DNA of 64,000 bases from NCBI GenBank assembly GCA_963667285.1, contig OY763326.1:3055546-3119545 (forward strand), written 5' to 3'. Positions 1-64,000 of the stretch are shown here, piece after piece. The position numbers were made by a program, and so were the translations under genes. Numbering within the stretch: the stretch's first letter is position 1; each line of letters starts with the position of its first letter. Origin of the DNA: Alphaproteobacteria bacterium (GTDB lineage Bacteria > Pseudomonadota > Alphaproteobacteria > MPNO01). The notes beneath the pieces are model-generated. The model was not told where the DNA came from and did not search any database. It was given only the letters and a program-made list of their open reading frames with translations.

Positions 1-115
1 GGGCCCGTGCAGTCATCGAAGTCGCCCGGTGAGCGTTTACGCTTTCGCCGCGATCGTCAAGCGAAAGGCGCGGGGGACTGACAAGCGCTCCGCCGCCGGC
101 CTATGCTCGCCGGCG

Positions 116-631
116 ATGCGCACGCTCTATCTGCTGAGGCACGCCAAGTCGGACTGGGGCGATCCCGGGCTCGGCGATTTCGACCGGCCGCTGGCCGCGC
201 GCGGCAGGCGGGCCGCGCCGGCGGTGGCGGGGTGGATGCGGGACAACGGCTGCGCGCCCGGATACGTGCTGTGCTCCACCGCGCGGCGGGCGGCCGAGAC
301 CTGGGCGCTGGTCGCCGACGTGCTGGAGCGCGCGCCCGAGGTCGAGACCACCGGGGAGCTCTACCACGCCGCGCCGGCCGGGCTGTTCGCGCTCGCCCGG
401 GCGCTTCCGGACCGCCACGATTCGGCGATGATGGTCGGGCACAACCCCGGCTTCCACCTCCTCGCCTGCGCGCTGGCGGGCGAGGGGCCCGACGACCTGC
501 TGCGCCTTCTCGCCGCGGGCTACCCCACCGCCGCGCTGGCCGGCATCGCGTTCGACGCCGCAAGCTGGTCGGAGATCGCGCCCGGCGCCGGCCGCCTGAT
601 TTGCTTCGTCCGGCCCCGGGCGCTGGCGTAG
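116..631 (+). CDS. SixA-like phosphohistidine phosphatase (histidine phosphatase superfamily)
   Basis: The N-terminus LYLLRHAKS matches the RHG-type catalytic motif and the protein carries the GHNP block. The 172-aa length is typical of SixA. ATG at 116 lies inside the longer six-frame ORF 29..631. Confidence 0.75.
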   Translation: MRTLYLLRHAKSDWGDPGLGDFDRPLAARGRRAAPAVAGWMRDNGCAPGYVLCSTARRAAETWALVADVLERAPEVETTGELYHAAPAGLFALARALPDRHDSAMMVGHNPGFHLLACALAGEGPDDLLRLLAAGYPTAALAGIAFDAASWSEIAPGAGRLICFVRPRALA

Positions 632-983
632 AGTTCCCGCACGTCGTCAATTCGACCGGGGCGCGAAGCGCGTCCCCCAATGTCGTCATTTCGACCGGAG
701 CGCGAAGCGCGGAGTGGAGAAACCTCCCGGCCCCACGGGGACGAGGTTTCTCCCCTTCGACAAGCTCAGGGCAGGCTACTCCGCCGTGCTGCCGCACGGC
801 TCCGGTCGAAATGACGAGAGTGGGTCCGCCGTGCCGCGCACCGCTACGCCCCGGATCAAGTCCGGGGTCCGACGAAATGACAGAGTGGCGCGGGCGTGTC
901 GAGTGACGGGTATCGGACCGCCTTCGCCACCCCGGATTGCCGCCGCCGCCCCATGTCGTCATTTCGACCGGGGCGGCCCCCGG
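632..983. repeat. Array A of nested-palindrome MITE/REP-like elements (core gtcgtcatttcgaccgg ... ccggtcgaaatgacga; inner hairpin ggagaaacctc-N15-gaggtttctcc)
   Basis: Inverted repeats were read directly from the sequence. The first ~125 bp are near-identical to 2332..2455. Confidence 0.7.
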
Positions 984-1427
984 TCAGTACCCGAAGGCGT
1001 ACTGACCGCCAGGCAGCAGCGTGAAAGTGCCTTTCCGAAGGATATCGCGGCCGATGATGGCCTGATATCTGCTGAGGCCAGCCCCTTCGGGATTGAGGCC
1101 GGGCGCCAGCACCGGACCGGCCAGATCCCAGTTCTCCGATCCTATGAGATCCTCCGTGCTGTCGTGATCCAGCAGGAAAAAGAACTGCACCTGGTAGAGA
1201 GACACTTCCACGGCCGGGCCTGCGGTGTGCAGCGTTCTTTGACCGCGTGGCTCCAGCCGGAGATAGTCGACGACCGGCTTCAAGATGCAGGAACTCAGCG
1301 CCCCGGTGTCGAACAAGGCCGGGCACATGTGAGGAGCGTCGCTTTTCGGTGAGGTGCCTTCCGGCAGGATGCCGACCTCGCGGATCGGCCCCGCGTTCCA
1401 CTCAAAGCGGCCTGAGAGCACCGGCAT
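984..1427 (-). CDS. Retropepsin-like (clan AA) aspartic protease
   Basis: Carries the active-site motif ALFDTGAL and the retropepsin flap/dimer motif IIGRDIL, and ends ...GQYAFGY. ATG at 1427. Confidence 0.7.
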   Translation of the reverse strand: MPVLSGRFEWNAGPIREVGILPEGTSPKSDAPHMCPALFDTGALSSCILKPVVDYLRLEPRGQRTLHTAGPAVEVSLYQVQFFFLLDHDSTEDLIGSENWDLAGPVLAPGLNPEGAGLSRYQAIIGRDILRKGTFTLLPGGQYAFGY

Positions 1428-1680
1428 GAGACAGATATCCTAGATCGACGGCCTGATCGGTCACTTCCTGGATGGAGAACCGACCGTCCTCGTACAGATT
1501 GGAGCCCGCGACGAAAGCATCCCGGCTCGTGTCGAAGAAATCGACTATCCGTGCATCCCGCATGAGCGCAAACTTGTTTCGATGCTCTTTGAGCAGGTCC
1601 GGCAGGTGCTCGCGGAACGCACGGTAGTTCCGCTCGACCTCTTCCTGCTGAGCCGACCTTTCCGTTCGATCGTTGTCCAT
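1402..1680 (-). CDS. Hypothetical 92-aa protein; 3' end overlaps the protease gene by 26 nt
   Basis: ATG at 1680 sits 8 nt behind a GGAG. Stop TGA is at 1404..1402, inside the protease ORF in another frame. The six-frame ORF extends to 1734 but has no better start. No motif was recognised. Confidence 0.45.
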   Translation of the reverse strand: MDNDRTERSAQQEEVERNYRAFREHLPDLLKEHRNKFALMRDARIVDFFDTSRDAFVAGSNLYEDGRFSIQEVTDQAVDLGYLSHAGALRPL

Positions 1681-2010
1681 CGAGAGTCTCCGCTGCCCGT
1701 GCGGTAAGGTAATTCCGAAACGACCGGCTGTCATTTCTGGTACGGTTCGATGGGGCGGTTTTCCCGCGCTTGCCCACAGACGGCCGGGATGATTCTCCAG
1801 CCCCCATCAACGATTTCCGCCACTTGCAGCCGCATCGAGAAGATTTTTCTCAGCCGTGGGGAAGATGCGGAGGGCGGCGGATAGCCGCGGTCAGGACACA
1901 CCTTCGACCCGCTTGCACTCCAGTCAGAGGGACAGGTTCCCTTCGACAGGGGCTCACAAAGAAAGGTTGACCGGCGAGCGGCTGGTGCGGATCGGCAACC
2001 GGAACGTCGC

Positions 2011-2331
2011 GCCGCCGGGGTGCTGGAGGGCGGTCCGGAGGTCGAGACCACCGGAGATCTCTACCACGCCGCCCCGGCCGGGCTGTTCGCGCTCGCCCGG
2101 GCGCTCCCGGACCGGCACGATTCGGCGATGATGGTCGGGCACAACCCCGGCTTCCACCTCCTCGCCTGCGCGCTGGCGGGCGAGGGGCCCGACGACCTGC
2201 TGCGCCTTCTCGCCGCGGGCTACCCCACCGCCGCGCTGGCCGGGATCGCGTTCGACGCCGCGAGCTGGTCGGGCATCGCGCCCGGCACCGGCCGCCTGAT
2301 TTGCTTCGTCCGGCCCCGGGCGCTGGCGTAG
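2011..2331 (+). pseudogene. Partial duplicate of the sixA 3' end (no catalytic N-terminus)
   Basis: By eye it is ~95% identical to sixA positions ~320..631, with scattered substitutions. The translation (six-frame ORF 2020..2331) matches the SixA C-terminus ...GHNPGFHLLACALAGEGPDDLLRLLAAGYPTAALAGIAFDAASW... Confidence 0.75.
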
Positions 2332-2830
2332 AGTTCCCGCACGTCGTCCTTTCGACCGGGGCGCGAAGCGCGTCCCCCAATGTCGTCATTTCGACCGGAG
2401 CGCGAAGCGCGGAGTGGAGAAACCTCCCGGCCCCACGGGGACGAGGTTTCTCCACTCCGCCGTGCTCCGCACGGCTCCGGTCGAAATGACGAGGGGAGTG
2501 TGCGCCGTGCTGCGCACGGCTGCGCCCCGGATCAAGTTCGGGGTCCGTCGAAATGACAGAGGGGCGCGGGCGTGTCGAGGGACGGGTATCGGACCACCTT
2601 CGCCACCCCGGACTGCCGCCGCCCTCCCCACATCGTCATTTCGACCGGAGCGCCGGAGGCGCGCAGTGGAGAAACCTCCCTGCCAATGGGGACGAGGTTT
2701 CTCCACTCCGCCGTGCTGCGCACGGCTCCGGTCGAAATGACGATGGGGGCCGCCGTGTTGCGCGCGGCTGCGCCCCGGATCAGGTTCGGGGTCCGTCGAA
2801 ATGACGACATGGTGGGACAGCGCGGAGCGG
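2332..2830. repeat. Array B of the same MITE/REP-like palindromic elements (more units than array A)
   Basis: It repeats the gtcgtcatttcgaccgg / ggagaaacctc...gaggtttctcc / ccggtcgaaatgacga modules. The ccccggatca(a/g)gttcggggtcc hairpins occur three times. Confidence 0.7.
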
Positions 2831-2906
2831 TGCGCCCAGGACCGCCCGGCTTGCCGAAGCCGCGGCGACGGGCGACACTGCCGGCCGACCGAACAGGAGT
2901 CCGCCG

Positions 2907-4151
2907 ATGCACCCGGTGCAGCTCTTCCACTGGCATTTCATGGCCTATCCCTACCTGCCGGAGGATTTCGACGAGCGCTTCGACACCGGCTGGGTGACGG
3001 TGCCCAACCGCCTGTGGGACCGCGAGCGGACCGACGGGCTCTACCAGGAATATATCGACCAGCTCGCCGAGGCGGCCGGGCTCGGCTTCGACGGGCTGGT
3101 GCTCAACGAGCACCACCAGAACATCTACGGGCTGATGCCGTCGCCCAACATCATCGCGTCCGCGCTGACCCAGCGCACCGAGCGCGCCAAGCTGGTCGTG
3201 CTCGGCAACCTGCTGCCGCTCCACCTCAACCCGCTCCGCGTGGCCGAGGAATACGCGATGATCGATTCGATCTCGGGCGGGCGGCTGATCGCCGGCTTCG
3301 CCGTCGGCGGCGGGCCCGAGGCGTACAACTACAACATCCCATCGCCGCAATCGCGCCAGCGCTTCTGGGAGGCGGTCGACCTGATCCTGCGGACCTGGAC
3401 CGAGGACGGGCCGTTCGAGCACGAGGGGCCGTCCTACCCGCTGCGCTACGTCAATATCTGGCCCAAGCCGCGCCAGACGCCGCACCCCAGGGTGTGGATC
3501 CCGGGCAGCCTCAGCGCCGAGACCATGGACCACGTGGCCAGGCGCGGCTTCGACTACTTCCTGTCGTCGCGCACCCACGGGGCGGCGACCCGCCAGGCGC
3601 GCGAGCGCTTCGCCGACATCCTCGAGCGCCACGGCGACGCCTACCACCCGTTCCGCATGGGGGTGCTGCTGTCGGTCTATGTCGGCGAGACCGACGAGCA
3701 GGCGAAGGAGGAGGCGGAGGAGGGGGTCTGGTACTTCCTCAAATACTGCCTCAAGGGCCATCTCAGGCGCAGCGGGCGGACGCTCACCTTCGGCCCCGGC
3801 GTGCCGTCGCAATCGGTGCGCTCGTGGCGCGCCTTTCTGGAGAACTCGACCCCGGGCGCGCCGATGCTGGGCGACGCCGACGACTGGGAGGAGCTCGAAT
3901 CCAAGGCCTCGATCGTGGTCGGCAGCCCGGCCACGGTGCGCGAGAAGCTGTGGGCGCTGATCGAGCAGGCCGAGGTCGGCAACCTGCTGATCCAGTTCCA
4001 TTTCGGCAACATGGAGGATTCGCTGGCGCGGAAGAGCGCCCGCCTGTTCGCCGAGCAGGTGGCGCCCGATTTGCGCGCGCGCTCGGCCGAGCTGTTCGCC
4101 CGCAAGTACCCGGCGCTGGCCGACCGCCCGGCCGCGAGCGCGGCGGAATGA
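2907..4151 (+). CDS. LLM-class (luciferase-like) flavin-dependent oxidoreductase
   Basis: A 414-aa ORF with the typical TIM-barrel luciferase-like sequence profile throughout. Confidence 0.85.
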   Translation: MHPVQLFHWHFMAYPYLPEDFDERFDTGWVTVPNRLWDRERTDGLYQEYIDQLAEAAGLGFDGLVLNEHHQNIYGLMPSPNIIASALTQRTERAKLVVLGNLLPLHLNPLRVAEEYAMIDSISGGRLIAGFAVGGGPEAYNYNIPSPQSRQRFWEAVDLILRTWTEDGPFEHEGPSYPLRYVNIWPKPRQTPHPRVWIPGSLSAETMDHVARRGFDYFLSSRTHGAATRQARERFADILERHGDAYHPFRMGVLLSVYVGETDEQAKEEAEEGVWYFLKYCLKGHLRRSGRTLTFGPGVPSQSVRSWRAFLENSTPGAPMLGDADDWEELESKASIVVGSPATVREKLWALIEQAEVGNLLIQFHFGNMEDSLARKSARLFAEQVAPDLRARSAELFARKYPALADRPAASAAE

Positions 4152-4966
4152 GCGCCCGCGAGGTCGCCCTTCCACGGGGCCGCAAGGTCCAGATCGCCGA
4201 GGCCGGGGACGGCCCCGCCGCGGTCTATCTGCACGGCATCGCCGACATCCACGGCGCGTCGTTCGGCTGGCTGCCGTTCCACGAGGCGCTCGCCCGACGT
4301 CTCGCGCTGATCGCGCCCGCCCATCCCGGCTGCGCCGCGAGCCCGGAGGACGAGGCGCTCGAGACCGTCGACGATCTGGTGTTCCACTATCTCGAGCTGT
4401 TCGACGCGCTCGGGCTGGAGACGCTGCGCCTCGCGGGATCGTGCATCGGCGGCTGGATCGCGGCCGAGATCGCGGTGCGCCACCCGGAACGCATCGAGCG
4501 CCTCGCGCTGATCGGCCCGACCGGGCTGTTCGTCCCCGGCGCGCCGATCGCCGACGTGTTCTGGGAGACCCACCCGGCCGACGGGGTGTCGTTCGCGGCG
4601 CTGCGCGGCCTGCTGTTCGGCGACGCCGGGTCGGAGACCGCCCGCGCCATGTTCCCCGACCTCCGCGGCGACATCGACCAGGAGGTGCTGCGCTACCAGC
4701 TGTTCCGCTTCGCCTCGCGCATCGGCTTCAACCCGCCTTATCTGCACAGCCGGCGGCTCGCCGAACGCCTGGGACGCTTTCGCGCGCCGGCGCTGGTGGT
4801 CCAGGGCGCCGACGACCGGCTGGTGCCGCGCCGCCACGGCGAGGTCTATGCCGAGGGGTTCGCCGACGCCCGGCTGGAGATCGTCGACGGCGCCGGCCAC
4901 AGCGCCTTCGCCGAGCGCCCCGGGGCGGTCGCGGCGCTGGTCGCCGACTTCCTCGCCGGCCCGTGA
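4148..4966 (+). CDS. Alpha/beta hydrolase fold protein
   Basis: The protein begins MSAREVALPRG... and carries the nucleophile elbow GSCIGG. Its ATG overlaps the upstream stop as ATGA. Confidence 0.8.
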   Translation: MSAREVALPRGRKVQIAEAGDGPAAVYLHGIADIHGASFGWLPFHEALARRLALIAPAHPGCAASPEDEALETVDDLVFHYLELFDALGLETLRLAGSCIGGWIAAEIAVRHPERIERLALIGPTGLFVPGAPIADVFWETHPADGVSFAALRGLLFGDAGSETARAMFPDLRGDIDQEVLRYQLFRFASRIGFNPPYLHSRRLAERLGRFRAPALVVQGADDRLVPRRHGEVYAEGFADARLEIVDGAGHSAFAERPGAVAALVADFLAGP

Positions 4967-5457
4967 TCCGCGCCCTCGACCAGGACGACCGGCCACAAAT
5001 CCTCGCCATCGTCAACGCGGCGGCGGAAGCCTATCGCGGCATCATCCCGCCCGACCGCTGGAAGCAGCCCTACATGCCGGAAGGCGAGCTCGCCGCCGAG
5101 ATCGCCGCCGGCATCGCCTTCAGCGGCTGGGACGACGGCGGGCTGCAGGGCGTGATGGGCGTCCAGCCGGTGGACGACGTGATCCTGATCCGCCACGCCT
5201 ATGTCCGCCCCGAACGCCAGGGCGCGGGAATCGGCACGGCGCTGCTCGCCGCGCTCTGCCGCGACGTCGACCGCCCCATCCTGATCGGCACCTGGGCGGC
5301 GGCGAGCTGGGCCATCCGGTTCTACCAGGCCCGCGGATTCGCGCTCGTCGCCGAGGACGAGAAGGCCGGGTTGCTCAAGCGCTACTGGACCGTGCCGGAC
5401 CGGCAGATCGAGACCTCGGTGGTGCTGGCGGACGCGCGGTGGTTCGGGGGGCGGTGA
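4963..5457 (+). CDS. GNAT family N-acetyltransferase
   Basis: A GTG start overlaps the hydrolase stop (GTGA). The acetyl-CoA binding motif reads RQGAGIGTALL. Confidence 0.75.
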   Translation: MIRALDQDDRPQILAIVNAAAEAYRGIIPPDRWKQPYMPEGELAAEIAAGIAFSGWDDGGLQGVMGVQPVDDVILIRHAYVRPERQGAGIGTALLAALCRDVDRPILIGTWAAASWAIRFYQARGFALVAEDEKAGLLKRYWTVPDRQIETSVVLADARWFGGR

Positions 5458-5583
5458 GAGCCGGGGGCGTCCCTTCGACAGGCCCAGGGCAGGCTCTTCG
5501 GGGCTGTTCAGGATGAGGGTATCTTGTCGGCCGCGCCATCGAAGGACGCAAAGCCGCATCGTTCCAGCCACGACGGGCAGGGC

Positions 5584-6012
5584 CTATCGAGCCGTCTCCC
5601 CGGCGACCCGATCGCGCCGCGGCCGCCCGCCCTTGCGGCCGTTCTTCCGCGCCGCCGCGGCCTTGGCGGGCGAGCGGGCCTTGCCGCCCGCCGCGCCCAG
5701 ATGCGCGGCCATCCAGCTCCGGGAGCCGAGGACGCCCCGCAACATTGCCGGAACGTAGAGATCGGCGTCGAGCCTGGGCCAGTGCAGGCCGAGCCCGGTC
5801 GGGCTGACCTCGATCTCGGCCAGGTCTCCGGGCGAGGCGCCGGCCAGGCCTTCCGCCAGCGCCACCGGAAACGTCACCTCGATGCCGGTGTTCAACCGCA
5901 CGACCACCCGGCGTCTCCGCCGGTCGTAGCGGGCGGACAGCACATGGCCGGCGTCGCGCTCTTCCCGCGTCCGCGCCGCCGCCCGTTCCAGCTCAGCCTC
6001 GGTCATGGTCAT
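5584..6012 (-). CDS. DUF2442-like protein with Lys/Arg-rich C-terminal tail
   Basis: Start is the tandem ATG codons MTMT at 6012..6007. The DUF2442-like core reads VVRLNTGIEVTFPV...LHWPRLDADLYVPAMLRG. The tail ends ...ARKNGRKGGRPRR. Confidence 0.55.
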   Translation of the reverse strand: MTMTEAELERAAARTREERDAGHVLSARYDRRRRRVVVRLNTGIEVTFPVALAEGLAGASPGDLAEIEVSPTGLGLHWPRLDADLYVPAMLRGVLGSRSWMAAHLGAAGGKARSPAKAAAARKNGRKGGRPRRDRVAGETAR

Positions 6013-6100
6013 GGCTGCTTCTCCATTCGTCCCACAGGACGGCCGGCGCTCAGGCTGTCCTCCTGGCTCCGAAGTTCCACGCATCCGCATGGTGCTCCCC

Positions 6101-6310
6101 CCCGTCATGCCCGGACTTGTTCCACTGCTGTCCGGTTTGAATTTTCGACGCAGGCTCCGCCCCGAAGGGCGAGACTCTCGCCGCCCCCCCTTTGTCACCC
6201 CGGATCAAGTCCGGGGTGACAACAGGGGACGCAGATGTTCTCGCCCATCGGGGCGGAGCCCGAGGCGAAGGCTAGACCGGACAGCAATGGAACAAGTCCG
6301 GGCATGACGG
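6101..6310. repeat. Long imperfect palindrome (~210 bp) with central GC hairpin gtcaccccggatcaagtccggggtgac; MITE-like
   Basis: The left arm (cccgtcatgcccggacttgttccactgctgtccggt) and the right arm (accggacagcaatggaacaagtccgggcatgacgg) are reverse complements of each other. Confidence 0.6.
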
Positions 6311-6426
6311 ATCAGGCGACACCGCGTCTCAAGGCAGGGAACTTCGGAAACGGAACACCGGCCCCTCCGCGAGCAGTATAACCCAATCGCTTGGCATTCG
6401 TGAGAAACCCGGGTTGGCGCGCGGAT

Positions 6427-6669
6427 TTACGTCCCGTCCCGGCGCATCGGGTTCAACGTCTCGACCCCGGCGAAATCCCTTTCGTTGCCGGTCACCACGA
6501 CGCAGGCGTTCGCCTCCGCCGTCGCCGCGACGATGGTGTCGAGCGCGCTGCGGGGCCGTCCGATCGCCCGGCCCTCCGCCATCAGCCGGGCCCAGGCATG
6601 GGCGGCCTTCTCGTCGAAGGGGAGCACCCGGCCGGCGAACAGCGCCCCCTCGGCTTCGCTCGGGACAGG
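6427..6669 (-). pseudogene. vapC: vapC (PIN-domain toxin) 3' fragment, N-terminal ~60 aa missing
   Basis: The translation ...VLPFDEKAAHAWARLMAEGRAIGRPRSALDTIVAATAEANACVVVTGNERDFAGV matches a VapC C-terminus. The ORF is cut at 6670 by a stop inside a ccctcggcttcgctcgggac repeat. No vapB gene is present. Confidence 0.6.
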
Positions 6670-6739
6670 CTACGCCGCGTATCGAAGGATCGCTTGGAGC
6701 CCCGGAAACCCAAATTAATCCTATATGATAAAATTCTGC

Positions 6740-6768
6740 TTGACATGGGACAGGTTTTGAAGTACATT
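6740..6768 (+). promoter_or_regulatory. Putative sigma70 promoter TTGACA-17bp-TACATT inside an AT-rich islet
   Basis: The sequence cTTGACAtgggacaggttttgaagTACATTtgcc lies in a local AT-rich stretch of a 70% GC genome, ~95 nt upstream of the UbiD ATG. Confidence 0.5.
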
Positions 6769-6863
6769 TGCCATGGTCGCGAGATGGGGCGCCGGGATTG
6801 CCGGCGCCCTTTTTCGCGGCCCGGGCCGGGCCCTATGATGGCGGCGGGAAACATGCGGGAGGG

Positions 6864-8294
6864 ATGGGCGTGGCGAACAGGGATTTGCGCGACTGGGTGG
6901 CGGAGCTCGACGCGGCGGGCCAGCTGGAGACCGTGACCGGCGCCGACCGCGAGGAGGAGATCGGCGGCATCGTCGACATCGCGATGCGCAAGATGACCAA
7001 CCCGGCGGTGATGTTCGACGAGGTGCCGGGCTACCCCAAGGGCCACCGGGTGCTCGCCAACATCCTGACCTCGGTGCCGCGCATCAACCTCGCCCTCGGC
7101 CTGCCGATCGACACGCCCGAGGTGGCGCTGGTCAATCGCTGGCGCGACTACATGCGCGACCAGCCGGTCCACGCGCCCGTCGAGGTCAATGGCGGGCCGC
7201 TCAACGAGAACGTGTTCGAGGGCGACGCCATCGACATCACCACCATCCCCGCGCCGCGCTGGCACGAGCGCGACGGCGGCTACTATATCGGCACCGCCTG
7301 CATGGTGGTGATGAAGGACCCGGATTCGGGCTGGATCAATTACGGCGCGTATCGCGTCCAGGCGCACGATCCGAAGACCGCCTCGGTCATGGTGTCCCGG
7401 GGCAAGCACGGCAACATGATCATGAACAAGTATTTCGCGCGCGGCGAGCGCTGCCCGGTCGCCGTGGTCGCCGGCATGCACCCGGCGCTGTTCATGGTCG
7501 CCGGGCTGGAGATGCCGCACGGCGCGAACGAGTACGACTGCGCCGGCGGGCTGCTGGGCGAAAGCGTGCAGATCATCAACATGCCGAAGACCGGGCTCCC
7601 CGTCCCGGCCAATGCCGAGATCGCCTTCGAGGGGTTCGTCGGCCGCGACGACCTGGTCGACGAGGGGCCGTTCGGCGAGTGGGCGGGCTACTACGCGGGC
7701 GACATGCACCCCGAGCCCGCCATCCGCATCGAGACCTTCATGCACCGCGACGACCCGATCCTGCTCGGCGCGATCCCCGGCGTGCCGCCCAACGACGACA
7801 CGTTCTACCGCGGCACCTATCGCTGCGGCGCGGTGTGGAACCAGCTGGAGGCGGCCGGCGTCCCCGAGGTCAAGGGGGTGTGGGCGCACGAGGCGGGGGG
7901 CAGCCGGATGTGGCTCACCGTCTCGATCCGGCAGATGTATGGCGGGCATTCCAAGCAGGCCGGCATGATCGCCTCGCAATGCCATGCCGGGGCCTACGCC
8001 AATCGCTGGGTGGTGGTGGTCGACGACGACATCGACCCGGCCAACATGAACGACGTGGTCTGGGCGATGTGCACCCGCTGCGACCCGCGCGAGGGGATCG
8101 AGGTGATCCGCGGCGGCTGGAGCACCCATCTCGACCCGATGTGCTACAGCCACGACGACCGGCGCAACGCCCGCGTGGTGGTCGATGCCTGCCGGCCCTT
8201 CGCCCGCGGCGCGGATTTCCCCGCCGTGGTGCGCAACAGCGCCGAGCTCGAAGCCCGGGTGACGCAGAAGTTCGGCGACCTGTTCGGCGGGTAA
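6864..8294 (+). CDS. UbiD-family (prFMN-dependent) decarboxylase
   Basis: UbiD-like sequence runs the full length. The ATG (MGVANRDLRDW...) is preferred over the TTG at 6768, which lies inside the -10 box. Confidence 0.8.
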   Translation: MGVANRDLRDWVAELDAAGQLETVTGADREEEIGGIVDIAMRKMTNPAVMFDEVPGYPKGHRVLANILTSVPRINLALGLPIDTPEVALVNRWRDYMRDQPVHAPVEVNGGPLNENVFEGDAIDITTIPAPRWHERDGGYYIGTACMVVMKDPDSGWINYGAYRVQAHDPKTASVMVSRGKHGNMIMNKYFARGERCPVAVVAGMHPALFMVAGLEMPHGANEYDCAGGLLGESVQIINMPKTGLPVPANAEIAFEGFVGRDDLVDEGPFGEWAGYYAGDMHPEPAIRIETFMHRDDPILLGAIPGVPPNDDTFYRGTYRCGAVWNQLEAAGVPEVKGVWAHEAGGSRMWLTVSIRQMYGGHSKQAGMIASQCHAGAYANRWVVVVDDDIDPANMNDVVWAMCTRCDPREGIEVIRGGWSTHLDPMCYSHDDRRNARVVVDACRPFARGADFPAVVRNSAELEARVTQKFGDLFGG

Positions 8295-8502
8295 GGAGGC
8301 CCTTCGACAAGGGCCCATACCGAGTACCTGACGAGCGGCAGGCCGACAGCCGGTCCGTGAAGCGCCGGGGCGGCTCCCGCGCCCGCCGTCCCGCCGGGGT
8401 GGGCGCGCCTCTCTCCCACCGCCCGCCCGTCAACGCATCCTTGCAAGCCCCTTCGATACGCCTCCCGTCGACAGGCGCGCGGCGCATTTCGCATGGGAGG
8501 TT

Positions 8503-8590
8503 TTGACCAGATATATCCATAGTGAGATATCCGTCTTGACAGGTATGCCATTCGGGCATGAAGATTTGCTCGTAGATCATCGAAGGGCCG
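8503..8590 (+). promoter_or_regulatory. AT-rich putative promoter/operator region upstream of the autotransporter
   Basis: It contains TTGACC (8503) and TTGACA (8535) boxes, a direct repeat GATAT(A)TCC at 8511 and 8526, and a palindrome ATGCCattcGGGCAT. Confidence 0.3.
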
Positions 8591-8635
8591 GCCCCGCTCA
8601 CCGGTCAGGCCCGATCCGAAGGCGGGAGGCCTGGC

Positions 8636-11600
8636 ATGACTGGAAGCGGATCGCTTGCTGCGCAAAGGCGGGGACGCGATGTCTTACAGGGGGCCGGGAA
8701 GCGCCGGTTCGGCGTGGCGGCCGGTCTCGGCGCCTTGCTGGCGGCCGGGTTTGTGCTCGCGGGCGCGGCCCCCCTCTCCCCGGCCTCGGCCGCGGTGACC
8801 TGCGACGACGCGTGGACGCAGGGGACGCTCGACGCAAGCGGCGGATGGACGGCCGGCGCGGGCAGCGACTACCGGGTGCGCTGCACCGCCGACACCGACG
8901 GCGATACGGTGACCGCCGGCGATTCTCCGGATATCCCGGCCAACGCCGACAAGCTGGTCATCGACGTTTCCGGTCCCAACACCGACCGGGTCGCGCTATT
9001 GGTGCCGGACGCCGAGAGCGGCCGGCTGGTGCTGACCGGCAATCTCGCATCCGATGCGGGGAACAACGTCTTCATCCGCATCGACGGCTTCGCGGCCGGG
9101 TACGAAGACGCCCATGCGGTGGTCGAGTCCTTCGCGACCATCGATGCCACCGGACGGTACCGCGACGGCATCGAAGTCAACAACCGGGATGCGAGCCACA
9201 CGGGCACGATAGAGGCGATCAACCGGGGGGCGATCACCACGACCGGCGACATGTTCGCATTCGGGCTGGACGTCCGCTCGGTCTCCTCCTCGGCCCGCGC
9301 CGTCAACACCGGCACGATCACCACCAGCGGCGGCGGCGGGCGCGGCGCCGCCGCCTACATCAACAGCGGGAGCGCCGGAACGGCGACCGCGATCAACCGG
9401 GGAACGGTCCGCACCTCGGGCGGCGGCGCGGTGACCGACGATAACAGATTCTTCATAATGTCGGACGGCGTCCGCGCGATCCACGACGGCAACGGCGACG
9501 CCGAAGCCAGCAACGCGGCCGGCGGCACCGTCACGGTCGCCGGCATCGGCGGCCGCGGCGTCAGCGCCCATGCGGATGGCGATGGCAGCGCGGTGGCGGA
9601 GAACGCCGGTACGGTCGAGACCCGGGGCGACGCATACGTATATCCCTCGAACGCCTCGTGGATCGGCCCCTACGCGGTGCTCGCCCTGTCCCAGCGGGGA
9701 ACCGCGACGGCGCGCAATTCGGCGAGCGGCAGCGTCGAGACGCATGGCGTGCCCGGCCACGGCGTCGTCGCCTTCTCACGAGGCCGTGCCGCAGCCACGG
9801 TGGAGAACGCGGGCACGGTCGTCACCCATGCGACCGCTTCGATCGACACCCTGCCGGATACGGGCGGGCTCGAGATCGGCGCGCGCGGGCTCTATGCGAG
9901 CTCGTGCTGCGGCGACGCCAGCGTCGTCAACCAGCGCTCCGGCTCCGTCGAAACGAAGGGCGCGCGCGCCTTCGGCGCGTATGCCTCGATCAGCAACGAC
10001 GGCAGCCTCGGGTCGGCCACCGCCACGGTTCGCAACCGGGGCCGCATCGCGACCCGGGGCCACAATGCCGAGGGCGTCATCGCCTTCGCCGTCACCGGCG
10101 GAACGGCGGCAAGTCCCAATACCGTGCGCGCCAATAACGAGGCCGGCGGCTCGATTTCGACGGACGGCGATGCGGCGGGCGGATTGGCCGCGGCCATCCT
10201 GGTGAACGGCGGCGGCCAGACCTACGGCAGCGTCTTCGCCCGGAACGACGGCACGATCACGACCGCGGGCGGGCGCGGCGGCGCCGGCGACACCGACATC
10301 GCCTACGGCATGATCGCGAGTTACTTCAACACCGACGGTTCGCTCATCACCGGCGCCGGCAGCGTGGAGGCGCGCAATAGCGGCTCCATCACGGTCTCGG
10401 GCGAAGCGGCGCGGGGCATCGCGGCCCGCACCTTCGGCAGCGGCTCGGCCACGGTCGTGGTCGACGGCGGGCGGGTGTTCGCCCCGCACGATTCCGCCAC
10501 CGATGCCGACGACGGGATCGGCATCCACGCATCGAGCGGCGCGGGCGGCAGTATCGCGGTGACCCTCGACAACCGCGCGCTGGTCCAGGCGCCGCAGGCG
10601 ATGCTTCTGCGCAACGCGCCGGCGACCGTCAGGGTGAGGAACTCCGTGGTGCGGGGCCGCATGTCGTTCGGCGGCTCGGCCGACAGCCTCACGATCGACA
10701 ACAGCGTGGCGGTGGGCGACATCGCCACGGGCGACGGGAATGACGTCGTCCGGGCGTATGGAACCGTGACGATCGCCGGCGATATCGATTTCGGCGCCGG
10801 GGAGGACGAGCTGATCCTCGACGTCAGCGGAGCGTCCCGGCTGACCGGCGACATCACCAACCTGGAGACGCTGAACAAGCTGTGTCCCGGCGACTTCGTG
10901 ATCAACGGGGACATCACCTTCGCCGGCAGCTCGGTCGTCGTCTCCGAAGGCGGGCTGGTGCTCACCGGACACATGGATGTCGGCGCGGACGGCACGGTGG
11001 AGGTGCACGACGGCACCCGGCTGACCGCGCTGCTCACCGCGGACGGCACGCCCAGGATCACCGCGGGCGGCGGGACGACGGTCCAGGACGGCGGCGCGGT
11101 CGTCGTCGAGGCGGCGGCGGACGCCCGGCCGGTCGAGGCCGCGCAGGCGGTGGCGACCTTCCTGGAGGATGCGAACGTGCAGGGTGCGGAGGCGCTGCCG
11201 GTGCAGACCCGGGACGGCGCGGGTTCGCTGACCCGGCTCGCGTCGTTCGACCCGGCGACCGGGGCGGCGACGGTGATGCCAGGCGCGGCCGTCGGCGCCA
11301 GACCGGCGGAACGGTTCCGCGAGCAACCGGATGTCTCGACCACGCCGACCCCCGATCCCGAGCCGACACCCCCCGAGCCGACCTCGCCCGACGCCGGCAG
11401 CGGCGACGGCGGCGGCGGAGACGACAACACCGCCCTTCTCATCGGCGGCGGCGCGATTCTGGCGGCGTTGTTCGCCGTGCTGGACTGGGACACCGACGCG
11501 CCGGCCTCCTCGGCCTCGCTGAACCCCGCGCTCGTCCAGCCCCTCGATCGCTCGTCGCGCTACTGGGTGCGCAGCCTCTCCCGGGCCATGCCGGATAGCG

Positions 11601-12367
11601 GCGCGGGCGCGGCTTCGGGCACCGAGATCGGCATGGATTTCGCGCTCGGCAGCGGTTTCGTCCTCGGATTCGCCGCCGCGCCCGACGCCGCGGTGGAGCG
11701 GGCGCGCGCGGGCGCGCGGGCGACGGCGCTGTCGGGCGGCCGCTACGCCCTCAAGGCGGGCTGGCAGGGCGAGACCCTGTTCGGCGGGCTCGGCCTCTCG
11801 CAGTCAAGCTGGCGGGTCGCGAGCGCCTATCGGAACCCGGTACTCGGTGGCGGTCTGCGGAGCCGCTACGAGGCGAGCCAGAGCGACATGCGGCTGGGGC
11901 TCGGCGCGCGCCTCGACCTCGGGGCGGGGCTCGCCCTCACCCCGCGGGCGGGAGCGTTCGCCGGCGCGTTGACGCATGAGAGCCATTCGGCGGAAGGCCC
12001 GGTATTCCGCGCCGCGATGCCGGAGGTCGTCCAGCGCTATGGCGGCTGGAGAATGGGGCTCGACCTTTCGTCCGACTGGCGGGAAGGGCCGGGGGAGCTG
12101 AGCTTGCGCCCCTCCCTGAAGCTCGGCGCGGCGCGCGTATGGACGGATTCGCCCGCGTTCGCGCTCCGGCAGTCGGACCGGCTGGGGATCGTTTCCACCA
12201 CCAGCCGGGCCCGCCTGCCGGGCGCGCCCGGGACGGTGCTCGGTCTGGGTGCGGGCCTCGATGCCGTCGGCGCCCATGGGCTGCGGCTGGGCGTCAGGTA
12301 TGGCGGGCTGGTGATGGACGGAAAGCTCTTCCACGCCGCCTTCGCCAGGGCGAAAATCGCTTTCTGA
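8636..12367 (+). CDS. Autotransporter (type Va) outer-membrane protein, adhesin-like passenger
   Basis: An SD GGGAGG precedes the ATG. A ~52-aa extended signal peptide ends ...SPASA. The passenger is Gly/Thr/Asn-rich and repetitive. A Pro/Thr linker reads TPTPDPEPTPPEPTSP. The C-terminal beta-barrel ends ...FARAKIAF. Confidence 0.85.
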   Translation: MTGSGSLAAQRRGRDVLQGAGKRRFGVAAGLGALLAAGFVLAGAAPLSPASAAVTCDDAWTQGTLDASGGWTAGAGSDYRVRCTADTDGDTVTAGDSPDIPANADKLVIDVSGPNTDRVALLVPDAESGRLVLTGNLASDAGNNVFIRIDGFAAGYEDAHAVVESFATIDATGRYRDGIEVNNRDASHTGTIEAINRGAITTTGDMFAFGLDVRSVSSSARAVNTGTITTSGGGGRGAAAYINSGSAGTATAINRGTVRTSGGGAVTDDNRFFIMSDGVRAIHDGNGDAEASNAAGGTVTVAGIGGRGVSAHADGDGSAVAENAGTVETRGDAYVYPSNASWIGPYAVLALSQRGTATARNSASGSVETHGVPGHGVVAFSRGRAAATVENAGTVVTHATASIDTLPDTGGLEIGARGLYASSCCGDASVVNQRSGSVETKGARAFGAYASISNDGSLGSATATVRNRGRIATRGHNAEGVIAFAVTGGTAASPNTVRANNEAGGSISTDGDAAGGLAAAILVNGGGQTYGSVFARNDGTITTAGGRGGAGDTDIAYGMIASYFNTDGSLITGAGSVEARNSGSITVSGEAARGIAARTFGSGSATVVVDGGRVFAPHDSATDADDGIGIHASSGAGGSIAVTLDNRALVQAPQAMLLRNAPATVRVRNSVVRGRMSFGGSADSLTIDNSVAVGDIATGDGNDVVRAYGTVTIAGDIDFGAGEDELILDVSGASRLTGDITNLETLNKLCPGDFVINGDITFAGSSVVVSEGGLVLTGHMDVGADGTVEVHDGTRLTALLTADGTPRITAGGGTTVQDGGAVVVEAAADARPVEAAQAVATFLEDANVQGAEALPVQTRDGAGSLTRLASFDPATGAATVMPGAAVGARPAERFREQPDVSTTPTPDPEPTPPEPTSPDAGSGDGGGGDDNTALLIGGGAILAALFAVLDWDTDAPASSASLNPALVQPLDRSSRYWVRSLSRAMPDSGAGAASGTEIGMDFALGSGFVLGFAAAPDAAVERARAGARATALSGGRYALKAGWQGETLFGGLGLSQSSWRVASAYRNPVLGGGLRSRYEASQSDMRLGLGARLDLGAGLALTPRAGAFAGALTHESHSAEGPVFRAAMPEVVQRYGGWRMGLDLSSDWREGPGELSLRPSLKLGAARVWTDSPAFALRQSDRLGIVSTTSRARLPGAPGTVLGLGAGLDAVGAHGLRLGVRYGGLVMDGKLFHAAFARAKIAF

Positions 12368-12393
12368 GGCTCGCACGGTAACGTCGGCACGCC

Positions 12394-12415
12394 GGTCCCG
12401 GCCATTGCCGGGACC
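12394..12415. terminator. GC-rich hairpin GGTCCCGGCcattgCCGGGACC between convergent genes
   Basis: A perfect 9-bp stem read from the sequence; there is no T tract. Confidence 0.35.
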
Positions 12416-12486
12416 GCCTTCGAGGGCTTCGCCGGCCGCGGCGCTCCGCGTGGTGGTCGCTCGAAAGGGATGCCCGGAGCGGGGCC

Positions 12487-13470
12487 TCACCCCAGCCGCC
12501 CCTCTTCGACCGCGTGGCAGGCGACCTCGGCGCCGCCCGCGGGCTTGAGCTCCGGGCGTTCCAGGCGGCAGCGGTCCTCGGCGAACGGGCAGCGCGGGTG
12601 GAAGGCGCAGCCCGGGGGCGGGTCGATCGGGCTCGGCACCTCGCCGGCGACGGGCTCGCGCTCGCGCCCGCTCATCGCGAGGTCCGGGATGGTGTCGAGC
12701 AGCAGCCGCGTATAGGGGTGGCGCGGGCGGCCGAACAGGGTCCCGGTGTCGGCGAGCTCGCAGATCCGCCCGAGATACATCACCGCGACCCGGGACGAGA
12801 CGTGGTAGACCACCGCGAGGTCGTGCGAGATCAGCAGATAGGTGAGCCCGAGCGCGCGCTGCAGCGCCTTCATCAAATTGAGGATCTGCGCCTGCACCGA
12901 GACGTCGAGCGCCGAGGTGGGCTCGTCGCAGACGATGAATTCCGGCTCGCCCGCCAGCGCCCGGGCGATCGAGATGCGCTGGCGCTGCCCGCCGGAGAAC
13001 TCGTGCGGGTATTTCTCGCCGTCGACCGGGGAGAGGCCGACGCGGGTCAGCAGCCCGCCCACCCGCTCCGCCACCGCGGCGCGGTCCGCCAGCAGCCGGT
13101 TGTGGCGGATCGGCTCGGCCACGATGTCGCGCACCCGCCAGCGCGGGTTGAGCGAGGCGTAGGGGTCCTGGAAGATCATCTGCATGCGCCGCCGCGCCGG
13201 CGATGCCGGGCCGAGCGCGGCGCCGGCGTAGCGGATCGAGCCCGCGCCCGGCGCGTGCAGCCCGACGATGAGCCGCGCCACGGTCGACTTGCCGCAGCCC
13301 GACTCGCCCACCAGGGCGAAGGTCTCGCCGCGCCGGATCGCGAAATCGAGCCCGTCCACCGCCTTCACGATGCGCCGCCCCGAGCCCTCGACCGCGCGGT
13401 TGAGCCAGGGCGGGGAGACGTCGAAATGGCGTTTCAGCCCGGCGATTTCGATCAGCGGCGGCTCAGCCAT
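12487..13470 (-). CDS. Peptide ABC transporter ATP-binding protein (DppF/OppF-like)
   Basis: Walker A GESGCGKST, signature LSGGQ and an oligopeptide C-terminal extension are present. Confidence 0.9.
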   Translation of the reverse strand: MAEPPLIEIAGLKRHFDVSPPWLNRAVEGSGRRIVKAVDGLDFAIRRGETFALVGESGCGKSTVARLIVGLHAPGAGSIRYAGAALGPASPARRRMQMIFQDPYASLNPRWRVRDIVAEPIRHNRLLADRAAVAERVGGLLTRVGLSPVDGEKYPHEFSGGQRQRISIARALAGEPEFIVCDEPTSALDVSVQAQILNLMKALQRALGLTYLLISHDLAVVYHVSSRVAVMYLGRICELADTGTLFGRPRHPYTRLLLDTIPDLAMSGREREPVAGEVPSPIDPPPGCAFHPRCPFAEDRCRLERPELKPAGGAEVACHAVEEGRLG

Positions 13471-14452
13471 GCGCGGCCTCCCCCGGCTCCGGGCGGTAGA
13501 GCCGGCAGGCGACCTCCGATCCGCCGATCGGGGCGAGCCCGGGCCGGTCGCGGTCGCACCCCGCCACCGCCTTGGGGCAGCGCGGGTGGAAGGCGCAGCC
13601 GGCGGGGATCTCGTGCAGCCGCGGCATCGCGCCGTCGATCTGGGCCAGGCTGTCGACGTCGCGCCCGACCGCCGGGATCGCCGCCATCAGCCCCTCGGTA
13701 TAGGGGTGGAGCGGGGAGTCGAGCACCCGGCGCACCGGCCCGATCTCGGCGATCCGCCCGGCATACATCACCGCGACCCGGTCGGCGGTCTCGGCGATCA
13801 CCCCCATGTCGTGGGTGATCAGGAGCACCGATGCGGCGCGCTCGGCTCCGAGCCGCCGGAGCAGGCCGATGATCTGCGCCTGGATCGACACGTCGAGCGC
13901 CGTGGTCGGCTCGTCGGCGACGATCACCTCGGGCTCGGCCGAGAGCGCGAGCGCGATCACCACGCGCTGGCGCATGCCGCCGGAGAACTGGTGCGGGTAG
14001 TGGTCGATGCGCTCCGCCGGCGCCGGGATGCCGACCTCGCCCAGGAGCTCCAGCGCGCGGCGCCGGGCCGCGCGGGCGCCGATGTCGAGATGGGTGACGA
14101 TGGTCTCGACGAGCTGCTCGCCCACCGTGTAGAGCGGGTTCAGGCTGGTCAGCGGGTCCTGGAAGATCGCCCCGATGCGCCGCCCCCGGATGCGGCGCAT
14201 CTCGTCCGGGGGCAGGCCGTCGATGCGCTTCCCGGCGAGGCGGACCGAGCCCGCGGCGATGCGCCCCGGCGGCTCCAGCAGGCCGATGATCGCGTTGCCG
14301 GTGAGCGACTTGCCGGCGCCCGATTCGCCCACCATGCCGAGCACCTCGCCGCGCGCGATGGAGAACGACACCCCGTCGACGGCGACCAGCGTGCCCCGGC
14401 GGGTCGGGAACTCGACCCGGAGCCCGTCGACCTCGAGCAGCGCCGCGCTCAT
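13463..14452 (-). CDS. Peptide ABC transporter ATP-binding protein (DppD/OppD-like)
   Basis: The protein begins MSAALLEVDGLRVEF. Walker A is GESGAGKS. Its ATG overlaps the upstream stop (ATGA). Confidence 0.9.
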   Translation of the reverse strand: MSAALLEVDGLRVEFPTRRGTLVAVDGVSFSIARGEVLGMVGESGAGKSLTGNAIIGLLEPPGRIAAGSVRLAGKRIDGLPPDEMRRIRGRRIGAIFQDPLTSLNPLYTVGEQLVETIVTHLDIGARAARRRALELLGEVGIPAPAERIDHYPHQFSGGMRQRVVIALALSAEPEVIVADEPTTALDVSIQAQIIGLLRRLGAERAASVLLITHDMGVIAETADRVAVMYAGRIAEIGPVRRVLDSPLHPYTEGLMAAIPAVGRDVDSLAQIDGAMPRLHEIPAGCAFHPRCPKAVAGCDRDRPGLAPIGGSEVACRLYRPEPGEAAHG

Positions 14453-15396
14453 CGCGCCACCCCGCCGCGGAGCTTCGGGTTGAACGCGTCGCGCAGCCAG
14501 TCGCCGAGCAGGTTGACGGCGAGGATCAGCGCCGCCAGCAGCACGCCCGGGAAGACCACGATCCACCACTCGCCGGAGAACAGGAAGTCCTGGCCGATAT
14601 CGATCAGCGTGCCGAGCGAGGGCTCGGTCGGCGGCACGCCGACGCCGAGGAAGGAGAGCGTAGCCTCGGTCAGTATGGCGACCGCGAGGCCGATGGTCGC
14701 GATCACCAGCACCGGCCCCATCGCGTTGGGCAGGATGTGGCGCAGCATGATGGCGCCCGACCCGACCCCGATCACCCGCGCCGCCTGGACGTATTCCTTG
14801 TTCTTCTCGACCAGGGTGGAGCCGCGCACGGTGCGCGCGAACTGGACCCAGCCCGAGGCGCCGATGGCGAAGACGAGGACGTAGAGCGCGAGCTCGTCGT
14901 GCCGGTCGCGGGGCAGGATGCCGCGCAGCACGCCGTCGATCAGCAGCGCGACCAGGATCGCCGGGAAGCTGATTTGCACGTCGGCGACGCGCATGATCGC
15001 GGCATCCACCGCGCCGCCGGCATACCCCGCGACCAGCCCCAGGGTGACGCCGATCGAGGCGGCCAGCAGCACCGAGGCGAAGCCGACCAGCAGCGATATG
15101 CGGGCGCCGTAGAGCATCGCCGAGTAGAGGTCGCGCCCCTGGTCGTCGGTGCCGAGCACGAAGCGCCAGTCGCCGCCCTCCGCCCATACCGGCGGGGTGA
15201 AGGCGTCCAGCAGGTCGAGCTCGGCCGGGTCGAACGGGTTCTGCGGCGTGATCCAGGGCGCGAACAGCGCGGCCAGCAGGATCGCCGCGGTGACCGCCGC
15301 CGCGCCGACGGCGATCTTCGAGGCGGTGAAGTCGTGCCACAGATCGTGGTCGCGAACCCGCGCCGCCGCCTGCCGGAGCCGTGCGGTCGCGGTCAT
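14449..15396 (-). CDS. Peptide ABC transporter permease (DppC/OppC-like)
   Basis: Start MTATARL...; a BPD-transporter permease with multiple transmembrane segments. Confidence 0.85.
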   Translation of the reverse strand: MTATARLRQAAARVRDHDLWHDFTASKIAVGAAAVTAAILLAALFAPWITPQNPFDPAELDLLDAFTPPVWAEGGDWRFVLGTDDQGRDLYSAMLYGARISLLVGFASVLLAASIGVTLGLVAGYAGGAVDAAIMRVADVQISFPAILVALLIDGVLRGILPRDRHDELALYVLVFAIGASGWVQFARTVRGSTLVEKNKEYVQAARVIGVGSGAIMLRHILPNAMGPVLVIATIGLAVAILTEATLSFLGVGVPPTEPSLGTLIDIGQDFLFSGEWWIVVFPGVLLAALILAVNLLGDWLRDAFNPKLRGGVAR

Positions 15397-16385
15397 CGGC
15401 CCTGGCCCGCCCCGGTCCCGCGGTCGATGCGGAGCCGGGGGTCGACGACGTGGTAGAGGATGTCCACGGCCAGGTTGATCGCCACGAAGAACAGCGCGAT
15501 CAGCACCAGGTAGCTCGCCATGACGGGTATGTCGGCGAACTGGATCGCCTGCAGGAACAGGAGCCCCATGCCGGGCCACTGGAACACGGTCTCGGTGATG
15601 ATGGCGAAGGCGATGATCGAGCCCAGCTGGAGCCCGGTGACGGTGATCACCGGCACCAGGGTGTTTTTGAGCGCGTGGCCGAAATTGACCGCCCGGTCGG
15701 AGAGGCCGCGGGCGCGGGCGAACTTGATGTAGTCGGTGCGCAGCACCTCCAGCATCTCCGAGCGCACCAGCCGCATGATCAGGGTGAGCTGGAACATGCC
15801 GAGCGTGAAGGCCGGCATCAGGATCGACTTCCAGCCGCTCGCGGTCAGCAGCCCCGTGGTCCACCAGCCGAGATCGACCACCTCGCCCCGCCCGAAGGTG
15901 GGCAACAGGCCGAGCCAGACGCCGAAGACCAGGATCAGCAGGATGCCGATGAAGAAGGTGGGGAGCGAAATGCCGATCAGGGAGACGGCGAGAAACGCCT
16001 TCGACAGCAGCCGGGCCGGGTGGAGCGCGGTGTACACCCCCATCGGGATGCCGACCAGCAGCGCGTAGAGCGCGGCGACCAGGCTGAGCTCCAGCGTCGC
16101 CGGCAGGCGTTCGGCGATCAGCTCGGCGACCGGGCGGTCGATGGCGTACGAGATGCCGAACCGCGCCTGCGAGATGTCGCCGACATAGCGGGCGAACTGG
16201 ACGACCACCGAGTCGTTGAGCCCGAGCTCGTCGCGCAGCGCCGCGCGCTCCTCCAGCGAGGTCTCCTGCCCGACCATCTGGGCCACCGGGTCGCCGACAT
16301 AGCGGAACAGGGTGAAGCCGATCAGCGCCACCGCCAGCATGACGACGACCGATTGCAGGAGGCGGCGCAGGACGAGCGCGATCAC
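15393..16385 (-). CDS. Peptide ABC transporter permease (DppB/OppB-like)
   Basis: A GTG start (VIALVLRRLLQS...) gives the typical DppB N-terminus. The 3' end overlaps the next gene by 4 nt. Confidence 0.8.
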   Translation of the reverse strand: MIALVLRRLLQSVVVMLAVALIGFTLFRYVGDPVAQMVGQETSLEERAALRDELGLNDSVVVQFARYVGDISQARFGISYAIDRPVAELIAERLPATLELSLVAALYALLVGIPMGVYTALHPARLLSKAFLAVSLIGISLPTFFIGILLILVFGVWLGLLPTFGRGEVVDLGWWTTGLLTASGWKSILMPAFTLGMFQLTLIMRLVRSEMLEVLRTDYIKFARARGLSDRAVNFGHALKNTLVPVITVTGLQLGSIIAFAIITETVFQWPGMGLLFLQAIQFADIPVMASYLVLIALFFVAINLAVDILYHVVDPRLRIDRGTGAGQGR

Positions 16386-16432
16386 CGGGGGGCGCTCACC
16401 GCATGGCGGCCGGGCAGGCCGGCCCGCCCGCC

Positions 16433-18052
16433 CTACTTCATCCGCACGTGCCGCCAGGCGAACTGGTTGTCCGGGCGTTGCGCGAGGGTGACGCCGTCCC
16501 GCACGCCCCAGGCGAGCGCCTGCTGGTGCAGCGGCACGTGGGCGATGTCGGCGATGGTCGTCGACCAGGCCTGCTCGATCAGCCGGTCGCGCGCGCCCTT
16601 GTCGGTCTCCGACAGGATGCGCGCCGCCAGCGCGTCGACCTTGGGGTTGCAGTAGCCGCCGAGGTTGAACTTGCCGTTGGAGATCCGGTTGCGGTCCGCC
16701 TCCGCCCAGATCGGGCCCGAGTCGCCGACCCGCGGGCAGCCATGCAGGTTGTAGAGCGGGTTCCACGAATCGAAGCTGCCCGGGGTCCAGCCCAGCAGGT
16801 AGAAGCCGGTCTCCAGCCTGGGCGCCAGGATCTTGGGGAAGTACTTGGCCTTGGGCTGCGCGTTGAGCTTCACCCGGATGCCCACCTTGGCGAGCATCGA
16901 GACCACCGCCTGGCAGATCGCCTCGTCGTTGACGTAGCGGTCGTTCGGGCAGTCCATGCCGACCTCGAAGCCCTCGCCGTAGCCCGCCTCGGCGAGCAGC
17001 GCCCCGGCTTGCTTCGGATCGTAGGCGAGGCGCTTGAAGCCCGCGCTGAAGCCGTTGATGCCGGGTCCGATCATCATCGCCGACGGGTTGGAGAGCCCGC
17101 GCATCACCTTGCTGCGGATCGCCTCGATGTCGATCGCCCGGTAGACCGCCTCGCGCACCCGCCGGTCCCGGAACGGGTTCCGGCCCTTGATGTCGGAGTA
17201 CAGAAGCTCGTCGCGGAACTGGTCCATGCCGAGGAAGATGGTGCGGAGCTCCGGCCCCACCAGCATCCGCGTGCCGGCGTTCCGGTCGACCCGCCTGATG
17301 TCCTGCACCGGGATGGGGTAGGCCATGTCGATCTGGCCCGAGAGCAGCGCCGCCACCCTGGTGGCGTCCGACGCGATCGGGGTGAAGGTGATCTTGGTGA
17401 GGTTGTGCTCCTTGTTGGCGTTGTCCCACCAGTTGGGGTTGGGCACCGCCACCGCCCGGATACCGGCCTCGCGGCTGACCAGGCGGAACGGGCCGGTGCC
17501 GTTGGCGTGGCGGGTGGTGTATTTCTCCTGGTCGTCCGCCATCGCCTCGGGCGTGCGGGCGTTGTGCTTCTCCGACCAGCTTCTGGACATGATGCCCCAT
17601 GAGCCCCATTCGACATGCAGGATGGGGTTGGGGGTCTCGGTCACGAACTCGACGGTGTGGTCGTCGATCTTGACGACCTCCTTGACGCCGGCGAGCCGGG
17701 TGGTGAGATCCGAGCCCTTGGCGCGCACCCGGTCGGCGGAGAACAGCACGTCGTCGGCGGTGAAGTCCTCGCCCTCGTGGAACTTCACCCCGCGGCGCAG
17801 ATGGAAGCGCCAGCGGTCGGGCGCGACGATCTCCCAGCGCTCGGCCAGCGCCGGCTCGATGACGAGGTCGGGCCCGCGCCGGATCAGACCCTCGTAGATG
17901 TTGCCGAGGAAGCCCAGCGTAAAAGTCTCGTTGAGCGTATAGGGGTCCATCGAATCGGCGTCGCCCTGGAAGGCGAAGCGGAGCTCCTTGGCCCCGGCCG
18001 GGGCGATGGCGAGCGCGCAGGCGAGCGCGGCAAGGGTCAGCTTGGTTCGCAT
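16433..18052 (-). CDS. ABC transporter substrate-binding protein, family 5 (DppA/OppA-like)
   Basis: Signal peptide MRTKLTLAALACALAIAPAGA; 539 aa. Confidence 0.9.
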   Translation of the reverse strand: MRTKLTLAALACALAIAPAGAKELRFAFQGDADSMDPYTLNETFTLGFLGNIYEGLIRRGPDLVIEPALAERWEIVAPDRWRFHLRRGVKFHEGEDFTADDVLFSADRVRAKGSDLTTRLAGVKEVVKIDDHTVEFVTETPNPILHVEWGSWGIMSRSWSEKHNARTPEAMADDQEKYTTRHANGTGPFRLVSREAGIRAVAVPNPNWWDNANKEHNLTKITFTPIASDATRVAALLSGQIDMAYPIPVQDIRRVDRNAGTRMLVGPELRTIFLGMDQFRDELLYSDIKGRNPFRDRRVREAVYRAIDIEAIRSKVMRGLSNPSAMMIGPGINGFSAGFKRLAYDPKQAGALLAEAGYGEGFEVGMDCPNDRYVNDEAICQAVVSMLAKVGIRVKLNAQPKAKYFPKILAPRLETGFYLLGWTPGSFDSWNPLYNLHGCPRVGDSGPIWAEADRNRISNGKFNLGGYCNPKVDALAARILSETDKGARDRLIEQAWSTTIADIAHVPLHQQALAWGVRDGVTLAQRPDNQFAWRHVRMK

Positions 18053-18195
18053 GGCGGTGTCCTTCGGTCGAGTGGCGAGAGTGTCGGGACGGCCAACCGG
18101 GAAGTCAACGCGCGCCGCCCCCGCCCGCGCGGTTCCGTCCGGGGTCGATCCGGCTTAGGCTGGTCCGCCGACCGTCCCGCGATCCTTCAGCCGAA

Positions 18196-19734
18196 ATGGG
18201 GAAACGCATGCCCATGGTCCGCATCCTGAACGCCTTCGCGCTTGCGGCGGCGATCGCCCTGGCGGCCCTCCCCGCCGCCGCCGAGCCCCTCTCCCTTACC
18301 ATCGTCCACGTCAACGACTGGGACCGGATGGAGGGCGGCAAGGGGGCGGGCGGGGCGGCGCGGATCGCCGCCGTCGTGGCCGAGGAGCGCGCCCGGGCCG
18401 AGGCGCAAGGCGGGCACGCGATCGTCACCTTCGGCGGCGACATGATCTCGCCCTCGCTGATGTCCGGCATCGACAGGGGGGCGCACATGATCGCGCTCGC
18501 CGACGCCATCGGGTTCGACATCGGCGTCGTCGGCAACCACGAGTTCGATTTCGGCGCCGACGTGCTGCGCCGGCGGCTGTCGGAATCGCGCATGACCTGG
18601 CTCGCCGGCAATGTCCGCTACAAGGGGGGCGGACTTCCCGAAGCCCGCGCCACGGCGATGCTGGAGCGGGGCGGCTACCGCATCGGCTTCCTCGGGCTGG
18701 TCACCGCCGACACGCCCGAGATCTCCAAGCCCGGCGAAGACGTGGCGTTCGCGCCCGTCGCCGCGACCGGTGCCGCATTGGCGAAGGAGCTCTGGAAGGC
18801 CGGCGCCGACCTGGTCGTCGCGCTCACCCACGACCATCTCGCCGGCGACCTGGCTACGCTCGCCGCGGCGCCGGAGATCGACATCCTGCTCGGCGGCCAC
18901 GACCACCTGCTGCTCGCCCGCTACGACGGCAGGCAGGCGGTGATGAAGGCGGGCTCGCAGGGCAACCACGTCGCGGTGCTCGACCTCCGGATCGAGCGGC
19001 GGAAGGACCGCCGGGGCGCCTCCGTCACCATGTGGACCCCGAGCTGGCGCCTGCGGTCCACCGCCGGGCTCGCGGGCGACGCGGCGGTCGCCGCCACGGT
19101 CGCGGGCTACCGGGCCCGGCTCGACCGGGACCTCGGCGCGGTCATCGGCGAGACCCGGTCGGCGCTCGACACCGGGCGGGTCGCGGTGCGCGCGGGCGAG
19201 ACCGCCTTCGGCAACCTGGTGGCCGACGCGATGCGGGCGGCGACGGGGAGCGACATCGCGCTCATCAATGGCGGCGGGGTAAGGGGCGACACCGCCTATC
19301 CCGCCGGCACCGCGATCACCCGCAAGCTGGTGCTGAGCGAGCTCCCCTTCGGCAACAGGACGGTAAAGCTCCGCCTGACCGGCGCGCAGCTGAAGGAGGC
19401 GCTGGAGAACGGCGTGAGCCGGGTCGAGCGCGCCGACGGCCGGTTTCCGCAGGTCTCGGGCATCGCCTTCGCCTACGATCCGCGCCGGCCCGCCGGCTCG
19501 CGCATCGCCCGGGTCACGGTCGGCGGCGAGCCGCTCGATCCGCGCAGGAGCTACACGCTGGCCACCGTCGACTTCCTCGCGCGCGGCGGCGACGGGTATG
19601 GCGTGTTCCGCGCCGGCGAAATCCTGATCGACGCCCGGTCGGGCGGGCTCACGGCGGGTCAGGTGATCGAGCGCATCGCCGCATCCGGCACGGTCGCGCC
19701 GGCGGTCGAGGGGCGGATCGTGCGGGCGGAGTAG
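18196..19734 (+). CDS. Secreted 5'-nucleotidase / metallophosphoesterase (UshA family)
   Basis: A signal peptide is present. The motif GNHEFD and a C-terminal 5'-nucleotidase domain are recognisable. An alternative ATG at 18208 has a better SD (GGGGA). Confidence 0.85.
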   Translation: MGKRMPMVRILNAFALAAAIALAALPAAAEPLSLTIVHVNDWDRMEGGKGAGGAARIAAVVAEERARAEAQGGHAIVTFGGDMISPSLMSGIDRGAHMIALADAIGFDIGVVGNHEFDFGADVLRRRLSESRMTWLAGNVRYKGGGLPEARATAMLERGGYRIGFLGLVTADTPEISKPGEDVAFAPVAATGAALAKELWKAGADLVVALTHDHLAGDLATLAAAPEIDILLGGHDHLLLARYDGRQAVMKAGSQGNHVAVLDLRIERRKDRRGASVTMWTPSWRLRSTAGLAGDAAVAATVAGYRARLDRDLGAVIGETRSALDTGRVAVRAGETAFGNLVADAMRAATGSDIALINGGGVRGDTAYPAGTAITRKLVLSELPFGNRTVKLRLTGAQLKEALENGVSRVERADGRFPQVSGIAFAYDPRRPAGSRIARVTVGGEPLDPRRSYTLATVDFLARGGDGYGVFRAGEILIDARSGGLTAGQVIERIAASGTVAPAVEGRIVRAE

Positions 19735-19739
19735 CGTCC

Positions 19740-21098
19740 TCAGCGCCGCACCGTCTCCGGGATCACGCCGCGCGGGCTGAAGCGCATCACCAGCAGCAGG
19801 ATCAGCCCCATCAGGATGGGCCGCACATGCGCCGCCGCCTCGACCAGATGGATGCGCAGGGGATCGTCGGACGCCATCGCCGCGGTCAGGGCGTCGATCG
19901 TCCAGAGCGCCAGCGGCTCGGCCTCGATCCAGCTCAGCCACACGATGAAGCCGCCGAGCACGGCGCCGAGATTGTTGCCCGAGCCGCCGACGATCACCAT
20001 CACCCAGATCAGGAAGGTGAAGCGCATCGGGTGGTAGGCGTTGGGGGTGAACTGCCCGTCCAGCGTGACCAGCATCGCGCCCGCCACGCCGACCACCGCC
20101 GAGCCCAGCACGAAGACCTGCATGTGGCGGGCATAGACGTTCTTGCCGAGCGCCTCGGCCGCGGTCTCGTTGTCCCGGATCGCCCGCATCATGCGCCCCC
20201 AGGGCGAGCGCAGCGCGCGTTCGCTGAGAGCCAGCAGGGCCAGGAGGACGGCGGCGAACAGCCCGGCGTAGCACAGCTTGACGAAGATGCCGGACGCCTC
20301 GATCACCAGGTCGCGCAGCAGCAATGCGCGGTCGGCCTCCGACGCGGCGGCGAGCGCGCCCGCGTTGAGCGAGCCCACCATTTCGGCGAACCAGCCGGCC
20401 TGCTGGAGGTCGATCTCGTAGGGCACCGGCCGGTCCAGCCCGGTCACGTTCTTCACGCCGCGGGCGAGCCAGTCCTCGTTCTTCAGCACGGCGATGACGA
20501 TCTCGGAAATGCCCAGCGTGGCGATCGCGAAGTAGTCCGCGCGCAGGCCGAGCGCGACGCGGCCGATCACCCATGCCGCGCCCGCCGCGAACAGCCCGCC
20601 GGCCGCCCAGGAGAGCACGATCGGCAGGCCGAGCCCGCCGAGATATCCGCTGGTCGACGGGTCGACCGCCTCGATCGCCTCGATCGCGGGATCGAAGAAG
20701 GCGGCGATGACGAAATACCCCGCCACCGCGGTGACCGCGACGCAGGCGCTGCGCAGCCTGCCGCGCGGCACCCTGCGGACGACCAGCCAGACCAGCCCGG
20801 CGGTGAGGCACGCAGCGCCCGCCGCGAGCAGCAGATCCGCCCCGCCCGCCGCGGCGGCCGCGTGCACCGGCGGCTGCGAGACCAGCACCGCCGCGAGCCC
20901 GCCGAGCCCGGCGAAGGCCATCGTCCCGACATTGAACAGCCCGGCATAGCCCCACTGGATGTTGACGCCGAGCGCCATCACCGCCGAGATCAGGCAGAGA
21001 TTGATCACCGCCAGGCTGACCGACCAGGACTGGCCGAAGCCGACGGCGGCGAGCGCCGCGGCGACCGCGGCGAAGCCGGCCAGCGCCCGCAGGTTCAC
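19740..21098 (-). CDS. Branched-chain amino acid ABC transporter permease (LivM-like)
   Basis: A GTG start overlaps the upstream stop (GTGA). The C-terminus is a LivM-like permease. Confidence 0.8.
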   Translation of the reverse strand: MNLRALAGFAAVAAALAAVGFGQSWSVSLAVINLCLISAVMALGVNIQWGYAGLFNVGTMAFAGLGGLAAVLVSQPPVHAAAAAGGADLLLAAGAACLTAGLVWLVVRRVPRGRLRSACVAVTAVAGYFVIAAFFDPAIEAIEAVDPSTSGYLGGLGLPIVLSWAAGGLFAAGAAWVIGRVALGLRADYFAIATLGISEIVIAVLKNEDWLARGVKNVTGLDRPVPYEIDLQQAGWFAEMVGSLNAGALAAASEADRALLLRDLVIEASGIFVKLCYAGLFAAVLLALLALSERALRSPWGRMMRAIRDNETAAEALGKNVYARHMQVFVLGSAVVGVAGAMLVTLDGQFTPNAYHPMRFTFLIWVMVIVGGSGNNLGAVLGGFIVWLSWIEAEPLALWTIDALTAAMASDDPLRIHLVEAAAHVRPILMGLILLLVMRFSPRGVIPETVRR

Positions 21099-22111
21099 AG
21101 CACCCGCCCGCGGAACAGCCCGGTCGGCCGCCACAGCAGCACCACGACCAGGATGACGAAGGAGACCGAGAGCTTGTAGTCGGTCGACAGCAGCTGCATC
21201 AGCCCGTCCGGCTGCATGTCCTCGGGCAGCAAGTAGCGCAGGAACTTGCGGTAGGGGTAGGTCAGCGCGATTTCCGAGAACGCGACCAGGAACCCGCCCG
21301 CGATGGCGCCGTGCGGCTGGCCGATTCCGCCGACGATCGCGGCGGCGAACATGGGCAGCAGGAGCTGCATGTAGGTGAAGGGCTGGAAGCTCTTGTCGAG
21401 CCCGTAGAGCGTGCCGGCGACGGCCGCCAGCGAGGCCGCGATGACCCAGGTGGTCAGCACCACCCGGCCGGGCTCGACGCCCGACAGCAGCGCGAGATCC
21501 TCGTTGTCCGAATAGGCGCGCATCGCCTTGCCCGCCCGCGTGCGGCGCAGGAACCAGAACAGCGCCGCCACCGCGACCACCGCCACCGCGAGGGTGAGCA
21601 GCTGGGAGGTGCGCACCGTCAGCCCCTCGGCGAGCCCGGTCGCCTCCTTGAACTGGCGCGCATTCAGCAGATAGCGCGTGCCGTCGGCGAACGACCGGTC
21701 GTCGGGGCCGATGATCACCCGCACCAGGCCGTTGAGCACGAACATCACGCCAACCGAGGCGATCGACAGCACCATGGGCGAGCTGCGCCTGACCCGGTAG
21801 AAGCGGAACACCGTGCGGTCGGCCGCGAGCGCGGCGAGCACCGCCGCCACGATGCCGGCCGGCAAGGCGAGCATCGCCGTCGGCAGAACGCCGAGGCCGA
21901 TCCCCCAGCCCTGCAACTGCCAGGTGGCGAGGATCGCGGCCATGGTGCCGAACGCCATCAGGTCGCCGTGGGAGAAATTGGCGAAGCGGAGGATGCCGTA
22001 GACCAGGGTGATCCCGAGCGCGCCCAAGGCGAGCTGCGAGCCGTAGGCGATGGCCGGCACGACGACGAAGTTCGCCAGCAGGACCAGCGCGTTGACGAGG
22101 TCGACCGGCAT
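21095..22111 (-). CDS. Branched-chain amino acid ABC transporter permease (LivH-like)
   Basis: A 338-aa permease that begins MPVDLVNALVLLANFVVVP. Confidence 0.9.
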   Translation of the reverse strand: MPVDLVNALVLLANFVVVPAIAYGSQLALGALGITLVYGILRFANFSHGDLMAFGTMAAILATWQLQGWGIGLGVLPTAMLALPAGIVAAVLAALAADRTVFRFYRVRRSSPMVLSIASVGVMFVLNGLVRVIIGPDDRSFADGTRYLLNARQFKEATGLAEGLTVRTSQLLTLAVAVVAVAALFWFLRRTRAGKAMRAYSDNEDLALLSGVEPGRVVLTTWVIAASLAAVAGTLYGLDKSFQPFTYMQLLLPMFAAAIVGGIGQPHGAIAGGFLVAFSEIALTYPYRKFLRYLLPEDMQPDGLMQLLSTDYKLSVSFVILVVVLLWRPTGLFRGRVL

Positions 22112-22117
22112 CGCCGC

Positions 22118-22822
22118 TCAGCCGCCGAGGAAGGAGCGCCGGACTTCCGGGTTGGCCAGAAGCGCCTGTCCGCTGTCGGTGTAGCGGTTCTTCCCGGTCA
22201 CCAGCACGAAGCCGCGATCCGCGATGGCGAGCGCCTGGCGGGCGTTCTGCTCGACCATCAGGATGGCGATCCCGGCGCGGCGGATTTCGAGGATGCGGTC
22301 GAACAGCTCGTCCATCACGATCGGCGACACCCCGGCGGTGGGCTCGTCGAGCATCAGCACGTCCGGCCGGGTCATCAGCGCGCGCGCGATCGCCACCTGC
22401 TGGCGCTGGCCGCCGGACAGCTCGCCGGCGAGCTGGCGGTGCTTCTCCCCGAGCACCGGGAACAGGTCGAAGACGCGCTCGATGCTGTCCGAAATGTCGT
22501 CGCGGCGCAGGAAGGCGCCCATTTCGAGATTTTCGCGAACCGAGAGCGTCGCGAATATGTTGCCGGTCTGCGGTACGAAGGCCATGCCCCGCTTGACCCG
22601 GTCCTGCGGGGTCAGCCGGCCGATCGGATCGCCGTCGAGGCGCACCTCGCCCCGGCGCAGCCGCACCATGCCGAACAGCGCCTTCATGGCGGTCGACTTG
22701 CCGGCCCCGTTGGGGCCCACGATGACGACGATCTCGCCCCTCGCCACCGCGACCGAGCAGCCGCGCAATATGTCGGCCCCGCCATACCCGCCATGCATGT
22801 CCTCGCCGGCGAGATAGCTCAT
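22118..22822 (-). CDS. ABC transporter ATP-binding protein (LivF-like)
   Basis: Starts MSYLAGEDM...; the ATG overlaps the livG-like stop (ATGA). Walker A reads GPNGAGKST. Confidence 0.9.
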   Translation of the reverse strand: MSYLAGEDMHGGYGGADILRGCSVAVARGEIVVIVGPNGAGKSTAMKALFGMVRLRRGEVRLDGDPIGRLTPQDRVKRGMAFVPQTGNIFATLSVRENLEMGAFLRRDDISDSIERVFDLFPVLGEKHRQLAGELSGGQRQQVAIARALMTRPDVLMLDEPTAGVSPIVMDELFDRILEIRRAGIAILMVEQNARQALAIADRGFVLVTGKNRYTDSGQALLANPEVRRSFLGG

Positions 22823-23592
22823 GAAGGGGCGCTCCTCGAACGGGTGCCGAGATAGGCTTCGATCACCCGCTCGTCGGCCTGCACGTCCGGCGCGGGGCCC
22901 TGGGTGAGCACCCTGCCTTCGGTCATCACGATGACCGGATCGCAGAGCAGCGAGACCAGGTCCATGTCGTGCTCGATCATGCAGAAGGTGTAGCCGCGCT
23001 CGATATTGAGCCTGAGGATGGCGCCGGCGATCGAGCGCAGCAGCGTGCGGTTGACGCCCGCGCCGATCTCGTCGAGCAGCACCACCCTGGCGCCGGTCAT
23101 CATCACCCGGGCGAGCTCGACCAGCTTCTTCTGGCCGCCCGAGAGCTCGCCGGCGGGCTTGCCCGCGACCTCGCCGAGATCGAGGAACTCGATCACCTCT
23201 TCCGCGCGGCGCCGGATCCGCGCTTCCTCGGCGCGCACCCGGCCGGGCCGCAGCCAGGCGCCGGTCAGGCTTTCGCCGGTCTGCTCGCCGACCGACGCCA
23301 TCAGGTTCTCGACCACCGTCAGCGTGGCGAATTCGTGCGCGATCTGGAAGGTCCGGGCCAGCCCCCGGTCGAACAGACGGTGGGGCCGCATCCCGGTGAC
23401 GTCCTCGTCGCCCAGATAGACCCGCCCGGAGGTCGGCGGGTACACCCCCGCGACGACATTGAACAGGGTGGTCTTGCCGGCGCCGTTGGGTCCGATCAGC
23501 CCGGTGATCGCGCCCTGCTCGATTTCCAGGCTGGCGCCGTCGACGGCCCGCACACCGCCGAAATGCTTGTGCAGGTCGACCACGCGGATCAT
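22819..23592 (-). CDS. ABC transporter ATP-binding protein (LivG-like)
   Basis: Walker A GPNGAGKTT and signature LSGGQKK are present. Confidence 0.9.
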   Translation of the reverse strand: MIRVVDLHKHFGGVRAVDGASLEIEQGAITGLIGPNGAGKTTLFNVVAGVYPPTSGRVYLGDEDVTGMRPHRLFDRGLARTFQIAHEFATLTVVENLMASVGEQTGESLTGAWLRPGRVRAEEARIRRRAEEVIEFLDLGEVAGKPAGELSGGQKKLVELARVMMTGARVVLLDEIGAGVNRTLLRSIAGAILRLNIERGYTFCMIEHDMDLVSLLCDPVIVMTEGRVLTQGPAPDVQADERVIEAYLGTRSRSAPS

Positions 23593-23659
23593 GCGGCAAC
23601 GTCCGGGGCGCGCGGCCCGGCGGAGCCCGCCCGGCCGCTACCCCCTCCCGACCGTCGGG

Positions 23660-24841
23660 TCAGTGGATCTTGACGGTGGCGAACTTGCCGTCCTTGACCT
23701 CGTACTCCTTGTAGCTGCCCGACGCGTCGCCGGCGTCGTTCAGCGCGACATCGGTCGCCCCCTGGTAGTCGACCGCCTTGCCGTCGGCGAGCAGCTTCAG
23801 GCCCTTGGCGAGCTCGCCCGGGCCGATCTTCTCGCCCGGCGCGTTGGCGACTTCGAGGATTTTCGACCGGATCGCCGCCCGGTCCGTCGAACCCGCCGCC
23901 TGCGCGGCGAGAACGATCAGCGCCGCCGCGTCATAGCCTTCCGCGGCGAACGGGGACTCGCCCTTTATGCCGGCGTTACTGGCGGCTTCCTGGAACTTCT
24001 TGGCGTTCGGGGAATCCGAGCCGGGCGCGGTGGCGACGGAACCGTTCAGCGCCTTGCCGATCGCCTTGATCAGGGATTCGCCCACCATGCCGTCGGCCAG
24101 GATGAACCTGTCGAACGCCCCGGCGTCGAGCGAGGCCTGGATGATCCCCCTGCCGCCCTTGTCGACATAGCCGAACACCGCCAGATGCTCCGCCCCCGAC
24201 GCGGCCAGGGCGCCGACCTCGGCCGCGTAATCGGCCTTGCCGTCCTCATGCGCCGCGGACAGGGCGACCTTGCCGCCGGCCGCCTTGAAGGCGTTGGAGA
24301 ACGAGTTCGACAGACCCTTGCCGTAGTCGTTGTTGGTGTAGGTGACGGCGATCTCCTTGATGCCGCGCGCCTTGGCCACCTGGGCCAGCACCTCGCCCTG
24401 TCGCGCATCGGAAGGCGCGGTGCGGAAGAAATAGCCCTTGTCCTTGAGCGTGGTGATCGCCGGCGAGGTGGCGGTCGGCGAAACCATGACCACGCCGTTG
24501 GGTACGGCCACGTTGTTGGCCACCGCGATGCTGACGCCCGAGCAGTCCGCGCCCATGATGGCGGCCACCCCGTCGGAGGTGATCAGGCGCTCGGCCGCCG
24601 CCTGCGCCGCCGCGGCGTCGACGCAGGTCGAATCGCCGCGCACCGGGACCACCTTCTTGCCGCCGAGGAACAGGCCCGAATCGCTCGCTTCCTTCATCGC
24701 GAGTTCCGCGGCGGCCGCGATGTTGGGGGTGAGCGATTCGATCGGTCCGGTAAAGCCCATCAGCACGCCGACCTTCATGTCCGCATGCGCCGCCGACGCC
24801 ATCAGCGCCGCTGCCGCCGAAGCGACGAGTAAACGTTTCAT
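23660..24841 (-). CDS. Branched-chain amino acid ABC substrate-binding protein (LivK-like)
   Basis: Starts MKRLLVASAAAALMASAAHA (signal peptide). SD GGGAGA precedes the ATG. Confidence 0.9.
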   Translation of the reverse strand: MKRLLVASAAAALMASAAHADMKVGVLMGFTGPIESLTPNIAAAAELAMKEASDSGLFLGGKKVVPVRGDSTCVDAAAAQAAAERLITSDGVAAIMGADCSGVSIAVANNVAVPNGVVMVSPTATSPAITTLKDKGYFFRTAPSDARQGEVLAQVAKARGIKEIAVTYTNNDYGKGLSNSFSNAFKAAGGKVALSAAHEDGKADYAAEVGALAASGAEHLAVFGYVDKGGRGIIQASLDAGAFDRFILADGMVGESLIKAIGKALNGSVATAPGSDSPNAKKFQEAASNAGIKGESPFAAEGYDAAALIVLAAQAAGSTDRAAIRSKILEVANAPGEKIGPGELAKGLKLLADGKAVDYQGATDVALNDAGDASGSYKEYEVKDGKFATVKIH

Positions 24842-24996
24842 CTCCGGTCTCCCTTCGAATTTGTCTTCCCAACCAGTTGCAAATGCTCCGATCGCCGGCC
24901 CCAATGATCGGCCGGCGGCGAGGCGTCGCCGCCCCGCTTCACGGTCGGGAACATAATGCCATTTATTGAGGTTTTAGGAAGCCGCCTCCGACCGGT

Positions 24997-26499
24997 TCAG
25001 GACGCCGCGAACATGCCGTGCAGCGCCATGGGCAGCGGGTAGGGGAGAATGCCCTGCCACAGCGGCCCGTCGGCGATGCGGCCGGCCTCGAACAGGTTGA
25101 GCCCGGCGGTCTGCCGGCGGGTGTCGATATAGGGTCCGATCAGCCAGCCCTCGCCTTCGTCCGGGCCGCGGGCGACGAAGACATGCTCCTCCGGGATCTG
25201 GTGCCGCGGATAGGTCCAGGCGTCCACCGCGCCCGATTCCGGATCGAGACGGGCCGCCGCGCGCAGCGGCCAGCCGGCCGCGGCGCCGTCGCCGGTGAGC
25301 GTGAACAGCCTGCGGTGCCGCCGCCCCGTGTAGCGCTCGTCGATGCGCGGAAACTCGGCGACGCCCGGCGCCCCGTCCTCGATCGCGGCCCTGCCGTCCG
25401 GATGCAGCACGGCGACCCGGTACCGGGGATGGTCCGACGGGAAGTCCAGGGCGCCCCGCATCACGGCGCGGAAATCCCCCGTCACGAAGCCGGGGTCGGG
25501 CGCCTGGCACAGATCCAGCCGAATCGTGCCGTCCGGCTCTTCCCAGCCATTGCCGTGGTGGAAGTGGAAACCGGGCGGCAGCTCATGGCGCCGGACCGGT
25601 TTCAGCGTGTTCTTGTCGACGACGACGGCTCGGGTGCCGAGCCCGGGCTGCCAGGAATGGGCGTCGAGGAACGTGGCGTGGCCCGACGCCCCGTCGATCA
25701 CGAACGGGGTCAGCAGCACGACCAGATGCCGGGCCGTGACGACGAAATCATGCGCCATGCCCAGCGGCCCGAAATCGGGAAGCAGGGCGGCCTCGACCCG
25801 GCGCCCGCCGCGGTCGATGCGGTAGACCAGCAAGACGGGGCGTGGCCGGGTCGCGAAGCCGATGTTCCACAGCGTCCCGTCGGGCTCGACCTTGGGGTGG
25901 GCGGAGAACGGCACGCCGGCGAGGTCCGGGCGCCAGGCCACGAATTCCCCGGCGGCGAGCGTGTCGGGATCGACCGCGAGCGCCGAGCCGCCCTCCCACA
26001 GGGCCATCAGCCGCCCGGCATGGGCGAGCATGGCGGTGTTGGCGACGTTCATGTCGTCCGGGCCGCGCAGCGCGGCCGGGCCCGGGGTTCCGAACCCCGG
26101 CAGGATGCGCTTGCCGGCACGGGTCTCGCGGCGCCGCTTGGGGGTGTCCAGGATGCGCGCGCGGTGGGTCGCCATGCCGTCCTCGAAGGCGAAGGCCTGG
26201 ACCATGCCGTCGCCGTCGAACCAGTGCGTGTAGCGCCGGCCGAAACGCTCGTGCTCGGCCGGGCCGTTGCGCCACAACACGCCGGCGAGGCCGGCGGGAA
26301 GCCGGCCGCTCACCGTCTCGAGCGGCGCGGCCAGGCTCTCCGCCCGCGCGGTCGCGAAGGCGATCAGCCGCGGGTCGCGGGCGATCGCCGCGGCGAAATC
26401 CTCCCGGGGGCCGGCGGCGGCGCCCACGCCCACCGCCATCAGCGCCGGCAGCCCGGCGAGCGCGCGCAGCGCCGCGCGGCGCGGCAGGTCGGCCTTCAT
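24997..26499 (-). CDS. Carotenoid oxygenase family (CCD / lignostilbene dioxygenase-like), Tat signal
   Basis: The N-terminus MKADLPRRAALRALAGLPALMAVGVGAAAG contains the twin-arginine motif RR. Carotenoid-cleavage-family sequence runs the full length. Confidence 0.85.
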   Translation of the reverse strand: MKADLPRRAALRALAGLPALMAVGVGAAAGPREDFAAAIARDPRLIAFATARAESLAAPLETVSGRLPAGLAGVLWRNGPAEHERFGRRYTHWFDGDGMVQAFAFEDGMATHRARILDTPKRRRETRAGKRILPGFGTPGPAALRGPDDMNVANTAMLAHAGRLMALWEGGSALAVDPDTLAAGEFVAWRPDLAGVPFSAHPKVEPDGTLWNIGFATRPRPVLLVYRIDRGGRRVEAALLPDFGPLGMAHDFVVTARHLVVLLTPFVIDGASGHATFLDAHSWQPGLGTRAVVVDKNTLKPVRRHELPPGFHFHHGNGWEEPDGTIRLDLCQAPDPGFVTGDFRAVMRGALDFPSDHPRYRVAVLHPDGRAAIEDGAPGVAEFPRIDERYTGRRHRRLFTLTGDGAAAGWPLRAAARLDPESGAVDAWTYPRHQIPEEHVFVARGPDEGEGWLIGPYIDTRRQTAGLNLFEAGRIADGPLWQGILPYPLPMALHGMFAAS

Positions 26500-26503
26500 C
26501 GCG

Positions 26504-26959
26504 TCAGCCCCCCGGATAGGCGATCCGCACGGCGGCGGTCACGCGCCCGTCCTTCGGGCCCACGGTCACCGCCGCCTCGTCGAAGCCCGGCGGCCCCATG
26601 AACCCCGTGGCGCCGTTGGAAAACCCGAACCCCTCGATGGGCATTCCCACCGCGTTCTGGCCCAGCTTGCCGTCTCCGTCGGCGTCGTGGAAAGCCGCTA
26701 CCGCGTAGTCGCCCGGCGCGAGGTCGGCGAAGACGAAGCGGAGCTTGCCCTTGCCGGCCGGGCGCCAGGCCGCCCCGACGACGCCACCCGCCGGGAAGGC
26801 GGCATCCGGGACTCGCTTGTGGACGGCAACCCGGGCATGGCCCTCCGCGGAGCGCAGGCCGTCGAGGACGACTTCGAGGTCGGCCGCCGGGACGGTCGCC
26901 GGGAAGAGGAGGGCGGCCGCGACGGGCGCGCAGAGTCCGAAAGCTCTCGGGATGGTCAT
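26504..26959 (-). CDS. DUF2141-like secreted protein
   Basis: A signal peptide is present. The body has the DUF2141-type Gly-rich beta-sandwich sequence. It sits 4 nt upstream of the oxygenase. Confidence 0.65.
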   Translation of the reverse strand: MTIPRAFGLCAPVAAALLFPATVPAADLEVVLDGLRSAEGHARVAVHKRVPDAAFPAGGVVGAAWRPAGKGKLRFVFADLAPGDYAVAAFHDADGDGKLGQNAVGMPIEGFGFSNGATGFMGPPGFDEAAVTVGPKDGRVTAAVRIAYPGG

Positions 26960-27063
26960 CGTGTCTTGCCTCCTGGCTGTTCAACGTCGATGCCGGCAGT
27001 GTTGATCGCGCCCGGCAGGCGGGTCATTGTCGGTTACGCGGATGCACCGGACTATTTCGCCAG

Positions 27064-27858
27064 TTGCAGGATTCGTCGTTCACGCATCGTGAATTGCTCG
27101 GCCCCCGGTCGTTCGCCGTCCAGGGGTCGGTGCTCGCCTGCCTGATCGCGCTGTTCGCCTTCATCGGCCCGTTCGGGACCTACGATTCGCTCGGCGCGGC
27201 GGGACGCCTCGGCTACTGGGCGCTGGCGCTCGGCGCCAACTGGCTGGTCTGCGGCAGCGTCATGATCCTGACCCTGCGCCTCGCCGCTTCCGCTTCCCGA
27301 CGGGGCCTGGCGCTGGCGATGGCGGGCGCCGCCCTGGTGGCGGCGGTTCCCGGCACCGCCGTCGTCCTCACCGCCGAAACCCTGTTCCGGCCGGGCTACG
27401 AGGGCGGCAACGCGCTCGCGACGATCTATCCCGGCGTGGCCGTGCTGATGATGGCGATCAGCTTCCTCGTCGTCGGCGTGCTCGCCCGCGTGCAGACGGC
27501 CGCCGGGGACGCCGCGTCATCGGCCGCGGGCGATGACGGGCGCGAGACCGTGCGCTTCCTCGACCGCCTGCCGCCGGAACTCGGCCGCGATCTGGTGTAT
27601 CTTCGCATGTCGGATCACTACGTCGAGGCGTTCACCACCGCCGGCTCGACGCTGGTGCTGATGCGTTTCGCCGATGCGGTGGCGGAACTCGAAGGCGCCG
27701 GCGGGCTGCGCGTCCACCGGTCCTACTGGGTCTCGCGGCGCCATGTGACCGGGGCGGCGCGCCGCAACGGTCGCACCGTATTGGGCCTGACCGGCGGACA
27801 CGAGGCCCCGGTCAGCCGGGGCTACCTGGCGGCGGTCCGCGCCGCCGGTCTGGCGTGA
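27064..27858 (+). CDS. LytTR-family DNA-binding protein with N-terminal membrane domain
   Basis: The C-terminal LytTR domain reads RVHRSYWVSRRHV...GGHEAPVSRGY. The N-terminus is hydrophobic. The start is uncertain (TTG at 27064). Confidence 0.65.
   Translation: MQDSSFTHRELLGPRSFAVQGSVLACLIALFAFIGPFGTYDSLGAAGRLGYWALALGANWLVCGSVMILTLRLAASASRRGLALAMAGAALVAAVPGTAVVLTAETLFRPGYEGGNALATIYPGVAVLMMAISFLVVGVLARVQTAAGDAASSAAGDDGRETVRFLDRLPPELGRDLVYLRMSDHYVEAFTTAGSTLVLMRFADAVAELEGAGGLRVHRSYWVSRRHVTGAARRNGRTVLGLTGGHEAPVSRGYLAAVRAAGLA
27076..27090. promoter_or_regulatory. Palindrome TTCACGcatCGTGAA at the divergent promoter / 5' end of the LytTR gene
   Basis: Read from the sequence. It lies within the annotated TTG-start ORF, so the true start may be further downstream. 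Confidence 0.3.
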
Positions 27859-27934
27859 GCGAGGCCGGCAATCGACCCGCCAGCGCCGGTCGGCCGGCGG
27901 CTTTCCAATCGATGCCTCAGCCTCCTCATGTTGC

Positions 27935-28927
27935 TCGGAGCGGTACGAGTTCTGCAAGGACACGGATTTCGTCGTCGACAACCTCACCGGCGTCGAGACG
28001 CTGGAATATTCGCTCGATTCGGGCACCGAAGGCGGCATCACCGAACCCGCCTATCTGCGCCAGGTCGAGGCGTTCGCCGAATGGTTCCGCAAACAGCCCG
28101 AGGTGTCCCACGTCCAGGCCTTTCCCGACTTCATGAAGCGCCTGAACAAGAACCTGCACGGCGACGACCCGGATTTCTACCGGGTGCCCGACGACCCGGA
28201 CCTGTCCGCGCAATACCTGCTGCTCTACGAGCTGTCGCTGCCCTTCGGCAGGGATCTGAACAACCGGATCGATATCGGCAAGGCGGCGACCCGCATGACG
28301 GTCGTGATGCGGAGCCTCACCTCCCAGGCGCAGCGCGAGCTGGACGCGCGCGCCCAGGCGTGACTGCGGGCCAACGCTCCCGGTCTCGCGGCCGAGGCCT
28401 CGGGCGTCACCATCGTCTTCGCCCATCATTCCCAGCGCAACATCGAGAGCATGCCGACCGGCACGATCGTCGCGATGGCGCTCATTTCGCTGATCCTGGT
28501 CTTCGTGTTCCGGAGCCTGCGGGTCGGCCCGCTGAGCCTGGTGCCGAATTTCATCCCCGCCGCGATGAGCCTCGGCCTCTGGGGCTTTATGGTCGGCCGC
28601 GTGGGCCTCGCCGGTTCGGTGATGACCGCCATCGCGTTCGGGATCGTGGTCGACGACACGATCCATTTCCTGACCAAGTACCTCAAGGCGAGGCGCGAAG
28701 GCCGCGACGCCCCCGAGGCGGTGCGCTCCGCCTTCCGCGCCGTCGGCCACGCCCTGTGGACCACCACCGCCGTGCTCGCGCTCGGCTTCCTGGTGTTCGC
28801 CTCGTCCGGTTTCGAGGTCAGCTGGGCGCTCGGCCTCCTGGTCTCGCTCACGATCGTCTTCGCGCTGCTCGCGGATTTCCTGCTCCTGCCGCCCTTGTTG
28901 ATGGCTCTCGATCGGAGGAAGTCGTGA
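27935..28927 (+). pseudogene. RND-superfamily exporter (MMPL/HpnN-like), C-terminal ~330 aa only, with in-frame TGA
   Basis: The frame is continuous from 27791 to 28927 except for a TGA at 28361..28363 in the context QA-W-LRANAP, a likely TGG->TGA change. The C-terminal transmembrane bundle ends ...LLPPLLMALDRRKS. The N-terminal ~450 aa are absent. Confidence 0.65.
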
Positions 28928-29361
28928 TTCTCGCCCGTTCGACCCGGTCGGGCTCCTTCATGGGCAGCGCGTTTTCCTACGAGAATCTCGGCGCGCCGGA
29001 GGTGGAGAAATACAAGTACCGCCACCTGAAGGACGAAGCCTGCGGCGCGCTCGCCTGTTCGGTGGTGGAGACCGTGCCGGTCGAGAAGGGGCCGGGCTAC
29101 ACCAGGCAGATCGTCTGGCGCGACAAGGACGAGCTCCGGGTCTGGAAGATCGCCCATTTCGACCGCAAGAACGCGCATCTCAAGACGCTCGCGCTGGGCG
29201 AGTGCCGGCGCCATCCGGACCGCTACTGGCGCGCCTCCGAGATGACGATGGAGAACCATCTGACGGGCAAGAGCACGATCATGCGCTGGTCCGACTTCGC
29301 GTTCCGCGCCAGGCTGTCGGACCGCGACTTCAGCCAGTCCAGCCTGAAACGCGCGCGCTGA
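28924..29361 (+). pseudogene. LolA-like outer-membrane lipoprotein-sorting family protein, C-terminal half only
   Basis: The fragment ...GSAFSYENLGAPEVEKYKY... matches the C-terminal part of LolA-like partners of RND exporters. There is no signal peptide or N-terminal half. It starts immediately at the RND stop. Confidence 0.5.
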
Positions 29362-29449
29362 CGCGAATCGGCGGCGGTCCGCCCGGGCCTGTGCTTTGCC
29401 GGCGGCGGGGTGGTATCCTGCCGTCCCGTAGTCATCTGCCCATCCGGTC

Positions 29450-30469
29450 ATGAGCGGAATCGAGCAAGCGAACGGTCACAAGCCGCTGTCCCTGGCGCAT
29501 CTGGTCGACCCCAATATCGGGCGCGTCACGCGGCCCGACCCGGCGGATTACCGCTTCGAGCTGGCCGACGTGCTGCGCTCGGTCGTGCAGCTCCGCTCGC
29601 AGGCGCCGGAGGATGCGTTCAGCTCGTCCTATCTGGGTACCGAGCGCGAAGGCAACGCGATCCTGGTGGGCGAGGACAATTTGTTCCTCACCATCGGCTA
29701 TCTGATCGCCGAGGCCGAGCACATCGTCCTCGGTTCGGAACAGACCGGCGCGACCCGCGCCCAGGTGCTCGCCTACGATTACGAGACCGGGTTCGGCCTG
29801 CTGCGCGGCGGCTCCGCGCTCGGCGCGAGCCCCATCGCGCTCGGCGACACGGCCGGGTTCAAGGAAAAGGACTGGCTGGTCGCGGCCGCCCGGGGAGGTC
29901 TGGAGAACGCCATCAAGGCGCAGGTCGTTTCCAAGCGGGAATTCGCCGGCTACTGGGAATACCTGCTCGACGAGGCGATATTCACCGCACCGCCGCACCC
30001 CCACTGGAGCGGCGCGGCGCTGATCGACGGCGACGGCCGGCTGGTCGGGCTGGGCTCGCTCTTCGTCCAGGACGCGGCGCCCGGCGGCGGGCCGAGCGCG
30101 GGCAACATGTTCGTCCCGATCGATCTCTACAAGGAAACCGTGGACGACCTGCTGCGCTACGGCCGGCGCCCGGGCCCCAGCCGGCCCTGGCTCGGCATCT
30201 ACAGCGTCGAGGCGCTGGGCCGGGTGCTGATCACCTCGATCTCCGAGCGCGGCCCCTGCGCCGGGTCGGACGTCGAGCCGGGCGACGTCGTGCTGGCGGT
30301 CAATGACGACAACATCGAATCCATGGCCCAGATGTATCGCCGGGTCTGGGGTATCGGCCCCGCCGGGTCGACGGTGACCCTCAAGCTGCTGCGCGATGGC
30401 GAGGTGCATACCGTCGACGTGGTCTCGGCGGAGCGGGACAGGGTGATGAAGAACCCGCGCACGCACTAG
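29450..30469 (+). CDS. S1C (trypsin-like, DegP/HtrA-related) serine protease with PDZ domain
   Basis: A trypsin-like core (HWSGAALIDGDGRLVG) is followed by a C-terminal PDZ-like region. Confidence 0.8.
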   Translation: MSGIEQANGHKPLSLAHLVDPNIGRVTRPDPADYRFELADVLRSVVQLRSQAPEDAFSSSYLGTEREGNAILVGEDNLFLTIGYLIAEAEHIVLGSEQTGATRAQVLAYDYETGFGLLRGGSALGASPIALGDTAGFKEKDWLVAAARGGLENAIKAQVVSKREFAGYWEYLLDEAIFTAPPHPHWSGAALIDGDGRLVGLGSLFVQDAAPGGGPSAGNMFVPIDLYKETVDDLLRYGRRPGPSRPWLGIYSVEALGRVLITSISERGPCAGSDVEPGDVVLAVNDDNIESMAQMYRRVWGIGPAGSTVTLKLLRDGEVHTVDVVSAERDRVMKNPRTH

Positions 30470-30498
30470 GCTCCGCGCCGCCTCACGGGCGTTCCGCC

Positions 30499-33084
30499 AT
30501 GAACCGCACGCTGCAAACCCTGATCGACGATCTGCAGCGCTTCGGCGATGCCCCGGCGGTCATCGCCTTCACCGAGGCGGGCATGGAAACCCGCAGCTAT
30601 CGCGGCCTGCACCGCGACGCGCTCGCGCTCGCCGGCGGGCTGATCGGGCGCGGCCTCGGCCACGGCGTTCGGGTCGGCGTGATCGGCGTCAACAGCGACC
30701 CGCACGTGGTGCTGCGCCTCGCGCTCGCCGCGGTCGGCGCGGTCGCGGTTCCGCTCGACGACATGGGATCGCCGGAGGAGTTCCGCCGGGCGCTGGCGGA
30801 TAGCGGGGCGCGGGCGCTGTTCGCCGACCGGCAGGTCTTGGACCAACTCCCCGAGGCGGCAATCCGTGACCTGGCCGGCGTCTGGCGCCTCGACGGCGCC
30901 GGTACCGGCGCATCCGCGCACTGGTCGACGCTGCTCGGCGAAGCGCCGGAGGGGCTTCCCGCGGTCGCGCCGGAAGACCTCGCCGCGATCATCTACACCT
31001 CGGGCACCACCGGGGTGGCCAAGGGCGTGCCCCTGACCCACGGCAATTTCATGTTCAACGTCGAGGCCCTGGCCGAGGGCGGGTTCGTCGACACGAGCGA
31101 CCGGGCCGCGCTGCCCTTGCCGCTCCACCACGCCTATCCCTTCATGGCCGGGCTGATGGTGCCGTTCGCCTGCGGCTCGACCGTAATCCTCCCGAGCGCG
31201 CCCACCGGACCCGATGTCGCGACCGCGCTCCGCGAAGCCCGCGCGACCGTCATGCTGGGCGTGCCGCGGCTCTACGAGGCCCTGGTCGAGGGGATCGGCG
31301 GGAGGCTCGCGGACGGCGTTGCCGGCAAGCTGTTCGGCGCCCTCTGGCGGGTTTCCACGGCGGTCTCGCGCAGCGGCGGCCCGCGCCTCGGCAGGTGGCT
31401 GATGTGGCCGGTGCGCCGCCGCTTCGCGCCCCGGCTGCGCATGGTGGTCTCGGGCGGCGCCAAGCTAGACGAGGCGGTCGCCTGGCGCCTCGAAGGTCTC
31501 GGCTTCCAGGTGCTCACCGGCTACGGGCTGGTCGAGACCTCGTCGGTCACCACCTACAACCGCTACGGCGCCGGACGCATCGGCACCGAGGGCAGGCCGG
31601 TCGAGGGCAGCGAGCTGCGCATCGCCGATGCCGACGAGGAAGGGATCGGCGAGGTGCAGATCCGCGGCCCGCACGTGTTCGCGGGCTATTTCAACGACAG
31701 CGCGACCACCGCCTCCGTGTTCGCCGAAGACGGCTGGTTCCGCTCCGGCGATCTCGGCCGCATCGACGCCGACGGCTCGCTGGTGGTCACCGGGCGCAGC
31801 AAGGACGTGATCGTGTTGTCCGGCGGCAAGAATATCGGCCCCGAGGAAGTCGAGACCGCGCTCGCCGCGAGCCCGCTGATCGCCGAGGCCGCGGTGTTCG
31901 AGCGCGACGGCGGCCTCGCCGCCCTCATCGTCCCGGACGAGGACGGGCTGCGCCAGGCGCAGACCCGGAGGCTCGACGACGCGATCCGCATCGCCGTCAC
32001 CGAGGCCGGCGCCGAGCTCGCGCCGTACAAGCGGGTGACGTCCTACCGCATCCATCGCGAGCCGTTGCCGCGAACCCGGCTGAGCAAGCTCCGCCGGTTC
32101 CGCCTGCCCGCGCTGTTCGACGCCGCGGGCGGCCGCGAGGCCGGAGGGGGACGCGCGGCGGAGGATGCGACGCTTGCCGCGGACCCCCGGGCGGTCCGTG
32201 TCCTCGGGCTGATGCGCGCCCGCTTCGCCGACGACCCGATCGACTTCTCGACCAGCCCGCAGCTCGACCTCGGGGTCGATTCGCTCGCCTGGCTGGAGAT
32301 CGCGCAGGAGATCGAGGGCGCGCTCGGCGTCTCGCTCGCCCCCGACGCGCTGGCCGAGGTGGTGACGCTCGCCGATCTCGTCCGCGCCGCCATCGCCGCG
32401 CCCGAGGCGGCGCCCGAAGCCCCGGCGGACATCGTCCTGCCCGCGCCGCCGCGCTGCGTCGGGCGCTGCGTCGGCTGGACGGCCTGGTGGCTCAACCGGC
32501 TGGTCATGAAGGCGGCGTTCGGCGTCCGGCGCAGCGGCCCGGTCCCCGATGCCGGCCGGCCGGTGATCCTGATCGCCAACCATGCCAGCGATCTCGATCC
32601 GCTGGTGCTGGCGGCGGCGCTCCCCTGGCGGGTGTTCGACGGACTCTGGTGGAGCGCCGACAAGGCCCGCGTGTTCGAATCGTCCACGCTGAGCTGGCTC
32701 GCCCGCGTCGCCCGGCTGTTTCCGGTCGACGACCGCAGCCCCGCCGAGGGGCTCGCCATCGCCGGCGGGCTGATCGACCGCGGCGACAGCGTGGTCTGGT
32801 TCCCCGAATCCTGGCGCTCCCCGGACGGGCGGCTCCAGGGTTTCATGCGCGGGATCGGCATGGTGCTCTCGCAACGCCAGGCCGCCCTGGCGCCAGCCTA
32901 TATCGCGGGGACCTTCGCGGCGCTGCCGCGCCACCGGCGCTGGCCCCGGCTGCGGCGGGTGAGCGTCCATTTCGGCGAGCCGGCGGTCTCCCCGCCGGAG
33001 GCCCGGACGATCGACGCCGCGGTCGCCGCCGCCCGCGCACTCGTCGCCGATCTGGAAACGCGCTATGGTGCGGCGGAGGATTGA
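30499..33084 (+). CDS. Tri-domain acyl-[ACP] synthetase (AMP-binding) - ACP - lysophospholipid acyltransferase (PlsC-like)
   Basis: The AMP-binding motifs are YTSGTTGVAKGV and GYGLVETS. The phosphopantetheine attachment motif is LGVDSLAWLEI. The acyltransferase motifs are NHASDLD (HX4D) and FPESWRS. Confidence 0.85.
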   Translation: MNRTLQTLIDDLQRFGDAPAVIAFTEAGMETRSYRGLHRDALALAGGLIGRGLGHGVRVGVIGVNSDPHVVLRLALAAVGAVAVPLDDMGSPEEFRRALADSGARALFADRQVLDQLPEAAIRDLAGVWRLDGAGTGASAHWSTLLGEAPEGLPAVAPEDLAAIIYTSGTTGVAKGVPLTHGNFMFNVEALAEGGFVDTSDRAALPLPLHHAYPFMAGLMVPFACGSTVILPSAPTGPDVATALREARATVMLGVPRLYEALVEGIGGRLADGVAGKLFGALWRVSTAVSRSGGPRLGRWLMWPVRRRFAPRLRMVVSGGAKLDEAVAWRLEGLGFQVLTGYGLVETSSVTTYNRYGAGRIGTEGRPVEGSELRIADADEEGIGEVQIRGPHVFAGYFNDSATTASVFAEDGWFRSGDLGRIDADGSLVVTGRSKDVIVLSGGKNIGPEEVETALAASPLIAEAAVFERDGGLAALIVPDEDGLRQAQTRRLDDAIRIAVTEAGAELAPYKRVTSYRIHREPLPRTRLSKLRRFRLPALFDAAGGREAGGGRAAEDATLAADPRAVRVLGLMRARFADDPIDFSTSPQLDLGVDSLAWLEIAQEIEGALGVSLAPDALAEVVTLADLVRAAIAAPEAAPEAPADIVLPAPPRCVGRCVGWTAWWLNRLVMKAAFGVRRSGPVPDAGRPVILIANHASDLDPLVLAAALPWRVFDGLWWSADKARVFESSTLSWLARVARLFPVDDRSPAEGLAIAGGLIDRGDSVVWFPESWRSPDGRLQGFMRGIGMVLSQRQAALAPAYIAGTFAALPRHRRWPRLRRVSVHFGEPAVSPPEARTIDAAVAAARALVADLETRYGAAED

Positions 33085-33097
33085 AGCGGGAGACGGC

Positions 33098-33988
33098 ATG
33101 CCGCGCGAAGAACACATTTCCTTCCAGTCGGACGGGCTCACCCTGCGCGGTATCCTGCATCTGCCGGACGACATGGCGCCGGGCGAACGCCGCCCGGCCT
33201 TCCTGGTCCTGCACGGTTTCGGCGGCAACAAGACGTCCGGCAACTGCCTGCTGCCCTGCCGGATGCTGACCGGCCTCGGCTACGTCACGCTGCGCTTCGA
33301 CATGCGAGGCTGCGGCGAGAGCGACGGCGAATTCGGCCGGATCATCTGCCTGGAACAGGTCGAGGACACCAAGGCGGCGCATGGCTGGCTGGCGACGCGT
33401 CCGGAAGTCGAGCCCGACCGCATCGGCGCGCTCGGTTCGAGCTTCGGCGCGGCGGTCTCGGTCTACACCGCCGGCGTCCATGAGGGGATCGCGGCGGTGA
33501 TCTCGTCGGGCGGGTGGGGCGACGGCGCGCGCAAGTTCCGCGGCCAGCACCCGACCCCGGAAGCGTGGAAGAAGTTCACCGACATGCTCGAAGCCGGCAA
33601 GCGCCACCGCGAACGGACCGGCGAGTCTCTGATGGTGCCGCGCTACGACATCGTGCCGATACCCGATCATCTCAGGAACAATCTCGCCGCCAACTCGGTC
33701 AGCGAGTTCCCCGCCGAGACGGCCCAGTCGATGTACGATTTCGTCGCCGACGACGTGGTCGGCAACATCGCGCCCAGGCCGCTGCTCCTGCTGCACAGCT
33801 CGGTGGATTCGGTCACCCCGACCGAGCAGTCGATCGAGATGTTCAAGCGCGCCGGCCAGCCCACCGATCTGCACCTGACCGCGGACACCGATCATTTCAT
33901 GTTCGCCGAGAGCAATGTGCGGGTGCGGCGCGTGATCGAGGATTGGCTGGAATCCTATTTTCCCGCGCACGCGCCGGTGGCCGCCTGA
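33098..33988 (+). CDS. Alpha/beta hydrolase (lipase/esterase-like, GSSFG nucleophile elbow)
   Basis: The ATG (MPREEHISF) follows a GGAGA SD. Motifs HGFGGN and GSSFG are present. Confidence 0.8.
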   Translation: MPREEHISFQSDGLTLRGILHLPDDMAPGERRPAFLVLHGFGGNKTSGNCLLPCRMLTGLGYVTLRFDMRGCGESDGEFGRIICLEQVEDTKAAHGWLATRPEVEPDRIGALGSSFGAAVSVYTAGVHEGIAAVISSGGWGDGARKFRGQHPTPEAWKKFTDMLEAGKRHRERTGESLMVPRYDIVPIPDHLRNNLAANSVSEFPAETAQSMYDFVADDVVGNIAPRPLLLLHSSVDSVTPTEQSIEMFKRAGQPTDLHLTADTDHFMFAESNVRVRRVIEDWLESYFPAHAPVAA

Positions 33989-34016
33989 GCCGGTACGCCT
34001 ATCGAGGAGAGACGCC

Positions 34017-34529
34017 ATGATGCCTCCGATCAAGAGCCTGCATCACTGGGCCTATCGCTGCCGCGACGCCGAGCAGACCCGGCATTTCTACGAGGACGTG
34101 CTCGGCCTCCCGCTGGCCCACGTGGTCTCGGCCGACATCGTGCCGAGCACCGGCGAGTACTCGCCCTATGTCCACATCTTCTTCGAGATGGCGGACGGCT
34201 CCTATGTCGCCTTCTTCGATCTCGGCGACGGCGAGATCACCCAACGCGACCCCGGCACGCCGCGCTGGGTCAACCACCTCGCGCTCGAGGTGGAGAACGA
34301 GGCGGCGCTGGAGACCGCCAAGGCGCGGCTGGAAGCGGAAGGCGTCGACGTGCTCGGCGTGACCGACCACGGCTTCGTCAAGTCGATCTACTTCTTCGAC
34401 CCCAACGACATCCGGCTCGAGCTCACCTGCCGGGTCTCGGGCAAGGCGGAGCTCGAGAAGAAGGCGGCCGAGGCGCACGAGCTTCTGGCCCGGTGGACCA
34501 ACCGGCCGGAGCGGGTCGCCGCCGAATAG
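34017..34529 (+). CDS. VOC family protein (glyoxalase/extradiol dioxygenase fold)
   Basis: Starts HHWAYRCRDAEQTRHFYEDVLGL and has a typical VOC N-terminus. Confidence 0.8.
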   Translation: MMPPIKSLHHWAYRCRDAEQTRHFYEDVLGLPLAHVVSADIVPSTGEYSPYVHIFFEMADGSYVAFFDLGDGEITQRDPGTPRWVNHLALEVENEAALETAKARLEAEGVDVLGVTDHGFVKSIYFFDPNDIRLELTCRVSGKAELEKKAAEAHELLARWTNRPERVAAE

Positions 34530-34586
34530 GGGCCCCTCGGCTTCGCTCGGGACCGGCCACGCGCGGTAGCGCGGGGCCGGCGCGCC

Positions 34587-35204
34587 TCATCGTTCGGCGG
34601 GCAGCACCCCGGTCATCGCGTCGATCCAGCCCGCATCGACGTCCAGCGTCCCGAGCTCGGCTGCGGCTTCCGCCCTGGTCTGGGTGACCATCGGGATCAC
34701 CCCCGGGGCCTCGCCCTCTGCCGGATGGCAGCACGCCTCCAGCCGGATCCCGTTGGGATCCCTGAAATAGATCGAGACCATGCCGGGCAGGATGTCGACC
34801 GGCCCGTCGAAGGGAACGCCGTGCTCGGTCAGCCGCCGCTGGATCTCCGCGAACCGTTCCGCCGTCACCACGAAGGCGCAATGCTGCATGCCGCCGATGG
34901 CGTCGCGGTCCGATTGCGGCATCTCCCCCTTGGGGATCTCGAAGAACGCGAGCAGGCTGTCGTTGCCCATGTCGAAGAAATAGTGCCGGATGCATTCCCA
35001 GGGCGGGTTGCCGCGATTGCCGGGCCCGGTGCCGACGCCCTCCGGGACCTTCATCGCATGCACCAGCGGCATGCCGACGACGTTCACGAAGAACTCGGTG
35101 GTCGCCTTCATGTCCTCGGTGGTCAGCGCGAGATGATGCACGCCGCGGGTGACGACGTCATAGCCGGCCGCCTGGGCCGGCGCGGGCGCTCCGGAATCGG
35201 CCAT
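34587..35204 (-). CDS. VOC family protein
   Basis: Begins GVHHLALTTEDMKATTEFF...; convergent with the previous gene. Confidence 0.8.
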   Translation of the reverse strand: MADSGAPAPAQAAGYDVVTRGVHHLALTTEDMKATTEFFVNVVGMPLVHAMKVPEGVGTGPGNRGNPPWECIRHYFFDMGNDSLLAFFEIPKGEMPQSDRDAIGGMQHCAFVVTAERFAEIQRRLTEHGVPFDGPVDILPGMVSIYFRDPNGIRLEACCHPAEGEAPGVIPMVTQTRAEAAAELGTLDVDAGWIDAMTGVLPAER

Positions 35205-35290
35205 GTCGATACCTCTCGGGGTCCAGTTGCTGCGGGAACTCTAGAACATTTCCACACCAAGGCGAACCGGCATCCGGCTGCCGTGACGGG

Positions 35291-36775
35291 TCAGGTCGGG
35301 AGCCGGGTCGCCTGGGCACGCCGGTATATCGCTTCGAGAGCGGGGGCGAGCCGGCGGGCTCCGGCCTCCATCGCCGGCACGCAATCCCGCAGATAGCGTT
35401 CGCCCGCTTCGCGGATCTCGTCGCGCAGCGCGTCTTCGTCCACCGTCAGGATCTTGCGGTCGAGCATGACAACCCGGCCGTCCACGATCGAGGTCTTCAC
35501 CGCCTCCGACGTCGCCGAGAAGGCGAGCTGGCGGATCGGGTCGACCAGCGGGACGAAGCCCCAATGATCGCGGTCGAGCAGGATCAGGTCGGCCCGCATG
35601 CCGGGCTCGATCCTTCCCGTCTCGTCGGCCATCAGCCCCGTCCGGGCTCCCGCCGAGGTCGCCATGTCGAACACTTCGTCGGCGGAGACCCAGGACGCGT
35701 GGTCCGGATTGCCCGGTTTGTGGATCAGGCTCGCCGCCCTGATCGCCTCCACGAGATCGGCGGTGTCGCTGGTCGCCAGGCCGTCGGTGCCGAGCGCCAC
35801 GTCGATCCCGGCGTCCAGCAGCTTGCGCACAGGACAGGTGCCGCTGCCGAGCTTCATGTTGGACAGCGGGTTGTGGACCGCCGAGCAGCCGTGCGCGGAG
35901 AGCCGCGCGATGTCGTCCTCGGTGAGCCAGATCGCATGGACCAGCGTGCTGCGCGGTCCGAGAAGCCCCATGCTTTCCATGAAGGCCACCGCGGTCATGC
36001 CCCAGGCCTGTTGGGCGTGGATCGCCTGCAGCCTGGTCTCCAGCGTGTGGCAGTGGATCGGAATGTGGCGCTCTTCCGACAGCGCGGCGATCCGGCGCAG
36101 GAGGTCGGGCGTGCAGCGCTGCGGCCCGCAGGGGGCCAGCACGATGCGGATCCGGCCGTCGTGCCCGTGCCAGCGCTCGAACTGGCGCTCGAACAGGGCG
36201 GTCTGCGCATCTGCATCGGCGCCGCCCATGGCCGCGAGCTCGTGGTGGATCGCCTCCGGTATCAGCTCGTCCGCCCACGGCAGGCACGCCCGCAAAGGCT
36301 GGTCCCACATGTCCACCGTCACCCAGGCCCGGAGGCCCGCATCCGCGTAAGCCCGGATCGCCGCGTCCATCGCGTCCGGCGTGGCCGGCGGATGCACATA
36401 GTCGTCCTGGACGGTCGTCACGCCGGCGCGGATCGATTCGATGGCCGCCAGCATGGTTCGCAGGTAATAGTCGCGCTCCGTCAGGATCGGAAAGCCGAAA
36501 GGCGGGTAACTCTCGCCGAGCCAGATTTCGAGCGGCAGGTTGTCGTAGGCGCCCTGCTGGAACCCCTCGTTCGAGTGGAGATGGGCGTTCACCAGCCCCG
36601 GCATGACGATCCCGTTCGACGCGTCGACGACGGTTCCGTCGTACTCCCGCCCCTTGCCCGGTCCGATGGCGGAGATATGCGCGCCCTCGACCACGATGTC
36701 CGCGGTCTCGTAGCGGCGCGCCCCGGCGGCGCCGCGGACGACCAGGCCGTCGTTGACGATCAGCGTCCCGGCCAT
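35291..36775 (-). CDS. Amidohydrolase (SsnA / 8-oxoguanine deaminase / chlorohydrolase subfamily)
   Basis: The metal-binding motif is PGLVNAHLHS. At 494 aa it is in the TRZ/ATZ-like family. Confidence 0.8.
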   Translation of the reverse strand: MAGTLIVNDGLVVRGAAGARRYETADIVVEGAHISAIGPGKGREYDGTVVDASNGIVMPGLVNAHLHSNEGFQQGAYDNLPLEIWLGESYPPFGFPILTERDYYLRTMLAAIESIRAGVTTVQDDYVHPPATPDAMDAAIRAYADAGLRAWVTVDMWDQPLRACLPWADELIPEAIHHELAAMGGADADAQTALFERQFERWHGHDGRIRIVLAPCGPQRCTPDLLRRIAALSEERHIPIHCHTLETRLQAIHAQQAWGMTAVAFMESMGLLGPRSTLVHAIWLTEDDIARLSAHGCSAVHNPLSNMKLGSGTCPVRKLLDAGIDVALGTDGLATSDTADLVEAIRAASLIHKPGNPDHASWVSADEVFDMATSAGARTGLMADETGRIEPGMRADLILLDRDHWGFVPLVDPIRQLAFSATSEAVKTSIVDGRVVMLDRKILTVDEDALRDEIREAGERYLRDCVPAMEAGARRLAPALEAIYRRAQATRLPT

Positions 36776-36791
36776 TCGCGTCGCCCGCCGG

Positions 36792-39098
36792 CTACCCCCG
36801 CAAGGCCCGCAGCACCCGTTCCGGCGTCATCGGCAGGCGCCTGAGCCGGGTTCCCGTGGCATGGGCGACGGCGTTGGAGATCGCCGGCGCGATGCCCACG
36901 ATCGGCGGCTCGCCGACGCCCTTGGCGCCGAACGGGCCGTCCTCGTCCGGGTCCTCGACCAGCATGGTGTCGATCTCCGGCGGCACGTCCATGATGCCCG
37001 GAATCTTGTAATCCATCAAAGACGGGTTCGCGAGCCGCCCCGAATCCCACACCATCTCCTCGCACAGCGCGTAGCCCAGCCCCTGGACGATGCCGCCCTG
37101 GATCTGGCCCTCGACCGCCGTCGGGTTGATCGCCTTGCCGATATCGTGCGCCGACCAGACTTTCAGCGGCAGGATCCGTCCGGTCGCTTCGTCGACCTCC
37201 ACCTCGACCGCCTGGGCGGCGAAGATCCAGGCGCCGATCTTGCCGAACGGAAAGCCCTTCAGGTAGCCGCGCTTGGGGTCGAAATCCGGCCCGTCATAGG
37301 CCAGCGAGTTGGTGCCGATGACCGGCCCGCCGGCGACCCAGTGCGAGAAGCCGGAGATGTCGCGGAACCCGATCTCGGCCTCCGGCACGCCCTTGATGCC
37401 GATGCGCCCGCCGTCGCGGAGTTCCAGATCCTCCTCGGCGCACTCCATCATGACCGCCGCGCGCTGCTTGAGCTGGGCCACCGCGTCCTCGGAGGCGGCG
37501 ACCACCGCGCGGCCGGCCATGTAGGTGACACGGCTCGCCGTGGTGCCCCAGTTATAGGGCGAGCCGTCGGTATCCGGCGTGGCCACGCTCACCTGGTCGA
37601 TTTCGAGGCCGAGCGCGGCGGCGCAGATCTGGACCAGCACCGTGTCCGAGCCCTGGCCGTTGTCGACCGCGCCGGTATTCAGCACCGCGGTGCCGTCCTC
37701 GAGGATGCGGACGATCGCGCCCGAGGTCAGCACGCCCGAGATATGCGGGATGCAGGCGAGCCCGATTCCGCGCTTGCGGCCCGACCCGTTGGACACGGCC
37801 TTGCGCTTCCCGTCCCAGCCGCAAGCCGCGCGGACCCGCTCCAGGCATTCCGACAGCCCGGACTTGTTGAGCGCCACGCCGATCATCCACTCCTCGCCCG
37901 GGCGCACGACGTTCTTGAGCCGCAGGTCGATCGGGTCCATGCCGAGCCGGTCGGCGATCTCGTCGATCTGGGTCTCGCCGGCGATGGCGACCTGCGGGCC
38001 GCCGAAGCCGCGGAACGCGCCCGAGCGCAGCTTGTTGGTGTAGACCGGGCGCGATTCGATCGAGACGTTCTCGATGCGGTAGGGCCCGCGGCAGAACAGC
38101 GCCGCGATCCCGGCCACGCCCGGGCTGTCGTCGGCATAGGCGCCGGCGTCGAGGACGATCCGGACCTCGCGCGCGAGCAGCGTGCCGTCGGCCGCCGCGC
38201 CGGTCTTCATCCACACCTTGCCGGGGTGGCGGGAGCGGATCATCTCGAAATCCTGCTCGCGGCTCAGCGTCACCTTGACCGGCCGGCCGGTGGCGCGGGC
38301 GAGCGCGGCGGCGGCGGGCTGCACGGTCTGCTCCATTTTGCCGCCGAAGGCGCCGCCCACCTGCGGGGTGACGCAGCGCAGCTTGGACATCGGTAGCCCG
38401 AGCGAATCGGCGACGAAGGACTGGACGTGGAACACCGACTGGTTGGACGACCAGATGGTGATCTTGCCGTTGGAATCGATCTCGGCCAGCGCCGAGCACG
38501 GCTCCATGTAGGTGTGGCACTGCGCCTGGGTCTCGTAGCTTCCCTCGACGATCGCCGCGCAGCTTTCCCAGGCCGAGTCCACGTCGCCCTCGACGATCTC
38601 GATGATCGCCATCGCGTTGCGGTCGCTGTCGGCCTCGAAGACCTTGATGTAGTCCGCGAAGCCCTCGTGCAGCGCGGGCGCATCCGCGGCGGTCGCCGCG
38701 TCGGTGTCGAACACCGCCGGCAGCTCCTCGTAGGAGATGTCGATCAGCCGCGCGGCCTGCCTGGCGGTCTCCAGATCGACCGCCGCCACCGCGGCCACCG
38801 GCTCGCCCATATAGCGCACCTTGCCGACCGCGAGCGCGGTCTCGTCCTTGACGAAGGGGCCGATCTTGTGGTCGCCGATGTCCGCGCCGGTGACCACCGC
38901 CGCGACGCCGTCGAGCGCGAGCGCCGCGGAGACATCGTATCCCGTGATCCGCGCATGGGCGTGGGGGCTCGGCACGATCACGCCCACCAGCATGTCTGGG
39001 CGCGACATGTCGTCGGCGTAGACCGCCCTGCCGGTGATCTTGTCGCGCGTCTCCAGCCGCGGGATGCCCTGCCCGACGGGGCTCACATAGTCGTTCAT
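36792..39098 (-). CDS. Xanthine dehydrogenase family molybdopterin-binding (large) subunit
   Basis: The ATG (MNDYVSP) follows a GGGAGG SD and overlaps the upstream stop (ATGA). Motifs QVGGAFGGK and the XDH-type loop AFRGFGGPQ are present. Confidence 0.85.
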   Translation of the reverse strand: MNDYVSPVGQGIPRLETRDKITGRAVYADDMSRPDMLVGVIVPSPHAHARITGYDVSAALALDGVAAVVTGADIGDHKIGPFVKDETALAVGKVRYMGEPVAAVAAVDLETARQAARLIDISYEELPAVFDTDAATAADAPALHEGFADYIKVFEADSDRNAMAIIEIVEGDVDSAWESCAAIVEGSYETQAQCHTYMEPCSALAEIDSNGKITIWSSNQSVFHVQSFVADSLGLPMSKLRCVTPQVGGAFGGKMEQTVQPAAAALARATGRPVKVTLSREQDFEMIRSRHPGKVWMKTGAAADGTLLAREVRIVLDAGAYADDSPGVAGIAALFCRGPYRIENVSIESRPVYTNKLRSGAFRGFGGPQVAIAGETQIDEIADRLGMDPIDLRLKNVVRPGEEWMIGVALNKSGLSECLERVRAACGWDGKRKAVSNGSGRKRGIGLACIPHISGVLTSGAIVRILEDGTAVLNTGAVDNGQGSDTVLVQICAAALGLEIDQVSVATPDTDGSPYNWGTTASRVTYMAGRAVVAASEDAVAQLKQRAAVMMECAEEDLELRDGGRIGIKGVPEAEIGFRDISGFSHWVAGGPVIGTNSLAYDGPDFDPKRGYLKGFPFGKIGAWIFAAQAVEVEVDEATGRILPLKVWSAHDIGKAINPTAVEGQIQGGIVQGLGYALCEEMVWDSGRLANPSLMDYKIPGIMDVPPEIDTMLVEDPDEDGPFGAKGVGEPPIVGIAPAISNAVAHATGTRLRRLPMTPERVLRALRG

Positions 39099-39571
39099 GA
39101 CGCGCCTCCCGCGCTCGCCGATCTGACCGCCTCGACCACCTTCACATAGCCCGAACAGCGGCAGAGATTGCCCGACAGCCCGTCGCGGATCTCGGCGTCG
39201 CTCGGGCTCGGGTTGTCCGCCAGCAATGCGGTCGCCGCCACCGCCATGCCCGGCATGCAGAAGCCGCACTGCACCGCGCCATGGTCGAGCAGCGCCTGTT
39301 GCACCGGCGACAGCGCGCCGCCCTCGGCGAGACCCTCCACGGTGACGATCTCGCGTCCGGCGGCGTCGGCGGCAAGCGTCAGGCAGCCGCGCATCACGGC
39401 GCCGTCGATCATCACCGAACAGGCACCGCAGACCCCCTGGTTGCAGCCCCGCTTGGAGCCGGTGAGCGAAATCCGCTCGCGCAATACCTGCAGGAGCGTG
39501 TGCCAGGGCTGGACGAACAGCCGGTGCGTCCGTCCGTTGACCTCGAGCGAGATCGGGATGGCTTCGCTCAT
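39095..39571 (-). CDS. (2Fe-2S)-binding small subunit of Mo hydroxylase
   Basis: Carries CNQGVCGACSV and CGFCMPG cysteine clusters. Confidence 0.9.
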   Translation of the reverse strand: MSEAIPISLEVNGRTHRLFVQPWHTLLQVLRERISLTGSKRGCNQGVCGACSVMIDGAVMRGCLTLAADAAGREIVTVEGLAEGGALSPVQQALLDHGAVQCGFCMPGMAVAATALLADNPSPSDAEIRDGLSGNLCRCSGYVKVVEAVRSASAGGAS

Positions 39572-40422
39572 CGCGCCGCTCCCTTGGCCGCCGCCGCGCG
39601 GAGCGCGCGGCCGAGCAGCGGTTCGACCAGCATCATGCGGTACTCGCCCGAACCCCGGACGTCGTCCACCGGGTCGCAGGCGTCCCGGAGGATCGCCGCG
39701 GCCGCGGCGACATCCTCGTCCGCCAGCGCGGTTCCCGCGAGCCGCGCCTCCGCATCCTCCGCCCGGACCGGGATCGGCCCGCAACTGCCGAGCGCGACGC
39801 GGACGTAGCGGCAAATTCCGGCCTCCATCGCCACCGCCGCGGCAACCGAGACCGTTGCGTAATCGCCTTCGACACGGGCGAATTTCTCGTAGGCCCCGAA
39901 CCCGCCCGCGGGGGAAGGCGGCAGGGTGACGGCGGTGATCAGCTCGCCCGGCTGCAATGCGGTTTCCAGATAGTCGACGAAGAAATCCTGCGCCGGGACG
40001 GCCCGCGCCCCGTCCGGCCCCCGCAGCTCGACCGAAGCGTCCAGCGCCACCAGCGCACCCGGATAGTCGGCCTGCGGATCGCCGTGGCCGATCGACCCGC
40101 CGATGGTCCCCATGTTGCGGATCGCCGGATGGCCGATCGCCCGCGCGGTCTCGGAAATCAGCGCATGCGCGCCGTCGAGACCGGCCGCATCGGCGACCTC
40201 GCGGTGGGTCGTCATCGCGCCGATGCGGAGCCCGCCGCCGGCGTCGGCCGCGATGCCCCGGAGCGCCGCGATATGGCGCAGGCTGACGAGCGCCGAGGGC
40301 ATCACCAGGTCGGCGTTCATCATCGCGACCAGCGTCGCGCCGCCCGCGAGACAGCGCGCATCCTCGTCCGCGGCCAGCAGCGAAACCGCCTCGTCGACCG
40401 TCGACGGGCCGTGAAACTCCAT
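39568..40422 (-). CDS. FAD-binding (medium) subunit of Mo hydroxylase
   Basis: The start is MEFHGPSTVDE. GGAT appears in LAGGATLV. SD GGGGAGG precedes the ATG. A GTG at 40431 is possible but sits 3 nt from the SD. Confidence 0.85.
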   Translation of the reverse strand: MEFHGPSTVDEAVSLLAADEDARCLAGGATLVAMMNADLVMPSALVSLRHIAALRGIAADAGGGLRIGAMTTHREVADAAGLDGAHALISETARAIGHPAIRNMGTIGGSIGHGDPQADYPGALVALDASVELRGPDGARAVPAQDFFVDYLETALQPGELITAVTLPPSPAGGFGAYEKFARVEGDYATVSVAAAVAMEAGICRYVRVALGSCGPIPVRAEDAEARLAGTALADEDVAAAAAILRDACDPVDDVRGSGEYRMMLVEPLLGRALRAAAAKGAAR

Positions 40423-40550
40423 CCCATGCACCTCCCCGAGCGTTGGCCGGCAGCGAGTATGTCCGATGGCGGGAGGACCGGCAAACCCTGTAGCCGGCGG
40501 CGCCGGGGCGGTATTCTCCGCCCGCTCGAAGCCGGTTGGGGAGAGGCGAA

Positions 40551-41543
40551 ATGCCGATGGCGGCGGTGATTCACGAGAAGGGCACGCCCGATGTCTTCCG
40601 TTGGGAAGAGGTCGCGGTCGGCGCGCCGGGCGCGGGCGAGGTTCGCATCCGCAACGAGGCGGTGGGCGTCAACTATGTCGACACCTATCACCGGCGCGGC
40701 ATGCCGCACCCCTGGCCGGTTCCCGCCCTGCCTCTGGTGCTCGGCTTCGAGGGCGCCGGCGTGGTCACCGAGATCGGCGAGGGCGTCGAGGGGCTCGCCC
40801 CGGGCGACCGCGTGGGCTACGCCATGCCGCCGCACGGCGCCTACAGCCAGGAGCGCAACTACCCGGCGGAAAAGGTCGTGCGCGTCCCCGACGGGATCGA
40901 TGCCCGCGCCGTCGCCGCGCTGATGCTCAAGGGGCTCACCGCGCAGTACCTGCTGCGGCGGACCTACCGGGTCGAGCCCGGCGACACGATCCTGGTGCAT
41001 GCGGCGGCGGGCGGAATGGGCCAGATCCTGTGCCAGTGGGGCAAGCATCTCGGCGCGACCGTCATCGGCACCGTCAGCACCAGGGAGAAGGCGGAGCAGG
41101 CGCGCGCGGCGGGCTGCGACCATGCCGTCGTGCATGGCGAGGGCGACTTCGTCGCCACCGTCAGCGAGGTCACCGGGGGCGAGGGCTGCGCGGTGGTCTA
41201 CGAATCGATCGGCAAGGACACCTTCCGCCGCTCGATGGACTGCCTGCGCCCGCTCGGCATGATGGCGAGCTATGGCCACGCCTCGGGCGCGCCCGACCCG
41301 GTCGACGTGATCGAGCTCGGGGCGCGCGGCTCGCTGTTCCTCACCCGGCCGGCGATCATGCACTATATGGCGAAGCGCGAGGATCTGGTCGCCGGCGCGG
41401 AGGACTTGTTCCAGGCCGTGCAAGGCGGCGCGGTCAAGCCCGCGGTCAACCACCTCTACCCGCTCAGCGAGGCGGCCGAGGCCCACCGCATGATCGAGGC
41501 CCGGCGAACCACGGGTGCTACCGTGCTGCTGCCGTTCGGGTAG
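40551..41543 (+). CDS. NADPH:quinone oxidoreductase (zinc-ADH/MDR family, Qor-like)
   Basis: The cofactor-binding motif is AAGGMGQIL; typical MDR-fold sequence. Confidence 0.85.
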   Translation: MPMAAVIHEKGTPDVFRWEEVAVGAPGAGEVRIRNEAVGVNYVDTYHRRGMPHPWPVPALPLVLGFEGAGVVTEIGEGVEGLAPGDRVGYAMPPHGAYSQERNYPAEKVVRVPDGIDARAVAALMLKGLTAQYLLRRTYRVEPGDTILVHAAAGGMGQILCQWGKHLGATVIGTVSTREKAEQARAAGCDHAVVHGEGDFVATVSEVTGGEGCAVVYESIGKDTFRRSMDCLRPLGMMASYGHASGAPDPVDVIELGARGSLFLTRPAIMHYMAKREDLVAGAEDLFQAVQGGAVKPAVNHLYPLSEAAEAHRMIEARRTTGATVLLPFG

Positions 41544-41688
41544 GCACCGGCGATCCTGCGATAGACGGCTTCGCCGCGACTCGGTGCGGAGGATTCTGTA
41601 AGGTCGCCTCACCCCGAGCAGGCGCGCCAGTCCCCGGGCGTTCCCTGAAGGTCGGCGGGGCCATGCGGGAGCTGCGGCGGAGAGGGGA

Positions 41689-42813
41689 ATGGCGGCGAAG
41701 CTGTTCGAACCGATCGAGTTGCGCGGCTTGCGGCTACCCAACCGCATCGTCGTCGCCCCGATGACGCAGTTCTCGGCCGCCGATGGCGTGGCGGGTGACT
41801 GGCACCTGATGCATCTCGGCCAGTATGCGGTCTCCGGCGCCGCGCTGGTATTGACCGAGTCCACCTATGTCGCCGCGGACGCGCGCAACGCGCCCAGCTG
41901 CCTGTCCCTTTACTCCGACGAGCAGGAGGCCGCTCTCGCCCGCATCGCCCGGTTTTTCACCACCCACAGCGACGGGCATTTCGGCGTTCAGCTTTGCCAT
42001 GCCGGGCGCAAGGCCTCCGCCCGGGAACCCTGGAAGGGCGGCGGGCCCCTGCCGGTCGAGGAGGGGGGCTATGAGGCGGTCGCGCCGTCTGCGGTGCCGC
42101 TTTCGGATAAGTGGCCGCCGCCGAGGCCGCTATCCGCCGATGCCGTCTGCGAGGTGGTGCAAGGTTTCGTCGACGCGGCGCTCCGCGCAAGTCGCGCCGG
42201 CGCCAGGGCGATCGAACTGCACGGCGCGCATGGCTATCTGATCCACCAGTTCCTGTCTCCGCTGACCAACCGCCGGAACGACGAATACGGCGGCAGCCTG
42301 GCCAACCGGATGCGTTTCGCGCTCGAAGTGTTCGAGGCCGTCCGGGCGGTCTGGCCGGCCGAGCTTCCCATCGGGATGCGCGTCTCCGCGACCGATTGGG
42401 TGGCGGGCGGCTGGTCGGTCGAGGAAACCGTCGAGCTCGCCCGCGCCCTCGCGGCGCTGGGTTGCGACTACATCCATGTTTCCAGCGGGGGGTTGAGCCC
42501 GGCCCAGCGGATTGCCGTGGGGCCGGGTTACCAGACCCCGTTCGCCGAGGCGGTCAAGGCCGCCGTCGACATGCCGGTGATCGCGGTCGGCCAGATCAGC
42601 GAGCCGCGCCAGGCCGAAACCATCCTGCTCGACGGGCAGGCGGATATGGTCGCCATGGCGCGGCCGATGCTGTTCAACCCTCGATGGGTCTGGCACGCGG
42701 CGCAAGAGCTGGGCGAGACGCTGGCCTACCCGCGCCAGTACGAGCGCGGCCACCCGGACCGGTGGGGCGCGAGCGGCATCAACGCGCCCGGCAACCGCAT
42801 ACCCGGGCGGTAG
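41689..42813 (+). CDS. NADH:flavin oxidoreductase, Old Yellow Enzyme family
   Basis: Carries the OYE signatures HGAHGYLIHQFLSP and RNDEYGGS. Confidence 0.9.
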   Translation: MAAKLFEPIELRGLRLPNRIVVAPMTQFSAADGVAGDWHLMHLGQYAVSGAALVLTESTYVAADARNAPSCLSLYSDEQEAALARIARFFTTHSDGHFGVQLCHAGRKASAREPWKGGGPLPVEEGGYEAVAPSAVPLSDKWPPPRPLSADAVCEVVQGFVDAALRASRAGARAIELHGAHGYLIHQFLSPLTNRRNDEYGGSLANRMRFALEVFEAVRAVWPAELPIGMRVSATDWVAGGWSVEETVELARALAALGCDYIHVSSGGLSPAQRIAVGPGYQTPFAEAVKAAVDMPVIAVGQISEPRQAETILLDGQADMVAMARPMLFNPRWVWHAAQELGETLAYPRQYERGHPDRWGASGINAPGNRIPGR

Positions 42814-42823
42814 GCCTCGCCGC

Positions 42824-44017
42824 CTATGAGGCGGCCGCCGTCTTCCCGCCGGCGATGACCTCGTTGCCCGACGGCACGACGACGATCCCGTCGGCCGGGT
42901 CCCGCAAGGTGCCGGGCGGGTCCTCGCCGCGCTCGACCGCGTCGATCGCCTCGTTCAGCAGGCGGCGGAACATGACCACGCCGCGGTCCGAAGTCGCCAG
43001 ATGTTCCAGCGCGTGCCGGGCGATCGGCCGCTGGCTGACCTGCGCCTCCAAGTCGTCGGGCGCGCGCTGGGTCTCCTCGTAGTCGCGCAGCACCTCCCCG
43101 TCGGGCGGTTGAAACATCCTCTTGCCGGGCTCGATGCGTTCGATGTGGAAGCCGATCGTGTTCTCGTTGTCGACGGGCACCCACCAGCCCACCATGCGGG
43201 CGCGCTCCGTCTCGCCTGCGGAATCGGTGCCGGTCACTTCCGGCGGCGGAATGCACTTGGCCGTCGGCACGAAGATGGTGGAAGTGCGGACCAGCCGGTT
43301 GCCGCCTTGCAGATCGGTCGTCCGGATATAGGAGACGTGCCGGTCCGAACGGACGAAGTCGATCGAAGGCTTGATCCCCATCACGTCGGCGAAATCGAAC
43401 ACGCTTCGATTGGCGCCGTGGAGGGCGTAGATGTGGATCGGGTCGGCGGCGTTCTCGTGGAGCTGCAGCCAGTTGCAGGCCGCCACCGCGCCGCGGCTGT
43501 AGTTGCGGTAGGCGAGATACTCCGCGTCCTCGTCCTCCAGGATGTCGTAGCGCGGCAGGAGCGGCTTTTTCTCCAGCGGCCCCAGATAGGCGAAGACCAG
43601 CCCCCGGTATTCCTCCGCCGGGTACCACGGTTGCCGCACCTCGTGCCTGTAGGGGCTCTCGGCGGGCTCGCCCGGCTGGTCGAGGCATCTGCCTTCCGCA
43701 TCGTAATACCAGCCGTGGTAGCAGCAGCGCAGGCCGTGCTGCTCGATCCTGCCGTATTCCAGCGACGTCCCGCGGTGGATGCAATGCGCTCCCAGCACGC
43801 CGACCCGGCCCGACCTGTCGCGATAGGCGACCAGCTCCTCGTCGAGGATCCTGAGGTGTTTGGGCAGATCGCCGAGCTCCGACGACAGGCATACGGGATG
43901 CCAGTAGCGCCGCATCAGCTCGCCCATCGGCGTGCCGGCCCCGACATGGGTGAGCCTGACGTCTTCTTGCGGAACGATCGCGTTGCGCCCGTAACCGGAC
44001 CCGTCGGAATCGGTCAT
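42824..44017 (-). CDS. Rieske (2Fe-2S) aromatic ring-hydroxylating oxygenase alpha subunit
   Basis: The Rieske motif is CIHRG...CCYHGW. ATG (MTDSDG) is 9 nt behind a GGGAG. Confidence 0.85.
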   Translation of the reverse strand: MTDSDGSGYGRNAIVPQEDVRLTHVGAGTPMGELMRRYWHPVCLSSELGDLPKHLRILDEELVAYRDRSGRVGVLGAHCIHRGTSLEYGRIEQHGLRCCYHGWYYDAEGRCLDQPGEPAESPYRHEVRQPWYPAEEYRGLVFAYLGPLEKKPLLPRYDILEDEDAEYLAYRNYSRGAVAACNWLQLHENAADPIHIYALHGANRSVFDFADVMGIKPSIDFVRSDRHVSYIRTTDLQGGNRLVRTSTIFVPTAKCIPPPEVTGTDSAGETERARMVGWWVPVDNENTIGFHIERIEPGKRMFQPPDGEVLRDYEETQRAPDDLEAQVSQRPIARHALEHLATSDRGVVMFRRLLNEAIDAVERGEDPPGTLRDPADGIVVVPSGNEVIAGGKTAAAS

Positions 44018-44061
44018 CGACAACATCTCCCGGTGCGAATGTCGGCCCCTGTTCCCGGCAT

Positions 44062-44592
44062 TCACAGAGGCTCGGCGCTGACCAGCACGGCGGCGAGCAG
44101 GCAGGGCTCGTCGGTGCGCACGCTCCACGAGTGGTTGGTGCCGCGCTGGATCATCACGTCGCCCGCCTTCAGGCAGACTTCCCCGGTGTCGAGAACGGCC
44201 CAGATCTCGCCCTTGAGGACGACGAGGTAATCCACCGTCGCGGTCTTGTGCATCATCGGATCGTCGCTGGCCGTGTCCGGCGCATGCCCGGCATCGATCG
44301 ATTCGAAGGCGTCCCTCGCATCGGCGCGGTCGCGCCACGCGCTGTCCGGCGGAAACTCGACGATGCGGAAAACGGTCCCGCCCGGCCCCGGTTCGAGCAC
44401 GACGGGACCGTCGGCGGCATCGTCCCGTCCCGCGTTGTCGGCCGGCGCGCCTTTGGTGCGCCACAGCTCGGTGAGCGCGAGCCCCGGCATCGAGTCCATC
44501 TCCTTGACCGTGCCGGCGTTGCCGTCGATGACGAAAACCGACCTGCCCTCGTCGTCCTCTGCGGTGACCACGCGGCGGATCTTCTCGACCAA
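44062..44592 (-). CDS. Cupin domain protein (paralog 1)
   Basis: The cupin core reads GDVMIQRGTNHSW. It is ~45% identical to the ORF at 45557..46093. Confidence 0.75.
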   Translation of the reverse strand: MVEKIRRVVTAEDDEGRSVFVIDGNAGTVKEMDSMPGLALTELWRTKGAPADNAGRDDAADGPVVLEPGPGGTVFRIVEFPPDSAWRDRADARDAFESIDAGHAPDTASDDPMMHKTATVDYLVVLKGEIWAVLDTGEVCLKAGDVMIQRGTNHSWSVRTDEPCLLAAVLVSAEPL

Positions 44593-44595
44593 TTC

Positions 44596-45534
44596 TCAAC
44601 CTCCCCTGATGAGCCTGTTGCGCAAAACGCCGATCCCCTCGACCTCGAGCTCGACCACGTCGCCGTCCGACAAGTAGCGCTCGAGCTCCAGCCCGCAGCC
44701 CCCGCCGACCGTGCCCGAGCCGAAGAATTCGCCGGGGTGAAGGGTCTCGGACTGCGAGACATGGGCGATCAGGTCTTCGAACGTCCAGTGGATGCTGCCC
44801 GAATGGCCGCGCGACCATTCCTCGCCGTTGACGCGGGCGATCATCGTGCAGTCATAGGGGTCGAGCGCGTCGGCGGTCACGATGCACGGCCCGATGACGT
44901 TGCCGCCGTCGAAATCCTTGCCCTTGCCGGGGCCGAGCCCGCCCGGCATCTCGCGCGCCTGCGCATCCCGCGCCGAGAAGTCGTTGAAGATCGAGTAGCC
45001 GAAGATATGGGCGCGCGCCGCGTCGCGCGCGATATCCTTGCCGCCTTTGCCGACGAAAAAGCCGAATTCGAGCTCGTAGTCCATCACCTCGGCGTAGCCC
45101 GGCCACGCCACGTCCTCGCCGTGACCGACCACGGCCAGGCGGTTGGCCTTGTAATAGATCGGCTGGCGGTACCAGATCTCCGGGATCCGGAACGCGTCCG
45201 GCGACGAATCGGGGCGCGATTTCCGCAACACCTCGAAGGCGCGCTTGAGGTGTTCCTCGAAGCACAGGCAGTCGCGGATCTGGGGCGGTTCCGGCAGCGG
45301 CGTGCGCAGCGCGATTTCGGCGCCGGGGACCACGGAGGCCGGCGGCGGGTTCGCCACCACGCGGCGCGCCTCCGCCAGCGCCTCGTCGCCGGCGCGGATC
45401 AGCGCCAGCATCGACGCGAAGGCGGGCCCGCCCGGGGACAGGCCGAGATCGACCACCGCGTCGTCGCCCTCGATCAGGGCGCCGACGCGATCCCGGTCGC
45501 CGGTCGCGCGGTGCCGAAAGGTGACGAGTCTCAC
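44596..45534 (-). CDS. Fumarylacetoacetate hydrolase (FAH) family protein
   Basis: Carries the FAH-fold motifs ...DYELEFGFFVGKGGKD... and ...GSGTVGGGCGLE... Confidence 0.85.
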   Translation of the reverse strand: MRLVTFRHRATGDRDRVGALIEGDDAVVDLGLSPGGPAFASMLALIRAGDEALAEARRVVANPPPASVVPGAEIALRTPLPEPPQIRDCLCFEEHLKRAFEVLRKSRPDSSPDAFRIPEIWYRQPIYYKANRLAVVGHGEDVAWPGYAEVMDYELEFGFFVGKGGKDIARDAARAHIFGYSIFNDFSARDAQAREMPGGLGPGKGKDFDGGNVIGPCIVTADALDPYDCTMIARVNGEEWSRGHSGSIHWTFEDLIAHVSQSETLHPGEFFGSGTVGGGCGLELERYLSDGDVVELEVEGIGVLRNRLIRGG

Positions 45535-45556
45535 GATGCCGCCCGATCCGCCGCGC

Positions 45557-46093
45557 TCACACCGCGTCCGGGACCGGCTCGGCGTCGATCAGGATGAAGG
45601 CCATGCGGCAGGGCTCGCTGCCGCGGTTGACCCAGGCGTGGTTGGTGCCCTTCTGGATGATCACGTCGCCCGCCGTCACGTGGACCTCCGAGTCGTCGAG
45701 CAGCATGTCGATCTCGCCCGACAGCACGATCGCGTAATCGACCGAGTTGGTGCGGTGCATGAAGGGGTGCTTGTTGACGATGTCGCCGGCCGGGATCGCG
45801 CCGAGCGCGGCGGCGACCGCGCTGTGCTCCAGCGCCTCCACCTCCGGCGTCACCGGCGGGAACTCGGTGATGCGGAACACCGTGCCGCCGGGCGGCGGCG
45901 GCGTCCTGATCTCGCCCGTCGCGGGATCCTCGTGGCCCGAGTTGTCGGCCGGGGTCGCGAAGGTGCGCCAGAGCTGGGTCGCGACCAGGTTGCCCACCGC
46001 CCGGGTGCGAACGTTGGGCGCCGCGCCGTCCATGATGACGATCGCCTTGCCGTTCTCGTCGTGGCCGGTGACCACGCGCCGGATGTCGTGCAT
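45557..46093 (-). CDS. Cupin domain protein (paralog 2)
   Basis: The cupin core reads GDVIIQKGTNHAW. Confidence 0.75.
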   Translation of the reverse strand: MHDIRRVVTGHDENGKAIVIMDGAAPNVRTRAVGNLVATQLWRTFATPADNSGHEDPATGEIRTPPPPGGTVFRITEFPPVTPEVEALEHSAVAAALGAIPAGDIVNKHPFMHRTNSVDYAIVLSGEIDMLLDDSEVHVTAGDVIIQKGTNHAWVNRGSEPCRMAFILIDAEPVPDAV

Positions 46094-46124
46094 CTTCTCC
46101 CCCCATCGCGATGACGAGAGGGGA

Positions 46125-47519
46125 CTATTGCCGCTGCCCGGCGGTCTGGCAAATGCGGGCGATCCGCCCGGCGTCGTCGAGCGATTCGAAGTCGCCGACG
46201 ACCTCGATCGCCGCCTCGGCGGATTGCGGCGGGAAGCCGGCGAAGGCGGTGCACTGGCGGAATTTTTCGCAGGCGTCGGCGAAGCTCATCGGCGCATGCG
46301 TCGAGCCCTGCGCCCAGTCGCAGCGCCTCTCCAGCCGCCTGCCGTCGGCGAGCTCGACATCGAGCAGGGTCGTCATGTTGGTGAAATCCGCCCCCGGCGC
46401 GTCGTAGGCGGCAAACCGCACCCGTTCCATCGTCTGGCGGATGTCGGGGCGGGCGAGCGTTTCTGCGGTGAACCCGGCGAGCCCGGCGCGGCCCTCGACG
46501 GCGACCAGCGCAAGCGCGAACTGCATCGAGAACCGCGCCTCCATGACCGTCTTCGGGTCGTGGTGGATCAGGGTCTCGAGGACCCGCCGGTTGGTTCTCG
46601 CGGAAATCGAAAGGATGTCGCCGCCGTCGAACCCGTGCTCGCGCCGGAGCGCCAGCAGGCCGGTCATCGCCGGGTGGGTCAGCGCGCCGTTGGGGAAGGG
46701 CTTGATCCACATGCCCGGATCGAGAATGGCCCAGGGAGCGCCCATGCGCTCCAGTATTGCGGGGTCGAAGCCGCCGCCCGCGGCGGCGAAATACCCCACC
46801 TTGCCGCCGAGCGCGTCTTCCGCGCCGACGAGCCCGCGCGCGGCCAGATCGGCCGCGACGATCCCCGCCTCCGCCGCGAGACCCGGATGCAGGATCTCCA
46901 CCATCGAGCCGAAGTTTTGCCTGACGCCGCCCGCCGCGCTGGCGGCGAAGGCGAGCGCGTGTCCGATCGCCGCGCGCTCCAGGCCGCAAAGCTTCGCCGC
47001 CGCCGCCGCGGCGCCGAATGTCGAGAGCGTCGCGGTCGCGTGGAACCCGCCCCGGTAGTGGCGCGGGTCGATCGCGTGGTTGATCCGGCAGGCGATCTCG
47101 ATGCCGGCATGGAGCGCGGCGGCGAGTTCGCGTCCGCTGGCCGCGCGCTCCTCCGCGACCGCGAGCGCGGCGGCGAGCACCGGCGCGGTCGCGTGGATGC
47201 CGCCATTGCGTTCCGCGGCCGCCTGCGGGTTGGTGTCGTCGAAATTGTCGGCATGCATCGCGGCCGCGTTGAGCAGCGCCGCGAAGCGCGGCGCGGTGCG
47301 TCCCGCGGTGCCCAGCAGCGTGGCCGTACCGCCCGCGAGACCGAGCGCGGCGACGTGGTCGCGGGCGATGCGGGCGGCCTCCGTGCGGGCGCCGGCGATG
47401 GCGAGGCCGATGCAGTCGAGCACGTGGACCCGGCCCCGTTCGAGCGCCGCCTCAGGCAGGTCCTCGAAGGCGACGCCGTGCGCGAACGCGGCGATCTTTC
47501 GGGTCGCGCCCGCGCTCAG
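46125..47519 (-). CDS. MmgE/PrpD family protein
   Basis: The conserved N-terminus ...TRKIAAFAHGVAFEDLPEAALERGRVHVLDCIGLAIAG is present. No canonical start codon lies upstream of it; the in-frame CTG at 47519 overlaps the upstream TGA, so the start is uncertain. Confidence 0.7.
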   Translation of the reverse strand: MSAGATRKIAAFAHGVAFEDLPEAALERGRVHVLDCIGLAIAGARTEAARIARDHVAALGLAGGTATLLGTAGRTAPRFAALLNAAAMHADNFDDTNPQAAAERNGGIHATAPVLAAALAVAEERAASGRELAAALHAGIEIACRINHAIDPRHYRGGFHATATLSTFGAAAAAAKLCGLERAAIGHALAFAASAAGGVRQNFGSMVEILHPGLAAEAGIVAADLAARGLVGAEDALGGKVGYFAAAGGGFDPAILERMGAPWAILDPGMWIKPFPNGALTHPAMTGLLALRREHGFDGGDILSISARTNRRVLETLIHHDPKTVMEARFSMQFALALVAVEGRAGLAGFTAETLARPDIRQTMERVRFAAYDAPGADFTNMTTLLDVELADGRRLERRCDWAQGSTHAPMSFADACEKFRQCTAFAGFPPQSAEAAIEVVGDFESLDDAGRIARICQTAGQRQ

Positions 47520-48589
47520 CCGATCGCCTCCGCGAAGTTGAGCACCGCCTCCTCGACGTCGCGCGCCCCGTTCCAGCGCGCTGCGACCGCGGTATGCGGC
47601 GTGATCACCACGTTGGGGAAGGCGGTCAGCGGGTCGTTCGGGGCGGCCGGCTCCTCCCAGAACACGTCGAGCCCGGCGCCGCCGAGCCGGCCGCTCTCCA
47701 GCGCCTCGATCAGGGCGGCCCGGTCGACGATCTCCGCCCGCGAGACGTTGATCAGCACCGCGCCCGGCTTCATCCGGCGGAACGCGGCGGCATCGATCAT
47801 GCCGCGCGTCTCCCGGTTCGACGGGAGCTGGACCGAGACGTAGTCGGAGCGCTCGAGCAGCTCCTCGAAGCCGCAATAGCGCGCGCCATGCGCCTCCTCG
47901 ACTTCGGGCGGGAGCCGGCGGCGCTGGAAATAGAGGACGTCCATTCCGAAGGCCGAGGCGCGCCTGGCGAGCTCGCGGCCGATCTCGCCCAGCCCGACGG
48001 CGCCGAGCACAGCGCCTTCGAGCGTCCCGATGCCGCCGATCCGGCCCCAGTTGGAGCGCCCGCAATGCCGGCTGTCGTAAAGCTTCGGCGCGTAGCCGAC
48101 GGCTTCCAGGCTGGCGGCATCGATCCGTCCGCCGATCTCGCAGATCTTCTTGGCGAGCGCCAGCATCAGGGCGAAGACGTGCTCGGCGACGGCGCCGTTG
48201 ACGCGGCGCCGAAGCGGTCTGACCGGCACCCCGCGGGCGGCGCAGGCCTCCAGGTCGATGTTGCGGAGATCCGCGCCGAACTTCTGGACGATTCTGAGAC
48301 CGGGCGCGCAGTCGAGCTCCGCCGCGCCGAACGCCATGCCTTCGACGATGGCGCCCGCGGCGTCGGGGAGTGCCGCGCGGAACGCCTCGACGTCGTCGGC
48401 CATGCGGAACTCGGCCGGGAAGATCGACGCCGCGCGGGTGCGCAGATCGTCCCGCCACGCGCCGAAATCCGGCAGGTCGACCGAGAAATAGTCGGCGATC
48501 GCGTCCTGCCGGTCGGCCGGCGTGTCGGGGTCGAGCACGACCTGGATATTGCGGATGATCGGATCGTTTTCGGCGACGATGACCGGCAC
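47516..48589 (-). CDS. D-isomer-specific 2-hydroxyacid dehydrogenase (NAD-binding)
   Basis: The NAD-binding motif is GAVGLGEIGRELARRA. The sequence is a typical 2-hydroxyacid dehydrogenase. Confidence 0.85.
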   Translation of the reverse strand: MPVIVAENDPIIRNIQVVLDPDTPADRQDAIADYFSVDLPDFGAWRDDLRTRAASIFPAEFRMADDVEAFRAALPDAAGAIVEGMAFGAAELDCAPGLRIVQKFGADLRNIDLEACAARGVPVRPLRRRVNGAVAEHVFALMLALAKKICEIGGRIDAASLEAVGYAPKLYDSRHCGRSNWGRIGGIGTLEGAVLGAVGLGEIGRELARRASAFGMDVLYFQRRRLPPEVEEAHGARYCGFEELLERSDYVSVQLPSNRETRGMIDAAAFRRMKPGAVLINVSRAEIVDRAALIEALESGRLGGAGLDVFWEEPAAPNDPLTAFPNVVITPHTAVAARWNGARDVEEAVLNFAEAIG

Positions 48590-48613
48590 TGCGCTTCTCC
48601 CGTCAGCGCGGCG

Positions 48614-50092
48614 TCAGGCCGTTGCCGCCGAGGCGCCGGCGATGCGGCCGAATACCGCGCCCGAGGTAAGCCCGCTGCCTCCGGGATAGTTGAAATAGAA
48701 GATGCCGCCGACCAGCTCGCCCGCCGCGTAGAGGCCCGGGATCGGCTCGGACTCGGTGTCGAGCACCTGCCCGTCGGTGCCGATGCGCAGGCCCCCGAAG
48801 GTGAAGGTGATGCCGCAGGTCACCGCATAGGCCTCGAAGGGCGGCTCGTCGATCGTGTTGGCCCAGTTCGACTTGGGGACCGCCAGCCCCTCGGTGCAGC
48901 GCCCGTCCTTGACGTTGGGGTTGAACGGGATGTTGGTGCGGACGGCCGCGTTATAGGCAGCGATCTCGTCGAGGAAGGCCCCGGCGTCGACCCCGTCGAG
49001 CTGCGGGGCGAGGTCTTCCAGCGTGTCCGCGCTCGCCTTGGTGACCTGGCGGATGTTGTATTCGTCGCGCTTCAGGTGGGCGACCTTGGCGTCGAAGATC
49101 TGCCAGGCGAACTGCCCCGGCTGCTCCAGGATCACCCTGCCGTACTTGGCGTAGGTGTAGTTGCGGAAATCCGCCCCTTCGTCGACGAAGCGCCGTCCCG
49201 TCGCGTTGACCATGACGGCGAAGGGGTAGCTGTGCTTCTGGAACTGGTCGCCCACCGCGAGGTCGCCGAACTCGGGGGCGTTCCGTTCCCAGCCGACCGC
49301 GTGGCAACCCGACCAGTTGCCGTAGGGCATCGCGCCGATATCGAGCGCCATGCGGATCCCGTCCCCGGTATTGAACCGCGTGCCGCGCACCTTGGCGAGC
49401 TCCCAGCCGGGGCCGAGATAGCGCGTGCGCCACTCGTAATTGCCCTGGAAGCCGCCGGCGGCGAGCACCACGGATCTGGCCCGGATCTCCTCGATCCGGC
49501 CCTTGCTCTTCACCGTCACGCCGCCCACCGTCACGCCGTCGAAGACCAGCCCGGTGGCGCGGTGGCCGTAGCGGATCTCGATGCCGCGCCTGGTCGCGAT
49601 CTCGTGCAGCGAATCGACCAGCCCCGGACCGCCGCCCCAGGCCTCGACGGTGAGCCCGCCCCAGAACTTGAACTTGCCGTCCACCTTGAAGGCCTGGCGG
49701 CCCCAGATCGGCGCGAAGCGCACCCCCTTCTCGCGCATCCAGAGGAGGGTGTCGCGCGACCGCGTGACCAGGAGCTCGACCATGTCGGGATCGGCGCGGT
49801 ACTGGGTGACCCGGGCCATGTCGTCATAGAACTGGTCCTGGGTGTAGGTGCCGAAATCGGTGTTGGCGATTTCCTCGTTGGTGAGGTCGGGCATCAGCGC
49901 CTTGAGGTCGTCGACCCCGTCATAGACCACCCGCATGGCCCCTGCGGTGAAGCGCGAGTTGCCGCCCGACTCGTCCTCGTTCGCGCGCTCCAGCACCAGC
50001 ACGCTGGCGCCGTTCTCCTCCGCCGCCAGCGCCGCGCAGATCGCCGCGTTGCCGGCGCCGACCACGACGACATCGAACTCGGAATCGCTCAT
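48614..50092 (-). CDS. FAD-dependent flavoprotein, TcuA (tricarballylate dehydrogenase)-like
   Basis: The FAD-binding N-terminus is DVVVVGAGNAAICAAL. The rest is TcuA / fumarate-reductase-like. Confidence 0.75.
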   Translation of the reverse strand: MSDSEFDVVVVGAGNAAICAALAAEENGASVLVLERANEDESGGNSRFTAGAMRVVYDGVDDLKALMPDLTNEEIANTDFGTYTQDQFYDDMARVTQYRADPDMVELLVTRSRDTLLWMREKGVRFAPIWGRQAFKVDGKFKFWGGLTVEAWGGGPGLVDSLHEIATRRGIEIRYGHRATGLVFDGVTVGGVTVKSKGRIEEIRARSVVLAAGGFQGNYEWRTRYLGPGWELAKVRGTRFNTGDGIRMALDIGAMPYGNWSGCHAVGWERNAPEFGDLAVGDQFQKHSYPFAVMVNATGRRFVDEGADFRNYTYAKYGRVILEQPGQFAWQIFDAKVAHLKRDEYNIRQVTKASADTLEDLAPQLDGVDAGAFLDEIAAYNAAVRTNIPFNPNVKDGRCTEGLAVPKSNWANTIDEPPFEAYAVTCGITFTFGGLRIGTDGQVLDTESEPIPGLYAAGELVGGIFYFNYPGGSGLTSGAVFGRIAGASAATA

Positions 50093-50177
50093 TCAAACCT
50101 CTCCAACAAGGCGCGCGCCGGCCGGGCCGTCCCCGCCGGCCGGCGGCTTCCCGACTGCCGAAACAGGGCGCCCGGGG

Positions 50178-51248
50178 CTATTCGGCCGCCTGGGCGATAC
50201 CCGCCTGCTCGCCTTCGATCATCCGGTCGATGGCGATCCGGGCGAGCGCCAGCGCGCTGTCGGCGTTGATCGGCACCAGGCTGCGGTCGGGGTCGAGGTC
50301 GAGGCGCTCCTGCTGCGCCTCCATGATCGTCTTGTCCTCGATGAAGGTCGGGTAGATCTCGTCGTACATGTCCTGGGTCGCCTGCGGCTCGTCCTGGCGG
50401 TAGCCGTTCGCGGTCGACCAGAAATAGTGAAAGGTCGTCTCGGTCTCCGGCGTCGCGCCGTGCAGCAGCCGAAGGTGGAAGCCCTTCTGGTCGCGGTTCT
50501 CGTGCGCGCCACGCCCGACGTCGAGACCGCCCGACCATTGCAGCACGATGCCGGGCGGGACGTATTCGAACTCCTGCCAGCGGTCGATGCGCCCTTCGAA
50601 CTGACCGCCCTTCTGATAGGTCGGCGGCGGCTGGCAATCCGGCATCCAGCGGATGAAATAGGCGCCGTTCTCGGTCGGCCGGGTCTCCATGTCGGCGGTG
50701 ACATGGGTCTTGGGATCGCCGCCGATGGTCCGGTTGTGGACATAGCCCAGATGCGTGAGGTCCATCAGATTGTCGATCATCAGCATGTAGTTGGCCTTGA
50801 TCTGGAACATCGCCTTGCGATGCGGCCATTTCTCGGGCTGGTCGTGATAGGGGTAGTCGACGATCCGGCTCTCGTCGGCGCGGGCGGGGTCGCCCATCCA
50901 GATCCAGACGATCTGGTTGCGCTCGACGACGGGATAGCTGACGACCCCGGCCTCGGGCGGGATGCGGTCCTGTCCCGGGATGGTCACGCAGGCGCCGGTG
51001 GTGTCGTAGACCAGGCCGTGATAGCCGCACTGGAGGCCGCTCTCGATCACCGTGCCGTGGGTGAGCGGCGCGCCGCGATGGCAGCAGCGGTCTTCCAGCG
51101 CGCCCACCTTGCCGTCGGAATCCCGGAACAATACCAGCGGCTGGTTCATGATCGTGCGGCCCAGCAAGCCGTCCGCGAGCTCCTCCGACCACGCGCCGAT
51201 ATACCAGGCGTTTCTCACGAAGGGCAGGTTGGTGGTGTCCGCAGCCAT
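50178..51248 (-). CDS. Rieske non-heme iron oxygenase, VanA / phthalate-family (class IA) oxygenase subunit
   Basis: The Rieske motif is CCHRGAPLTHG...CGYHG, followed by a VanA-like C-terminal domain. Confidence 0.85.
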   Translation of the reverse strand: MAADTTNLPFVRNAWYIGAWSEELADGLLGRTIMNQPLVLFRDSDGKVGALEDRCCHRGAPLTHGTVIESGLQCGYHGLVYDTTGACVTIPGQDRIPPEAGVVSYPVVERNQIVWIWMGDPARADESRIVDYPYHDQPEKWPHRKAMFQIKANYMLMIDNLMDLTHLGYVHNRTIGGDPKTHVTADMETRPTENGAYFIRWMPDCQPPPTYQKGGQFEGRIDRWQEFEYVPPGIVLQWSGGLDVGRGAHENRDQKGFHLRLLHGATPETETTFHYFWSTANGYRQDEPQATQDMYDEIYPTFIEDKTIMEAQQERLDLDPDRSLVPINADSALALARIAIDRMIEGEQAGIAQAAE

Positions 51249-51357
51249 GACGTCCGCTCCAATTGACGATTTCTCCGAACGGGCCGGTCCCGACCCTTGC
51301 GACGGAGACTAGCCCCGGGCCATCCTGATCGCAACCGGAGGACGCGGGGGCGGGAGC

Positions 51358-52602
51358 ATGAACAGGACCGACGCGAACAGGCTCGCCTTCGAGAGTCTCG
51401 GCGCGGCCGAGCCCGTGCTGGTCGACATCCGCCCGGCGATCGACGTGCTGCCCGGCATGACGCCCGCCACCGTGCTCACCTCGGGCCCGCCGATGCCGTG
51501 GGAGCGCTATGCCGGCGGCCAGCGCGACGCGGTGATCGGCGGCGCCCTGTTCGAGGGGCTGGCATCCGACGCCGAGGAGGCGGCGGGAAAGCTGGAGCGG
51601 GGCGAGATCGCGGTCGACGGCTGCCACGACTACGGCGCGGTGGGCTCGCTCGCCGGCATCTACACCGCCTCGATGCCGGTCTTCGTCGTCGAGAACCGGA
51701 CGGCGGGCATCAACGGCTTCTGCAACATGTACGAGGGGACCGACCCGAGGCGCCTCAACTACGGCGTCTACGACGAGGGGGTGCGGGAGCGGCTGCTGTT
51801 CGTCCAGGAGGTGATCGCCCCGGTCCTCGCCGAGGCGGTGCGGGCGGCGGGCGGCATTCCGCTCAAGCCGATCATGCGGCGCGCGCTGCACATGGGCGAC
51901 GAGCTGCACAGCCGCAACACGGCGGCCTCGCTCCTGTTCACCCGCGAGCTGTTCCCTCACCTTCTCCGCCTCGATCCCGCCATGCGCGACGCGGTCGAAC
52001 GCACCGTGGCCGCGCTCACCGAGGACCACTACTTCTTCCTCCGGCTGTCGATGGCCGCCGCCAAGTGCACCGCCGACGCCGCCGCCGGGATCGAGGGTTC
52101 CAGCGTGGTCACCGCGATGGCGTTCAACTGCAACAACTTCGCCATCCGGGTCTCGGGGCTGGGCGGGACCTGGTTCACCGGCCCGCACGCCTCGGTCGAC
52201 GCCAGGCTGTTCGAGGGCCACACGGAGGACGAGATCGCCTGGATGGGCGGCGAAAGCACCATCGCCGAGACCATCGGCCTCGGCGGTTTCGCGCAGGCCG
52301 CCGCCTTCCCGTTGCAGGACTACCAGGGCGGTTCCGCGCCGGCGATGGTCGAGCGCAACCTCGCGCTCTACGCCATTGCGGTGGGCGAGAACCCGGACTA
52401 TCGGATTCCCTATCTCGGCTATCGCGGCACGCCCACCGGCATCGACATCCACCGCGTGGTCGAGACCGGAATCCTCCCGGTTATGGATATCGGCATCGCC
52501 GGGCGCGACGGCGGGCAAATCGGCGCCGGCATCGTAAGCGCCCCCGTCGAATGCTTCGAAGCCGCGCTCGCGGCCTACCGGGCGCGCTACGGCGGCGCGT
52601 GA
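51358..52602 (+). CDS. Conserved hypothetical protein, possibly DUF1116 (YlbE/AllG-like)
   Basis: A 414-aa soluble protein. The family call is from memory of YlbE-like proteins only; no motif was verified. Confidence 0.4.
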   Translation: MNRTDANRLAFESLGAAEPVLVDIRPAIDVLPGMTPATVLTSGPPMPWERYAGGQRDAVIGGALFEGLASDAEEAAGKLERGEIAVDGCHDYGAVGSLAGIYTASMPVFVVENRTAGINGFCNMYEGTDPRRLNYGVYDEGVRERLLFVQEVIAPVLAEAVRAAGGIPLKPIMRRALHMGDELHSRNTAASLLFTRELFPHLLRLDPAMRDAVERTVAALTEDHYFFLRLSMAAAKCTADAAAGIEGSSVVTAMAFNCNNFAIRVSGLGGTWFTGPHASVDARLFEGHTEDEIAWMGGESTIAETIGLGGFAQAAAFPLQDYQGGSAPAMVERNLALYAIAVGENPDYRIPYLGYRGTPTGIDIHRVVETGILPVMDIGIAGRDGGQIGAGIVSAPVECFEAALAAYRARYGGA

Positions 52603-52606
52603 GGGG

Positions 52607-52702
52607 TGGCGGAAAAGAGTGGGAGTCGAACCCACCAGGGACGTCTCACGCCCCTCACCGGTTTTGAAGACCGGGCGCGCCACCGGGCCGCGATTCTTTT
52701 CC
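52607..52702 (-). tRNA. selC: tRNA-Sec (selenocysteine tRNA, anticodon UCA)
   Basis: The reverse complement folds as tRNA-Sec. It has an 8-bp acceptor stem (GGAAAAGA/UCUUUUCC), discriminator G and CCA. The anticodon loop CUUCAAA gives anticodon UCA. There is a long variable arm and a 5-bp T stem with loop UUCGACU. Overall it closely resembles E. coli selC (GGUG, UUCAAA, GGUUCGACUCC blocks). Confidence 0.85.
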
Positions 52703-52772
52703 GTGGCGGCGAGAGTGCGGCCAAGCCGGCGATCCCGTCAACCGCGGATCGTCCTTATCACGGGAGACCGCG

Positions 52773-53642
52773 ATGACCAGTGTGCTTTACGAACGCGACG
52801 GGCGGATCGCACGGATCACGCTCAACCGCCCCGAGGTGCTCAACGCCATCGACGACGAGATGCCGGGCGCGCTCTCCGACGCCGTCGCCCGGGCCGATGC
52901 CGATCCGGCGGTCCACGTCATGCTGCTCTCGGGCGCCGGGCGGGCGTTCTGTTCCGGCTACGATCTCAAGCGCTACGCGGGCGGGGAGAGGGGCGGCGGA
53001 GACGGCGGCTATGTCGGGCAGGAGATGCCCTGGGACCCGATCCAGGACTACGCCTTCATGTGGGCGAACACCCAGCATTTCATGGCGCTCTGGCGGGCGC
53101 TCAAGCCGGTGGTCTGCAAGGTGCACGGCCTGGCGCTCGCCGGCGGCTCCGACATCGCGCTGTGCGCCGACCTGACGCTGATCGCCGAGGACGCCGAGAT
53201 CGGCTACATGCCGGCGCGGGTCTGGGGCTGCCCGACGACCGCCATGTGGGTCTACCGCCTGGGACCGGAGAAGGCGAAGAGGCTGCTGTTCACCGGCGAC
53301 CGGATCGCGGGCTCGGAGGCGGCCGGGATGGGACTGGTGCTGAAGGCCGTGCCGGCCGACGCGCTCGACGACGAGGTGGAGACGCTCGCCCGGCGCATGG
53401 CGGGCGTGCCGGTCAACCAGCTGGCCATGCAGAAGCTGGTCATCAACCAGGCGATCGAGGCGACCGGCCTGGTCAACACCCAGCGGCTCGCCACGATCTT
53501 CGACGGCATCACCCGCCATTCGCCCGAAGGCCTGAACTTCGGGAAGCGGGCCGAAGAGGTCGGCTGGAAGCAGGCCGTGCGGGAACGCGACGACGGGAGC
53601 TGGGACTGGACCCTGGACAGGCCGATCGAGGGTTCGGATTGA
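52773..53642 (+). CDS. Enoyl-CoA hydratase/isomerase (crotonase) family
   Basis: SD GGGAGA precedes the ATG. Carries the crotonase motifs HVMLLSGAGRAFCSGYD and ...HGLALAGGSDIAL... Confidence 0.85.
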   Translation: MTSVLYERDGRIARITLNRPEVLNAIDDEMPGALSDAVARADADPAVHVMLLSGAGRAFCSGYDLKRYAGGERGGGDGGYVGQEMPWDPIQDYAFMWANTQHFMALWRALKPVVCKVHGLALAGGSDIALCADLTLIAEDAEIGYMPARVWGCPTTAMWVYRLGPEKAKRLLFTGDRIAGSEAAGMGLVLKAVPADALDDEVETLARRMAGVPVNQLAMQKLVINQAIEATGLVNTQRLATIFDGITRHSPEGLNFGKRAEEVGWKQAVRERDDGSWDWTLDRPIEGSD

Positions 53643-53680
53643 TCCGAGGATCCTGTCGTTCCGACCGGACCCGATAGCCT

Positions 53681-55609
53681 TCAGGTTTCCGGCCCCGAAT
53701 CCCCGCCGAACACCTCCTTGGCCGGCCGCAGGATCTTGCGCTCGTTGCCGGACCGCCGGGTGAATCGCACCTTGTCGAAATACTCCAGCACCTCGATGGC
53801 GAGGTTGCGCCCGATCCCGGCCGCGTCGCGGAACGATGCCGCGGTGACGGTGCCGTCCGCCGAGCCGTCCGCCGCCGCCTCCAGGCTTTCCGCCAGGCCG
53901 CGCAGGGCGCCAGGCAGGTAGTACCGGTTCCTGGTCGCGCCCACCACGAGGCCGAGCCTGGCGGCGCGGCCCAGGAAAGTCGCGATCCGCCGCGCATCCA
54001 TGCCGGTCCGCTCGGCGATCTCGCTCACCAGCGGCGGGCGGGTGCCGCCCTCCTCCAGCAGGGATTCCAGGTCGCGCCACAGCGTCTCGTCGGCGGCCGA
54101 CATGCGCGGCCGGTGGTCCGGCAGCCGGACGCGCGCGCCTTCGCGGACCAGCACCCCCTCGCGGTCCAGCTCGGGTATGGCGCGCTTCAGGAGATCGACC
54201 GGGACCCGCTTCTCCATCGCCGAGCGCAGATTGGCCTCGGTCGGACCCACCGCGTCGTCGTGGCTCGCATGCCAGACGGCGAGCGCCTCGCCGACGCTCG
54301 CCCTGAGCCGCTCCCAGCGCGGTCCGGAAAGCGCGAGCTCGCCGAGCCGCACCATCTCCGCCGCCGCGAAGATTTTTTCGCGCGCGGCTTCGGTGAGGTT
54401 GCGGGCGCGCGCGAATTTCGCGAGATCCACGGCGTTCTCCGCGGAGTCTATGGCGGCCTGGAGCGCGGCCGAGGCATCGGGCTCCGCCACCGCCTTCAGA
54501 TAGGCGAGCCGCGCCGGGCGGGCGCGACCGCGCGCCGGTGGCAGGATGTCGACCACCGATCCGCCGCCGATGGTGCGGGTCGCCGAGGTGTCGCGCAGCA
54601 CGAAGCGGTCGCCGTGCATCGCGCCGATCGGCCGGTCGAGCACGAGCTGGGCGAGCCCGGACTCGCCCGGCGCCAGCGACCGCGCTTCCAGCAAAGCGAG
54701 CCGGCCGGTCACGTCGGAAGCCGCGAGGTGGACATGGACCGGCGTCCAATGCGCCACCGGCCGGGTCTCGTCGGCGAGGATGCGCACGCTCGCGTCGATG
54801 CGGCGGGCGGGCAGGTGGGCGTCTTCTTCCACCACCCAGTCGCCGCGGGCCACCCCGTCCTTGCCGAGCGACTGGCCGACGATGTTGAGCGCCAGCCGCT
54901 CGCCCGCCCGGCCGCGCTCCGACTTGCGGTCCTGGGCGTGGATGCCGCGGACGCGGACCGGGATTCGCCTGGGCGACAGGACGAGCTGGTCGCCGACCGC
55001 GACGGTGCCCGAGAACGCGGTTCCGGTGACCACCAGCCCGGCTCCCACCACGGTGAAGGCCCGGTCCACGGCGAGGCGGAAATGCCCGTCCGCCGCACGC
55101 CGGCGGATGTCGCCCGACCTGGCTTCGAGATGCGCCTTCAGCGCCGCCACCCCGTCCCCCGCGACCGAGGAGACCGGGAAGCAGGGCGCCCCGGCGAGCC
55201 GGGTCTCGTCGAGATAGAGCTCGACCTCCTCGGCGACCTCCGCGACCCGTTCCTCGTCCACGCGGTCGGTCTTGGTGATCGCCACCGCGCCTTCGGCGAC
55301 GCCGAGCAGCTCGAGGATCGCCAGATGTTCGCGGGTCTGCGGCATCACCCCGTCATCGGCGGCGACGACCAGCAGCGCGAAGTCGATCGCCGCCACGCCG
55401 CACAGCATGTTGCGGATGAAGCGCTCGTGCCCCGGCACGTCGACGAACCCCAGCACCCCGCCGCCCGCCAGCGGCATATAGGCGAAGCCGAGATCGATCG
55501 TCAGGTTGCGCTGCTTCTCCTCCGGCAGGCGGTCGGTGTCGATCCCGGTCAGCGCGCGCACCAGCGACGTCTTGCCGTGGTCGACATGGCCCGCCGTCGC
55601 GACGATCAT
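53681..55609 (-). CDS. selB: Selenocysteine-specific translation elongation factor SelB
   Basis: Starts [22 protein letters not shown]...[18 protein letters not shown]. At 643 aa it includes the C-terminal winged-helix SECIS-binding extension. Confidence 0.9.
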
Positions 55610-57033
55610 TTGCCGGGCGCGTCCCCGATCGCGAGACCGGCGAGCTGCGCGCGGAAGCCGTCGGCGTCTTCGAGGCAGCGCAGGTCGAGCAGGAAAGCGC
55701 CGTCGGCGATGCGCCCGATCACCGGCACCGGAAGCGCGGCAAAGGCCTCGGCCAGCCGCTCGAGGTCGCCGCCGCGCCGGGAATTCGGCCTGATCGCGAT
55801 CGCCCGGCTCGGGATGCTGGCGACCGGAAGCGCGCCCGAGCCGATCTGGCTCAGGCAGGGCAGGGTCTCGACCGCGAACCCGTCTCCCACGCTCGCCCGG
55901 ACCGCCGGGGCGATCTCTTCGCACAGTGCGGCGACCGCGTCCCCGCTCCGGGTCAGGTGGCGCAGCGTCGGCAGGCGTTCCGCGATGCGGTCGGGATCGC
56001 GGTAGAGCGCGAGCGTGGCCGCGAGCGCCGCCATCGTCATCTTGTCCACCCGCAGCGCGCGCTTGAGCGGGTTGCGCTTGATCTCCGCGATCAGATCGCG
56101 CCGGCCGACGATCAGCCCGGCCTGCGGGCCGCCGAGCAGCTTGTCGCCGCTGAAGGTGACGAGGTCGGCGCCGGCCGCGAGCGTCTCGGCGACCGTGGTC
56201 TCGTGGGCGAGGCCGTAGCGCTCGAGCCGCACCAGCGCGCCGCTGCCGAGGTCCACCGCGAAGGGCACGCCGCGCTCGGCGCAGAGCGCCGCGAGCCGGT
56301 TCTCGGGCGCCTCCGCGGCAAATCCCTGGATCGCGTAGTTGCTGGCGTGCACCTTCATCACCAGCGCGGTTTCCTCGCCGATTGCTGCCTCGAAATCGCT
56401 CAGATGGGTGCGGTTGGTGGTGCCGACCTCGCGCAGGACGCAGCCCGCCGCCGCCATCACCTCCGGCATGCGGAACGAGCCGCCGATCTCGACGAGTTCG
56501 CCACGCGAGACCGGCACCTCGCGCCCCCCGGCCAGGGTCGAGAGCACGAGCAGCACCGCGGCGGCGTTGTTGTTCACTGCCGTCGCCGCCTCGGCGCCGG
56601 TCAGCCGGCAGAGCAGCGCCTCGATATGGGAATCCCGGTCGCCGCGCGCCGCCCGGCCGACATCGTATTCCAGCGTCGACGGTCCGCCCGCCACCGCGAC
56701 CGCCGCCTCGATGGCCTCCGCCGCCAGGCTCGCCCGTCCGAGATTGGTGTGCAGCACGGTGCCGGTCAGGTTGAAGACGGGCCGGAGCGAGGGCGCGGCT
56801 TCCGCCTCCGCCCGCGCTGCAATCCGCGCGGCGAGAGCCTCTGTCCCGGCGACTCCGGGGTCGGTCCCGACACCCGTCAATATGGCGCGCCGGAGCTCGT
56901 CCAGAACCCCGCGCGCCGCTTCGACGACGACGGCGCGGCCATGGCGTTCGGCCGCCTCCCGCAGGGGCGCCGAGTCGAGCATCCGGTCGACCGCAGGGAT
57001 CGAAGACAGCAGCGCCGAGGGGTCTTTCGGCAT
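55606..57033 (-). CDS. selA: L-seryl-tRNA(Sec) selenium transferase SelA
   Basis: The PLP-lysine context is [13 protein letters not shown]. The ATG ([13 protein letters not shown]) is preferred; GTG at 57051 is the alternative. The stop overlaps the selB start (ATGA). Confidence 0.9.
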
Positions 57034-57070
57034 GGCCGGCGACCTTACCACAGTGCGGATGGGGCCACGG

Positions 57071-58591
57071 TCAGCGCAGCCGGATCAGCCGTTCGATGCC
57101 GATGTCCCGCGCGTGGGTGTCGAGCAGCATGGCGCGGAACGGGGCGTGGTGCCGGGCGATGAAGTCCTCGCGCCCGCCCATGCGTTCGGCGAAGCGGGTG
57201 GCGATCCCGGCGGCCTCGGCGAGAATCGCGTCTTCGTCGATTGTCAGCAACGCGCCGTCGCGGACCACCTGCCGGCCGTCGATCCAGACATGCTCGGTGC
57301 CGGCGCCCTGCTCGTAGAACAGGATATGCCGCCACGGATCGCCCATCGGCATGTGCCAGTGGCTGCGCGTGTCGACGACCAGGATGTCGGCCCGCGCGCC
57401 GGGGGCGAGGGTGCCGATCCGGCCCGGCTCGCCCATCGCCCGGGCGCCGCCCTGCATGGCGAGCGCCAGCATGCCGGCCGCGTCGATCCACTTGTCGGGG
57501 TCGGGTTCGGTCAGCCGCGACAGATAGGCGGCCACGCGGACCGGTTCGAGCAGCGCCGCGGGGCTGCAATTCGTGCCGTCCGAGCCGAAGGCGACCGGAA
57601 TGCCGCTCTCCACCAGGCGCAGCATCGGGCAGACGCCGGAGCCCAGCATCATGTTGGACGGCGCCGGGTGGATGACGGTGAGCCCGGCCTCCCGGGCGGC
57701 GGCGATGTCGTCCTCGGCCGACCAGACGAAATGGGCGAACGAGCTCTTGTCGTCGACGATCCCGAGCCGCGCGAGCCTGGCCACGAAGCCCTCGCCGGGG
57801 GCGCGCATCGCGGCCTGGGTCTTGGCTTCCAGCATGTGGGTGTGCAGCCCGAGCCCGGTGCGCGTCTTGGCGTCCGCCGTCATTTCGATCAGCGCGTCGC
57901 TGCAGCGCTGCGGCCCGTCCACCCCGAGCAGCAGGCCGAGGCGGCCGTTCGCGGTATCGAGGGTTTCGAGCGCCGCCTCGACGGTCGCGAAATAGGCCTC
58001 GGCGTCCGGCGGGGTCATGCGTTCGTAGAACGCCCGCAGCTCGTCCGGCAGGCGCGAGGCGTCGATCGGCACGGTATCGAGATAGGGGAGGTCGGCGAAC
58101 ATCGGGGCGATGCGGGCGCGCAGCCCGGCCTCGCGATACCCCGCCGCGACCGCTTCCAGCCCCTCTCCGGTGGTTTGCGGGCGTTCGGAATAGTGGTCGA
58201 TCACCGAGGTGACGCCCGATTTCAGCAGCGTGATGCAGTCGACCTGTGCGGACACGAAGATCTCGCGCGGGCTCCGGTCGCTGCCGCCGGCAATCGCGCG
58301 GATCATGTAGAGGTCGAGCGGCACGGCATCCACGGTGCCCTTGAGCAGCGCCGAGTAGGAATGCGAATGGGCGTTGATCAGCCCCGGCATGACGATACGG
58401 CCATCGGCCTGGACGGCGGCGACCTCCGCGCCCGGCGGCGGCGTATGACCGCCCGCCTCGCAGACCGCGCGGATTTCGCCCCCCGCGAACCAAACCTCGC
58501 CGTTCTCGATCGTCCGGCTCGAGCCGTCGCAGGGCAGAACCGTTCCACCGCGGATAACGACGATGTTGCCGTCGGGCGTCGCTTCGGGCAT
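57071..58591 (-). CDS. Amidohydrolase (cytosine deaminase / chlorohydrolase-like, TRZ/ATZ family)
   Basis: The metal-binding motif is PGLINAHSHS. It ends 19 bp upstream of selA on the same strand. Confidence 0.85.
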   Translation of the reverse strand: MPEATPDGNIVVIRGGTVLPCDGSSRTIENGEVWFAGGEIRAVCEAGGHTPPPGAEVAAVQADGRIVMPGLINAHSHSYSALLKGTVDAVPLDLYMIRAIAGGSDRSPREIFVSAQVDCITLLKSGVTSVIDHYSERPQTTGEGLEAVAAGYREAGLRARIAPMFADLPYLDTVPIDASRLPDELRAFYERMTPPDAEAYFATVEAALETLDTANGRLGLLLGVDGPQRCSDALIEMTADAKTRTGLGLHTHMLEAKTQAAMRAPGEGFVARLARLGIVDDKSSFAHFVWSAEDDIAAAREAGLTVIHPAPSNMMLGSGVCPMLRLVESGIPVAFGSDGTNCSPAALLEPVRVAAYLSRLTEPDPDKWIDAAGMLALAMQGGARAMGEPGRIGTLAPGARADILVVDTRSHWHMPMGDPWRHILFYEQGAGTEHVWIDGRQVVRDGALLTIDEDAILAEAAGIATRFAERMGGREDFIARHHAPFRAMLLDTHARDIGIERLIRLR

Positions 58592-58637
58592 TTAGAGCCT
58601 CCCTTCGAGCGTGAGGCTCATTTCAATCGGTCGTGCC

Positions 58638-59807
58638 ATGGAACGCAAACCGACAACCGACGCGATCAAGGACATCCTCGGAGACCTGATCGCCACCCGG
58701 TCCACCGACCCGCCGGGCGACACGACGGCGATCTGCGCCTATGCGGCCGAGCGTCTGTCCGCCGCCGGATATGCGGTCGAGACCCTGTCCCGGGTGGAAG
58801 GCATCGCCAACACGGTCGGGCGCATGGGCGACGGCAGACCGTCGCTGGTCTTCAACGCCCATGCCGACACCGTCGATGTCGGCAATCGCGAGGACTGGCT
58901 CACCGACCCCTTCGTCGCCACCGAGATCGACGGCAATCTGCACGGCCTCGGCGCCGGCAACAGCAAGGCCGCGATGGCGGTCCAGCTCTGGCTCGCCGAG
59001 CGCATCGCCGAGGCCGGCGGGCCGCGCAGCGGCGAGGTCGTGTTCACCTTCGTCGGCGACGAGGAGCGGCTCGGGCCCAACGGGCTCGCCTTCCTGCGCG
59101 AGACGGGGGCGGTCCGACCCGACTACCTGGTCCTCGGCGCGCAGACCCAGCTCCAGACCATCACCGAGGAGCGCGGCGTGTTCTGGTCCCGGCTCACCGC
59201 GCGCGGACGCGCGGCCCATGCCGGCGACCCCGCGGCCGGCGACAACGCGATCCTCCGCATGATGCGGCTGATCGAGACCCTGCGACGCGAGCTTGTCCCG
59301 AGGCTCGCGGTGCGCCGTCACCGCAGGCTCAAATCGACCATGAATATCGGCACCATTCGCGGCGGCCACAACACCAACGCGGTGCCGAGCGAATGCGTCA
59401 TCGAGATCGACCGGCGCACGCTGCCGGAAGAAAAGATGGACGATGCCTTCGCCGAGATGGAGGCAGCGCTCGCCACGTCGGGCGAGCCGGAGGTGAGCTA
59501 CGCGTTCGAATTCCTGACCGGCACCAACGGCTTCACTTCGACCGGCGATACACCCTGCATCGCGGCATTCCACCGGGCGATCGGCCGGGTGACCGGCGAA
59601 CCGCTGCGCGAGTTCGTCGCCGTGGGCGCGAGCGACGGACGCTATTTCACCGAGGACGGGATCGAGATCCTGACCTTCGGCCCCGGCGCGGCGGATCAGG
59701 GGCACGCGGCGAACGAATGGGTGCCGATCGCGCAGCTGGCGCCCGCCGCGGAGATCCAGCTCGCCGTGGTCGAGGAGCTTCTCGGGCTCGGTCAGTCCGG
59801 CCGGTAG
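58638..59807 (+). CDS. M20 family metallopeptidase (ArgE/DapE/YgeY-like)
   Basis: Carries ...NAHADTV... and ...GAGNSKAAMA... The ATG is MERKPTT. Confidence 0.85.
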   Translation: MERKPTTDAIKDILGDLIATRSTDPPGDTTAICAYAAERLSAAGYAVETLSRVEGIANTVGRMGDGRPSLVFNAHADTVDVGNREDWLTDPFVATEIDGNLHGLGAGNSKAAMAVQLWLAERIAEAGGPRSGEVVFTFVGDEERLGPNGLAFLRETGAVRPDYLVLGAQTQLQTITEERGVFWSRLTARGRAAHAGDPAAGDNAILRMMRLIETLRRELVPRLAVRRHRRLKSTMNIGTIRGGHNTNAVPSECVIEIDRRTLPEEKMDDAFAEMEAALATSGEPEVSYAFEFLTGTNGFTSTGDTPCIAAFHRAIGRVTGEPLREFVAVGASDGRYFTEDGIEILTFGPGAADQGHAANEWVPIAQLAPAAEIQLAVVEELLGLGQSGR

Positions 59808-61207
59808 GCGGTGATCGCCGCGGTCGTCTTGTCGACATTGCGCGGCGCCGGCTCCGGCATGTCCTGGACCACCGGCCGGCCCCAGCCCGCCGTGTCGGCC
59901 AGCATGCCGTCGCGGACGACGATCCTGCCGCGCACCATCGTGTGCACCACCCGCGCCCTGGTCTCGAAACCGTGCCAGGGCGTCATGCGGCTGCGCGAAT
60001 GGAGCGCATCGCGCGAGATCCGCCCCTCCGCCGCGAGGTCGACGATGGCGATATCGGCGTCGGAGCCGGGCGCGATCAGCCCCTTGCGCGGATAGCAGCC
60101 CCAGGCCCTGGCGGGCGCCGCGGCGGACCAGTCGACATACTGGTTGAGCGTGAGCCTTCCTTCCGCCACCTGGGTCAGCATGATCGGCATCTGGGTCTCG
60201 ACGCCGGGAAAGCCGCACTCGCACTCCCAGATGCTGTTGGACGCCTTCTCCTCCGGCAGATGGGGCGCGTGGTCGGTGGCGATCATGTCGATCGTCCCGT
60301 CATGCAGCGCCGCCCACAGCGCCTCGCCATGGCCCTTCTCGCGGATCGGCGGGTTGACCCGGAGCTGCCCGCCGAGCGCGTCCATGTCGTCGACCGAGAA
60401 GATCAGATATTGCGGGCAGGTCTCGACGGTCACGTCGACGCCGCGCGCCTTGGCGCGGCGGACGAGGTCGAGCCCGTCGGCGGATGACTTGTGCGCGATA
60501 TGGAGCCGGGCGCCCGTCCACTCGGCGAAGGCGGTGGCGCGGCCGACCGCCTCGACGGCGCAGATCTCCGGGCGGGCGGCGAGATGGGCGGGGGCGTCGT
60601 TGCGCCCGGCCTCCCTCATCTTCGCCTCGCGCCGCGCCATGATCGACGCGTTCTCGGCATGGACGGTGCAGCGCATGCCGAGCCTCGCCAGGATCTCGAA
60701 CCCTTCCAGCATCGCCCCGTCGGACGGCGCCGGCAGGTCGCCGAAGGTGTTGCCCATGAAGCACTTGAAGCCGCTGACCCCGGCGCGCGTCAGCTCTTCG
60801 AGCCGGTCGATATTGTTCTCGTCCAGAAGGCCGTAGATGCCGTAATCGACATGGGCCTGCCGTTTGGCCCGGGCCTGCTTGTCGCGCAGCGCCTCCAGCG
60901 TGCCGGTCGGCGGGTGGGTGTTGGGCATCTCGAAGACGGTGGTGGTGCCGCCGCACGCCGCCGCCGCGGTGCCGGTCTCCCAGTTCTCCTTGTAGTCGTA
61001 GCCCGGCTCGCGGAAATGGACATGGCTGTCGACCGCGCCCGGGAGCACATGCAGCCCGCCGGCGTCGATGGTCTCCCGCGCCGGCGGCGACATCTCGCCG
61101 GCCGCGATGCCGACGATGCGTTCGCCGTCGATCGCGATATCCGCGTCGATCGTGGCGGACGGCGAGACCACCGCCCCGCCCTTGATCAGCAGGTCGACCG
61201 TTTTCAT
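59792..61207 (-). CDS. Cyclic amidohydrolase (allantoinase / hydantoinase / dihydroorotase-like)
   Basis: Carries the motifs VDSHVHFREPG and ATDHAPH. The 3' end overlaps the M20 gene convergently by 16 bp. Confidence 0.85.
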   Translation of the reverse strand: MKTVDLLIKGGAVVSPSATIDADIAIDGERIVGIAAGEMSPPARETIDAGGLHVLPGAVDSHVHFREPGYDYKENWETGTAAAACGGTTTVFEMPNTHPPTGTLEALRDKQARAKRQAHVDYGIYGLLDENNIDRLEELTRAGVSGFKCFMGNTFGDLPAPSDGAMLEGFEILARLGMRCTVHAENASIMARREAKMREAGRNDAPAHLAARPEICAVEAVGRATAFAEWTGARLHIAHKSSADGLDLVRRAKARGVDVTVETCPQYLIFSVDDMDALGGQLRVNPPIREKGHGEALWAALHDGTIDMIATDHAPHLPEEKASNSIWECECGFPGVETQMPIMLTQVAEGRLTLNQYVDWSAAAPARAWGCYPRKGLIAPGSDADIAIVDLAAEGRISRDALHSRSRMTPWHGFETRARVVHTMVRGRIVVRDGMLADTAGWGRPVVQDMPEPAPRNVDKTTAAITAYRPD

Positions 61208-61217
61208 CGCAGCGCCC

Positions 61218-62024
61218 CTATATCACCCAGCCGCCGTCGACGGCGAGATCCTGGCCGGTGATGTTACGGGAGCGGTCGCTGGCGAAAAAGAGCACCGCCT
61301 CGGCAACGTCCGAATCGGTCGAGATCCGCTTCAGCGCGTATTCCTCCTCGTGCTGCCGGCGCGCCTCCGCCGGGGCGATGCCGAGGCGCTCGGCGCGCTC
61401 GGCGCAGACCTTGCGGAAGCGCGGCCCGTCGACCATGCCGGGGCAGACGCAGTTGACGTTGATGTTGTGCGGCCCGGCCTCCAGCGCGGTCGACTTGGTG
61501 ATCCCCCTGAGGCCCCATTTGGAGGCGGAATAGGCCATCCGCCCCTGGCGGCCGCGCAGCCCGAACGTGCCGCCGACATTGACGATCTTGCCGTAGCGCC
61601 GTTCGATCATGTGCGGGATCACCGCGCGCATGGTGAGCCACGCCCCCTTCATGTTGAGCTCGACGATCTGGTCGAAATCCTCGGGCTCGATCTCCCACGA
61701 CGAGCGGCCGAGAGGGCCGGTGCCGCCGGCCACGTTGACCAGCACGTCGATCTTGCCATAGGCGTCGAGCCCCGCCCGCACCGCGGCTTCGACGGCCGTC
61801 GCGTCGGTCACGTCGCAGGGCGCGACGATGGCGCCGCTTCCCATCGCTCTCGCCTCTTCGGCGACCGGAGCGATGGCCGCGGTGTCCCGCCCGGCGAGCA
61901 CCAGGTCGGCCCCTTCCTCGGCGAATCGCCTTGTGATCTGCGCCCCCATGCCCTTGGCCGGGCCGGTGATGAGCACCGCATGATCGTCGAAATCGGCCAC
62001 CGTTCCGTTCTCCCCGCCCGGCAA
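61218..62024 (-). CDS. Short-chain dehydrogenase/reductase (SDR) family oxidoreductase
   Basis: The cofactor-binding motif is TGPAKGMG and the catalytic dyad is YSASK. Confidence 0.85.
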   Translation of the reverse strand: MPGGENGTVADFDDHAVLITGPAKGMGAQITRRFAEEGADLVLAGRDTAAIAPVAEEARAMGSGAIVAPCDVTDATAVEAAVRAGLDAYGKIDVLVNVAGGTGPLGRSSWEIEPEDFDQIVELNMKGAWLTMRAVIPHMIERRYGKIVNVGGTFGLRGRQGRMAYSASKWGLRGITKSTALEAGPHNINVNCVCPGMVDGPRFRKVCAERAERLGIAPAEARRQHEEEYALKRISTDSDVAEAVLFFASDRSRNITGQDLAVDGGWVI

Positions 62025-62100
62025 TTTCCAATTCGCGCGAAAATGCTCTAGTCAATCGCGGGACGAGTCGCAATGATCGGCCGCCCTTGGGAGAAATGCG

Positions 62101-63426
62101 ATGACTTGGTCAGAAAGCGAAATCGCCGCCCTGGTCGAGCCCGACCGGGTGCACCGGAAGGCCTATGTGGATCCCGGGATCTTCGACCTGGAGATGGAAC
62201 GGATCTTCGAGCGGCTGTGGATCTATATCGGCCACGAGAGCCAGGTGAAGAACCCCGGCGACTACTACCTCGCCCGCGTCGGCCGCCAGCCGATGATGAT
62301 GACCCGCGACCGGAACGGCGAGATCAACGTGCTCTACAACCGCTGCCCCCATCGCGGCGCGCAGATCTGCTCGGCGCGCAAGGGCAACGCGGGCAAGCTG
62401 TTCCGCTGCTCCTACCACGCCTGGATGTTCGAGCTCGACGGCAGGCTGGAGAGCGTGCCGGGCGTCAAGGGCTATGAGGGGACGCGGTTCGACGCGGCCG
62501 ACCCCGCCTTCCACATCCGCAAGGCGCCAAGGGCCGACAACTATCGCGGCTTCTGGTTCGCATCGCTCGCCGAGGACGGGCCCGACCTCGAAACCCATCT
62601 CGGGCGGGCCAGGCTCGCGCTCGACCAGCTTGTCGACCGCTCGCCCGACGGCGAGATCGAGGTGGTCGGCGACTGCTTCCACATGATCCAGCAATCCAAC
62701 TGGAAGATCTTTCTGGAAAACCAGATCGACGTGTCGCACCCCGGCGCGACCCACGAATCGACGGGCGCGGCGGCGCGCAGCGTCGAGAACGAGATGAAGC
62801 GCGACGGCGAAGACCCGCCGATGTCCTACGGCTTCCTGTCCGATTTCGTGCGCCACGGCATCGACGGCTGGGACAAGTTCGGCACCACCGGCCTCCCGCA
62901 GGGGCATTGCACGCTGGAAGGCTATATGGGGCTGCGCCCGAACGACCCCGACACCAACGAATATGTCCGGCGCATGTACGAGTCCTACGGCGAGGAGAAG
63001 ACGGAGGAAATCCTCGGCGTCGACCTCCACCACGTGCTGCTCTACCCGTGCAACTCGGTGCAGCCGCCGCTGCAGCAGCTCCGTACCATCCGCCCCCTGG
63101 GCCCCAACCGGACGCTGAGCGAGATCTGGCATTTCCGGCTGAAGGGCGCGCCCGAGGCGATCTACCAGCGCTCGCTCGCCTATTACTATCTGGTGAACTC
63201 GCCCTCGACGATGGTCAACGCCGACGATCTGTTCAACTGGTGGAAATGCCAGCACGGGCTCGAGAGCAACGCCATCGAATGGGTGAGCTTCCACCGCAAC
63301 GCGGGTCAGGACAGCGAGGAGGGCGGCATCATGTACTCCGCCCCGTCCTCGATGAGCGAGCTTCCCATGCGCTCGATGATGCAGGCCTGGAAGGGCTACA
63401 TGACCGCCAACGGCGCGGGGGCGTAG
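62101..63426 (+). CDS. Aromatic ring-hydroxylating dioxygenase alpha subunit (Rieske)
   Basis: SD GGAGA precedes the ATG. The Rieske motif is CPHRG...CSYHAW. Confidence 0.9.
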   Translation: MTWSESEIAALVEPDRVHRKAYVDPGIFDLEMERIFERLWIYIGHESQVKNPGDYYLARVGRQPMMMTRDRNGEINVLYNRCPHRGAQICSARKGNAGKLFRCSYHAWMFELDGRLESVPGVKGYEGTRFDAADPAFHIRKAPRADNYRGFWFASLAEDGPDLETHLGRARLALDQLVDRSPDGEIEVVGDCFHMIQQSNWKIFLENQIDVSHPGATHESTGAAARSVENEMKRDGEDPPMSYGFLSDFVRHGIDGWDKFGTTGLPQGHCTLEGYMGLRPNDPDTNEYVRRMYESYGEEKTEEILGVDLHHVLLYPCNSVQPPLQQLRTIRPLGPNRTLSEIWHFRLKGAPEAIYQRSLAYYYLVNSPSTMVNADDLFNWWKCQHGLESNAIEWVSFHRNAGQDSEEGGIMYSAPSSMSELPMRSMMQAWKGYMTANGAGA

Positions 63427-63429
63427 GCG

Positions 63430-63966
63430 ATGGGTGCGGCGGCGCAAAAGCTGGCGGCGGGCGACCGGTTCTCGGCCGCCAGGGTGAGCATCGAGACCCA
63501 GCTCGCGGTCGAGCGGTTCCTCTACCGCCAGGCCGAGATCCTCGACGAGAAGCAATGGGACGACTGGCTCGCCCTGTTCGCCGAGGACGGCCATTACTGG
63601 ATGCCGGTGACCGAGGACCAGGAGGACGGCGAGGGGGTTCCCAACATCTTCTGGGAAGACCTCAACATGATGAAGATGCGGGTTCGCCGGAACAACCATC
63701 CCCAGGCGCACAGCCAGGCGCCGGAGAACCGGCTGTGCCACGTGGTCTCCAACGTGATCGTGGAATCGGAGGATCCCAACGGCGACGTCGTGGTGCGGTC
63801 GCGCTTCCACTGCGCGGAATATCTGCGCTACGACATCCGCAACTTCACCGGCCGCTACCGCCATTACCTCAGGAAGACGGCGGACGGCTACCGGATCGCC
63901 CTCCAGCGGGTCGACCTGGTCAACCGGGAAGGGCCCTACGAATACGTCATCCAGTGGTGGCTCTGA
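63430..63966 (+). CDS. Aromatic ring-hydroxylating dioxygenase beta subunit
   Basis: An SnoaL-like beta-subunit sequence; 4 nt after the alpha stop. Confidence 0.85.
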   Translation: MGAAAQKLAAGDRFSAARVSIETQLAVERFLYRQAEILDEKQWDDWLALFAEDGHYWMPVTEDQEDGEGVPNIFWEDLNMMKMRVRRNNHPQAHSQAPENRLCHVVSNVIVESEDPNGDVVVRSRFHCAEYLRYDIRNFTGRYRHYLRKTADGYRIALQRVDLVNREGPYEYVIQWWL

Positions 63967-64000
63967 GGGACCGAAGCGCCGGATGAGCGTCGTCGAGGCG

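Follow-up and report, generated by a model that had tools for sequence, protein, structure and literature searches.

To our knowledge, a role has been established for just a few of the bacterial retropepsin-like proteases (APRc, PerP, SpoIIGA, RimB and the Rlo enzymes), and each of these is membrane-bound, secreted or part of a dedicated pathway. APRc, the RC1339 protein of Rickettsia conorii (PDB 5c9f and 5c9b), is embedded in the membrane, autoprocessed and exposed on the outer membrane, and we know of no DUF5678 partner for it. RimB is cytoplasmic and embedded in an operon, whereas the RloA enzymes are secreted; RimB and RloA cleave polyglutamate tails and adjoin RimK/RimA or RloB/RloC (PMC11957791, PMC12239564).

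The protease described here is encoded in a 64,000-nucleotide stretch of alphaproteobacterial DNA, which we call the window. Like the RimB and RloA enzymes of Pseudomonas (PDB 9g59), it is a small bacterial retropepsin-like protein with a DTGA motif, and RloA2 stands at rank 18 among its fold matches, but its gene cassette has no RimK/RimA or RloB/RloC neighbors and the protein has no sequence-level match to that family. APRc is the best structural match of its model (Foldseek E = 5e-4, TM 0.55–0.61), and, by analogy with APRc, a single-lobe DTG enzyme that dimerizes would be expected; unlike APRc, the window protease has neither a transmembrane segment nor a signal peptide, and the two proteins are only 9–13% identical. 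The genes of the cassette and the region upstream of them are as follows.

984–1427, minus strand: protease gene, predicted to encode a soluble retropepsin-like aspartic protease of 147 aa (ORF with ATG start, family profile, AF2 model)
1402–1680, minus strand: partner gene, encoding 92 aa with a predicted DUF5678-like core and a conserved tail predicted to be disordered (ORF, homologues, model)
1688–1691, minus strand: Shine-Dalgarno sequence GGAG of the partner gene, 8 nt before the ATG at 1680 (read from the sequence)
1681–1769, minus strand: region upstream of the partner gene, carried along with the cassette (similarity to loci L004/L005, from another genomic context, stops at 1769; conserved block in the alignment)

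The cassette defines a class different from those above, in which a minimal soluble enzyme is almost always accompanied by one small DUF5678-like protein with a conserved gene overlap. Its members occur widely among environmental bacteria; none was found in the model organisms, plasmids and phages that were searched, and this absence is probably why the class has so far gone unstudied. Our searches found no paper, plasmid, phage or defense model describing the pair, and no papers on TIGR03698, on PDC-M08 or on a retropepsin in connection with toxin-antitoxin systems or a defense island; a search for DUF5678 gave one mention, in an unrelated plant paper, and a search for Asp_protease_2 gave eukaryotic transposon papers only.

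Predicted fold and family of the protease

The coordinates of the protease ORF and both of the motifs that an initial annotation of the window had picked out in it were reproduced. ALFDTGAL occupies residues 37–44, with D40 as the putative catalytic residue, and contains the clan AA catalytic motif as A37-L-F-D40-T-G-A43. IIGRDIL occupies residues 124–130, and its I124-I-G-R-D128 is the second clan AA motif (two hydrophobic residues followed by G-R-D/N, at the C-terminal helix), which aligns with IIGRN/D of the HIV-1 protease in the family profile alignment. D40, G42 and A43 show no variation across 81 protease sequences, and among 107 full-length relatives taken from locus ORFs, DTGA is kept in 102 and GRD in 96. 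In the comparisons that are not saturated, dN/dS of the protease gene is 0.09–0.25.

No signal peptide or transmembrane segment was found in the window protease, as had been judged earlier by eye: the highest Kyte-Doolittle mean over 19 residues is 1.18, and this maximum falls at the active-site strand and not at the N-terminus. The window protease is thus set apart from those bacterial retropepsins that are secreted or bound to the membrane (APRc, PerP, SpoIIGA and RloA).

Against the Pfam model PF13650 (Asp_protease_2), the window protease scores 20.4 bits (E = 8e-4), below the cut-off of 24.3, and it has no match at E ≤ 1 to the NCBIfam models TIGR03698 (clan_AA_DTGF) or TIGR02281 (clan_AA_DTGA). 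A profile search places it in a family of 378 homologues, and nearly all of the best 120 of these 378 carry precomputed matches to PF13650 or PF13975 (gag-asp_proteas); TIGR03698 is matched by 64 of 82 relatives (best E = 7.6e-6) and TIGR02281 by 40 of the 82 (best E = 2.1e-5), all of them weakly. The HMM searches that had been proposed as a check therefore came out positive for the relatives and negative for the window protein itself, which lies below every curated cut-off. The models in question label clan AA proteases generically, with neither a function nor a partner attached.

The AF2 model of the protease has a pLDDT of 88.4 and a pTM of 0.83, and almost all of its top Foldseek matches in the PDB are structures of the retropepsin type or of pepsin lobes (APRc, RSV, HIV, FIV, Ddi1 and RloA2), with a probability of about 1.0 and TM scores of 0.4–0.6. 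Together, the model and these matches point to a single-lobe retropepsin beta-barrel. The assignment of the window protein as a retropepsin-like aspartic protease is supported because of the family matches and the predicted structure, and not because of its own Pfam score; the free-standing retropepsin-like protease of the initial annotation stands on the same fold matches and on the PF13650/PF13975 matches of the relatives. By analogy with retropepsins, the protein should be active solely as a homodimer.

The partner protein and its tail

The 92-aa ORF with its ATG at 1680 and its GGAG Shine-Dalgarno sequence was recovered as previously annotated. Upstream of it we infer only a candidate promoter on the minus strand, ATGACA (1729–1734) and TACCTT (1706–1711) with a 17-nt spacer, the basis for which is conservation between genomic contexts only; a scan for promoter and terminator consensus sequences called nothing on the coding strand of the cassette.

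A word-index search returned 48 homologues of the partner and an exhaustive search returned 1815 cluster representatives, so that clustering at 50% identity leaves the family with at least 1,800 representatives, from many mostly uncultured phyla. Pfam DUF5678 (PF18929), a family for which we know of no function, is matched weakly by 24 of the 48 relatives at E ≤ 1 (best E = 2.3e-5), and the window partner, with 12.5 bits, stays below its gathering threshold of 23.2. The partner model (pLDDT 70.9) consists of a long helix, a hairpin, a helix and a strand and matches Pandoravirus DUF5678 proteins in BFVD (E = 7e-3 and 1.9e-2, TM 0.46–0.59), and neither fold nor sequence gave a match in the PDB. 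The remote-homology search suggested for this protein thus yielded a weak likeness to DUF5678 and Pandoravirus proteins, but one that is below threshold and has no PDB counterpart. No helix-turn-helix, RHH or AbrB domain was matched, and PHROGs and NCBIfam returned nothing for the partner. The protein is acidic (pI 5.1; family median 5.25), and dN/dS in unsaturated comparisons is 0.10–0.19. Within the partner family, tandem double-partner proteins occur, as does a rare variant, P0282, in which an XRE helix-turn-helix is fused to the partner domain.

Both the N-terminal helix of the partner and its D-L-G-F-F-S-H-A tail lie outside the 49-residue core of DUF5678. The tail is encoded here:

1423–1446, minus strand: tail-motif codons for D-L-G-Y-L-S-H-A, partner residues 79–86 (alignment; 76 junctions)

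Across the family the tail reads D-L-G-[FY]-[FYL]-S-H-A and is followed by just 3–10 poorly conserved residues. When the partner is modeled alone, the pLDDT of the tail is below 50, and the tail is predicted to be disordered. Its codons vary synonymously across the 76 junctions, and in loci L014/L015 the motif is kept although the overlap with the protease start has been lost. On these observations, we take the tail to be selected at the protein level.

Genomic context and pairing

A low-GC island of about 0.9 kb holds the cassette; its GC content is about 60% (56–66%), and that of the flanks is 70–76%. The island and the repeats around it are as follows.

967–1896, no strand assigned: low-GC island holding the cassette (composition profile; extent of the L001 match)
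313–975, plus strand: left duplication copy, the 3′ part of a sixA-like gene and a MITE/REP array at 632–975 (self-BLAST, repeat families)
2013–2652, plus strand: right duplication copy, a sixA 3′ fragment and a MITE/REP array, with further MITE units to 2822 (self-BLAST)

The palindromic repeat arrays and the duplicated sixA fragment previously noted on both flanks were borne out by self-BLAST and by repeat counts: 313–975 and 2013–2652 form a direct duplication of about 650 bp at 90.7% identity, and the MITE/REP core GTCATTTCGACCGG occurs in 11 copies between 640 and 2810 at up to 2 mismatches, 6 of them exact, with 16 matches across the whole window versus 0.8 expected by chance. The repeats are incidental to the cassette, however, and the idea that capture between MITE arrays was the mechanism of mobilization found no support: in L001, a relative with 92% identity, the sixA/luciferase site carries the island but neither these MITEs nor the duplication.

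Among close relatives, partner and protease are found in at least four unrelated genomic contexts, and the DNA common to different contexts is window positions 984–1769, that is, the two genes and 89 nt upstream. In L004/L005, L171, L009 and L174, genes for ParE/ParD, Gp49/HTH_37 or transposases adjoin the cassette. The low-GC island, the varied contexts, the neighboring IS and toxin-antitoxin genes and the restriction of the shared DNA to the two genes and 89 nt indicate that the cassette is a horizontally acquired, autonomous and mobile two-gene unit. The mobilized two-gene module of the initial annotation was thereby upheld, and its occurrence in many phyla agrees with this.

Some 150 loci, drawn from 10 phyla or more, keep the two genes separate. 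The partner lies directly upstream in about 70 of 80 genome loci found with the protease as seed (from Latescibacterota, Alphaproteobacteria, Binatia, Nitrospirota, Chloroflexota, Methylomirabilota, Acidimicrobiia, Planctomycetota and others), and the protease is present in 74 of 77 metagenome loci that were found with the partner as seed and have room downstream. Linkage is reciprocal, and the two genes are almost always together, which answers in the affirmative the earlier question of whether the pairing is conserved in other genomes. Exceptions are few. A full-length partner accompanies a truncated or split protease in 5 of 76 loci, where the split proteases come from MAGs and could be assembly errors; a solo partner is found in 3 loci, with the tail kept in some and lost in others; and a solo protease, apparently intact, is found in only one locus, L054. 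One of 150 partner-family representatives, P0278, is an in-frame fusion of partner and protease in which the tail of the partner has gone together with the first 14 residues of the protease. This joint loss would fit an interaction of the tail with the protease N-terminus when the two proteins are separate.

There is no conserved third gene: 122 neighbors belong to 110 different Pfam families, and the only recurring ones are an amidase, IS1595 and IS1 transposases (3 each) and Polbeta nucleotidyltransferases (2). Neighbors are mostly housekeeping genes and not defense islands. The pair had no match in 72,556 plasmids, 50,697 phages or IMG/VR with two different partner queries and a profile, and PADLOC on the window proteins gave only a chance-level DzbB match (3 of 48 partners, E about 0.007).

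Proposed function

In our estimate, with a probability of roughly 0.4, the best explanation of the cassette is a toxin-antitoxin-like one, in which the partner would bind the protease and hold it in check. The partner would be the cognate binder of the protease, and its conserved tail, predicted to be disordered, would dock on the protease and keep it inactive, whether by entering the substrate cleft as a pseudo-substrate or by binding the N-terminal strand at the dimer interface. If the partner were lost or displaced, the protease would be freed to cut cellular or invader proteins, and the cassette would then work like a toxin-antitoxin or abortive-infection system whose effector is an aspartic protease. 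An aromatic/hydrophobic pair is typical of retropepsin substrates, and in the alignment the partner tail carries such a pair.

The cassette resembles type II toxin-antitoxin systems in several respects. It consists of two small, co-directional, coupled genes, the small upstream one overlapping the gene of a downstream enzyme, and it is an autonomous, mobile cassette with a patchy spread and variable contexts that include IS and toxin-antitoxin neighbors. The enzyme gene also decays more often than the partner gene, and this asymmetry between decayed proteases and solo partners on one side and a single solo protease on the other is like that expected, by analogy, of a toxin and its antitoxin. 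Most type II antitoxins carry a DNA-binding domain that autoregulates the operon, however, and no such domain was detected in the partner; only the rare variant P0282 has a fused one. We count this and the acidic nature of the partner against the proposal, together with the mostly housekeeping neighbors, the apparently intact solo protease of L054 and the absence from plasmids and phages, which is unusual for addiction or defense modules. A covalent fusion such as P0278 would likewise be odd for a toxin and its antitoxin. Literature searches found no aspartic-protease toxin. Component B models of the PADLOC candidate system PDC-M08 are matched by 51 of 81 protease relatives (best E = 1e-6), and because of these matches a retropepsin-like protein can be said to be already part of a candidate defense system; the matches are weak (14–26 bits) and mostly confined to the DTG region, the window protease itself has none, and the partner matched none of the PDC-M08A models, so that the pair does not match PDC-M08 in both components.

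More specifically, the cassette may be the founder of a family of protease-effector toxin-antitoxin or abortive-infection systems, in which a cytoplasmic retropepsin-like protease is blocked by the tail of its coupled DUF5678 partner, acting as a pseudo-substrate or at the dimer interface; we hold this only tentatively and regard it as somewhat doubtful. If it were true, DUF5678 would have its first function. A partner that is an inhibitor would bring aspartic proteases among the toxin and defense effectors and would be a natural peptide-tail inhibitor of a retropepsin, and DUF5678 would still gain a first function if the partner were a substrate or a cofactor.

The partner could be a dedicated substrate that the protease cuts within the tail, at G-[FY] / [FYL]-S, with the matured DUF5678 protein as the effector. 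The tail motif does resemble the hydrophobic P1-P1′ pair of retropepsin sites, partner and protease are strictly and reciprocally linked, tandem double-partner proteins exist, and the partner is the better conserved of the two (48 versus 5 word-index homologues at similar thresholds). Cleavage at this site, however, would take off just the few poorly conserved residues that follow S-H-A, and solo partners keep or lose the tail where there is no protease, and we consider a processing module unlikely.

We find it distinctly unlikely that the partner is an adaptor or activator needed for folding, dimerization or substrate delivery, with the pair engaged in housekeeping or stress proteolysis, by analogy with the RimB/Rlo operons. 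The mostly housekeeping, chromosomal contexts and the failure to find the pair in the plasmids and phages searched would suit such a role, as would the tolerance of an in-frame fusion in P0278, and bacterial retropepsin-like enzymes do act in physiological pathways (PMC11957791, PMC12239564). Against it stand the lack of a conserved third gene or pathway context, the patchy distribution across phyla, the low-GC island with its IS and toxin-antitoxin neighbors and the occurrence of loci in which only the partner is left or the protease has decayed.

The gene overlap

The two genes are joined in the following way:

1402–1427, minus strand: out-of-frame overlap of 26 nt, from the protease ATG to the partner TGA (sequence; 76 pairs compared)

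The junction reads ggatatctgtctcATGccggtgctctcaggccgctttTGA, exactly as the initial annotation had quoted it along with the 26-nt overlap in a different frame; the protease is in the +1 frame relative to the partner, and the protease ATG falls within the His-Ala codons of the partner (CAT GCC). Overlaps of 14–32 nt (14, 17, 20, 23, 26 or 32 nt) in the same +1 relation occur in 73 of the 76 pairs, and in all 76 the protease has its own start at profile position 1, which is ATG in 73 and GTG in 3. L014/L015 have a 15-nt spacer instead of an overlap, and a more distant subfamily overlaps by 13 nt in the other frame. From this anatomy we infer that the protease would be translated mainly by ribosomes fresh from the partner, through translational coupling or re-initiation, and the partner would therefore never be in deficit.

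The fold and motifs are those of retroviral and Ddi1 proteases, and the overlap recalls retroviral gag-pro, where the protease ORF overlaps an upstream ORF in another frame; a programmed +1 frameshift in the overlap would give a partner-protease fusion that processes itself. The +1 relation in 73 of 76 pairs, the natural fusion P0278 as a sign that a fused form can exist, and the window sequence itself, in which CTT-TGA comes just before the protease-frame TTT GAG and the partner end CTT TGA G resembles the prfB shift site, would all be compatible with this. Such recoding is nevertheless very improbable, and we rejected it on the independent protease starts, on the variable overlap length and frame (L014/L015 and the distant subfamily among them) and on the codon before the partner stop, which varies between CTT, GCT, GTT and CTC. 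No conserved RNA structure was found at the junction, a region that is less structured than its shuffles (z = +2.3). Unlike retroviral gag-pro, the pair has neither a conserved slippery site nor a stimulatory structure, makes no polyprotein and has no retroelement genes nearby, and it does not have the organization of a programmed-frameshift gag-pro.

That the pair is a frameshifted pseudogene of an ancestral single fusion protein, which had been raised as an alternative to coupling and for which the one in-frame fusion among 150 partner representatives could speak, is scarcely credible and was rejected, since about 150 loci in various phyla show the two-gene state as the rule, each protease gene starts with a codon of its own, the catalytic motifs and the start codon are conserved, and both ORFs are under purifying selection (dN/dS 0.09–0.25).

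When inter-protein covariation was computed over 94 non-redundant pairs (Neff about 76), the only strong signals were the trivial ones of overlapping codons, uninformative for an interface, between partner residues 83–86 and protease residues 2–5.

A conserved pair of overlapping genes

The coordinates and motifs that the initial annotation had assigned to the protease and its partner proved exact when we confirmed them from the sequence:

984..1427, minus strand: protease ORF, 147 aa; ALFDTGAL at residues 37-44, IIGRDIL at residues 124-130
1402..1680, minus strand: partner ORF, 92 aa; ATG start with GGAG ahead

The ORFs overlap by 26 nt, and the protease is in the +1 frame relative to the partner. 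This arrangement had been read as a two-gene module or, alternatively, as an ancestral fusion broken by a frameshift. A single broken gene is ruled out, because the comparative counts show two separate genes. Every close protease homologue has the same partner gene (90-92 aa) upstream with the identical 26-nt overlap, and the close homologues of the pair occupy at least three unrelated genomic contexts:

Bac_luciferase / His_Phos_1, as in the window
purK / DUF1194
DjlA / ABC transporter

Downstream of partner homologues at 57-61% identity there is likewise a protease gene, with a 26-nt overlap; one of these protease genes had been overlooked by the gene caller. Seeded with the protease, a scan covering one genome from each species gave 80 loci, all from MAGs, of Latescibacterota, Alphaproteobacteria, Thermoanaerobaculia, Binatia, Nitrospirota, Chloroflexota, Methylomirabilota, delta- and gammaproteobacteria, Acidimicrobiia, Planctomycetota and others. 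The partner lies directly upstream on the same strand in about 70 of the 80, and the protease is present downstream in 74 of 77 partner-seeded metagenome loci with enough downstream sequence. Linkage between the two families is strict and reciprocal. Where pairs could be measured, 73 of 76 overlap by 14, 17, 20, 23, 26 or 32 nt in one frame relation, and the protease starts at profile position 1 with ATG (73/76) or GTG (3/76). Unsaturated comparisons put dN/dS at 0.10-0.19 in the partner and at 0.09-0.25 in the protease. An exhaustive profile search gave 1,815 partner-family representatives (50% clustering, E <= 1e-3), nearly all of 80-120 aa, and only one in-frame partner-protease fusion (P0278) occurs among the best 150 of them. 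The two-gene state in relatives, this single fusion in 150 and the low dN/dS leave no place for a frameshifted ancestral fusion. In P0278, a linker stands in for protease residues 1-14 as well as for the D-L-G-F-F-S-H-A tail of the partner.

Unpaired or disrupted genes were also seen. At L054 (3233-3655) the protease seems intact and stands alone, lacking an upstream partner; L124 (1134-1391) and L157 (2971-3270) show the converse, a partner lacking a downstream protease, and the L157 partner has a degenerate tail and no longer contains the embedded ATG. At L018 (3445-4399), an insertion bearing a transposase-like ORF on the opposite strand took the place of the partner gene and the protease start, and the residual protease frame (profile positions 14-147) is still open.

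A well-supported retropepsin fold for the protease

Taken singly, the window protease falls below the cut-off for Pfam Asp_protease_2 (20.4 bits against 24.3) and has no match in NCBIfam; a word-indexed search of 5.8 billion proteins found five close homologues. We built a family profile including proteases adjoining more distant partners, and it recovered 378 proteins. PF13650 and PF13975 are found in nearly all of the best 120 of these, some of which carry the NCBI name 'retropepsin-like aspartic protease'. TIGR03698 is weakly matched by 64 of 82 protease relatives, and TIGR02281 by 40 of 82. D40, G42, A43 and G126 are invariant in the family alignment, DTGA is present in 102 and GRD in 96 of 107 full-length locus ORFs, and through the family profile both motifs align to HIV-1 protease and Ddi1. 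The AlphaFold2 model (pLDDT 88.4, pTM 0.83) retrieved mainly retropepsin-type folds from the PDB, with Rickettsia APRc as the top match, followed by the RSV, HIV and FIV proteases, Ddi1 and Pseudomonas RloA2. From these family matches, conserved motifs and predicted structure, we conclude that a retropepsin fold with an intact active site is well supported. The retropepsin reading of the initial annotation therefore stands on the agreement of profile, motifs and model, although the window protein itself scores sub-threshold. By analogy with its family, the protease would be enzymatically active and would dimerise. Its N-terminus is not hydrophobic and it has no TM-like stretch (peak 19-residue hydropathy 1.18), in keeping with the signal peptide and TM segment that had been judged absent by eye.

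The partner and its conserved tail

The window partner matches Pfam DUF5678 weakly (E = 0.13), and this family is matched by 24 of 48 partner relatives (best E = 2.3e-5). The partner is acidic (pI 5.1). In its model (pLDDT 70.9), a long N-terminal helix (3-32) precedes a beta-hairpin (36-49), which is followed by a helix (52-62) and a strand (69-73); pLDDT falls below 50 over residues 78-92, which include the conserved tail. Neither sequence nor fold searches of the PDB revealed a relative, and NCBIfam, PHROGs and PADLOC gave no match beyond chance. The predicted fold superposes on Pandoravirus 'DUF5678 domain-containing' proteins and a few uncharacterised phage proteins (BFVD matches S5WA56, A0A2U7UD66 and A0A8S5PWQ5, the phage proteins from tailed phages), and no sequence-level relatives of the partner were found in the phage or IMG/VR collections. 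Among rare architectures, P0282 carries an XRE helix-turn-helix fused N-terminal to its partner domain, and P0169, P0170, P0175 and P0214 each have two partner domains in tandem.

At the C-terminal end of the partner is a conserved motif, V-D-L-G-[FY]-[FYL]-S-[HY]-A, within whose His/Tyr-Ala codons (CAT/TAT GCN) the protease ATG sits. Past this ATG, partner residues are variable, whereas M-P-x-[LF]-S-G-x-F at the protease N-terminus is conserved. Between loci, the tail-motif codons differ synonymously, with every one of the four Gly codons in use and both codons for each of Asp, Phe and Tyr. In two alphaproteobacterial MAG loci (L014 and L015, ~3710-4001), a ~75-nt insertion parts the motif from the protease start, leaving a ~25-residue extension beyond the tail, a 15-nt spacer to the protease ATG and no overlap, and D-L-G-Y-F-S is kept. 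This synonymous variation, together with survival of the motif at L014 and L015, argues that the tail is selected at the protein level and not merely as a ribosome-binding region.

No conserved RNA structure was found at the junction; in the window, 199 of 200 shuffled sequences fold better than it does. The GG of a Gly codon 13-14 nt 5′ of the protease ATG is rather distant for a Shine-Dalgarno sequence. Most protease translation probably relies on ribosomes that are translating the partner gene or terminating on it, through coupling or re-initiation. The variable overlap length, the variable last sense codon of the partner (CTT, GCT, GTT or CTC) and a 13-nt overlap in the other frame in a distant subfamily (27% identity) argue against a gag-pro-like programmed frameshift; the end of the partner gene in the window, CTT-TGA, resembles the prfB site, a feature not conserved in relatives. 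In this subfamily, L172 (5765-6426, on a 9.4-Mb contig) and L173 keep the pair, the 13-nt overlap being in the -1 frame, and the tail is I-N-L-G-I-F-S-C-L-G.

Genomic context and flanking repeats

The cassette lies within an island of 56-66% GC (~967-1896) surrounded by DNA of 70-76% GC. Two loci in another genomic context (L004 and L005; 86% nucleotide identity) have only window 984-1769 in common with it, namely the two genes plus 89 nt upstream, and similarity stops at the protease stop codon. The low-GC island, the differing contexts and this shared block bear out the proposal of a mobilised two-gene module. ATGACA-17-TACCTT in the upstream block, conserved between contexts, is a plausible promoter; we call it a candidate because a consensus promoter scan found nothing for this block. 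The 122 immediate neighbours (~60 loci) represent 110 different Pfam families, and no third gene recurs. Besides an amidase, the only repeated families are IS1595 (3) and IS1 (3) transposases and Polbeta nucleotidyltransferases (2). ParE/ParD, Gp49/HTH_37, IS1595, DDE transposase and AAA_14/DUF4143 occur near some annotated loci, and others have plain housekeeping neighbours. The family was not found in 72,556 plasmids, 50,697 phages or IMG/VR. The cassette is autonomous.

Other features of the window are as follows:

632-975 and 2332-2822: MITE/REP-like arrays, core GTCATTTCGACCGG
313-975 and 2013-2652: direct duplication, ~650 bp, 90.7% identity
52611-52702, minus strand: selenocysteine tRNA gene (Rfam tRNA-Sec, 76.7 bits), the sole Rfam family above threshold

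The core has 11 copies between 640 and 2810 (<=2 mismatches, 6 exact) and 16 matches in the whole window against 0.8 expected, with no exact copy outside the arrays in the 64 kb. Units such as 2627-2749 are bounded by 25-nt terminal inverted repeats (GTCGTCATTTCGACCGGAGC) and contain an internal GGAGAAACCTCCC hairpin, and related units lie downstream of the cassette in L004 and L005. The duplicated segment, the 3′ part of a sixA-like histidine-phosphatase gene plus repeat array, brackets the island. Palindromic arrays and a sixA fragment are thus present on both sides, as first described, but capture between MITE arrays holds only as far as the flanking goes: a relative (L001) that carries the island at the identical sixA/luciferase site, with 92% identity across it, has neither these MITE arrays nor the duplication. 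On this comparison, both are specific to the window lineage.

Proposed function and relation to known systems

The partner tail is conserved yet predicted to be disordered. We propose that the partner would be a cognate binder of the protease, with the tail as contact, and would inhibit it in a toxin-antitoxin (TA)-like or abortive-infection-like way, a tentative reading to which we give a probability of roughly 40%. It is favored by an overlap architecture that would guarantee that the partner is made first and in excess, by behavior of the cassette like that of a selfish or mobile module, and by asymmetric decay (split or truncated protease with intact partner at five loci, solo partner at three, solo protease at one). 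The helix-turn-helix fusion of the partner and weak matches of 51 of 81 protease relatives (best E = 1e-6) to the PADLOC candidate phage defence component PDC-M08B (PDLC04401-04405) also favor it; the B component of PDC-M08 is retropepsin-like, as is the window protease family. Against it, the acidic partner is without a DNA-binding domain, most contexts are chromosomal with housekeeping genes, neither the plasmids nor the phages contain the pair, a solo protease (L054) and a covalent fusion (P0278) both occur, and the split protease genes may be MAG assembly errors.

Retropepsins favor an aromatic pair at P1-P1′, and since the aromatic pair of the tail suits this preference, the tail could be a pseudo-substrate or a true cleavage site. 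That the partner is a true substrate, cut at its tail, we consider unlikely, even with this fit in its favor. The single natural fusion, P0278, has neither the tail nor protease residues 1-14, a joint absence which hints that these segments contact each other in the two-protein form, speculatively by beta-strand pairing at the dimer interface. Inter-protein covariation gave no informative signal.

Characterised bacterial retropepsin-like enzymes differ from the window cassette in location and context. APRc, PerP and SpoIIGA are membrane-associated. RloA enzymes are secreted, whereas RimB is cytoplasmic and belongs to the RimABK pathway (PMC11957791, PMC12239564). Unlike the window protease, none of these enzymes is known to have a DUF5678 partner. 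Generic models (PF13650, PF13975, TIGR03698 and PF18929) cover both halves, with the window proteins below their cut-offs, and no description of the pair was found in the literature searched, PADLOC, PHROGs or NCBIfam. We classify the cassette as a retropepsin-like protease in a TA-like two-gene arrangement. The family is not astonishing, but it is widespread and cleanly delimited, and its mechanism is directly testable.

Six loci of Clostridia and others (L063, L068, L073, L074, L081 and L084) have distant retropepsin-like genes (profile E = 1e-17 to 1e-20) preceded by small ORFs with weak partner-profile matches (E = 1e-3 to 1e-7). Given these small ORFs, the pairing may extend well beyond the protease family studied. 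Several of the six are abutting or non-overlapping, and L068 and L073 overlap in stop-to-stop coordinates.

Follow-up and report, generated by a model that had tools for sequence, protein, structure and literature searches.

The 861-aa fusion protein encoded in the window (the whole 64-kb stretch of DNA that was analyzed) carries an adenylating ligase, an acyl carrier domain, and a PlsC-type acyltransferase, in that order, and we lean toward the view that it operates as a self-contained three-step acyl-transfer relay on one polypeptide, acting on a membrane glycerolipid. An earlier note on this DNA had placed AMP-binding, in-line ACP, and PlsC acyltransferase regions in a single protein, and the Pfam searches bear this out, with all of the domains exceeding their gathering scores. 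The AMP-binding match (PF00501) reached 233.8 bits (cut-off, 29.9), the AMP-binding_C match spans aa 450-530, and the PP-binding domain (aa 577-630, 35.8 bits) lies between the AMP-binding and acyltransferase regions. Every motif quoted in that note was recovered (YTSGTTGVAKGV, GYGLVETS, GRSKD, LGVDSLAWLEI, NHASDLD, and FPESWRS; Table 1).

Table 1. Positions of the fusion gene, its domains and motifs, and the neighboring genes in the window.
Feature	Position (nt)	Strand	Residues and remarks
HtrA-fold + PDZ protein	29450..30469	+	Pfam Trypsin_2 + PDZ; upstream of fusion
Tri-domain fusion gene	30499..33084	+	861 aa; ORF list and Pfam
Adenylation domain, N-terminal part	30535..31692	+	aa 13-398; PF00501 AMP-binding, E 3.6e-69
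Adenylation P-loop YTSGTTGVAKGV	30994-31029	+	aa 166-177
GYGLVETS motif of adenylation domain	31519-31542	+	aa 341-348
Hinge GRSKD	31792-31806	+	aa 432-436; just ahead of C-terminal subdomain
Adenylation C-terminal subdomain	31804..32097	+	aa 436-533; PF23562 + PF13193
PRTRLSKLRRF with catalytic Lys530	32068-32100	+	adenylation C-terminal subdomain
In-line acyl carrier domain	32227..32388	+	aa 577-630; PF00550 PP-binding, 35.8 bits versus 20.8
Predicted phosphopantetheine Ser595 codon	32281-32283	+	inside LGVDSLAWLEI, aa 591-601
Trp/Leu/Lys-rich long helix VGWTAWWLNRLVMKAAFGVRRS	32455..32520	+	aa 653-674; directly N-terminal of acyltransferase core
PlsC-type acyltransferase domain	32554..32904	+	aa 686-802; PF01553, 46.3 bits versus 23
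HX4D motif NHASDLD	32578-32598	+	aa 694-700
FPESWRS block	32800-32820	+	aa 768-774
APAYIAG in acyltransferase domain	32890-32910	+	
α/β hydrolase	33098..33988	+	296 aa; Pfam Peptidase_S15, Hydrolase_4; alternative start 33065
GSSFG nucleophile elbow of hydrolase	33434-33448	+	
VOC/glyoxalase-family protein	34017..34529	+	170 aa; PF00903
Second VOC/glyoxalase-family protein	34587..35204	-	205 aa; Pfam; part of conserved backbone

On the basis of its profile and core motifs (P-loop, YGxTE-type motif, hinge Arg, and catalytic Lys), the fusion is an ANL adenylate-forming enzyme. The carrier was identified by its profile score, the Ser in a D-S-L motif, and a modeled four-helix bundle, and the PF01553 acyltransferase by its HX4D motif, FPEGTRS-like block, and PlsC-like α/β fold. 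Hydropathy analysis revealed no TM segment anywhere in the fusion protein. The catalytic residues were compared across 27 homologues drawn from many phyla (Alphaproteobacteria, Nitrospirota, Verrucomicrobiota, Acidobacteriota, and Melainabacteria among them). In the adenylation domain, residues S168, G169, G343, E346, T347, and D418 together with the hinge R433 and the catalytic K530 are present in all 27 sequences; T167, T170, T171, and Y342 are found in 26, K175 in 25, and G172 in 24. The carrier Ser595 is kept in 26 of the 27, and H695, D700, and E770 of the acyltransferase are invariant (27/27). Because the catalytic residues of all three centers are nearly invariant in this set, we conclude that the centers are under selection together.

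Novelty of the fusion architecture was not supported. When the ACP and acyltransferase half was used as the query, 1,630 representatives of 50%-identity clusters were retrieved (E ≤ 1e-10), and the ligase-ACP-acyltransferase arrangement is already known and widespread, with the Defluviicoccus protein adding another member. Fusion homologues carry just the database label "AMP-binding protein," and the literature searched yielded no characterized or assayed member of the reductase-less ligase-ACP-acyltransferase family.

By both sequence and predicted fold, the acyltransferase half is nearest to PlsC. Thermotoga maritima PlsC (5kym) was the sole PDB sequence match of the acyltransferase domain (E 6e-6) and the top Foldseek match (E 3.8e-8, TM 0.63) of an AlphaFold model covering the ACP and acyltransferase half (pLDDT 89.5, pTM 0.79), with GPAT1 and PatA ranking behind. 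The HX4D and FPExxRS blocks of the two proteins align, although the identity is only ∼20% and PlsC, unlike the fusion, is a stand-alone enzyme that draws acyl-ACP or acyl-CoA from the cell pool. The modeled carrier bundle overlays type II ACPs at 1.5-2 Å, and the adenylation-carrier stretch aligns up to aa 602 with the EntE-EntB adenylation-carrier chimera (3rg2/4iz6). The VGWTAWWLNRLVMKAAFGVRRS helix corresponds to residues 114-135 of the model, where the pLDDT is above 90, and by analogy with PlsC it may serve as a membrane-interface helix. Among solved structures, the ligase comes closest to CoA ligases that differ in specificity (malonyl-, feruloyl-, and fatty-acyl-CoA), so these structures do not establish a fatty-acid substrate. 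The ligase scored 146.6 bits against MatB (4fuq) versus 82 bits against a FAAL (3pbk); since CoA ligases outscore the FAAL, it may not be of the FAAL type.

In the relay that we favor, the ANL-type adenylation domain would use ATP to form an acyl-adenylate from a free carboxylic acid (a long-chain fatty acid being the likeliest substrate), and the acyl group would then pass to the phosphopantetheine arm at Ser595 of the protein's own carrier domain. The PlsC-type domain, using His695 and Asp700 as its catalytic pair, would transfer the acyl group from the carrier to a hydroxyl of a membrane glycerolipid, the acceptor probably being of the lysophosphatidic-acid or lysophospholipid type. The likely site would be the cytoplasmic face of the inner membrane, with docking via the aa 653-674 helix.

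Such an enzyme would be functionally analogous to Escherichia coli Aas with its own ACP and architecturally akin to a reductase-less ElbD. The earlier suggestion that the protein follows the logic of Aas, with the domains reversed and an ACP built in, fits the domain composition and order: by this analogy, one protein would couple ATP-dependent fatty-acid activation, via acyl-ACP, to a PlsC-type lysophospholipid acyltransferase. Aas, a peripheral protein without TM helices, performs the same chemistry with free ACP (PMC11416262). It differs from the fusion in that its acyltransferase precedes its ligase, in its use of free holo-ACP rather than a built-in carrier, and in working with the MFS flippase LplT. 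No LplT-like transporter was found beside any homologue examined; the MFS neighbors in four loci (L024, L001, L090, and L182) do not match LplT, so nothing equivalent to the Aas-LplT pairing was seen, and the 64-kb window contains no MFS neighbor of the fusion. Against the NCBIfam Aas-type model PRK08633 the fusion scored 165 bits, below the cut-off of 1221. Fusions of the same kind, in which a FAAL-like ligase is joined to a lysophospholipid acyltransferase, have been described as an unusual architecture that is independent of PKS/NRPS and has no known function (PMC8460268); the ligase studied here differs from theirs by scoring higher against CoA ligases than against FAAL.

Lipid genes recur beside the homologues. 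A patatin phospholipase gene lies immediately upstream of distant fusion homologues in loci L008 and L011, a YegS lipid kinase gene adjoins those in L009 and L016, and MlaA and AsmA genes occur in L017 and L010, respectively; in about half of the distant loci, the neighbors are unconnected to lipids. The window itself holds no lipid-metabolism gene besides the fusion. A CDP-alcohol phosphatidyltransferase gene (CDP-OH_P_transf) is located divergently upstream of the fusion in all five independent sister-clade loci (L084, L085, L086/87, L178-180, and L181; fusion identity 48-57%). It is followed by HpnL and HpnN genes in three of the five, and HpnA is present in four. These neighbors exceed the NCBI curated cut-offs for HpnL (312 and 306 bits versus 195.65), HpnN (935 and 984 bits versus 751.85), and HpnA (474, 472, and 484 bits versus 367.65). 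The conserved backbone comprises this divergent phosphatidyltransferase gene, in the sister clade only, and a VOC gene downstream of the fusion. The first VOC protein of the window has an orthologue (70% identical) encoded directly after the fusion in L178, the second has orthologues in L085 (70%) and L178 (68%), and in relatives that lack the hydrolase, the VOC gene is the one directly 3' of the fusion.

The sister-clade loci suggest another reading, to which we give a modest chance: the fusion could be the acyl supplier for an uncharacterized lipid pathway tied to hopanoid-associated genes. The phosphatidyltransferase would build the head group, and HpnL (flippase-like), HpnN (exporter), and HpnA (SDR) would handle the lipid; the product might be a hopanoid-polyol ester or an inositol-type phospholipid bearing an acyl chain, and the Defluviicoccus gene would encode the same enzyme split off from the cluster. 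Besides the phosphatidyltransferase and Hpn neighbors, the reading draws on HpnA and HpnL being without assigned function (PMC12583986, PMC12324291), on Defluviicoccus being among the genera listed as encoding shc and hpnH, and on a GT4 gene that overlaps the stop codon of the fusion in L084. However, neither an hpn gene nor a CDP-alcohol phosphatidyltransferase gene occurs in the 64-kb window, shc and hpnH were not found within 8 kb in the sister-clade loci, the association is limited to one clade (it is missing in L088, L090, and 18 distant loci), and the acyltransferase domain is nearer to PlsC than to the glycolipid acyltransferase PatA. That the fusion supplies the acyl-donor step missing from this pathway, with the Defluviicoccus copy displaced from the cluster, strikes us as rather improbable; if true, it would esterify the acid loaded on its own carrier to a hopanoid polyol or special phospholipid, which HpnL and HpnN would then flip and export. 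A role in ether-lipid synthesis, with the fusion making acyl-DHAP or acyl-G3P for an alkyl-ether pathway, would follow the example of ElbD from Myxococcus xanthus (MXAN_1528, UniProt Q1DC43). Compared by published architecture, ElbD shares the order ligase, ACP, AGPAT-like acyltransferase, and a further likeness is its purification as a soluble protein; in vitro work confirmed that the corresponding ElbD domains have acyl-CoA-synthetase and ACP activity but detected no acyltransferase activity (PMC9131029). ElbD-like homologues without the FAR1 domain have been reported beyond myxobacteria (PMC9131029). In both cases, homologues have NAD-dependent SDR and CDP-alcohol phosphatidyltransferase genes alongside, the SDR neighbor of the fusion (HpnA) in the sister clade only, and sponge-symbiont elbD homologues adjoin CDP-alcohol phosphatidyltransferase and DAG kinase genes in a manner that resembles L084-87 and L009/L016. 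We nevertheless judge this role highly improbable. The N-terminal FAR1-like (NAD_binding_4) reductase of ElbD is missing from the fusion by Pfam, no reductase ORF was found upstream of fusion homologues in the loci examined (ORFs suspected of being a split-off reductase turned out to be patatin or YegS), no ElbD-length protein occurs among the 150 best ACP-acyltransferase relatives, and the window contains no AGPS gene and no counterpart of the elb operon neighbors elbB (HAD-like) and elbE (NAD-epimerase).

The remaining alternatives involve the genes adjacent to the fusion. The protease-like, fusion, hydrolase, and first VOC genes all lie on the + strand with spacings of 29, 13, and 28 nt. 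The probable hydrolase start (ATG 33098) yields a length in line with its orthologues (291-296 aa), and the alternative start would produce a 20-nt overlap with the fusion gene; with one strand and a 13-nt gap or 20-nt overlap, co-transcription of the two is likely. The downstream product is indeed an α/β hydrolase with a GSSFG elbow, as the earlier note had it, but the description "lipase-like" was not upheld. A G-x-S-x-G elbow is widespread among serine α/β hydrolases as a general feature, so GSSFG is not a lipase signature. The best PDB match was 7qjm, an MHETase-like enzyme (E 1.7e-44), with feruloyl and cinnamoyl esterases also matching; lipase entries appeared only at E ∼1e-10, and no lipase model was among the NCBIfam matches. 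A lipase or phospholipase assignment was not supported, the nearest solved relatives being carboxylesterases and aryl or short-chain esterases. We regard as very unlikely a dedicated Lands-cycle unit in which the hydrolase would strip an acyl chain from a lipid or lipoprotein of the envelope and the fusion would add one back to the lyso product. Apart from the tight spacing, the idea is favored by retention of the arrangement in L081-83 (fusion 74-75% identical) and L098 (95%), and by the patatin loci, where a deacylase does stand beside the reacylase. The pair is confined to these close relatives (at least 74% identity), however, and the synteny in another genome that the earlier note had required is technically present through them alone. 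None of the 25 other fusion loci has the hydrolase next to the fusion, and the fusion is absent from 79 of 80 hydrolase-orthologue loci (present in 1 of the 38 whose upstream sequence extends 2.7 kb or more), the sole carrier being the same species. L178 retains the backbone and simply lacks the hydrolase, and hydrolase orthologues occupy unrelated gene contexts, still being 66-80% identical where rpoD or the HtrA-like gene precedes them instead. Also against the unit are the esterase-like structures, a top NCBIfam match to an AHL-lactonase model far under its cut-off (92 versus 400 bits), and the lack of a signal peptide in both proteins. The hydrolase is a clade-specific neighbor of the fusion rather than a conserved partner, and the two-gene lipid-recycling module proposed earlier is therefore unsupported. 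A non-fatty substrate appears scarcely probable as well. Here the ligase would activate an aromatic or small carboxylic acid, which would be esterified to an acceptor, with participation of the flanking VOC proteins and the esterase. Consistent with this possibility, VOC/glyoxalase-family proteins are the conserved downstream partners, the solved relatives of the hydrolase work on aromatic esters, a PaaK-like ligase is encoded next to the HtrA-like gene in one sister-clade locus, and malonyl- and feruloyl-CoA synthetases are among the best solved relatives of the ligase. To our knowledge, however, characterized PlsC-family acyltransferases transfer long acyl chains to lipid acceptors, both the JGI annotation and the top NCBIfam model favor long-chain fatty-acid ligases, and a lipid role is favored by the lipid-gene neighbors seen in other phyla.

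The gene upstream of the fusion had been read as a DegP-like protease. Its membership in the Trypsin_2 and PDZ fold family stands, but when aligned to DegP-like structures, the catalytic His is replaced by Tyr and the Asp by Gly, with the Ser retained; the two replacements are common to all four orthologues compared. Hydropathy analysis found neither a signal peptide nor a hydrophobic N-terminus. A DegP-type envelope protease is accordingly not supported for this cytoplasmic protein, which is without the catalytic His and Asp. Together with the hydrolase gene, the HtrA-like gene is probably co-transcribed with the fusion here, and probably neither is a dedicated partner of it. In L085, the HtrA-like gene is adjoined by the gene for the PaaK-like ligase.

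The ligase, carrier, and PlsC-type acyltransferase that the earlier note had placed in one 861-residue chain were confirmed by domain analysis: all four Pfam domains of the fusion exceeded their gathering scores (see the table), every motif quoted from the protein was found at its expected place, and the PP-binding domain lies between the AMP-binding and acyltransferase regions. The neighboring genes were also as described, with a Trypsin_2 and PDZ gene upstream and an alpha/beta hydrolase downstream, in a window of approximately 70% G+C. The curated cut-off was reached by none of the NCBIfam models compared with the fusion, and NCBI thus has no specific name for the protein.

Coordinates of the fusion, its domains, its neighbors, and features at homologous loci
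Feature	Locus	Position	Strand	Remarks
RPE65-family carotenoid-cleavage oxygenase (500 aa, -), DUF2141 (151 aa, -), membrane LytTR-domain protein (264 aa, +)	window	24997-27858		collinear in L081
MMPL/RND transporter and LolA_like fragments	window	28103-28363, 28451-28927, 28930-29361	+	Pfam 47 bits (MMPL/RND), 121 bits (LolA_like)
HtrA-like gene (Trypsin_2 + PDZ)	window	29450-30469	+	5' of fusion
HtrA-like orthologues	L081; L092; L085	6937-7956; 5946-6965; 2754-3776
Fusion ORF	window	30499-33084	+	861 aa
AMP-binding	fusion	aa 13-398		Pfam E 3.6e-69
AMP-binding_C	fusion	aa 450-530		Pfam E 2.8e-06
PP-binding	fusion	aa 577-630		Pfam 35.8 bits, cut-off 20.8
Acyltransferase PF01553	fusion	aa 686-802		Pfam 46.3 bits, cut-off 23
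Alpha/beta hydrolase	window	ATG 33098 (most likely start) to 33988	+	296 aa, length as in orthologues; directly 3' of fusion
VOC/glyoxalase genes	window	34017-34529; 34587-35204	+; -
VOC/glyoxalase genes	L178; L085; L181	6423-6965, 9328-9939; 10832-11440; 4031-4438
Amidohydrolase and molybdopterin hydroxylase	window	35291-39269	-
Patatin-like phospholipase	L008 (Melainabacteria MAG)	6833-7924	same as fusion	77 nt upstream of fusion
Patatin-like phospholipase	L011 (unclassified bacterium)	6631-7878	same as fusion	123 nt upstream of fusion
YegS-family lipid kinase	L009, L016			beside fusion
MlaA	L017			beside fusion
AsmA-family protein	L010			beside fusion
CDP-alcohol phosphatidyltransferase	L084; L086; L179; L085	within 2538-7864; 2075-7872; 770-6076; 5572-7816 (spans that take in following hpn genes in most loci)	divergent to fusion	5/5 sister-clade loci

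The active sites were compared in an alignment of 27 homologues from across the phyla of the genome scan, with database proteins P0016 and P0028 used for loci L084 and L181. The adenylation core residues (E346, T347, D418, R433, and K530) and the acyltransferase residues (H695, D700, and E770) were each present in all 27 sequences, and the carrier serine (Ser595) was present in 26. The sole exception, the homologue at locus L003 (8001-10508), has Leu in place of this Ser (DLL versus DSL) with all other catalytic residues intact; its carrier may be inactive, or the change may be a sequencing error. An EntE-EntB chimera aligned with the adenylation-carrier stretch as far as residue 602, and the sole PDB sequence match of the acyltransferase region was the PlsC of T. 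maritima (E 6e-6), with the HX4D and FPExxRS motifs aligned. The AlphaFold model of residues 540-861 was confident (pLDDT 89.5, pTM 0.79); its top fold match was PlsC (5kym, E 3.8e-8, TM 0.63), followed by GPAT1, PatA, and plastidial GPAT, and its carrier part superposed on type II ACPs at 1.5-2 Å. On the basis of the residue conservation, the EntE-EntB alignment, the likeness to PlsC in both sequence and fold, and the fit to ACPs, a three-step acyl relay is well supported as chemistry. In this relay, the adenylation domain would convert ATP and an acid to the acyl-AMP, the acyl group would pass to the protein's own carrier as the acyl-S-carrier thioester, and the PlsC-type domain would then transfer it to form an O-acyl lipid; the identity of the acid and of the acceptor we infer. 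No transmembrane segment was found when the topology of the fusion was checked, and the model places a long helix rich in Trp, Leu, and Lys (residues 653-674) N-terminal to the acyltransferase core. Aas is a peripheral protein without a transmembrane helix (PMC11416262), and by analogy with PlsC and Aas the fusion would be expected to dock on the cytoplasmic face of the membrane.

The fusion had been likened to Aas of E. coli, a comparison that holds for the mechanism but not for membership. Fatty-acid activation, an acyl-carrier intermediate, and PlsC-type transfer are all predicted from its domains and motifs, whereas it departs from Aas in domain order, in the requirement for free ACP, and in the link to LplT, and it scored 165 bits with the Aas NCBIfam model against a cut-off of 1221. 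MFS genes lying beside homologues in L024, L001, L090, and the Rubrobacter plasmid locus L182 were considered as LplT-like partners and gave no LplT match. The one studied relative is ElbD of M. xanthus, a FAR-ACS-ACP-AGPAT protein whose acyltransferase step was never demonstrated; ElbD-like homologues elsewhere almost all lack the FAR1 domain (PMC9131029). Judged from the described architecture, the fusion shares the ElbD core but has neither its reductase nor the elb context. A split-off reductase was suspected in the conserved ORFs of 330-415 aa that closely precede distant homologues, but these encode patatins (L008 and L011) and YegS lipid kinases (L009 and L016). Fusions of a FAAL-like domain with a lysophospholipid acyltransferase have been listed among unusual architectures whose function is not known (PMC8460268), and our literature search for a characterized reductase-less family member found none. 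The protein is best filed as a further member of this known, uncharacterized class of reductase-less ElbD-like, or ligase-ACP-LPLAT, fusions.

This class is large and widespread. The best 120 database relatives were nearly all 856-971 aa long, with the Acyltransferase domain recorded in all but one and PP-binding in most, and included an 89%-identical protein from a Defluviicoccus MAG; the databases annotate the family only as 'AMP-binding protein'. When the carrier and acyltransferase half was used as the query, 1,630 matches at E<=1e-10 were obtained from many phyla among 1.84 billion cluster representatives (50% identity), and the full-length matches were mostly 865-930 aa. A genome scan with generic adenylation motifs yielded the full fusion in 18 of 80 among the matches listed, from Alpha- and Gammaproteobacteria, Nitrospirota, Verrucomicrobiota, Acidobacteriota, and Planctomycetia, and also from Melainabacteria, Saccharibacteria, Geobacter, Sneathia, and Clostridia. 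The plasmid collection contained a single full-length homologue, with uninformative neighbors, from the cultured organism Rubrobacter radiotolerans RSPS-4 (plasmid 1, NZ_CP007515.1 33458-36193; WP_084264133.1, 'AMP-binding protein', 37.7% identity).

The fusion and the adjacent hydrolase had been proposed to form a Lands-cycle lipid remodeling module. The four plus-strand genes (HtrA-like, fusion, hydrolase, and VOC) are separated by only 29, 13, and 28 nt, and their order is kept in the close clade (L081-83, with 74-75% identity of the fusion, and L098, with 95%). A search for operon signals found no sigma-70-like promoter, and terminator-like sites were no commoner than chance (4 versus 2.9 ± 1.9 in shuffled sequence); the short gaps are therefore the sole argument for co-transcription. 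Synteny of the pair did not extend beyond this clade. By tblastn, no hydrolase or HtrA-like homologue was detected at the 18 distant fusion loci (best E 0.05, in L003), and the hydrolase was absent from all five sister-clade loci (48-57% identity; L084, L085, L086/87, L178-180, and L181) and from L088 and L090. Conversely, the fusion accompanied just one of 80 metagenomic hydrolase orthologues (66-97% identity; upstream sequence of at least 2.7 kb was available for 38 of them), namely L098 from the same species. The sister-clade locus L178, in which the fusion is followed by the first glyoxalase gene (70%), a gene for a 372-aa protein (73% to L081; present in L081 and missing from the window), and the second glyoxalase gene on the opposite strand (68%), is the window/L081 backbone minus the hydrolase and is decisive against the hydrolase as partner.

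Nor did the lipase-like label fit, as the solved relatives of the hydrolase are carboxylesterases, comprising the MHETase-like 7qjm (E 1.7e-44; the nearest structure) and feruloyl/cinnamoyl esterases; its top NCBIfam match, an AHL-lactonase model, fell far under the cut-off. We conclude that the hydrolase is a clade-specific neighbor without a lipase signature. It belongs to a highly conserved family (5,769 matches at E<=1e-20), uncharacterized and 66-80% identical across many of the loci L092-L177, in several Alphaproteobacteria and varied contexts. Its orthologues follow rpoD in L093-97; as a candidate for the usual neighbor, however, rpoD was present at just 3 of 50 loci, and no one genomic setting is therefore conserved for the hydrolase. 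In two other lineages, at L092 (5946-7879) and L099 (3-1486), an orthologue comes immediately 3' of the HtrA-like gene without an intervening fusion; among the loci examined, this pairing recurs outside the close clade, unlike that of fusion and hydrolase.

The upstream gene had been called a DegP-like envelope protease, a reading contradicted by its active site and predicted location. Compared with DegP-like structures, the protein has Tyr at the catalytic His position (LTIGYLI versus LTNNHVV) and Gly at that of the Asp; the Ser is retained, and no signal peptide was found. This HtrA-fold/PDZ protein, whose triad is degenerate, is cytoplasmic and not an envelope protease. The substitutions are common to all four orthologues (window, L081, L092, and L085), and this conservation in sequence suggests a conserved cytoplasmic pseudo-protease or atypical hydrolase. 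The unrelated HtrA of L008 is canonical and secreted, with a full triad.

The direct neighbors of fusion homologues are mixed, approximately half having no lipid link, and lipid and envelope genes recur among them (table). The patatins of L008 and L011 form a genuine deacylase-reacylase pairing with the fusion, and the idea of a deacylase beside a reacylase thus stands for the family, in other phyla, but not for the window's own hydrolase. In most sister-clade loci the phosphatidyltransferase is followed by HpnL, HpnN, and HpnA, which were above NCBI curated cut-offs where tested; no hpn or CDP-alcohol phosphatidyltransferase gene was detected in the 64-kb window at E<1e-3. HpnA and HpnL are of unknown function, and Defluviicoccus is among the genera listed with shc and hpnH (PMC12583986, PMC12324291). 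The sister-clade association is a concrete lead on these hopanoid-associated genes that lack a known function. If the relay is true, the fusion would be a self-sufficient path for free fatty acids into membrane lipids that uses neither CoA nor the cellular ACP pool, and one characterized member would give a name to thousands of genes. The moderate interest of the system stems from this large, unassayed family and the new HpnA/HpnL lead rather than from the local gene pair; the proposed two-gene module adds nothing to the family's importance.

Several smaller features were seen at these loci. One or two VOC/glyoxalase genes adjoin the fusion throughout the clade of 48-100% identity and are better conserved than the fusion itself (68-70% versus 54% identical). 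At L084 (7202-11752), a gene encoding a GT4 glycosyltransferase begins at 10628, overlapping the stop codon of the fusion (10631), and a PIP synthase-like gene lies upstream; the GT4/fusion arrangement was seen in this one locus, and we take the gene order to resemble the mycobacterial pgsA1-patA-pimA arrangement. In the window, the MMPL/RND transporter and LolA_like lipoprotein-sorting fragments between the LytTR and HtrA-like genes look like a decaying remnant; they are missing in L081 and kept in L098 with ~364 extra bp at the junction. On the other side, the opposite strand carries the TRZ/ATZ-type (deaminase-like) amidohydrolase beside a xanthine-dehydrogenase-family molybdopterin hydroxylase, which together resemble a distinct block for the catabolism of purines or N-heterocycles, and in L081 this pair is followed by Fer2 and FAD-binding subunit genes.

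Follow-up and report, generated by a model that had tools for sequence, protein, structure and literature searches.

The window, as we call the whole 64-kb stretch of DNA analysed here, carries selA, selB and a tRNA-Sec gene (selC), which together very probably form a standard selenocysteine (Sec) insertion cassette whose client selenoproteins are encoded at other genomic sites. All three genes lie on the minus strand (Table 1), with selA and selB overlapping by 4 nt (ATGA) and the sole tRNA-Sec found in the window by Rfam and ARAGORN located 978 nt 3′ of the selB stop. Through the overlap, selA and selB would be translationally coupled, and selC, which follows on that strand after about 1 kb, would be read from its own promoter. 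SelB would then bring the charged tRNA to those UGA codons that precede a SECIS hairpin in the mRNAs of selenoproteins encoded elsewhere in the genome. The most probable target would be an FdhA-type formate dehydrogenase—Sec mainly serves FDH in Alpha-, Beta- and Gammaproteobacteria (PMC8124441, PMC1794560)—and further targets may exist in a lineage that is marine or associated with sponges. Sponge-symbiont bins, including a Defluviicoccus bin of 69.5% GC, are enriched in SelA and SelB (PMC5649159); this remark on enrichment was all that the literature returned on selenoproteins of Defluviicoccus or sponge symbionts.

Table 1 Features of the sel locus, its flanks and the one gene with an internal TGA
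Feature	Position	Strand	Evidence
MMPL pseudogene, 5′-truncated, TGA at 28361	27938..28927	+	In-frame TGA scans, Pfam
AllG/DUF1116-like gene, convergent with tRNA-Sec	51358..52602	+	PF06545, 253 bits
selC, tRNA-Sec, anticodon UCA, 96 nt, CCA encoded	52607..52702	-	ARAGORN, Rfam RF01852, 8/5 fold, covariation
Promoter-like element of tRNA-Sec: TTGACG, 18 nt, CACTCT	52712..52741	-	Conservation in 3 loci
Crotonase/enoyl-CoA hydratase gene, between selB and tRNA-Sec promoter-like element	52773..53642	+	PF00378; NF006128, 405.8 bits
selB, Sec-specific elongation factor, 642 aa	53681..55609	-	TIGR00475, Pfam domains, GTPase motifs
selA, selenocysteine synthase, 475 aa	55606..57033	-	TIGR00474, PF03841, PF12390, PLP-lysine motif
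TRZ/ATZ-type amidohydrolase, upstream of selA, outside the Sec machinery	57071..58591	-	PF01979
M20 hydrolase of the ArgE/DapE type, divergent from amidohydrolase and selA	58638..59807	+	TIGR01910, 223.9 bits (cut-off 217.6)

Identity and upkeep of the cassette

Both proteins score well above the cut-offs of their equivalog models: SelA reaches 570.7 bits (cut-off 267.9) for TIGR00474, L-seryl-tRNA(Sec) selenium transferase, and SelB 466.3 bits (cut-off 242.25) for TIGR00475. SelA matches PF03841 as well as the N-terminal tRNA-binding domain PF12390, retains an intact PLP-lysine motif (FSGDKLLGG) and has a database homologue of the same 475 aa at about 100% identity; its start is most likely ATG 57033 (MPKDP...) rather than the alternative GTG 57051. 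SelB combines GTP_EFTU, Beta-barrel_SelB and SelB winged-helix domains (PF09107, 53.7 bits; PF25461 also matched), and the GTPase motifs G1, G3 (DVPGH) and G4 (TKTD) are all present in the window copy.

ARAGORN called tRNA-SeC with anticodon tca, and the Rfam score, 76.7 bits, exceeds the gathering score of 47, identifying the tRNA as Sec and as neither Ser nor Leu, the alternative that the earlier note on this DNA had named. The predicted fold, in which the MFE and centroid structures coincide, comprises an 8-bp acceptor, a 5-bp T stem and an 8-bp long extra arm, and the 3′ end carries an encoded G73-CCA (GCCA). Among 10 homologues compared, 10 of 32 pairs covary, with compensatory changes present, and the copy in the related locus L002 is identical to that of the window. 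The bacterial architecture and UCA anticodon ascribed to this tRNA are hence upheld by ARAGORN, RF01852 and fold alike, and the three translational components recognised in the earlier note prove real and intact by equivalog models, motifs and Rfam.

Nine nucleotides separate the mature tRNA 5′ end from a promoter-like element, of which TTGACGG and CCGCACTCT are unchanged in the window and in the related loci L002 and L003, despite differing upstream sequence (ECH 5′ region versus selB 3′ end). A simple sigma-70 scan made no call on this element; its conservation nonetheless suggests that it is the promoter of tRNA-Sec. No second copy of the tRNA-Sec 3′ end, as an island attachment site would show, was found in the window, and a plasmid database search gave matches of 72–76% at best, with no sign of a known plasmid.

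Comparison with three relatives (L001–L003) yielded dN/dS values of 0.23 for selA and 0.15–0.19 for selB, over dS of up to 0.7; neighbouring genes gave 0.06–0.21 in the same comparison. The rate of evolution of selA and selB is somewhat above that of the adjoining genes, and within the block these two are the least conserved, as might be expected of a relic whose selenoprotein genes were lost or turned into Cys forms and which is itself heading for decay. The 64-kb window and about 230 kb of related flanks, which contain no selenoprotein, selD or fdh, would also fit such an orphan. We nevertheless consider this very improbable. Against it stand the dN/dS values themselves, the lack of any stop or frameshift in the four fully compared copies (window and L001–L003), the intact motifs of the window copy, and intact-length selA and selB calls in about nine further relatives. 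The tRNA-Sec is either identical or compensated in homologues, and upkeep across a clade spanning 64–100% SelA identity would be unexpected for a useless trait. Judged by its intact motifs, dN/dS range, compensated tRNA and conserved promoter-like element, the cassette appears to be functional rather than decaying.

Selenoprotein, selD and fdh genes in the window

Annotation covered all 64 kb and gave 54 gene calls of about 60 aa or more, all of which entered the Pfam run except two ABC-transporter ATPase genes (22118..22822 and 22819..23592); several alternative ORFs were added. No AIRS/SelD domain was found among the called genes of the window, and tblastn with E. coli SelD returned no match in the whole window or the clade loci. 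Related loci likewise gave no AIRS domain. Formate dehydrogenase and molybdopterin-oxidoreductase domains were absent from the window and from every related locus examined, no FdnG-like match was found in the window, L002, L003 or L085–L095, and the window contains no yqeB/yqeC-type gene.

Sec codons were sought with in-frame TGA scans. As a first, GC3-threshold version overlooked genuine Sec codons of FdnG in L053, L066, L070 and L035, it was replaced by a codon-usage best-frame scan, which recovers FdnG Sec positive controls at 70% GC and is blind to UGA within 12 codons of gene ends. Within the window it flagged only a TGA at 28361, three junctions between successive genes that share a frame, and two weak antisense artefacts. 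The junctions, at 22120 (LivF/LivH), 44598 (FAH/cupin) and 48616 (TcuA/2-hydroxyacid dehydrogenase), are ordinary stop-then-next-gene arrangements and not Sec codons. The TGA at 28361 is the only one inside a coding frame of the window and lies in a pseudogene retaining just the C-terminal part of an MMPL domain, with the N-terminal half missing; it aligns to an invariant Trp of full-length MMPL homologues, and the hairpin 3′ of it is not significant (z = -0.85), which together rule it out as a Sec codon.

The earlier note had raised the possibility of a hidden TGA-containing gene nearby, and the best-frame scan, which had recognised genuine FdnG Sec codons, detects no such gene in the 64 kb. 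The blind zone would leave room for a UGA in the first or last 12 or so codons of a gene, and the failure of the GC3-based version illustrates that composition scans can miss real cases. Even so, a selenoprotein gene concealed in this way, or through a reading of TGA 28361 as Sec, is extremely unlikely: beyond the scan output listed above, no coding-like extension crosses the start or stop of any gene in the window, and the region from 44 to 64 kb is tightly packed with genes. With no credible in-frame Sec codon or UGA-plus-SECIS gene anywhere in the 64 kb, the absence of selenoprotein, selD and fdh genes reported for the window in the earlier note is confirmed by Pfam, tblastn and TGA scans.

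Gene order in the clade and the catabolic neighbours

Members of a Defluviicoccus-like clade of Alphaproteobacteria, with SelA identities of 64–100%, share the position of the sel cassette, with L002, L003, L086, L087 and L088 having it at the same chromosomal position. Neither fdh nor selD occurs within 10 kb in any of about 13 related loci, including the 10 kb past the right edge of the window, where relatives carry glnS, SDR genes and a TRAP transporter; an fdhA just past the edge, as considered in the earlier note, is therefore not seen in relatives. On the reading we prefer, the cassette would have resided next to the M20 hydrolase, amidohydrolase, hydantoinase-like gene, Rieske oxygenase and glnS since the ancestor of this clade, and its tie to catabolic genes would be inherited gene order, not a functional operon.

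On the selC side, the AllG/DUF1116-like gene ends 4 nt from the tRNA 3′ end. This gap had been given correctly in the earlier note, whose orientation needs correcting: the gene is on the plus strand and converges on the tRNA. AllG adjoins tRNA-Sec in L002 and L003 too, and in L087 and L088 its gene call starts 4 nt after the tRNA. The previous description of the locus was also incomplete in leaving out the crotonase gene between selB and the tRNA. L001, L002 and L088 have this gene, L003 lacks it, and in L087 IS110 takes its place; tRNA-Sec comes directly after selB in many loci, L003 among them.

On the selA side, the amidohydrolase stop lies 37 nt from the selA start, with no terminator-like site between them; the 19 bp stated previously most likely do not hold, because the likely start is ATG 57033 and not GTG 57051. 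This junction is not a conserved operon: in L086 a repeat-rich spacer of 442 nt separates the two genes, in L087 they are parted by a 3.4 kb insertion (Fic and two ORFs), and L089 and L092 have no amidohydrolase, at odds with the suggestion that this gene heads a selAB operon. The most persistent selA neighbour in the clade is the M20 hydrolase, orthologues of which (68–71% identity) adjoin selA in L089, L091 and L092, and the M20-selA adjacency is kept down to 64% SelA identity. A stop in the L003 M20 alignment is just a natural stop that comes earlier.

Could the cassette be functionally coupled to these N-heterocycle catabolic genes, sharing a transcript with the amidohydrolase or regulatory control with the M20 gene, in a pathway that needs a selenoenzyme or selenium handling? 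The short junction would permit this, as would the retention of M20-(amidohydrolase)-selA-selB at 64–68% SelA identity though the outer flanks differ. Broad families are moreover shared with the ‘third selenium trait’ clusters of E. coli (ygeW-ygeY-hyuA-ssnA) and E. faecalis (EF2563-EF2578), namely an M20 hydrolase, hydantoinase-type and TRZ/ATZ-type amidohydrolases and, 15 kb away, an XDH-family Mo hydroxylase; SsnA, YgeY and HyuA, to which the neighbours are related at the level of paralogues, belong to families context-linked to selenium-dependent Mo hydroxylases (PMC2432076). Those clusters, however, go with selD, yqeB, yqeC and a labile Se cofactor instead of with selA, selB and selC (PMC2432076), and selD, yqeB and yqeC are all missing from the window. 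Its proteins also fail the relevant models: the amidohydrolase is below the cut-off of all NCBIfam equivalogs (SsnA TIGR03314, 167.5 versus 455.5; NF005540, 165.3 versus 444), the M20 hydrolase misses those of YgeY (NF009555, 149.3 versus 321; TIGR03526, 117.7 versus 321.5), other families score higher, and the Mo hydroxylase is below the Se-dependent XDH equivalog cut-off. Outside the clade, none of 77 loci has a homologue of the M20 hydrolase or the amidohydrolase beside selA, and within it the amidohydrolase junction breaks as described. The identities of M20, amidohydrolase, SelA and SelB drop in step, as plain vertical inheritance of the block predicts. Taken together, we regard functional coupling as very unlikely. 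It is likewise decidedly unlikely that the fixed position of selABC beside the M20 and amidohydrolase genes throughout this sponge- or marine-associated clade reflects an N-heterocycle pathway or nearby Mo hydroxylase needing selenium, or an unrecognised selenoenzyme encoded elsewhere.

Placement of sel genes relative to their targets

The earlier note had viewed the placement without a selenoprotein neighbour as remarkable. Among 35 selA loci flanked by 8 kb or more on both sides, an FdnG-type gene is near selA in six and selD in four, unlinked selAB being the majority state. In E. coli K-12, likewise, no sel gene accompanies selD or the Sec-FDH gene fdnG, and the machinery therefore acts in trans on remote targets. 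In that species selAB also has a locus apart from that of selC, unlike in the window, where selC is within 1 kb of selB. Separation of selABC from its targets is common, and the locus is ordinary for that reason. From the earlier interpretation, the components and the absences in the window remain; the remarkable placement, the amidohydrolase-headed operon and the hidden TGA gene do not.

The closest described arrangement is the fdoGHI-selABC(D) cluster of Proteobacteria (PMC1794560, PMC8124441), which shares the three genes, their order and strand, the selA/selB coupling and a 96-nt tRNA-Sec downstream of selB with UCA, G73 and encoded CCA. It differs in that the window, and 10 kb in about 13 clade loci, are without fdhA/fdoGHI and selD, that a crotonase gene intervenes between selB and selC, and that catabolic genes and glnS form the flanks. 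The type with selC nested in selB (Mukai 2021, PMC8124441) does not apply, as Rfam and ARAGORN place the one tRNA-Sec of the window outside the selB ORF. Zhang et al. 2006 found fdhA next to selABC in all then-sequenced Sec-decoding Alpha- and Betaproteobacteria (PMC1794560); that the clade departs from this classical layout counts against a standard cassette with distant targets, the explanation we favour.

Alone, the locus is of little importance. In uncultured Alphaproteobacteria, selABC is commonly apart from fdhA and selD, where early cultured genomes suggested otherwise (PMC1794560), and a missing selenoprotein neighbour is therefore no anomaly. Were such a selenium dependence of the catabolic genes true, selenium use would be tied to a symbiont catabolic trait, which would fit the SelA/SelB enrichment in sponge symbionts. 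As the clade is well delimited and represented by several megabase-scale contigs (among them ENA ERZ24894577 ctg522446c, ERZ25084387 ctg36582l and OZ219866.1) and near-complete MAGs, the selenoproteome behind that enrichment (PMC5649159) could be established by scanning whole genomes.

The selenocysteine tRNA and the selA and selB genes

The tRNA that the earlier note had taken for tRNA-Sec proved to be one: besides the ARAGORN call (tRNA-SeC, anticodon tca), the Rfam tRNA-Sec model, whose gathering score is 47, matched it at 76.7 bits—the sole RNA family over threshold in the window—and the predicted fold takes the bacterial 8/5 form (8-bp acceptor, 5-bp T stem, 8-bp extra arm), with G73 and an encoded CCA at the 3' end. 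The sequence is identical to that of L002, a GTDB genome with the same locus, and compensatory changes occur both in a further such genome (L003) and in seven homologues that are more distant; 10 of 32 pairs covary. A promoter-like element, TTGACG-N18-CACTCT, is invariant in the window, L002 and L003 while the DNA further upstream is unrelated among them, suggesting that tRNA-Sec has its own, putative promoter dedicated to selC. Two other ARAGORN calls, a tRNA-Ser(cga) at 22807..22879 and a 96-nt 'tRNA-Met' at 26013..26108, are probably false positives, each lying inside a well-supported opposite-strand coding region and having no Rfam match.

SelA carries the PLP-lysine motif, SelB the G1, G3 and G4 motifs, and the two genes overlap by ATGA. 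While selA, selB and the tRNA are thus real, the gene layout proposed earlier needed amending: it omitted a crotonase gene between selB and tRNA-Sec, the three sel genes all lie on the minus strand, and the AllG/DUF1116 gene converges on the tRNA-Sec 3' end. The ATG at 57033 is most likely the selA start, which widens the supposed 19-bp gap to 37 nt after the amidohydrolase stop.

Coordinates of features in the window
Feature	Position	Strand	Remarks
tRNA-Sec (selC)	52607..52702	-	ARAGORN
TTGACG-N18-CACTCT, promoter-like	52712..52741	-	ends 9 nt 5' of mature tRNA-Sec end
Crotonase gene	52773..53642	+	
selB	53681..55609	-	NCBIfam equivalog 466.3 vs 242.25; Pfam domains including C-terminal winged helix
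selA	55606..57033	-	alternative start 57051; NCBIfam equivalog 570.7 vs 267.9; expected Pfam domains
MMPL transporter pseudogene	27938..28927	+	5'-truncated; C-terminal half
Mo hydroxylase large subunit	36792..39098	-	
Mo hydroxylase 2Fe-2S subunit	39095..39571	-	
Mo hydroxylase FAD subunit	39568..40431	-	
1217-aa ORF	8714..12367	+	Gly/Ala/Thr-rich degenerate repeats; C-terminal region ends ...RAKIAF

Selection and gene order in relatives

In comparisons with L002, L003 and the Defluviicoccus MAG L001, three GTDB genomes in which the locus recurs, dN/dS was 0.23 for selA and 0.15-0.19 for selB (dS up to 0.7) versus 0.06-0.21 for neighbouring genes, and neither sel gene had an internal stop. 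Because these ratios are low and the frames intact, purifying selection acts on the cassette, with only a little more relaxation than on the neighbouring genes. Within the syntenic block, the proteins of selA and selB (53681..57033) are the least conserved: identity to the L002 orthologue is 88% for SelA and 93-98% for most flanking genes. dS is also higher for selA and selB. That the cassette is relic machinery is contradicted by purifying selection and seems highly improbable.

Homologue searches and contig look-ups returned about nine further loci from large contigs of the clade of Defluviicoccus-like alphaproteobacteria. The cassette occupies the same position in three of them (L086, L087 and L088), with Rieske oxygenase, SDR, hydantoinase-like, M20 and amidohydrolase genes on one flank and AllG, VanA-like and TcuA-like genes on the other. 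The AllG stop lies 4 nt from tRNA-Sec in the window, L087 and L088, and AllG also adjoins the tRNA in L002 and L003. The M20 hydrolase adjoins selA down to 64-68% SelA identity (L089, L091, L092); the amidohydrolase is confined to L091 and the window's subclade.

Both junctions of the cassette collect insertions. The amidohydrolase-selA junction contains a 442-nt repeat-rich spacer with palindromic repeats in L086 (3190..3632) and, in L087 (6607..10001), 3.4 kb made up of a Fic gene and two ORFs. Between selB and the tRNA lie the crotonase gene (window, L001, L002, L088), an IS110 transposase (L087, 13383..15544) or no insertion (L003). Since the former junction is split and the amidohydrolase restricted, what was described as an operon headed by this enzyme is simply a chance local arrangement of genes. 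Functional coupling of the cassette to the surrounding catabolic genes could draw on the persistent M20-selA adjacency and on paralogue-level similarity of the neighbours to SsnA, YgeY and HyuA; yet these neighbours fall below family cut-offs, the junctions are broken in relatives and no such selA neighbours occur among the 77 loci from outside the clade, making coupling unlikely.

Search for a selenoprotein, selD and formate dehydrogenase

Codon-position composition yielded 54 gene calls in the window, of which 52—all except the ABC-transporter ATPase genes at 22118..22822 and 22819..23592—were run against Pfam or NCBIfam. Neither a SelD (AIRS) nor a molybdopterin-oxidoreductase (FDH) domain was found among these, and tblastn with E. 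coli SelD, FdnG and FdnH against the whole window DNA gave no match. A first Sec-codon scan, based on a GC3 threshold, flagged 28361, 22120 and 44598 but was insensitive, missing genuine FdnG UGA codons in four fetched loci. A second scan, scoring codon usage either side of each TGA against five other frames, recovered both 70% GC controls. Blind to UGA codons 12 or fewer codons from a gene end, it returned nothing in the window but 28361, two weak antisense artefacts and three junctions between genes in the same frame (22120, 44598, 48616); no gene of the window had coding-like sequence running on past its start or stop codon.

The TGA at 28361 is no Sec codon: it aligns with an invariant Trp of full-length homologues in an MMPL gene missing its N-terminal ~440 residues, the hairpin 3' of it is not significant, and it is a TGG-to-TGA nonsense mutation in a pseudogene. 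Within this region (27938..29361), a LytTR regulator precedes and an N-truncated LolA-like gene follows; homologues have both the MMPL and the LolA-like gene intact, as a pair. The lack of a visible selenoprotein, selD or fdh in the window therefore stands, whereas an unrecognised TGA-containing gene within it, contradicted by the control-validated scan, is the least probable reading of all.

Nor did an fdhA just past the window edge, which the earlier note had envisaged, appear: beyond the right edge, the next 10 kb in relatives hold glnS, SDR genes, a TRAP transporter and others, with no fdh. No SelD or FDH domain was found in the clade loci examined, and Sec-codon scanning, extended to about 230 kb from the clade, gave no convincing candidate. 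A distant clade member (L092, about 20859, plus strand) has an in-frame TGA in a GST-like ORF, with weak coding signal upstream. In L085, a locus on a related contig, a frameshift breaks glnS (10950..12607) in two; misassembly or a pseudogene is the probable explanation, and the gene is intact in L002, L003, L086 and L088.

Elsewhere in the window, 35291..40431 (minus strand) encodes a second TRZ/ATZ amidohydrolase and a molybdenum hydroxylase of XDH/CoxLSM type with three subunits; every specific NCBIfam equivalog, including the Se-dependent XDH model, scored below cut-off there. A 300-nt direct repeat (313..612 and 2013..2312, 95% identical) flanks a 1.4-kb insert of lower GC and is a duplication of the 3' end of a gene for a histidine phosphatase, and REP-like units of ~40 nt (core GTCGTCATTTCGACCGG, at least 6 copies, both orientations) occur among repeats at 633-984 and 2333-2805. 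The 1217-aa ORF has no Pfam or NCBIfam match and looks like an autotransporter-type surface protein.

Placement and probable role of the cassette

Surprise at a cassette without fdh is understandable, since Zhang et al. 2006 (PMC1794560) found fdhA adjoining selABC in every Sec-decoding alpha- or betaproteobacterium available at the time, and fdoGHI-selABC(D) clusters have been described (Mukai 2021, PMC8124441). We sampled 80 selA loci from species-representative genomes. In the 35 flanked by 8 kb or more on either side, an FdnG-type gene lay near selA in only six and selD in only four, and in E. coli K-12 selD and fdnG occupy loci without a nearby sel gene. Unlinked selAB(C) is therefore the common state in current data, and the placement loses the singularity first ascribed to it.

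We consider it very probable that this is an ordinary selA-selB-selC cassette, presumably active, which a distant selD would support in trans and whose targets would be distant UGA/SECIS genes. Its genes, mechanism and dispersed arrangement are all already known; only its clade-wide residence beside the M20 hydrolase and its insertion-prone junctions are mildly new. FdhA would be the most probable target, given that Sec serves mainly FDH in these proteobacterial classes (PMC8124441). Among relatives with a name, a Defluviicoccus MAG is the closest, and because SelA and SelB are reported as enriched in sponge-symbiont bins, one Defluviicoccus bin among them (PMC5649159), the selenoproteome of the clade may possibly extend beyond FDH.
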